Source: Fibrobacteria bacterium (GTDB lineage: Bacteria; Fibrobacterota; Fibrobacteria; UBA11236). From it: 19,667 bases of DNA. This document shows, piece after piece, positions 1 through 19,667 of the stretch; positions within the stretch are counted from its first letter, which is position 1, and each line of letters begins with the position of its first letter. A program made the position numbers and the translations under genes. The DNA lies in assembly GCA_043732185.1 (NCBI GenBank), contig JAYTHY010000132.1:1-19667 (forward strand). The letters are read 5' to 3'. A model generated the notes under the pieces. The model did no database searches. It saw only the letters and a list, made by a program, of their open reading frames with translations, and was not told the DNA's origin.

Positions 1-256
1 AAATTTTGATGACCCATAAAATCAACAAATCCCTTGCCTACATTGGCCTACAGGACATTTCGGTCGCTATTTCACCCACTCGATCGCCCGAAGAGCCAAT
101 ATTATTAACCTGCATACACTCCCGCACCTTGGCAAGCCAATCTCTCCTTTTTCACAAATTTAGAAACATTTGGCTTCGCCTTTATGCTGTTCATTTCTTT
201 AACCTGCGAATCCTAGACGTTCCCTTAAAGCTTGTTCCCAAGTTTTTTTGAGGCAT

Positions 257-274
257 TGTGATGGTGTGCACACC
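257..274. promoter_or_regulatory. Candidate regulator site upstream of intI (CRP/FNR-family-like box overlapping a 12-bp palindrome)
   Basis: TGTGA-tggtgt-GCACA (257-272) matches TGTGA-N6-TCACA at 9/10 positions. GGTGTGCACACC (263-274) is a perfect palindrome. Confidence 0.4.
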
Positions 275-402
275 TTCCTTTTTCAATTTGGATTTTATTT
301 AATCTTGGAAACGGCGAAAAGGTGTTTTTTGCTGGGGGTTTTTTGGATTGATACGTTGCGGGTCATTTGATTGAACCGCTATGGAAGGGATGGGGGTGGA
401 AG

Positions 403-1836
403 ATGGAGAATCGTGGGTCGTTCGTGGAGTTAGTGGGGAGGTATAGGGGTGTTTTGGCGTTGGAGTCTGGGATATCGGTTCATCATCGGGAATTTTATAT
501 CAAGTGGCTGTTGGATTATTTGTTTTTTTGTCGGCCGCGCGAATTGGCTATTTGTGAGTCGCACAACCTTCCGCCATTTACTGAGCATTTACGGAAAAGC
601 GGGAGGCTAGATTTTCAGATTAGGCAGGCTCAGGCTGCGGTGCGCTTGTACTGGATACGGTTTTGCCTATCCGATGAAAATCGTGGAAAAATTAAGGATT
701 CAGTTGAGGGTAGCCTTAACAGTAGAGGTGACGAGAAGCATAGGGATCGTGAACCGGATTCGGATTTGAAGGTGGGCAGGGAAACCAATTCGTTTTCGGA
801 TAATACAAGTTCTGTTCATTCTGGGCTTCCCAGTAGTAGGACCAAGGATCAGGTTGTTGCTTCGCATCAGGATGCGATGAGTTGGCATGTGGAGATGCAT
901 CGATTGCGCATGGAGATTAAGCTTCGTCATTATTCTGTTAAAACCTTGAAGGCGTATGTTTTTTGGGTGCGGACTTTTGCCAAGTATTTGAAAACTCGGT
1001 TGCCGGCGAGTTTGCGTGAGGAAGATGCAAAGAAATTTCTGGTTTATTTAGCGACGGAGGAAAAGGTTTCCGGTTCCACTCAAAACCAGGCTTTTAGTGC
1101 TTTGCTGTTTTTTTATACCAAGGTGCTGAGGCTTGAGTTTCGAGGCTTGCAGGATACGCCCAGAGCCAAATCCAGCATGACTGTGCCTACGGTGCTTTCC
1201 CGGAATGAAGTGCATTCGATTTTGGCGGAACTGGATGGTGTGCACAAAATATTTGCGCAATTGATGTATGGATGTGGGCTTCGGTTGGGTGAGGCTTTGA
1301 CGCTTCGGGTTCAGGATTTGGATTTGGATGCTGGGGGTCTAACTGTTTTTAATGGTAAAGGAAATAAGAGTCGCTGTTTGCCGTTGCCCAAGAAGCTGAT
1401 TCCGGCTTTGCAGATCCATCTTGATGAAATCCGGGTGCTTTGGGAAAGGGATTTGGCGGGAGGGTATGCGGGCGTTGTTATTCAAGATTCACTGACTAGG
1501 AAAATGCCTAATGCCGCTCGGGAGTGGCCGTGGCAGTGGGTTTTTCCTTCAACGCGATTGGTACTGATTGAAGGGGAAGGGAAATTTAGGCGCTTTCATT
1601 GGCATGAATCGATAGTCCAAAAAGAGTTCAAGCGAGCTGCGGGAGTTTTGCAGCTGAACAAACGGGTGACACCACATACGTTACGGCATAGTTTTGCTAC
1701 GCATTTGTTGCAGATGGGATATGATATTCGCACGGTTCAGGAACTCATGGGGCATAACGATGTGTCTACCACCATGATTTATACACATGCCGTACAATCC
1801 CTTTCCGGCAAAGTCATCAGCCCGCTCGATATTTAA
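403..1836 (+). CDS. intI: Integron integrase (tyrosine recombinase), long form with N-terminal extension
   Basis: IntI motifs: RHYSVKTLKAYVFW, VSGSTQNQAFSALLFFY, LMYGCGLRLGE (catalytic R), GKGNKSR (K), the IntI-specific insertion REWPWQWVFPS...RRFHWHES, HTLRHSFATHLL (HxxR), LMGH...TTMIYTH (H, Y) and C-terminal SPLD. The ORF opens at TTG 367; ATG 403 follows a G-rich SD-like stretch (ggggtgga) and is preferred. Confidence 0.96.
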   Translation: MENRGSFVELVGRYRGVLALESGISVHHREFYIKWLLDYLFFCRPRELAICESHNLPPFTEHLRKSGRLDFQIRQAQAAVRLYWIRFCLSDENRGKIKDSVEGSLNSRGDEKHRDREPDSDLKVGRETNSFSDNTSSVHSGLPSSRTKDQVVASHQDAMSWHVEMHRLRMEIKLRHYSVKTLKAYVFWVRTFAKYLKTRLPASLREEDAKKFLVYLATEEKVSGSTQNQAFSALLFFYTKVLRLEFRGLQDTPRAKSSMTVPTVLSRNEVHSILAELDGVHKIFAQLMYGCGLRLGEALTLRVQDLDLDAGGLTVFNGKGNKSRCLPLPKKLIPALQIHLDEIRVLWERDLAGGYAGVVIQDSLTRKMPNAAREWPWQWVFPSTRLVLIEGEGKFRRFHWHESIVQKEFKRAAGVLQLNKRVTPHTLRHSFATHLLQMGYDIRTVQELMGHNDVSTTMIYTHAVQSLSGKVISPLDI

Positions 1837-1851
1837 AGCGAACCGATTCTT

Positions 1852-4800
1852 TTAGGGCTCGGCGTCGTACGTATGAACGCCCATGCCCATGCGTTCCTTG
1901 CGTTTTTCCCATGAGTAATAGAACGTTGGCACCACTACCAGCACCAGCAAGGTGTTGAAGAGCAGACCCCAAAAAATTCCCCAGGCCATGGGTGCCCACC
2001 AAAGTGAGGATTCACTTTTCAGTTCGATGCCGAAATTGATAAAGTCGATGCCTTTTCCTGTGGCCATGGGTAGGAGTCCAATCATCGCGGTGATGGCGGT
2101 TAAGAGTACGGGGCGCAGCCGGGTCGCGCCGCCTTTAATTACCGCTTCGCGTAAGGGGGTGCCTTGCCTTCTGAGATGGTTGATGAAGTCGATAAGTACG
2201 ATGCCGTTTTTGGCCACCACACCTGCTAAGGCGATAATACCGATTCCCGTCATCATGATGGCGAAGGTGGTGTGCACGATGAGCAATCCCCAGAAAACGC
2301 CTCCCAAAGAAAGGATGATGCCTATTAGCACCAGGAAAGGTTGTAGCACGGAATTGAACTGGGCCACCATAGTTAGGAACACTAGGGATACGGCGATGAA
2401 GAAAGCGCGTTTTAGAAATGCTGTCGTTTCGTCCTGTTCTCGATTGCTGCTTCCGGACTGTATTTTGTATCCGGGAGGGGCGCTGATTTTGGCGATGAGA
2501 TCGGCGGAAGCTTTCTTCGCTACGCTTTCATCTTTGACACCTGGAGCCATTTCTGCCCAAACCTGGATGGTGCGGTCTCCGTTCAAATGGTTGATTTTGG
2601 CAAGGCTCGCGCCCTGGGTGATACGTACCATTGAGGTTAACGGCACTATCGTACCTTCGTGTGGCACCGTGATTTGATCAAGCCCGGAGAAGGATTCACG
2701 GGTTTTGGGATCGAGTCGGATCATCACATTGTATTCGTCTTTACCTTGCCGGTATTTGGCGGCTTCTATCCCGTGGATGGAGCCTCGCACGGCCATGGCC
2801 ACATCGGCAGTGGTGACGCCCATCAGCATCGCTTGTTCGCGGTCGATATCGACGCGCAGCTCCGGCCTCACGGGCTCATAATCCCAGTCAATGTTGACCA
2901 AGTTTGGAACGGTGCGCAGCTTGGCCTTGATATCCTCGGCCAGCTTGCTCAGCTCGGCAAAATCTTCGCCGGTTACTTCATAGGAAACCGGGAAACCTTG
3001 CGGTGGCCCTTCTTGCTGCTGCTTGACATTTACTTTCCATCCTGGCAAAAGGTCCTTGGAATGATTTTCCATCCACGTCATGGATTTCCAGGAGGACACC
3101 TTGCGTTCGTTATAATCCACAAAGCCAACATCAAGATAGGCCTTGTTCGATTCCGGGGTGCGATCCCCACCCATGGCTGTTTTTCCAAAGCCAACCACAC
3201 CAGAGAAACTTTCCACATCGGCGCTGTCTTCGGGCATGGTAAACATTCTTGCTTCGATGATTTTTAGAGCCGAATCCGTTTCGTTGATATCAATGCCCAG
3301 CGGACCTTCCACATCGACGGCTACTACCAGCGGATCGATTTTTGGGAAGAACACCACTCCGGTTCCAAATTTACCGTAAGCCATAATGCCGCCTACTACA
3401 AACATGACGCAGAACAGGGTGATTAACCAAGGATGCCGCAAGGCTTTATCCAGCACGCCGCTGTACCAATTCTTTACTTTTTCAAAACGTTCTCCGCCAC
3501 CCTCTTCCATGCCTTTGGCATTGGAGTTCATAAACAGAGAAGCAAATACTGGATTAAAAACAAATGCCACGAATAAGGATCCGGCCAAGGTAACCGATAC
3601 GGTAATCGGCAGATATTTGAAAAACTGACCCATCATGCCCGGCATTAACAATAGCGGAAGAAACGCAAATATCGTCGTCAAGGTGGCCGTCGCCACGGGT
3701 AACATCACTTCCTTGGTCCCATCCACCGCAGCTTGGGCTTTGGTTTTTCCCATTTGTAAATGCCGGTAAATATTTTCCACGACTACGATGCCATCGTCCA
3801 CCAGCATGCCTAGTCCTATGACTAAGGAAAACAGAACCACCATGTTCAGGGTAACGCCCATATAATCGAGCACCAAGAATCCCATCATCATTGAGAAGGG
3901 AATGGCGGTGGAGATGAAAAAGCTGTTGCGAACGCCGAGGAAGAAGGAAAGTATGAGTACGACTAGGACAAGACCGGTGAGAATATGGTTTTGTAATTCG
4001 CGCGCCATACGACGGATGGCAACGCTCTGATCGAATGTGTAATTGATATGGGTGCCTTCTGGCCAAGTGAGCCGCAGCTCTTCCACGGTTCTTTTGGCTT
4101 CATCGACAAGATCGACAATGTTGGAGCCGCCCCGTTTGGTGACGGCGATGGCCTGTGAATTCTTGCCGTGCAATCGGAATACGGTATTGCGATCCCGTGC
4201 ATATCCAAAATGGACATTGGCCACATCGCGAACGCGCACCAGGCTGGCGCCGCTTCCGCGCACTACCAGTTCGCCGAATTTATCGGGATCGGTGAGCTCG
4301 CCGGTTAACTGTACGGAAAATCGGCTGCCTCCCGCTTTGAGCGTGCCGCCCGGGATATTGCGATGCTGGCCTTGCACGGTTTTCATTAAATCATTAAGGC
4401 TAACACCGTATTGACGCAAGCGGGCGGGGTCGGCGTCGATGGCCACTTCTTTTTCCTGCTTGCCGGTGATGGTCGCGTCGAGAACGCCGGGAATGGATTT
4501 GACCTTGTCCTTGAGTTCTTCCACCAGTCGATCGAGTTTCTCGCTTTCATAGTCGCCGGATAGAGACATAACAAAGATTGGGATGTTGGAAAAATTGAGC
4601 TCTTGAACCATCGGTTCTTCGGCATCTGCAGGCAAGTCTGGTTTGGCTTCGTCCACCTTGTCCTTGACGCGGCGCAAAGCGGTTTCCACTTTCACATCGG
4701 CATTGAATTCAACCTGTATGGAACCGATGCTTTCTTTGGATTGGCTGGAAATCTTTTTGACTCCGTCCATTCCCTCGAGCTTGTCTTCGATTTTTTTGGT

Positions 4801-4983
4801 GACGGTTTTTTCAATGTCTTCCGGGGAGGCGCCTGGATAGACCACGTTGACAAAGATGAGGGGAATCTTCACTTCCGGGAAGGATTCCAAAGGCATGTTT
4901 TTATACGACATGGATCCGGCTAGGAGCAGGATAACCGCCAGCACGAGCACGGTGACGGGGTTTTTTACGGCAAACTTTGTCAT
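1852..4983 (-). CDS. RND efflux permease, AcrB/AcrD/AcrF family
   Basis: 1043 aa with a two-repeat RND layout. N-terminal FPEVKIP...YPGASPEDIEKTVT; TM4 GMLVDDGIVVVENI; TM10 VAKNGIVLIDF; TM11 RLRPVLLTA, so the proton-relay residues are intact. SD GGAG lies 7 nt before the ATG. Confidence 0.96.
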   Translation of the reverse strand: MTKFAVKNPVTVLVLAVILLLAGSMSYKNMPLESFPEVKIPLIFVNVVYPGASPEDIEKTVTKKIEDKLEGMDGVKKISSQSKESIGSIQVEFNADVKVETALRRVKDKVDEAKPDLPADAEEPMVQELNFSNIPIFVMSLSGDYESEKLDRLVEELKDKVKSIPGVLDATITGKQEKEVAIDADPARLRQYGVSLNDLMKTVQGQHRNIPGGTLKAGGSRFSVQLTGELTDPDKFGELVVRGSGASLVRVRDVANVHFGYARDRNTVFRLHGKNSQAIAVTKRGGSNIVDLVDEAKRTVEELRLTWPEGTHINYTFDQSVAIRRMARELQNHILTGLVLVVLILSFFLGVRNSFFISTAIPFSMMMGFLVLDYMGVTLNMVVLFSLVIGLGMLVDDGIVVVENIYRHLQMGKTKAQAAVDGTKEVMLPVATATLTTIFAFLPLLLMPGMMGQFFKYLPITVSVTLAGSLFVAFVFNPVFASLFMNSNAKGMEEGGGERFEKVKNWYSGVLDKALRHPWLITLFCVMFVVGGIMAYGKFGTGVVFFPKIDPLVVAVDVEGPLGIDINETDSALKIIEARMFTMPEDSADVESFSGVVGFGKTAMGGDRTPESNKAYLDVGFVDYNERKVSSWKSMTWMENHSKDLLPGWKVNVKQQQEGPPQGFPVSYEVTGEDFAELSKLAEDIKAKLRTVPNLVNIDWDYEPVRPELRVDIDREQAMLMGVTTADVAMAVRGSIHGIEAAKYRQGKDEYNVMIRLDPKTRESFSGLDQITVPHEGTIVPLTSMVRITQGASLAKINHLNGDRTIQVWAEMAPGVKDESVAKKASADLIAKISAPPGYKIQSGSSNREQDETTAFLKRAFFIAVSLVFLTMVAQFNSVLQPFLVLIGIILSLGGVFWGLLIVHTTFAIMMTGIGIIALAGVVAKNGIVLIDFINHLRRQGTPLREAVIKGGATRLRPVLLTAITAMIGLLPMATGKGIDFINFGIELKSESSLWWAPMAWGIFWGLLFNTLLVLVVVPTFYYSWEKRKERMGMGVHTYDAEP

Positions 4984-4995
4984 GGATAGACTCCC

Positions 4996-5043
4996 TGTAA
5001 ACTTTTTACACCCCGGCAGCGCCTAGTGTTGGAACCGGGTTCC
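4996..5043. repeat. Two short inverted repeats in the MFP-RND intergenic spacer
   Basis: TGTAAA-ctt-TTTACA (4996-5010) abuts the SD of the RND gene. GGAACC-g-GGTTCC lies at 5031-5043. Confidence 0.5.
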
Positions 5044-5070
5044 TGTTTAATACTGGACCTGAGTTCCTAT

Positions 5071-6144
5071 TTAAAACTGAACCGGGGTTCCAGTGGACAC
5101 CTGGAAGGCGCCAACGGTGATGAGCATGTCACCCACTGTTAGGCCTGCTTCCACGACCACAGAATCACCCGAAGCGGGGCCCAGGTTTACCGGCACTTGC
5201 ACGGCCTTGCCATCTCTAACCAACATGGCCATGGTGCCATCTTGCAACCGCAAAATTGCCGTCGAGGGCACGACCACAGCTTGAGCATATTTTTTCCGAA
5301 GGATCCGTGTGCGGCCTACCATTCCCGGTCGGAGTACGTTGCCGGAGTTGGGAATGTCGATGCGGGCCATCACGGTGCGGTTCTTGGCTTCCACAGCGCG
5401 GTCAATGCTTTTGAGTTTGCCGGAAAAAGTCCGAGCGGTATCTTGTACCTGACTGAACTCGGCGCTTTGGCCTTCATGAAAATCGCGGGCTTCCGCTTCC
5501 GGAATCGAAACCACGGCCTCTAAACGTGACGTTGCAGCCAGACGCACGGTGGGTTGGCCCGGCGCCACGGTTTGATAGCGTTCGATCATACGACTGACCA
5601 TCACCCCACTAAAAGGTGCCTGACAGCGACTGTCTTCATAGGCCCGCTGCGCTTGCAGCATGGCAACGCGCGCTTGCTGGAAGCCAAACTCCGCCTGATC
5701 TTTTACGGCTTTGCCTACAAAACCTTTTTCCACATTCACTTTTTGCCGATCGACTTCTCCATTGGCCACTTCCACCGCGGACTTGGCTTGCATGAGCATA
5801 GCCAGGTAGCGATCGCTTTCGATATTGCACAGAGCTTGACCCGCTTTCACGGCCTTGCCCACTTCTACCACGCTGGCTACGCGTCCGCCTTGCATGGGGG
5901 CGGCCAAGGTGGCGTCATCGGAGCCGCGCAAATCTGCGCTGTAATTGCCCCAATCTTCAAAGGCGTGAGCGGAGACGGCAACCGCCACCACGCGAATCGA
6001 AGCTTTTGCGGCAGACGATGCATCTTTGCCGTCCTTGTCTGCACCAGCTTTCTTTTTTTCGCAGCCGACCAAAGTCAGAGTGGCAGTAAGTGCCAGCGTA
6101 GCGGCCAAGGCCAAGGTGATTGATTTTGTGGTAGAGAAATTCAT
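5071..6144 (-). CDS. RND periplasmic adaptor (membrane fusion protein), predicted lipoprotein
   Basis: Lipobox LVGC after a hydrophobic signal. Lipoyl/hairpin motifs G..VKAGQAL and QAPFSGVM, then LRPGM and VVVPSTAI. SD GAGGAG. 4-nt overlap with the tolC-like gene. Confidence 0.95.
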   Translation of the reverse strand: MNFSTTKSITLALAATLALTATLTLVGCEKKKAGADKDGKDASSAAKASIRVVAVAVSAHAFEDWGNYSADLRGSDDATLAAPMQGGRVASVVEVGKAVKAGQALCNIESDRYLAMLMQAKSAVEVANGEVDRQKVNVEKGFVGKAVKDQAEFGFQQARVAMLQAQRAYEDSRCQAPFSGVMVSRMIERYQTVAPGQPTVRLAATSRLEAVVSIPEAEARDFHEGQSAEFSQVQDTARTFSGKLKSIDRAVEAKNRTVMARIDIPNSGNVLRPGMVGRTRILRKKYAQAVVVPSTAILRLQDGTMAMLVRDGKAVQVPVNLGPASGDSVVVEAGLTVGDMLITVGAFQVSTGTPVQF

Positions 6145-7463
6145 GGAGTCTCCTCGTTAAGCAAACTTTTACCCAAAGCCAGACGCAGCGCCGCGCGGGA
6201 TCGCACACTGGCATAGCGTGCGCCTAATACACCCAAGGACGCTTCTCGCAGGGATTGTTCCGCATCCAAAAGATCCGTAAGCTGACCCTTGCCGGAACGG
6301 AATTCCGAAGTGACCATGGCTTGCGCTTCTTCTGCAGCGAGTACAGCTTGTTCGGCTGCGGCTAGCGCGGAGTCGGCGGCTTTGTAATCCATATACGCAC
6401 CGCCGATTTCCACCACCGTCAATTTGCGGATTTGCCTGGCCGTTAACCCTAGGGTGCGAGATTCCGATTCCACTTGCTGGGCCTTGGCAGCAAGCGTAAA
6501 GCCGTCAAAAATCGGCCAACGCAAACCAATGCCGATTTGCCATTCATGATTTTTTGCGATATCGCCCAACTGTCTTGTTTTGAAAGCCGTAATACCGTAT
6601 TTCCCTTGCGCGCCCAGTGAAGGCAGATACAACATGCGCAAATATTTTGCTTGCCCTTCTAGAGATTGGCGGTTCAGCTCCATCGATTTTAAGTCAGGCC
6701 TATCGTCGAGAATTGTTTCCATGGCCTTGGCATCGGGAATTGCACCCATGGCAGCGAGCTCCAGGGTTGCACTTTCATCCAGCTCGATGGGCGCATCCAC
6801 TTCCCTACCTAGAATCCGATTTAGAAACATGCGGGCGCCTTCCGCATCGCGTTCGGCATGGATACGCTGTGGTTCCAGGGATTTCAGCGCGGTTAATGCA
6901 CGCAGCACATTGGAGCGGAGGCCCGAACCCATTTTGAAATTGCTTTCCAGAAAAGCCTGCGTTTCCCTGGCTCTTTGTTCGGAGGCTTGCAGGGTTTTCA
7001 GGCGAGCGCGGGAGTTGATCAAGTTGTAATAGGCATCGAGTACTTGCAGTTGCAATTGCTGTACCGAACGCCGCCGCGAAGCAGTTTCGGCATTTTCCTG
7101 TATATTGGCCACTTTGACAACTTGGCTGAGCCTGCCAAAAGAAAACAGGGATTGCTGAAATTCCACATCCCAAGCGAAGCGGTTTTGCTCGACATTAAAA
7201 ACGGACATGGAGTCACTTCCGCCAAAGGGAAACACGGAGGGATCCACTGCGCTCGCGCCTCTGCCAACATTGGCGTTGGCGGTGATTTGCGGATACGCGC
7301 TGGACCAGGCTTCGCGTTTGAGGGCCTCGAACTTTTTCTTTTTTTCTTGGAGGATCAAGGCCTCTTCGCTCTTGGACAAGGATTCGCGGATGGCCGCTTC
7401 CAGGGTCAAGGGCGTGGTCCCGGAGGAAAAGGAAAGGGCAAGGCAAAACAGACTATTTAACAT
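6141..7463 (-). CDS. TolC-family outer membrane efflux protein
   Basis: 440 aa. LTLEAAIR start, two OEP repeats (AYPQIT.../YLPSLG...), QVLDAYYNL, RPDLK, WPIFDG, G.G.LTDLLDAE. Lies between the TetR and MFP genes. Confidence 0.94.
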   Translation of the reverse strand: MLNSLFCLALSFSSGTTPLTLEAAIRESLSKSEEALILQEKKKKFEALKREAWSSAYPQITANANVGRGASAVDPSVFPFGGSDSMSVFNVEQNRFAWDVEFQQSLFSFGRLSQVVKVANIQENAETASRRRSVQQLQLQVLDAYYNLINSRARLKTLQASEQRARETQAFLESNFKMGSGLRSNVLRALTALKSLEPQRIHAERDAEGARMFLNRILGREVDAPIELDESATLELAAMGAIPDAKAMETILDDRPDLKSMELNRQSLEGQAKYLRMLYLPSLGAQGKYGITAFKTRQLGDIAKNHEWQIGIGLRWPIFDGFTLAAKAQQVESESRTLGLTARQIRKLTVVEIGGAYMDYKAADSALAAAEQAVLAAEEAQAMVTSEFRSGKGQLTDLLDAEQSLREASLGVLGARYASVRSRAALRLALGKSLLNEETP

Positions 7464-8157
7464 GGTATTCCGTCCTGGCTTTATCGGTGAGCAAACCCTG
7501 AAACAAGACTTTGACTACGGTGTCAAAGACCTGATTGGGTTTAAAGGGAAGTTCCGAAAGAACTTGCGGATTGAGGATATCCCGCAGCACATGGGCATAG
7601 ATGAGCACAAAAAGTCTTTCGTCCACATCTTTACGGAAGTGGCCTTTTTGCCGCCCTTCCTTGATCAAAGCGCCAAAGTGCGTATTCAAACACGCCTGCC
7701 GTTTGCTTTCAACCTGATTCCAGATTTCCGGGGCATGGCGCTGCAAATCGTACAGCAAAGCGCCGCTCATTTTGGCATAAAGAGCCGTCAAATAATTCAG
7801 ATAACGTTTGAGCTTCGTTAAAGGATCGACGCCTTCCTGCCTACAAATGGCAGTCAGCTCCTGATCGCATTCCTCCAGATGAACACGGGTGACTTCCTGA
7901 AGCAGTTCCTCCTTGCTGGGAAAGAAACGATACAGGGTTTTTTTGCTCATGCCCAACCGCTCGGCAGTTTCGTCCATGGTGACTTGGCTGAAACCCAGGC
8001 GAAAGAAAAGTGCCTGTGCCTCCAGCAAAATGCGTTGCTTGGTATCCACATCGGATTTTGTAGCCGCGATTTTTCTGGGCGTACTTTTTCTGGGCGTACC
8101 TTTGCTGGGAGTGATTTTGGAGCCTGCCGTTTTGGAAGAAGCAAGTATGGCTGTCAT
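7453..8157 (-). CDS. TetR/AcrR-family transcriptional regulator with basic N-terminal tail
   Basis: TKQRILLEAQALFFRLGFSQVTMDETAERLGMSKKTLYRFFPSKEELL is a TetR HTH. First gene of the efflux operon, overlapping tolC by 11 nt. Start is ATG 8157 (GGAAG upstream) or 8172. Confidence 0.95.
   Translation of the reverse strand: MTAILASSKTAGSKITPSKGTPRKSTPRKIAATKSDVDTKQRILLEAQALFFRLGFSQVTMDETAERLGMSKKTLYRFFPSKEELLQEVTRVHLEECDQELTAICRQEGVDPLTKLKRYLNYLTALYAKMSGALLYDLQRHAPEIWNQVESKRQACLNTHFGALIKEGRQKGHFRKDVDERLFVLIYAHVLRDILNPQVLSELPFKPNQVFDTVVKVLFQGLLTDKARTEYHVK
8070..8114. repeat. In-frame 15-bp tandem repeat in the 5' end of the tetR gene
   Basis: TTTTTCTGGGCGTAC occurs twice exactly (8070-8084, 8085-8099), followed by a degenerate third copy CTTTGCTGGGAGTGA (8100-8114). 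It encodes ITPSK-GTPRK-STPRK. Confidence 0.85.
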
Positions 8158-8183
8158 AGGGCTTCCAAACATCCTTAGAAACG

Positions 8184-8213
8184 CAGGAAACTTTCCTGGT
8201 ACTCTCAGTTTCC
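8184..8213. promoter_or_regulatory. Candidate TetR operator of the efflux operon
   Basis: Perfect inverted repeat CAGGAAA-C-TTTCCTG (8184-8198), overlapped by GGAAACT-N14-AGTTTCC (8186-8213), just upstream of tetR. A possible minus-strand promoter TTGCCA(8243-8238)-N18-TACCTT(8219-8214) abuts it. Confidence 0.6.
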
Positions 8214-8371
8214 AAGGTACTATTGCGAGTGGGCGATTGGCAAGGGAAGGGTGAATTATTCCTGTTTACCAGTAAAATATGTAGCAACTGGGGGCCATTA
8301 TTCGCAATGGTGACAAAGTGGTAACTGCCTTTACTTTACTTTTAGTGGACTTTTGAATGTCCTTTTAGGGC

Positions 8372-8377
8372 TATAAT
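8372..8377 (+). promoter_or_regulatory. Consensus -10 element (TATAAT) for the PIN gene, possibly giving a leaderless transcript
   Basis: TATAAT ends 7 nt before ATG 8385, and there is no SD between them. No convincing -35 at 17 bp. Confidence 0.45.
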
Positions 8378-8384
8378 TCATTCT

Positions 8385-8849
8385 ATGCAGAAGGAAATCG
8401 TGGTCGATACCAGCGTCATTCTGGATATTCTCGTAACCTCCCGGCCTGGTCATAAATTTGGCAAACTTATTGGCGTCTATCTTATCGACAATGGTATCAA
8501 AATCAAAGTGCCCATGCACGCCATGTTTGAAATTAAGTCCGGACTGCTACATGCCAAAAAAACAGCCGTCGATCAGGGGGCTTCCCTTAAAATAAACGAA
8601 GATATCAGCGAGTCCACACCCTTGCAATACGATTTCCTTCCTATCGACACTGCCTTCTTTGCAAAATATTTCGATGCGGAATTGCCGTATATCAAGGCCG
8701 GAGATTACATGAACGTGGCCGTGGCCAAAGTGGATGGACTAATTCTTTTGACGGAAGACCCCACGCAGTATACCGCGGCTCTGACCGCTGGCGTTACAGT
8801 CTATACATGCGAGGAGTTTCGGAAAATATGTCTCAACGCACTGCAATGA
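8385..8849 (+). CDS. PIN-domain protein (VapC-like ribonuclease)
   Basis: IVVDTSVILDIL (first Asp), MFEIK (Glu), IKAGDYMNVAVAK (Asp) and LILLTED (Asp) give the PIN acidic quartet in the expected order in 154 aa. Confidence 0.85.
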   Translation: MQKEIVVDTSVILDILVTSRPGHKFGKLIGVYLIDNGIKIKVPMHAMFEIKSGLLHAKKTAVDQGASLKINEDISESTPLQYDFLPIDTAFFAKYFDAELPYIKAGDYMNVAVAKVDGLILLTEDPTQYTAALTAGVTVYTCEEFRKICLNALQ

Positions 8850-8862
8850 CGGGCCGATTCGC

Positions 8863-9069
8863 ATGACCGCGTCTCAAGCCTTTGTCTGGGTCTTTTTCGG
8901 ATTTGTCGGAATGGGCTATTGCTATTCGGGCAAGCGACGCGGGAATGGCCGCCTGTTTCTATGCGGATTGGCGCTGGGCATCTTCCCCTATTTCGTGCAT
9001 GCGATAATTCTTCAATTCTTAATTGGACTAACGCTTACCGCGTATCCTATCGTGTTTCGAAATAGCTAA
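8863..9069 (+). CDS. Small hydrophobic membrane protein of unknown function
   Basis: 68 aa, mostly hydrophobic. The pattern FG.vG.GY..sGK....L.CGLAL..FPYFV resembles, from memory, a widespread conserved small hypothetical family. Starts 13 nt after the PIN stop. Confidence 0.75.
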   Translation: MTASQAFVWVFFGFVGMGYCYSGKRRGNGRLFLCGLALGIFPYFVHAIILQFLIGLTLTAYPIVFRNS

Positions 9070-9097
9070 TCGCTATTGGAAATACACACAGGACAGT

Positions 9098-10477
9098 TTA
9101 TGCGTCCAGGGTAGGAGTATCGTCCATCTTGGCTTCCAGCTGAACGGAAATTCCGTTTTTCTTCATCATATCGTATAAAGTGGGGCGCGTAAGGCCGGTA
9201 ACCTTGGCGGCATTGGAGATATTTCCCTTGGCCTGTTTGAGAGCGTTGAGCAAAAAGTTTCGATCGAACATTTGCCTGGCGTCGCGATAGGAAAGCACGG
9301 TAAAGGAGGTTTCCGAAAGCTGCAAGTCGTCGCATTCGATGACCTGCGAGGAACACATGATGGAGGCGCGGTTGAGCTTGTTTTCCAATTCGCGCACGTT
9401 ACCGGGCCAACTATAGTTCAACAGCATTTGTTCCGCCCGCTTGCTCAGTTTGAGACGAGCCTGGTTGAACTTGGTTCGGTTGTTCTCAATGATTTTATCG
9501 GCGATAAGCAGGATGTCGTCTTTCCGATCGCGCAGCGGCGGCAAGGTGATCTCGAATTCGCTTAGGCGATAGTAGAGATCGGTGCGCATGGCGGAATTGT
9601 CCTTGTCGGACAGATTGGTTTTGTTGGTGGCGGCGATGATGCGGACATTCAAAGAACGGAAAGTGGTCTCACCCACGCGTTGCAGTTTTTGATCTTGTAG
9701 AAAGCGTAGCAGCTTGACCTGCAGGGCCATGGGCATGTCGCCGATTTCATCCAAAAAGAGTGTGCCCTTGTGGGCGGATTCAATCAGGCCCATCTTGTCC
9801 GTATTGGCTCCCGTAAATGCGCCGCGCACATATCCGAAAAGCTCAGCCTCAATCAAGCTGGCAGGGATGGATCCGCAATTGATGGGCACAAATATTTCAT
9901 TACGACGCTGGCTGTGGAAATGCACGGCCCGGGCGCAAAGTTCCTTGCCGGTACCGCTTTCACCCGTGATCAAAACGCTCACATCGGTGGCGGCCAATTT
10001 ACGGATATTTTCAAAAATCTTTTTCATCGGCTCGCTGCGGCCAATCATCAGGTCGTCTTTATCGCTCGGGAGGCCACCGGTTTCGGTTTTTTCCGTAACG
10101 GGTTTTTCCAACGTGATCAGTCGGCAGGCCCTGGCGAGAATCACTTTGAGTTCATCGATATCCACTGGCTTGTGCAAATAATCGAATGCGCCCCGCTCAA
10201 TAGCCCGGTTGCCTAGGTCCGCATGCATATTGGAGGTGATGACGATGATTTTGGCCATGCGGTCTTCACTGAGAACGGCATCGATGATTTCCAGACCCCG
10301 TTCCGGTTTGTTCTCAAGACCCATATCCAGACAGATGAGGCCTGGACATTGTTTGCGTAGGTTTTCCAGGCAACCGGCCAGAGTTTCACTTTCAAGAATT
10401 TCATAATCGGCATTGAGAGCCCATTTCATTTGCTCCCGCAGCCCGATATTGTCTTCGACCAGCAACAGTTTGATCAT
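9098..10477 (-). CDS. prsR: PEP-CTERM-box response regulator, sigma-54-dependent (REC-AAA+-Fis HTH)
   Basis: MIKLLLVEDN.GLREQMKW, phospho-acceptor in CLDMGL, Walker A GESGTGKE, GAFTGA, Walker B LFLDEIG, WPGNVRELEN, HTH GNISNAAKVTGLTRPTLYDMMKK. Directly downstream of the prsK-like gene. ATG 10477 is preferred over TTG 10534. Confidence 0.9.
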   Translation of the reverse strand: MIKLLLVEDNIGLREQMKWALNADYEILESETLAGCLENLRKQCPGLICLDMGLENKPERGLEIIDAVLSEDRMAKIIVITSNMHADLGNRAIERGAFDYLHKPVDIDELKVILARACRLITLEKPVTEKTETGGLPSDKDDLMIGRSEPMKKIFENIRKLAATDVSVLITGESGTGKELCARAVHFHSQRRNEIFVPINCGSIPASLIEAELFGYVRGAFTGANTDKMGLIESAHKGTLFLDEIGDMPMALQVKLLRFLQDQKLQRVGETTFRSLNVRIIAATNKTNLSDKDNSAMRTDLYYRLSEFEITLPPLRDRKDDILLIADKIIENNRTKFNQARLKLSKRAEQMLLNYSWPGNVRELENKLNRASIMCSSQVIECDDLQLSETSFTVLSYRDARQMFDRNFLLNALKQAKGNISNAAKVTGLTRPTLYDMMKKNGISVQLEAKMDDTPTLDA

Positions 10478-10536
10478 GCGCGATCCCGTTTTGAAAGGAG
10501 TGAACTGAAAACGAAGGGAAAGATACTCATCCAAAT

Positions 10537-12717
10537 CTATCCAGCGTCGCTTTTACCCGTCAATAAAATGCAGAATTCCGTGCCCGCACCGGGCTCGCTA
10601 TGGCACAAAATGCGCCCACCCATTTTTTCCACCAGCGTCTTGCATTGATAGAGGCCGATGCCCACACCTTTTTCCTTGGTGGTGGCAAAGGGTTGGAAGA
10701 GCCTGCTGCGCACGAATTCCTTTTCCATGCCCATGCCATTGTCTTCAACCAAAATGTACGCGCCATAGCTGGCGAAAAACCGATCCCCACCGCCGAAGAG
10801 CGTTCGCAAGCGGTCCGGCACCTGCGGGCTTAGCGAGCCGTAGGATAAAGCGATGCGCGTCCTATCGCTTTTGTCCTGCATGGCTTCAAGGGCATTGTTG
10901 ATGAGGTTGCGAACCACAAAAAACAGGGACTTGCGGTCCATGGACACGGCTTCTGCATCTGCCCCGCTAAAGCTGAAGTCCATTCCCGGCAATGCGGACA
11001 AGCCGGAATTGGCAATCACCTCTTCCAACAGTGGACGCAAGGGCGCGAAAGCCAGTTCGAGCACTTCGCGTTTTGGCCCCACGGCCAGCCTGTCGATGAG
11101 GCTTTGCAAATTTACCGCGCAGCTGTTCACGGATGTCAGCATGCTGGCTTGGAAGGACGCGTTGCCGATATTGCGTTCAGCATTTTTAAGCAACAGATTT
11201 AAAGTGGCAATTTGGTTTTTGATGTCATGGATGATGAAGGACGCAATATGGTGGAAAGATTCAAATTGCTTGAGCTCAATACGCTCGTTTAAAACCCGGT
11301 TTTTGAAAAGCACATCTCCAATAGATGTTGTAAAGACGGCGATGAGGTCGAGATCCTCGCTGTCAAAAGCGTCTGCGCGCCCGCCCTGTAAGGCCAGAAA
11401 TCCAACCAACCGGTCTCCGATAAAAATGGGAAAGATAGCGTCGATTTTAAGTTCGGATAACAGCGGCTCTTCCAAGGCTGACTTTCGCCTGGCTTGGCCG
11501 CCAACGTCATTGGCCAGCAGATCCACGGGATGTCCCTCTTGAGACAGCATGCGCGCCAGCGGGCTATCGCCGCTGATGATCAATCCGCGCTGCGTGGACT
11601 CTTCCTTATTTTCATGTTGGTAAAAATTCCCGTCCTGCCAATTCAGAATAAAACAGTAAGCGTCGTCCACGGTAACCGAATACTTCATGTTCTCGACCAG
11701 TTCCGTAAGCGCAGAATCCACGTCGGCTCCCGCCATGGCGGTTTTGTGGAGTCGGAAGAATTGATCCTGATAGTCGTACTTGCGGGAATAAAACTGCTCG
11801 TTTACAAATCGACTGATGCGCTTGCGCATGGTTCCGGATCCCAAGACCAGAACCGCCAGAAAGCACAGTGAAAAGCCCATCAAGAACCGTTCGAAATAGG
11901 AAAAGTCGAGGTGCATCCATTGAAACACGAAAATGGTCAACGCTACGCCAAGAAAAGCCGCTCCCGTCAAAAAAACCGTGGCCGAAGTGTAAACAGTATC
12001 CCGGGGAATGGATATGCGTTCCGAGCCTAGACGATAGCGCAGAAAGCCCGCCAACACCACCGGATAGGTGACTCCATAAAGAACGGAAGAGGCTTCGGCG
12101 AAGTGGGCGGGAAGCACACGATATAAAAGCACATGGGCAAAGTAGAGGAGATGGAAAAGGGACAGACAACCTAGGCCGATAAAGCACAGCCGCGCGATAC
12201 GGCGCTGATAGGCCTTGGAATACCGATAGGTGCTCTCGAGCAGATAGAGCGTATAGATGGCCAGCAAAGCGCGCAGGGTTGGCACGCAAAGGCCCAGGCC
12301 TTCAAAGCGAACCAGAGGGGTGGCCACATCACCTGCAGGTACCAGGTTTCCTGGTATTCCAAGCAAAATGAAACCGGCCACGGCTCCAATAACCGATAGG
12401 GTAAACAAGGAGATCCGCCATCTGCCCCAAGTCCACCCCGGTTCCAGCTCCCCGCCCCGCAAGAAATGCCGCGTCAACTCCAGTAATGCGACGGCGATGA
12501 GCAATCCCAGAATCTGGAGCACCTTTTGATAGTGAAACCAGTCTAGTGGTGAGGCGGAGAAAAGAGCCAGGTAAGAAATCCACAGATGGGCGACAAAAAG
12601 CCCACCTAATCCTAACAGCACCAAGCGCAGGGATTTTTGATAGGATTTGAACTGAACTAGGAAACCGAGGGCCAGATTAAGGGCCGTGCCAACAGTCAAG
12701 AAGGTTAGAATCAACAT
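10537..12717 (-). CDS. prsK: PEP-CTERM system sensor histidine kinase
   Basis: Multi-TM N-terminus, FYSRKYDYQDQF linker and GAF-like region. QFESFHHIASFIIHDIKN.IA.L.LLLKNAERNIGN..FQ matches the PrsK-type H-box. NLINNALEA, DNGMGM, LFQPFATTK and GVGIGLYQ form the HATPase. Exosortase locus context. Confidence 0.9.
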   Translation of the reverse strand: MLILTFLTVGTALNLALGFLVQFKSYQKSLRLVLLGLGGLFVAHLWISYLALFSASPLDWFHYQKVLQILGLLIAVALLELTRHFLRGGELEPGWTWGRWRISLFTLSVIGAVAGFILLGIPGNLVPAGDVATPLVRFEGLGLCVPTLRALLAIYTLYLLESTYRYSKAYQRRIARLCFIGLGCLSLFHLLYFAHVLLYRVLPAHFAEASSVLYGVTYPVVLAGFLRYRLGSERISIPRDTVYTSATVFLTGAAFLGVALTIFVFQWMHLDFSYFERFLMGFSLCFLAVLVLGSGTMRKRISRFVNEQFYSRKYDYQDQFFRLHKTAMAGADVDSALTELVENMKYSVTVDDAYCFILNWQDGNFYQHENKEESTQRGLIISGDSPLARMLSQEGHPVDLLANDVGGQARRKSALEEPLLSELKIDAIFPIFIGDRLVGFLALQGGRADAFDSEDLDLIAVFTTSIGDVLFKNRVLNERIELKQFESFHHIASFIIHDIKNQIATLNLLLKNAERNIGNASFQASMLTSVNSCAVNLQSLIDRLAVGPKREVLELAFAPLRPLLEEVIANSGLSALPGMDFSFSGADAEAVSMDRKSLFFVVRNLINNALEAMQDKSDRTRIALSYGSLSPQVPDRLRTLFGGGDRFFASYGAYILVEDNGMGMEKEFVRSRLFQPFATTKEKGVGIGLYQCKTLVEKMGGRILCHSEPGAGTEFCILLTGKSDAG

Positions 12718-12723
12718 GGAAGT

Positions 12724-15270
12724 TTAGGCTGACGGCATTTCGTTCTTGCCGGGCCCATAGTAATAGGAATATTGCGTGTAACGGTTCTGGATGAAAGGTG
12801 AGGACTTGAGCCCATTGAGCACGGCCGCCACTTTAACACCGCGCTCCTCCAATATTTTTACCGCTTCCAACGAATCACTGATGGACGTGTTTCCGGAGCG
12901 GCAAATATAAATGACCCCGTCTGTGACTTCCGCCAAGGAGAGCGGCTCGGGCGTAATCATAACCGGTGGCGTATCGATGAGAACAATATCGAATTGCTCC
13001 CGGGCCAAACGGATAAAGGCTTTAAATCGATCGGAGCTGACCATTTCACCGGCATTGGGATTGAATTTTTTCCTCGGAACCACAACTAGATTCCGCTGCA
13101 TGGTGGGCTGAAAACACAGGGTGACGGTTTCCATGAATTGCTCATCACTCAAATCCGTTTGGCTTAAAAGTTCATCCAGTCCCGTGGTTCCCGGTAAATT
13201 AAAGACCTTATCCACCCGGCCTAACCGGAAGTCCGCGTCCACCAACAGAGTCCGTTTTCCCTTGCGGGCAAAGGTCATGGCCAGATTGCTGGTAATGATG
13301 GTTTTGCCTTCGCTAGGCTGGGTGGAGGTGACCATGAGGCAGCATTTCCCTGCCCGGGTATTGCGGAAAAAGTTTTCCGCTTCTTCGCGTATCACGCGAA
13401 AGGCTTCCAAATCTTCTACACGATAGGCTTTACCGTAAAACAACAACAAGGGATCGGGCGGCAATGCAGGAGGCTGGGCATTAAGGTCCGCCACCGGCTG
13501 CTGCTCCACTTCGGCCTCTCCCTCCGAATTTTTCTTGGCATGGCGCGGATTTTTTTGGGGTGCCTTGGTTTTCTTGTCTTTAATTTTTGCGTTGGCATTA
13601 GGGTTGAAAGCGATGGCGCCGAGCACTTTCATTTCCAATAAATTACTGATGTCTTCTTTGGTCCACACCTTGAGAAAGAAAACATGCCAAAGCAATAATA
13701 AGGCCGGCACAAGAATCGACAAAATCAATTGTGCAGCGGCCGCAATTAATAGTCGCGTCCAGAGGGTTGGTTTTTTATAAATGGCAGGCCGAGCCGGATC
13801 CACCACTGTCACCTTGAAAAATTCCGAACCCGTCATAAGCTTGGCCCGATTGTAACTCTCTAGAAGATGGTCATAGATTTGCTGGCTTTGAGAGTTGATT
13901 TGGGTCAATCGTTCCAGCTCCAATTGCAGTTTCACAGGAACCTGCGCAACCCGAGTAGGGGCAGAGTGCGAAGCGCGAACCCGCGCATCTCCCAAATCCT
14001 TTTCCAATTTTTGCGTCAGCGATGCCACCACTTTATCAATTTGTGCATAGAGGGTGTCTCTTTGCAATGCCAACTCCGCCACCTTTGGATGTTCCGGACC
14101 CAAAGTGCTTTTATAAGTCGTCGACTTGGCATTCAGAGTCGATAAAGTGCCACGCAAAATAACAGCCTTGGGTTCATTGGCCTGCATCATGGTTTGAACC
14201 ATTTCCGCGCCCCAGTAAAAAAGCTCGTCTTCCGATCCACCAATCGGTTTTGCTTGCGAAACGCTTTTGATCTGCTGGAGGGTTTTACTAATCCTATCCA
14301 ATTCCTGCCGCGATTCCAGGTAGGTGAGATTGTCTCCCGGTTCAGGAGCGGTTTGACTGCGCATCAATTCTGGATGCACCTCGTAGAAATTGGAGACATC
14401 GGCCTGGCTTACATCGAGTTTTTTCTTGGCTACATCCAAATCCTTTTCCATCTGAACCAAGATTCCCACGTCTTGCACTTCGGTAGTGCCGTAATAGACT
14501 TCCAGGAACTGGGCCCGAAGGGAATTGAGGATTTCTGCAATAAAATCCGGATCGCGATCCTTTAGTTTTACTTCAAGATTGTTGCTGCCCAAAGATCGGA
14601 CCTTGGTCGCATCGCGGAAACCCTCCACCGTCTCTTCGATGGACAGAAATTCCATTTCCAGTTTGAGCCCAGGATGCTCCTGAAACACGCCCTCATTTAA
14701 CACCAATTCCAATCCATTGATGCTGATGCGATTATCAGCCGGGATTGGGCCTTTGAAAAGGTTGTACTCTCCGTTAGCCTCCTTGGGCTTGTAAGTCAGC
14801 GTGGCTTGCCGACTCCCTTTTTCGATTTGCAGAACATACTGTCCTTGTCCCAGGTCTTCGCTATACGTAACGCTTTTAAAAACTTTTTTCTGGAAAACAT
14901 CATGCGTGGTTATGCGCATACGCAAGCTGAGTTTCCGGATGGTGGCTTCCAAAACCTGCCAGCTATTGATGATCCCCAGAATACTTTCTCGCTGGGTAAT
15001 GGCCACGTCGCGCATAACATTGGTTTGAGCGCCTACCACATTTGGAAAACGAAGCACTGTGGTAGCTGAGTAGGAACGGGGAATATCGAAAATGGAGAGC
15101 AACACACCGGAAGGAATTGCCAACAGGAGCCATACTAACAGCACTAGCCATTTCTTTAGCCAGAAAATATGTAACAACGTGGATACCGAAGGGATTTTTG
15201 GCCCTGCAGCACGCGTTTCCCCAGACGTTTCGCGAGCGTTTCTACTTCTATTGGTTTCGTTTAGAGTCAC
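12724..15270 (-). CDS. wzc: Polysaccharide co-polymerase / tyrosine autokinase (Wzc-like, fused form)
   Basis: Two TM segments flank a coiled-coil periplasmic region (GPEHPKV, VVDPARP). Walker A TSTQPSEGKT, A' LLVDAD, B VLIDTPP and a C-terminal Tyr cluster RYTQYSYYYG. The GTG start is uncertain. Confidence 0.92.
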   Translation of the reverse strand: MTLNETNRSRNARETSGETRAAGPKIPSVSTLLHIFWLKKWLVLLVWLLLAIPSGVLLSIFDIPRSYSATTVLRFPNVVGAQTNVMRDVAITQRESILGIINSWQVLEATIRKLSLRMRITTHDVFQKKVFKSVTYSEDLGQGQYVLQIEKGSRQATLTYKPKEANGEYNLFKGPIPADNRISINGLELVLNEGVFQEHPGLKLEMEFLSIEETVEGFRDATKVRSLGSNNLEVKLKDRDPDFIAEILNSLRAQFLEVYYGTTEVQDVGILVQMEKDLDVAKKKLDVSQADVSNFYEVHPELMRSQTAPEPGDNLTYLESRQELDRISKTLQQIKSVSQAKPIGGSEDELFYWGAEMVQTMMQANEPKAVILRGTLSTLNAKSTTYKSTLGPEHPKVAELALQRDTLYAQIDKVVASLTQKLEKDLGDARVRASHSAPTRVAQVPVKLQLELERLTQINSQSQQIYDHLLESYNRAKLMTGSEFFKVTVVDPARPAIYKKPTLWTRLLIAAAAQLILSILVPALLLLWHVFFLKVWTKEDISNLLEMKVLGAIAFNPNANAKIKDKKTKAPQKNPRHAKKNSEGEAEVEQQPVADLNAQPPALPPDPLLLFYGKAYRVEDLEAFRVIREEAENFFRNTRAGKCCLMVTSTQPSEGKTIITSNLAMTFARKGKRTLLVDADFRLGRVDKVFNLPGTTGLDELLSQTDLSDEQFMETVTLCFQPTMQRNLVVVPRKKFNPNAGEMVSSDRFKAFIRLAREQFDIVLIDTPPVMITPEPLSLAEVTDGVIYICRSGNTSISDSLEAVKILEERGVKVAAVLNGLKSSPFIQNRYTQYSYYYGPGKNEMPSA

Positions 15271-15371
15271 AATGGCTTGCCGGATGATAAGTTATTATTA
15301 AAATTTAACTCTTTTCTAAGAATTTCGGCCTCACACTCGGTTTTGGAAACCTACAAACGACAAGCAGCCCC
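15271..15371. promoter_or_regulatory. AT-rich divergent promoter region between wzc and the TPR gene
   Basis: 101-bp spacer between divergent operons with an AT-rich core (ataagttattattaaaatttaact). Individual promoter elements cannot be assigned. Confidence 0.45.
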
Positions 15372-17288
15372 ATGAAAAAAATAATCCTCATCGCAATAGC
15401 CCTTCTTGTGACAGCCGGCGGTGCCTTTATAGTCCGGCAAAACCTTCCGTCCAAACGCTATGCGCGGCATCTGACCAAAGCGCGCCTGTTTGTGCGGGAA
15501 CAGAATTATACCGCCGCTCGCCTTGAATATGAGTTGGCCTTCAATGCCAAGGATGGCTTTACCCCATATGCCGATTTGGAAGTGCTCAACTTCACCAATG
15601 CCGTGAATCAGCAGGAAAAACACCTGGACCAGGCCATCGCCAATACCAAAAAATTCTTAGATGCCAATCCCCATAGCAAAGACGGGATGATCATCCTTTC
15701 TCAACTGGCTTTTAAAGGCGGGGACTTTGAAACCGCATTCAATGCCGTACACAAGGCAGTGGAAGAAGATCCCAATTACTTCCCGGCCCGTCTACTATTG
15801 ACCCAGGTGCGCACTAAACAAGGTCGATTGGACTTGGCGGAAGAACAGCTGCGCTACCTCTACAAGGCCTATCCCGAATCCGTTTTGACGCTTCTTCCCT
15901 TATCGGAAAACATGCTGCGTCAGGGCCGAGTTAAGGAAGCCCGGACCTATATCGATGCAGCCTTAAAAAGCCATCCCGCCAATTCTTCCGCCCGCTTGAT
16001 GCTGCTCGACAGCTACCTGATGGAAGGCAATGCTGATTCGGCACAGGCGGTTCTCGATGCTTGGCAAAAAGCCGATCCCAACTTGGCCCTGGCTACCCAA
16101 GTGCGCAAGGCTCAAATCAAATCCATGCTCGGCAAATACCCGGAGGCGGAAGAGATTCTGGCGCCATACTTGCAGCCCAAGGAAGAAAATCTGGTTGCCT
16201 ATTTTGAAATGGCCATGGTCAAGGCCAAGGAAGGCCGATATGATTCGGCGGTCAAACTCTATAATAATATGGTGGAAATCAGCCCGGCCAACGCAGCCCA
16301 GCCCACCATGCTCACTGTGTATCTCAATTTGAAGGGTCAAAATCCCGCCAAGTCTTTGGAAGCCATTAAGGGTTTGCAAATTGGAAACAAAGGCGGGGAG
16401 CTGCCGACTTTGACGGCTGTGGCCTACATGGCATTGGGTCAAGATGCCAAACTGACGACGCTTATCAAGGAACAACCGGATTCACTGAAAGCGGGGATGC
16501 AAGCCTTTCTCAGCCAACTGGAACAGGACAAGGAATATCTTGGTCAATGGGCATTGGTCAATTATTATACCGTGCTGCGCCAGCCCAAGTCTGCGGGTAA
16601 AGCGATAGAAGAACTGCATACCAAATGGCCCAAGAATGCTCTCGCGACCACGCTTTGGGCCGGACAATTAGCTACCCAAGGTCAATTTGCAGCAGCGGGC
16701 AAATTGTTGGAAACGGTTCCTGCCCTCACCTTTCCGCAGCAGGCCACGCTTCTCAGCTTTTTTGTTAAGGCTGGCCTAAAGGACAAAATTCTAGCGCTTG
16801 GCAATAAGCTGCTACAAGAACGGCCCAAGCAGCGCGGCCTCAATCTGTTCCTGGCGGATTTCTACACCTCGCAAAAGGACAAGGCCAAAGCCAACGAGTA
16901 TTACGAAAAAGAACTGGCCATCGATCCCAATAGCCTTATCGCGCTCAACAATCTGGCCTGGGAATACGGTATTGTGCAGGGGAACTTGGAAAAAGCGATG
17001 CCTTATCTCGATAAGCTTAAAACTCAAGACATGCTCGACCCGCGCATACTCGACACCATCGGTTGGATCCTGGCAAAAAACAGCAAAAATGAAGAAGCTG
17101 TGAAGTATTTCCACACCGCCCTGAACTTGGTCCCCGATCACCCCGGCTTCAATTATCACATGGCCTTTTTGATGAACCAGATGGGGAAGAAAACGGAAGC
17201 CAAAAAGTATCTGAATGTGGCATTGGCCTCCAAGCTTTACTTTTCGGAACGGAAAGACGCCGAAAAACTTCAAGCAGAGCTGGGCTAA
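15372..17288 (+). CDS. Tetratricopeptide-repeat protein, PrsT-like component of the PEP-CTERM system
   Basis: 638 aa with an N-terminal hydrophobic anchor and many TPR helices. The C-terminal ALNNLAW...ILDTIGWIL...YHMA pattern is typical of PrsT-type tails. Ends 3 nt before the exosortase start. Confidence 0.82.
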   Translation: MKKIILIAIALLVTAGGAFIVRQNLPSKRYARHLTKARLFVREQNYTAARLEYELAFNAKDGFTPYADLEVLNFTNAVNQQEKHLDQAIANTKKFLDANPHSKDGMIILSQLAFKGGDFETAFNAVHKAVEEDPNYFPARLLLTQVRTKQGRLDLAEEQLRYLYKAYPESVLTLLPLSENMLRQGRVKEARTYIDAALKSHPANSSARLMLLDSYLMEGNADSAQAVLDAWQKADPNLALATQVRKAQIKSMLGKYPEAEEILAPYLQPKEENLVAYFEMAMVKAKEGRYDSAVKLYNNMVEISPANAAQPTMLTVYLNLKGQNPAKSLEAIKGLQIGNKGGELPTLTAVAYMALGQDAKLTTLIKEQPDSLKAGMQAFLSQLEQDKEYLGQWALVNYYTVLRQPKSAGKAIEELHTKWPKNALATTLWAGQLATQGQFAAAGKLLETVPALTFPQQATLLSFFVKAGLKDKILALGNKLLQERPKQRGLNLFLADFYTSQKDKAKANEYYEKELAIDPNSLIALNNLAWEYGIVQGNLEKAMPYLDKLKTQDMLDPRILDTIGWILAKNSKNEEAVKYFHTALNLVPDHPGFNYHMAFLMNQMGKKTEAKKYLNVALASKLYFSERKDAEKLQAELG

Positions 17289-17291
17289 AAG

Positions 17292-18143
17292 ATGACTGGA
17301 AACTCCATCCTGGTCGCCATGCTAGCCTTAGTGGGCTGGAATTATTGGCCCACCTTAAAGTGGATGGAGATGCGCTGGGACGAGCCGGAGTCCTATATGA
17401 CCCACGGCTGGCTCATTCCCTTTGTCACCGTATGGCTCCTATGGATGGAACGCGAGAGAATAAAAGCGGCCCCCGCTTCCCCTTCTCGCCTCGGTTTTTT
17501 TCTGATCGCCGGTGCCTTGCTTTTTCACATCGTGGCCGGACTTGCCGATGTGTCCTCGATTTCAGGACTGACGGTAATTCCCGTGCTACTCGGCATAGTC
17601 TTGCTGCGCTATGGCATGCCCACTTTTAAAATCGTGTGGTTCCCGATCTTTTTTCTCATCTTCATGGTGCCGCCGCCGGAGTTCATCATCAGCACCATGA
17701 ACTTTGCGCTAAAACTTAAAGCTGCAGACTTGGCCACCTTTCTGCTCGACGCCACCGGTCTACCGTCCATACGCCAAGGCTCCTTCATGATGTTCGGTGA
17801 AGAAAAGCTGGCCATCGGCGACGTATGCTCGGGACTGCGGAGCTTGTTGTCTTTACTCTCCTTGAGCGTGCTCTATGCGTACCTCATCCGTGATAAAGGC
17901 AAGGCCCATGTGATTGGCATTCTACTCACCGGCATTCCCGCCGCCATTATCGGAAATGGAATTCGCATTTTCATGGTCGCGTATCTGGTGACCTGGTTTG
18001 GTACAAAAACCGTTTTCAAACCCATCATCGGAACTTGGGATCTGCACCTGTTTACCGGAGCCATTATTTTTGTAGCTGCCTTCGGCTGTCTGTATCTGGT
18101 CAACTTTATCCTCGATCGCGTTTCGCAAAGTAAGGCATTATGA
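17292..18143 (+). CDS. xrt: Exosortase (EpsH family) membrane transpeptidase
   Basis: W...ESYMTHGWLIP, FPIFFLIFMVPPP, and catalytic Cys in DVCSGLRSL, Arg in GNGIRIF, His in DLHLFTG. About 8 TM segments. Confidence 0.96.
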   Translation: MTGNSILVAMLALVGWNYWPTLKWMEMRWDEPESYMTHGWLIPFVTVWLLWMERERIKAAPASPSRLGFFLIAGALLFHIVAGLADVSSISGLTVIPVLLGIVLLRYGMPTFKIVWFPIFFLIFMVPPPEFIISTMNFALKLKAADLATFLLDATGLPSIRQGSFMMFGEEKLAIGDVCSGLRSLLSLLSLSVLYAYLIRDKGKAHVIGILLTGIPAAIIGNGIRIFMVAYLVTWFGTKTVFKPIIGTWDLHLFTGAIIFVAAFGCLYLVNFILDRVSQSKAL

Positions 18144-18781
18144 AGCCGGGTCAGCTAAAAATATGGACCGGACTCACCCTCGCCCTCCTGGCCCTTTCGA
18201 CGTGGTTGTCCAATGGTGTGCTATTCAAGCAAGTGGTGCACACGGATTCCAACTTGGCCCAGCTTATTCCCTCCACTCTCGGTCCCTGGAAAGAAATCCA
18301 ATCCAGCCCAGCCACAGCTAGTGAAATTCGAGGTTTGGAAACCCGCGATATCATCAAACGCACCTATTCCAATGGTGCACAATATATCGAACTGGTTGTG
18401 GCCTATATCGCACAGAGCAATCGCAAATCCGCTCATGCCCAAGAGGCCTGCCTGCGTGGGTCCGGGGCGTTGGTTGGAAGCGTCAATCGCGTCCACTTGC
18501 ACAACCTGCCCATCGATGCCAAAGCCATTTCCATCGACAACGGAAGCAACCGCTCCTTTGTGTATTACTGGTATAAAATCGGAACGGTGTATACTGCCGA
18601 CTATCTCAAATCCAGCTTCCAAATGTTTTTTGGCGGGCTAGTAGGAAAGAAAACGCATGGCGCCTCTTTGATACGGCTTTTGACGCCTACCAACAAAAGC
18701 GAAACCGAAGCGACCATCCAAGAGCGCATCGAGGATTTCAGCCGCTTTTTGCTCCCGGAACTTGAAAAAAATCTGCCGTAG
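18140..18781 (+). CDS. epsI: EpsI-family exosortase-associated protein
   Basis: N-terminal TM, then IPSTLGPW, RTYSN, AHAQEACLRGSG (H..E.C..G.G), VYYWY and GASLIRL. ATGA overlap with the exosortase gene. Confidence 0.9.
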   Translation: MKPGQLKIWTGLTLALLALSTWLSNGVLFKQVVHTDSNLAQLIPSTLGPWKEIQSSPATASEIRGLETRDIIKRTYSNGAQYIELVVAYIAQSNRKSAHAQEACLRGSGALVGSVNRVHLHNLPIDAKAISIDNGSNRSFVYYWYKIGTVYTADYLKSSFQMFFGGLVGKKTHGASLIRLLTPTNKSETEATIQERIEDFSRFLLPELEKNLP

Positions 18782-18808
18782 AGGTGTTTGAGCTTTCCGT
18801 TTTTACCG

Positions 18809-18844
18809 TGTAAAGCCTTTCGTCTAATGTCGGATTCTTTTACA
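18809..18844. promoter_or_regulatory. Paired 17-bp enhancer boxes (candidate PrsR / PEP-CTERM boxes)
   Basis: TGTCGGATTCTTTTACA (18828-18844; TGT-N11-ACA) and an inverted degenerate partner TGTAAAGCCTTTCGTCT (18809-18825; 10/17 identical to the reverse complement of the first). They lie about 60 bp upstream of a sigma-54 site. Confidence 0.7.
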
Positions 18845-18902
18845 ACCCACCCAAAACCATCCTTCCTATACTTCATTTCCCAATTAAAAAGGCCCATATG
18901 GT

Positions 18903-18919
18903 CAGGCACGGTCTTCGCT
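18903..18919 (+). promoter_or_regulatory. Sigma-54 (-24/-12) promoter of the PEP-CTERM gene
   Basis: caGGCACGgtcttcGCt: GG at 18905-18906 and GC at 18917-18918, an exact GG-N10-GC spacing with the GGCACG core. Confidence 0.85.
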
Positions 18920-18956
18920 CTATGAATGATAGAGAAAAACCAGTTAAGGACATATT

Positions 18957-19505
18957 ATGAAGAAACTACTCCTCGCTCTACTGACCGCCGGCATCGCCAG
19001 CACGCAAGCCGCCGTTATCGAATGGACCACCAGCAATGACGTAGGATTCGGTGCCGATGCCCTGTTTCACGACGGCATCTATTCCGGCAAAATCAGCGAC
19101 GTAGCCTATGACGATGGCGGAATTTCCATCAGCGACTGGGTCGTGGGTAAATATGCCATTATCAATTTGAACACAAATATGTTCTTCCTGTCGACCACCA
19201 ACAATCCTGCCTCTACGGGCGCATTCCTCACCGCTTCGTTCGGATTTGACATCACCGCCGCCAATTTCGGAACGGCCACCGGTTACACTTTAACCGGCGT
19301 ATCCGTTGACGTCTCTTCCGGTTCGCAAGCCTTGACCGAATTCGCAGCAGCCATTGCAATTGCCCCGGCAGCAACCTACAAGTTCTCGTTCATCTCACCC
19401 CTTGGCAATGGTCAAGTCGCTTCCGTACCCGAGCCCACGACGATTGGTTTGATGGGCCTTGGAATTCTTGGCTTGGCTTTCGGCGTCCGTCGCCGCAAAG
19501 TCTAA
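18957..19505 (+). CDS. PEP-CTERM sorting-domain surface protein
   Basis: Signal peptide MKKLLLALLTAGIASTQA. Ala/Ser/Thr/Gly-rich mature part. C-terminal VPEPTT-IGLMGLGILGLAFGV-RRRKV (PEP motif, TM helix, basic cluster). SD AAGGA. Confidence 0.97.
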   Translation: MKKLLLALLTAGIASTQAAVIEWTTSNDVGFGADALFHDGIYSGKISDVAYDDGGISISDWVVGKYAIINLNTNMFFLSTTNNPASTGAFLTASFGFDITAANFGTATGYTLTGVSVDVSSGSQALTEFAAAIAIAPAATYKFSFISPLGNGQVASVPEPTTIGLMGLGILGLAFGVRRRKV

Positions 19506-19515
19506 GGAACCTGGA

Positions 19516-19561
19516 ACAGGGCTAACGCGTTAGCTCTGTGTAAATGGCCGAATACGCGGCC
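19516..19561 (+). repeat. Two hairpins in the 3' UTR of the PEP-CTERM gene
   Basis: ACAGGGCTAAC-gc-GTTAGCTCTGT (19516-19539, one G-U pair) and GGCCG-aatacg-CGGCC (19546-19561). Confidence 0.6.
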
Positions 19562-19592
19562 GTGCACGTGTTCAAACTGAAATTTTGACTGT

Positions 19593-19627
19593 AAGACTGG
19601 GCTGCTTGTTGGCCCAGTCTTTTTTTT
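19593..19627 (+). terminator. Rho-independent terminator
   Basis: AAGACTGGGC-(9 nt)-GCCCAGTCTT stem running into a T8 tract, about 90 nt after the PEP-CTERM stop. Confidence 0.9.
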
Positions 19628-19667
19628 AGGCCTTTGTCGCTCGCCAGGCGCGTCAGGGCTTGAGCCA

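Follow-up and report, generated by a model that had tools for sequence, protein, structure and literature searches.

A long integron integrase from a Fibrobacteria bacterium carries a diverged duplicate of its core-binding domain on a disordered linker

One gene of the window, by which we mean the whole analysed stretch of 19,667 nt of contig JAYTHY010000132.1, raises the question of what the additional N-terminal part of an unusually long integron integrase (IntI) is, and what it may do. To our knowledge, all mechanistic work on integrons, including the sole solved structure, has used short integrases (IntI1 and VchIntIA). VchIntIA (IntI4 of Vibrio cholerae, PDB 2a3v) and IntI1 have 320–337 aa and one core-binding (CB) domain, whereas the protein of the window has about 147 extra N-terminal residues, consisting of a second CB-like domain and a linker. 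The features discussed are given in Table 1.

Table 1. Features of the attI region and of the long integrase gene, in positions of the window.
Feature	Positions	Strand	Basis and remarks
End of a multi-copy insertion sequence (IS), 97 nt, "end A"	1–97		recurs at contig ends; adjoins the attI crossover; outside the integrase
IS terminal inverted repeat, 24–26 nt	72–97		end of the "end A" stretch
attI-to-intI intergenic region, conserved	98–402		alignment with two congeners
Presumed 8-bp IS target duplication, AATATTAT	98–105		adjoins the IS end
Candidate integrase-binding box, direct repeat copy 1, GCAGGTTAA	105–113	-	8 nt from the crossover; repeat search
Candidate accessory box, direct repeat copy 2, GCAGGTTAA	199–207	-	94 nt nearer intI; repeat search
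intI, long integron integrase, 477 aa + stop	403–1836	+	TIGR02249 and 2a3v matches; ATG at 403
N-terminal CB-like (SAM-like) four-helix domain, aa 1–95	403–687	+	profiles, AlphaFold2 model, dN/dS
Linker, aa 96–147	688–843	+	helix extension to about aa 104, then disordered polar stretch; pLDDT
Canonical CB domain, aa 148–252	844–1158	+	Pfam, model; helices 148–174, 179–196, 206–218, 224–241
Catalytic domain, aa 253–477, including the IntI-specific segment (about aa 353–405)	1159–1833	+	Pfam, TIGR02249, alignment to VchIntIA

The product of intI exceeds the cut-off of the "integron integrase" family model TIGR02249 (NCBIfam) with 375.9 bits against 265, and the long IntI of about 477 aa claimed in the original prediction is confirmed by this match and by the open reading frame. 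The match covers residues 166–476 and model positions 3–313 of 315, and the Pfam search of the full protein gave Phage_int_SAM_4 at residues 166–245 and Phage_integrase at 264–463. Since both the family match and the Phage_int_SAM_4 match begin at residue 166, about 160 residues lie ahead of the canonical start. The core is close to that of VchIntIA in sequence (E 5.9e-70 against 2a3v, query residues 169–475) and in predicted structure, where the full-length model matches 2a3v_A with a TMt of 0.83, an E-value of 2.4e-23 and 38% identity. R294, H425, R428, H451 and Y460 do not vary among 109 long IntIs, and K322 hardly does. All six are the same as the aligned residues of VchIntIA, and from known motifs we take them to be the catalytic residues of a tyrosine recombinase, with Y460 as the nucleophile. 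The IntI-specific segment is also present and aligns to VchIntIA without gaps. The open reading frame thus encodes an intact member of the "long IntI" clade of integron integrases, with a VchIntIA-like core and all catalytic residues. A sigma-70 promoter scan of positions 90–1900 found no promoter, and the search of the whole window against Rfam gave no match. In a look for expression, none of the 17 sequencing runs listed was an RNA run.

The likeness between the N-terminal block and the CB domain, which had been noticed by eye, is not significant in pairwise comparison, as BLASTP of aa 1–96 against aa 159–256 gave no alignment at E ≤ 100, and alone it would not have backed a duplication. Searches of aa 1–158 against Pfam and NCBIfam gave no match above the cut-off. 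The scan proposed earlier for two SAM-like hits beside the IntI profile was successful in part: TIGR02249 and one Phage_int_SAM_4 hit were obtained, but with residues 1–96 alone the PF13495 score was 12.6 bits (E 0.19), short of the gathering score of 27 bits. The comparison of families gave a clear signal. In hhalign, a profile of 50 N-terminal blocks matched that of 15 canonical CB domains from the same proteins with a probability of 92.6% and an E-value of 4.4e-7 over 70 columns, and the register is the same as the one seen by eye, with GISVHHREFYIKWLLDYLFF placed over HYSVKTLKAYVFWVRTFAKY and QIRQAQAAVRLYW over TQNQAFSALLFFY. The score of 39.4 lies far outside that of 60 column shuffles (mean 10.9, standard deviation 2.1, maximum 19.2) and of the reversed alignment (10.6). 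Among 48 homologues of the N-terminal block, this block is the best PF13495 stretch in 16, of which 8 are at or above the gathering score, and 7 further homologues contain two PF13495 stretches. On the small local set, jackhmmer merged both domain families; therefore, its E-values were not used and the profiles were kept apart.

The AlphaFold2 model of the N-terminal domain (pLDDT 88.2) has four helices at residues 4–20, 26–43, 53–65 and 70–94, which is the SAM-like fold that the original prediction led us to expect. Among 48,161 chains, the best VIA match of this model is VchIntIA (2a3v_A, residues 2–86; 82 aligned residues, rmsd 2.7) with a Z of 10.6, a value near 10 being one that can arise by chance for helical bundles according to the tool's own note. 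The eight best VIA matches are all CB domains of tyrosine recombinases, with Z from 10.6 to 7.3, and include that of lambda Int (2oxo, Z 7.3). With Foldseek, this model had no match at E ≤ 0.001; tyrosine recombinases fill the top ranks, with E-values of 0.2 or weaker. The most conserved columns are shared by both domains, namely Y32/Y185, W35/W188, F59/F212, L63/L216, Q75/Q229, A76/A230 and A79/A233. The hallmarks of the N-terminal family are W35, F42, C43, F59, Q72, Q75, A76 and A79, among which W35, Q75 and A76 are nearly invariant in the 109 proteins, while K34, F42, C43 and Q72 are peculiar to this domain relative to the canonical CB domain. The N-terminal block has a dN/dS of 0.17 at a dS of 0.68, and the linker of the same gene has 0.62. 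The profiles, the predicted fold, the conservation and the dN/dS together indicate that aa 1–95 arose by an ancient duplication of the SAM-like CB domain and have since diverged strongly, and the duplicated N-terminal block of the original prediction is thereby substantiated.

The two domains are joined by a linker that had been read as a polar stretch of about 70 aa (positions 667–876). A disordered linker does exist, but it is shorter: the pLDDT of the full-length model is below 50 at aa 106–117 and 119–146, and the disordered core therefore has about 41 aa, not 70, with helix extensions on both sides in the model. In relatives, the linker varies in length from 3 to 194 aa and is rich in S, P, A, G and T. 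Its sequence has diverged even between homologues with 82% identity, where the frame remains open throughout, and its dN/dS values are 0.62 and 1.25. Considered as an architecture alone, a duplicated CB domain followed by a disordered linker and an IntI core is a description that we hold with high confidence.

The long form is not confined to this genome. The N-terminal block is present in 115 of 122 close homologues, which is the retention on which the earlier claim depended, and 48 representative clusters match it, with the block beginning within the first 39 residues in each. In 296 genomes of the phylum of the window, at least 49 of the 60 IntI places over the cut-off carry an adjacent match to the N-terminal domain, as counted by pairing IntI rows with N-domain rows by hand. 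A profile search of proteins with the N-terminal domain gave at least 77 matches among 8000 candidates. Over all searches, the named carriers include members of Fibrobacterota, Nitrospirota, Thermodesulfobacteriota, KSB1, Thermotogota and Acidobacteriota. The trees, which had been suggested as a check, show one main long clade, and a single origin of the long form was not rejected (AU p 0.51). The long IntI is a widespread natural variant and not a one-off.

Upstream of intI, the two congeners align to the window from about position 95 to 402, and the sequence to the left is unrelated. The attI crossover lies at the boundary of positions 97 and 98, where the minus strand reads AATATTG up to the crossover. 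In the congeners, the junction reads AATATTG/TTAGAC and is followed by divergently oriented, putative cassette open reading frames, and a second GTTAGAC follows the first of them in congener G008 (locus L016). In the window, an IS end adjoins the crossover instead. Copies of this stretch lie at contig ends of the genome, about 10 of the "end A" and about 10 of the "end B" kind; contigs are paired by 8-bp AT-rich target duplications, and the contig depth is 200–600 against 13 elsewhere. One copy of the IS contains an open reading frame with weak matches to an ISL3 Zn-ribbon (16.7 bits) and to an HTH (11.9 bits), both below the cut-off. Neither the other side of the insertion nor a cassette array was found in the binned genome, and the contig stops at the IS end. 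Because the IS end interrupts attI, the present activity of the integrase in this genome is uncertain. Contigs from runs X3 and X4 have different sequences to the left of position 97, and the same crossover is occupied by three different sequences in related strains, an indirect sign that integrons with a long IntI may be active in nature. The intergenic region also contains the direct repeat GCAGGTTAA, whose two copies might, as we infer, act as binding boxes. The repeat is kept with one change in relatives, and the exact pair occurs only in the window. It is weak evidence, because a stretch of 400 nt should contain about 0.3 exact 9-mer pairs by chance alone.

For the function of the extra domain, accessory DNA binding near attI is plausible by analogy. 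The core would run attI × attC and attC × attC recombination as in the studied IntIs, and the extra domain would be a second, tethered nucleic-acid-binding head with lineage-specific DNA at or near attI as its target, which could be the cognate attI or a set of accessory boxes. The local concentration of the integrase at attI would then be raised, and the assembly of the synapse or the direction of the reaction could be biased. The analogy with the arm-binding domain of lambda-type integrases and with the DR1/DR2 accessory sites of attI1 is functional only. As far as the available parts of these papers go, attI is recognised solely by its cognate integrase (PMC2095811), and the supplementary DR1/DR2 binding sites of attI1 favour attI1 × attC (PMC8946536). 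The CB-type fold, the positive charge (mean net charge of +3.7, the CB domain having +4.3; n = 120) and the flexible tether of variable length fit a DNA-binding role. The mean pairwise identity is 27.7% for the N-terminal domain against 48.7% for the CB domain. The rate of divergence of the N-terminal domain is about double that of the CB domain and of the catalytic domain, as might be expected from a reader of lineage-specific DNA. Against an accessory-site role counts the result that no repeat is common to the regions upstream of 14 long IntI genes (357–450 nt, scanned for GTTRRRY and direct 9-mers), the start codons of these loci being approximate. The conserved K180, K183, R190, K199, K210, S225-T226-Q227-N228, K243 and K244 of the CB domain are not conserved in the N-terminal domain. 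Their loss argues against an identical binding mode, and any DNA binding by the N-terminal domain would be of a different kind. The full reading, in which the tethered duplicate also serves as an attI-directed nucleic-acid-binding head, is accordingly tentative in our judgement, at slightly below an even chance. A more specific version regards the long IntIs as heterobivalent: the duplicate CB domain would read the cognate double-stranded attI or nearby boxes and the canonical CB domain would handle the folded attC strand, so that insertion and excision could be controlled by this division of labour. We consider this version speculative and rather unlikely.

The same loss of conserved basic and polar positions, with the hydrophobic core kept, would also be expected if the extra domain binds protein, either docking on its own or a neighbouring core, where it would mimic a CB domain and gate the entry of DNA, or adding subunit contacts that stabilise or restrict the tetrameric synapse. 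W161, which lies just ahead of the canonical CB domain and outside the TIGR02249 match, is nearly invariant in the 109 long forms and hints at an interface specific to them. In lambda Int, the N-terminal domain modulates the activity of the core. A single fixed intramolecular dock is awkward to reconcile with linkers of 3–10 aa and of 194 aa, both of which exist; the N-terminal domain retains its positive net charge; and the whole-model scores of the full-length model (pTM 0.67, pLDDT 87.6) give no sign of a confidently fixed N-terminal domain. We regard protein binding as a possibility of low to modest probability.

The domain could also be a vestige, an old internal duplication that is tolerated and slowly decays without present function. 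The twofold faster divergence would be in accordance with decay, as would the stops within the N-terminal block in some relatives (sample genomes G293, G292 and G110) and the short forms nested in the long clade (8 of 69 tree rows), several of which are truncated gene calls. This explanation is improbable, since the dN/dS of the block is far below that of the linker in the same gene, three of its residues are nearly invariant, and the domain has been kept across several phyla by most members of a large clade. That the first 158 codons are untranslated here, with a chance-open or mis-called frame ahead of a true start at ATG 877 (M159), is hardly credible despite the AGGA read 4 nt upstream of that ATG, since purifying selection acts on the block at the protein level, its homologues were found only at the N-terminus of proteins of this kind, the M159 column has Q, P or A instead, and the frame is open across the freely diverged linker. 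There is also no conserved internal Met, as only 15 of 109 long IntIs have a Met anywhere in the 15 aa before W161. These patterns in the sequences point to an N-terminal domain that is translated and selectively maintained.

Compared with known systems, the window protein has the same CB and catalytic core as VchIntIA and IntI1, together with their catalytic residues and IntI-specific segment; its congeners have a divergent attI and a putative cassette array, which would be a further likeness. The heterobivalent integrases of the lambda Int and Tn916/CTnDOT type, as described in the accessible part of PMC8138268, likewise carry an extra domain at the N-terminus, joined by a tether to the CB and catalytic core, and a further likeness may lie in the reading of accessory DNA near the core site. 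They differ in that their extra domain has an arm-binding fold, whereas that of the window protein is a CB duplicate. The predicted model is all-helical and matches CB domains, not the arm-binding domains of the lambda, Tn916 and CTnDOT integrases. In the same part of that paper (Smyshlyaev et al. 2021, PMC8138268), the integron-like subgroup is placed among the "simple" recombinases, with CB and catalytic domains only, and the TnpR (Tn4401) subgroup is described as a "simple" tyrosine recombinase with an N-terminal helical domain (DUF3701) that is a suspected DNA binder. TnpR resembles the window protein in this layout but has a different domain family, and no DUF3701 is among the Pfam matches of the window protein. 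Long IntIs themselves were noted by Nemergut 2008 (PMC2426708), in the portion available, as a "gene fusion" in "clade 15" of Deltaproteobacteria, the fused part being unnamed there. One main long clade is found in both studies, and a single origin is compatible with our trees. Beyond that portion of the paper, the fused part is identified here as a duplicated CB domain, and the clade reaches other phyla. The literature searched, which comprised papers outside subscription-only access, yielded no study in which the extra domain is identified or tested, and the earlier remark on long IntIs lacking a functional account agrees with this and with the portion of Nemergut 2008.

Of the 60 integron integrases in the 296-genome sample of the phylum, at least 49 have the long form, which recurs in several other phyla. 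For annotation, a length rule once made pseudogenes of long IntI genes, according to the available portion of Nemergut 2008 (PMC2426708), and a gene caller that prefers internal starts could clip them. Should the second CB-like domain prove to read DNA, this could account for cognate attI recognition and for directionality in chromosomal integrons outside Proteobacteria. With a division of labour between the two CB domains, if true, integrons would have a first arm-like layer of control, extending to most integrases of several environmental phyla.

Apart from its N-terminal part, the intI product has the features of known integron integrases. The NCBIfam model TIGR02249, "integron integrase", matches residues 166–476 with 375.9 bits (cut-off 265), and among solved structures VchIntIA (2a3v) is the closest in sequence (E 5.9e-70, query 169–475), its alignment with the product being free of gaps through the IntI-specific segment. 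The catalytic positions R294, K322, H425, R428, H451 and Y460 vary little or not at all across 109 long relatives, that is, integron integrases with the extra N-terminal domain (long IntIs). The full-length AlphaFold2 model (pLDDT 87.6, pTM 0.67) matches 2a3v_A in Foldseek with E 2.4e-23, TMt 0.83 and 38% identity. The family score, the match to 2a3v, the catalytic residues and the model match together indicate that the core is that of an ordinary, apparently intact integron integrase, which is preceded by approximately 147–165 residues. W161 (window 883–885), immediately before the canonical IntI start and not covered by the TIGR02249 match, is present in 105 of the 109 long IntIs and may be a contact specific to the long form. 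The source genome comprises 4.46 Mb in 139 contigs, one of which, at 19,667 bp, is the entire window.

Coordinates of features in the window and of the attI junction in congeners
Feature	Position	Strand	Remark
IS end	1–97		contig starts inside a multi-copy insertion sequence
attI junction (putative)	97/98; L016, 9251; L017, 4706 (L016 and L017, attI-intI loci of congeners)		three different sequences in closely related strains
9-mer direct repeat GCAGGTTAA	113–105 and 207–199	-	candidate binding box, weakly indicated
Perfect 12-nt palindrome GGTGTGCACACC	264–275		conserved attI-intI spacer
intI	403–1836	+	ORF, 477 aa
Phage_int_SAM_4	residues 166–245 of intI product		Pfam
Phage_integrase	residues 264–463 of intI product		Pfam
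RND efflux operon	1852–8172	-	convergent with intI
Remaining genes	8385–19505		PIN-domain gene; sigma-54 response regulator with GAF histidine kinase; ParA-like large protein; TPR protein; exosortase EpsH with DUF3485; PEP-CTERM protein

The original prediction took the N-terminal block for a duplicated SAM-like domain, aligned by eye to the core-binding (CB) domain. BLASTP of residues 1–96 against residues 159–256 gave no match, and the pairwise support is nil. The HMM scan recovered the expected IntI profile and canonical SAM_4 domain, whereas PF13495 on the N-block alone gave just 12.6 bits (E 0.19). A HMMER search of 1.84 billion representatives with residues 1–158 returned 48 proteins at E ≤ 1e-3, all of which cover residues 1–95, with the match starting within the first 39 residues in each. 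The best PF13495 stretch falls in the N-block for 16 of these 48, eight of which reach at least the 27-bit gathering score, and two PF13495 stretches are listed for 7 further proteins; in the longer homologues, the N-block is followed by the canonical SAM_4 and Phage_integrase domains. When 50 N-blocks and 15 canonical CB domains of the same proteins, kept as separate sets, were aligned using hhalign, the probability was 92.6% (E 4.4e-7, score 39.4, 70 columns), and the register was exactly that drawn by eye. The corresponding scores were 10.9 on average (sd 2.1, maximum 19.2) for 60 column shuffles of the CB alignment and 10.6 for the reversed alignment.

The AlphaFold2 model of residues 1–100, based on a 75-row alignment (pLDDT 88.2, pTM 0.79), has four helices at 4–20, 26–43, 53–65 and 70–94, which is the pattern of the canonical CB helices in the full model (148–174, 179–196, 206–218 and 224–241). 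In the VIA-align comparison with 48,161 chains, VchIntIA residues 2–86 ranked first (Z 10.6, rmsd 2.7, 82 aligned), followed by XerA, XerD, a haloarchaeal integrase N-domain, Brujita Int, Cre and the lambda Int CB domain, and the first unrelated chain appeared at rank 9 (Z 6.9). Because chance alone can produce Z values of this size for helical bundles, the fold match is valid solely alongside the profile evidence. Foldseek gave E values of 0.2 or weaker, the top ranks nevertheless being all tyrosine recombinases, and an ESM Atlas look-up returned PF13495 clusters at 0.95–0.97, in agreement with the fold match. The profile alignment, which stands above its shuffles, and the agreeing predicted fold confirm the original observation and support the proposed duplication, the N-domain being read as a diverged CB duplicate.

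The predicted conservation of this block among homologues was borne out, as the N-domain lies upstream of CB in 115 of 122 close homologues (the best 120 of a longer ranked list and a few others), a count that is not a frequency, since long forms tend to rank higher. Among 296 sampled genomes of the phylum, the N-domain profile matches in 54 and TIGR02249 exceeds its cut-off at 60 places in 53 genomes; at 49 of these 60, with rows paired by us, an N-domain match adjoins on the same contig. The other 11 comprise seven in open frames of at least 408 aa, three definite short forms (333, 350 and 368 aa) and one that a contig end truncates. At G023:C1:7665-10354 and G278:C96:4829-7093, in two genomes of the sample, one relative has a tandem pair of long intI genes and the other a long intI next to a short one. 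Across named genomes of wide taxonomic range, the N-domain reached at least 25 bits in just 7 of 72 IntI ORFs; these seven come from Nitrospiria, Desulfobacteraceae (two), an Acidobacterium, two Gammaproteobacteria MAGs and one other bacterium.

The FastTree phylogeny of 137 cores (66 long and 71 short rows, 53 of 119 long rows being left out by taking every second) contains one clade, supported at 97, in which 61 rows are long and 8 short, several of these "short" rows being truncated gene calls, and a second clade in which 63 rows are short and 5 long. The IQ-TREE phylogeny of 30 long and 28 short cores requires two changes of state, and the AU test, for which the long-form group was named after the first tree had been seen, did not reject a single clade of all long forms (p 0.507). 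The phylogeny thus has one main long clade, which agrees with "a single gene fusion event" described for deltaproteobacterial clade 15 by Nemergut et al. 2008 (PMC2426708), where the clade 15 proteins are approximately 120 aa longer and were counted as pseudogenes under a length rule. Integron-like recombinases are classed as "simple", with CB and catalytic domains only, by Smyshlyaev et al. 2021 (PMC8138268), whereas the window protein has an additional N-domain.

Window 95–402 is conserved with two congeners, and the similarity ends left of approximately 97, where the congeners' minus strand reads AATATTG/TTAGAC, followed by divergently oriented ORFs. Because the similarity ends there and this junction has ORFs beyond it, the putative attI crossover was placed at this point. 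In L016 (genome G008), a second GTTAGAC follows the first ORF. Contigs of related strains from two other runs have two other sequences left of position 97, and the junction is occupied by the IS end in the window, by TTAGAC... in run X4 as in the two congeners, and by TTATAC... in run X3. Since different sequences fill the same attI junction, natural cassette turnover at this long-IntI integron is indicated. The insertion sequence has approximately 10 copies in the genome, with terminal inverted repeats of 24–26 nt and AT-rich target duplications of 8 bp; one of the copies has weak ISL3 matches. Its end abuts the crossover, splitting the R box from the remainder of attI (window 1–105); neither its other flank nor a cassette array was found in the binned genome. 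The palindrome is partly conserved in congeners and may be an operator. The RND operon beside intI, encoding an AcrB-like pump, a membrane-fusion protein, an outer-membrane factor and a TetR regulator, is an ordinary chromosomal context.

Compared with a congener of 82% protein identity, residues 1–100 and 156–477 are conserved and residues 101–155 diverged. For the same pair, dN/dS (Nei-Gojobori, dS approximately 0.7) is 0.17 in the N-domain, 0.62 in the linker, 0.09 in the CB domain and 0.035 in the catalytic domain. The linker, rightly expected to be disordered, has pLDDT below 50 at residues 106–117 and 119–146; S, P, A, G and T are abundant in it, and its length in relatives is 3–194 aa. 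Across 109 long IntIs, the N-domain residues W35, Q75 and A76 hardly vary, nor do F42, C43, F59 and A79 in the 75-row set. M159 (ATG 877), raised earlier as an alternative start, is not conserved, and just 15 of 109 proteins have a Met anywhere in the 15 residues before W161. Compared with the 97%-identical G008, the synonymous divergence of intI is 0.28 in the catalytic domain (window 1159–1833) and 0.02–0.06 in the N-domain, linker and CB domain, which suggests a mosaic gene of recombinant origin.

The core columns conserved most strongly are common to the N-domain and CB domain, namely Y32/Y185, W35/W188, Y39/F192, F59/F212, L63/L216, Q75/Q229, A76/A230, A79/A233 and L82/F236, and K34, F42, C43 and Q72 are hallmarks of the N-domain itself. 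Its mean net charge is +3.7 versus +4.3 for CB, and its mean pairwise identity 27.7% versus 48.7%, an approximately twofold faster divergence. Sites of the attI type are recognised by the cognate integrase only (PMC2095811), and attI1 has supplementary DR1/DR2 sites favouring attI1 x attC, which attIA lacks (PMC8946536). Our best reading, a tentative one, is that the N-domain would be a second head, on a tether, that reads lineage-specific DNA at attI. Protein binding or gating is a less probable role; it would accord with the long-form-specific W161 and with the loss from the N-domain of the conserved basic or polar CB positions K180, K183, R190, K199, K210, S225–N228 and K243/K244, which by analogy with other tyrosine recombinases probably touch DNA. 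That the N-domain is a vestige is improbable, as it fits the selection data poorly. An N-terminal region that is not translated fits them poorly as well and is very improbable.

In the literature searched, no paper identified the fused part of long IntIs or tested it, and within that literature its identification as a CB duplicate appears new to print. Besides carrying this candidate DNA-reading head, the window protein is one member of a large class of integron integrases, noticed earlier yet uncharacterised.
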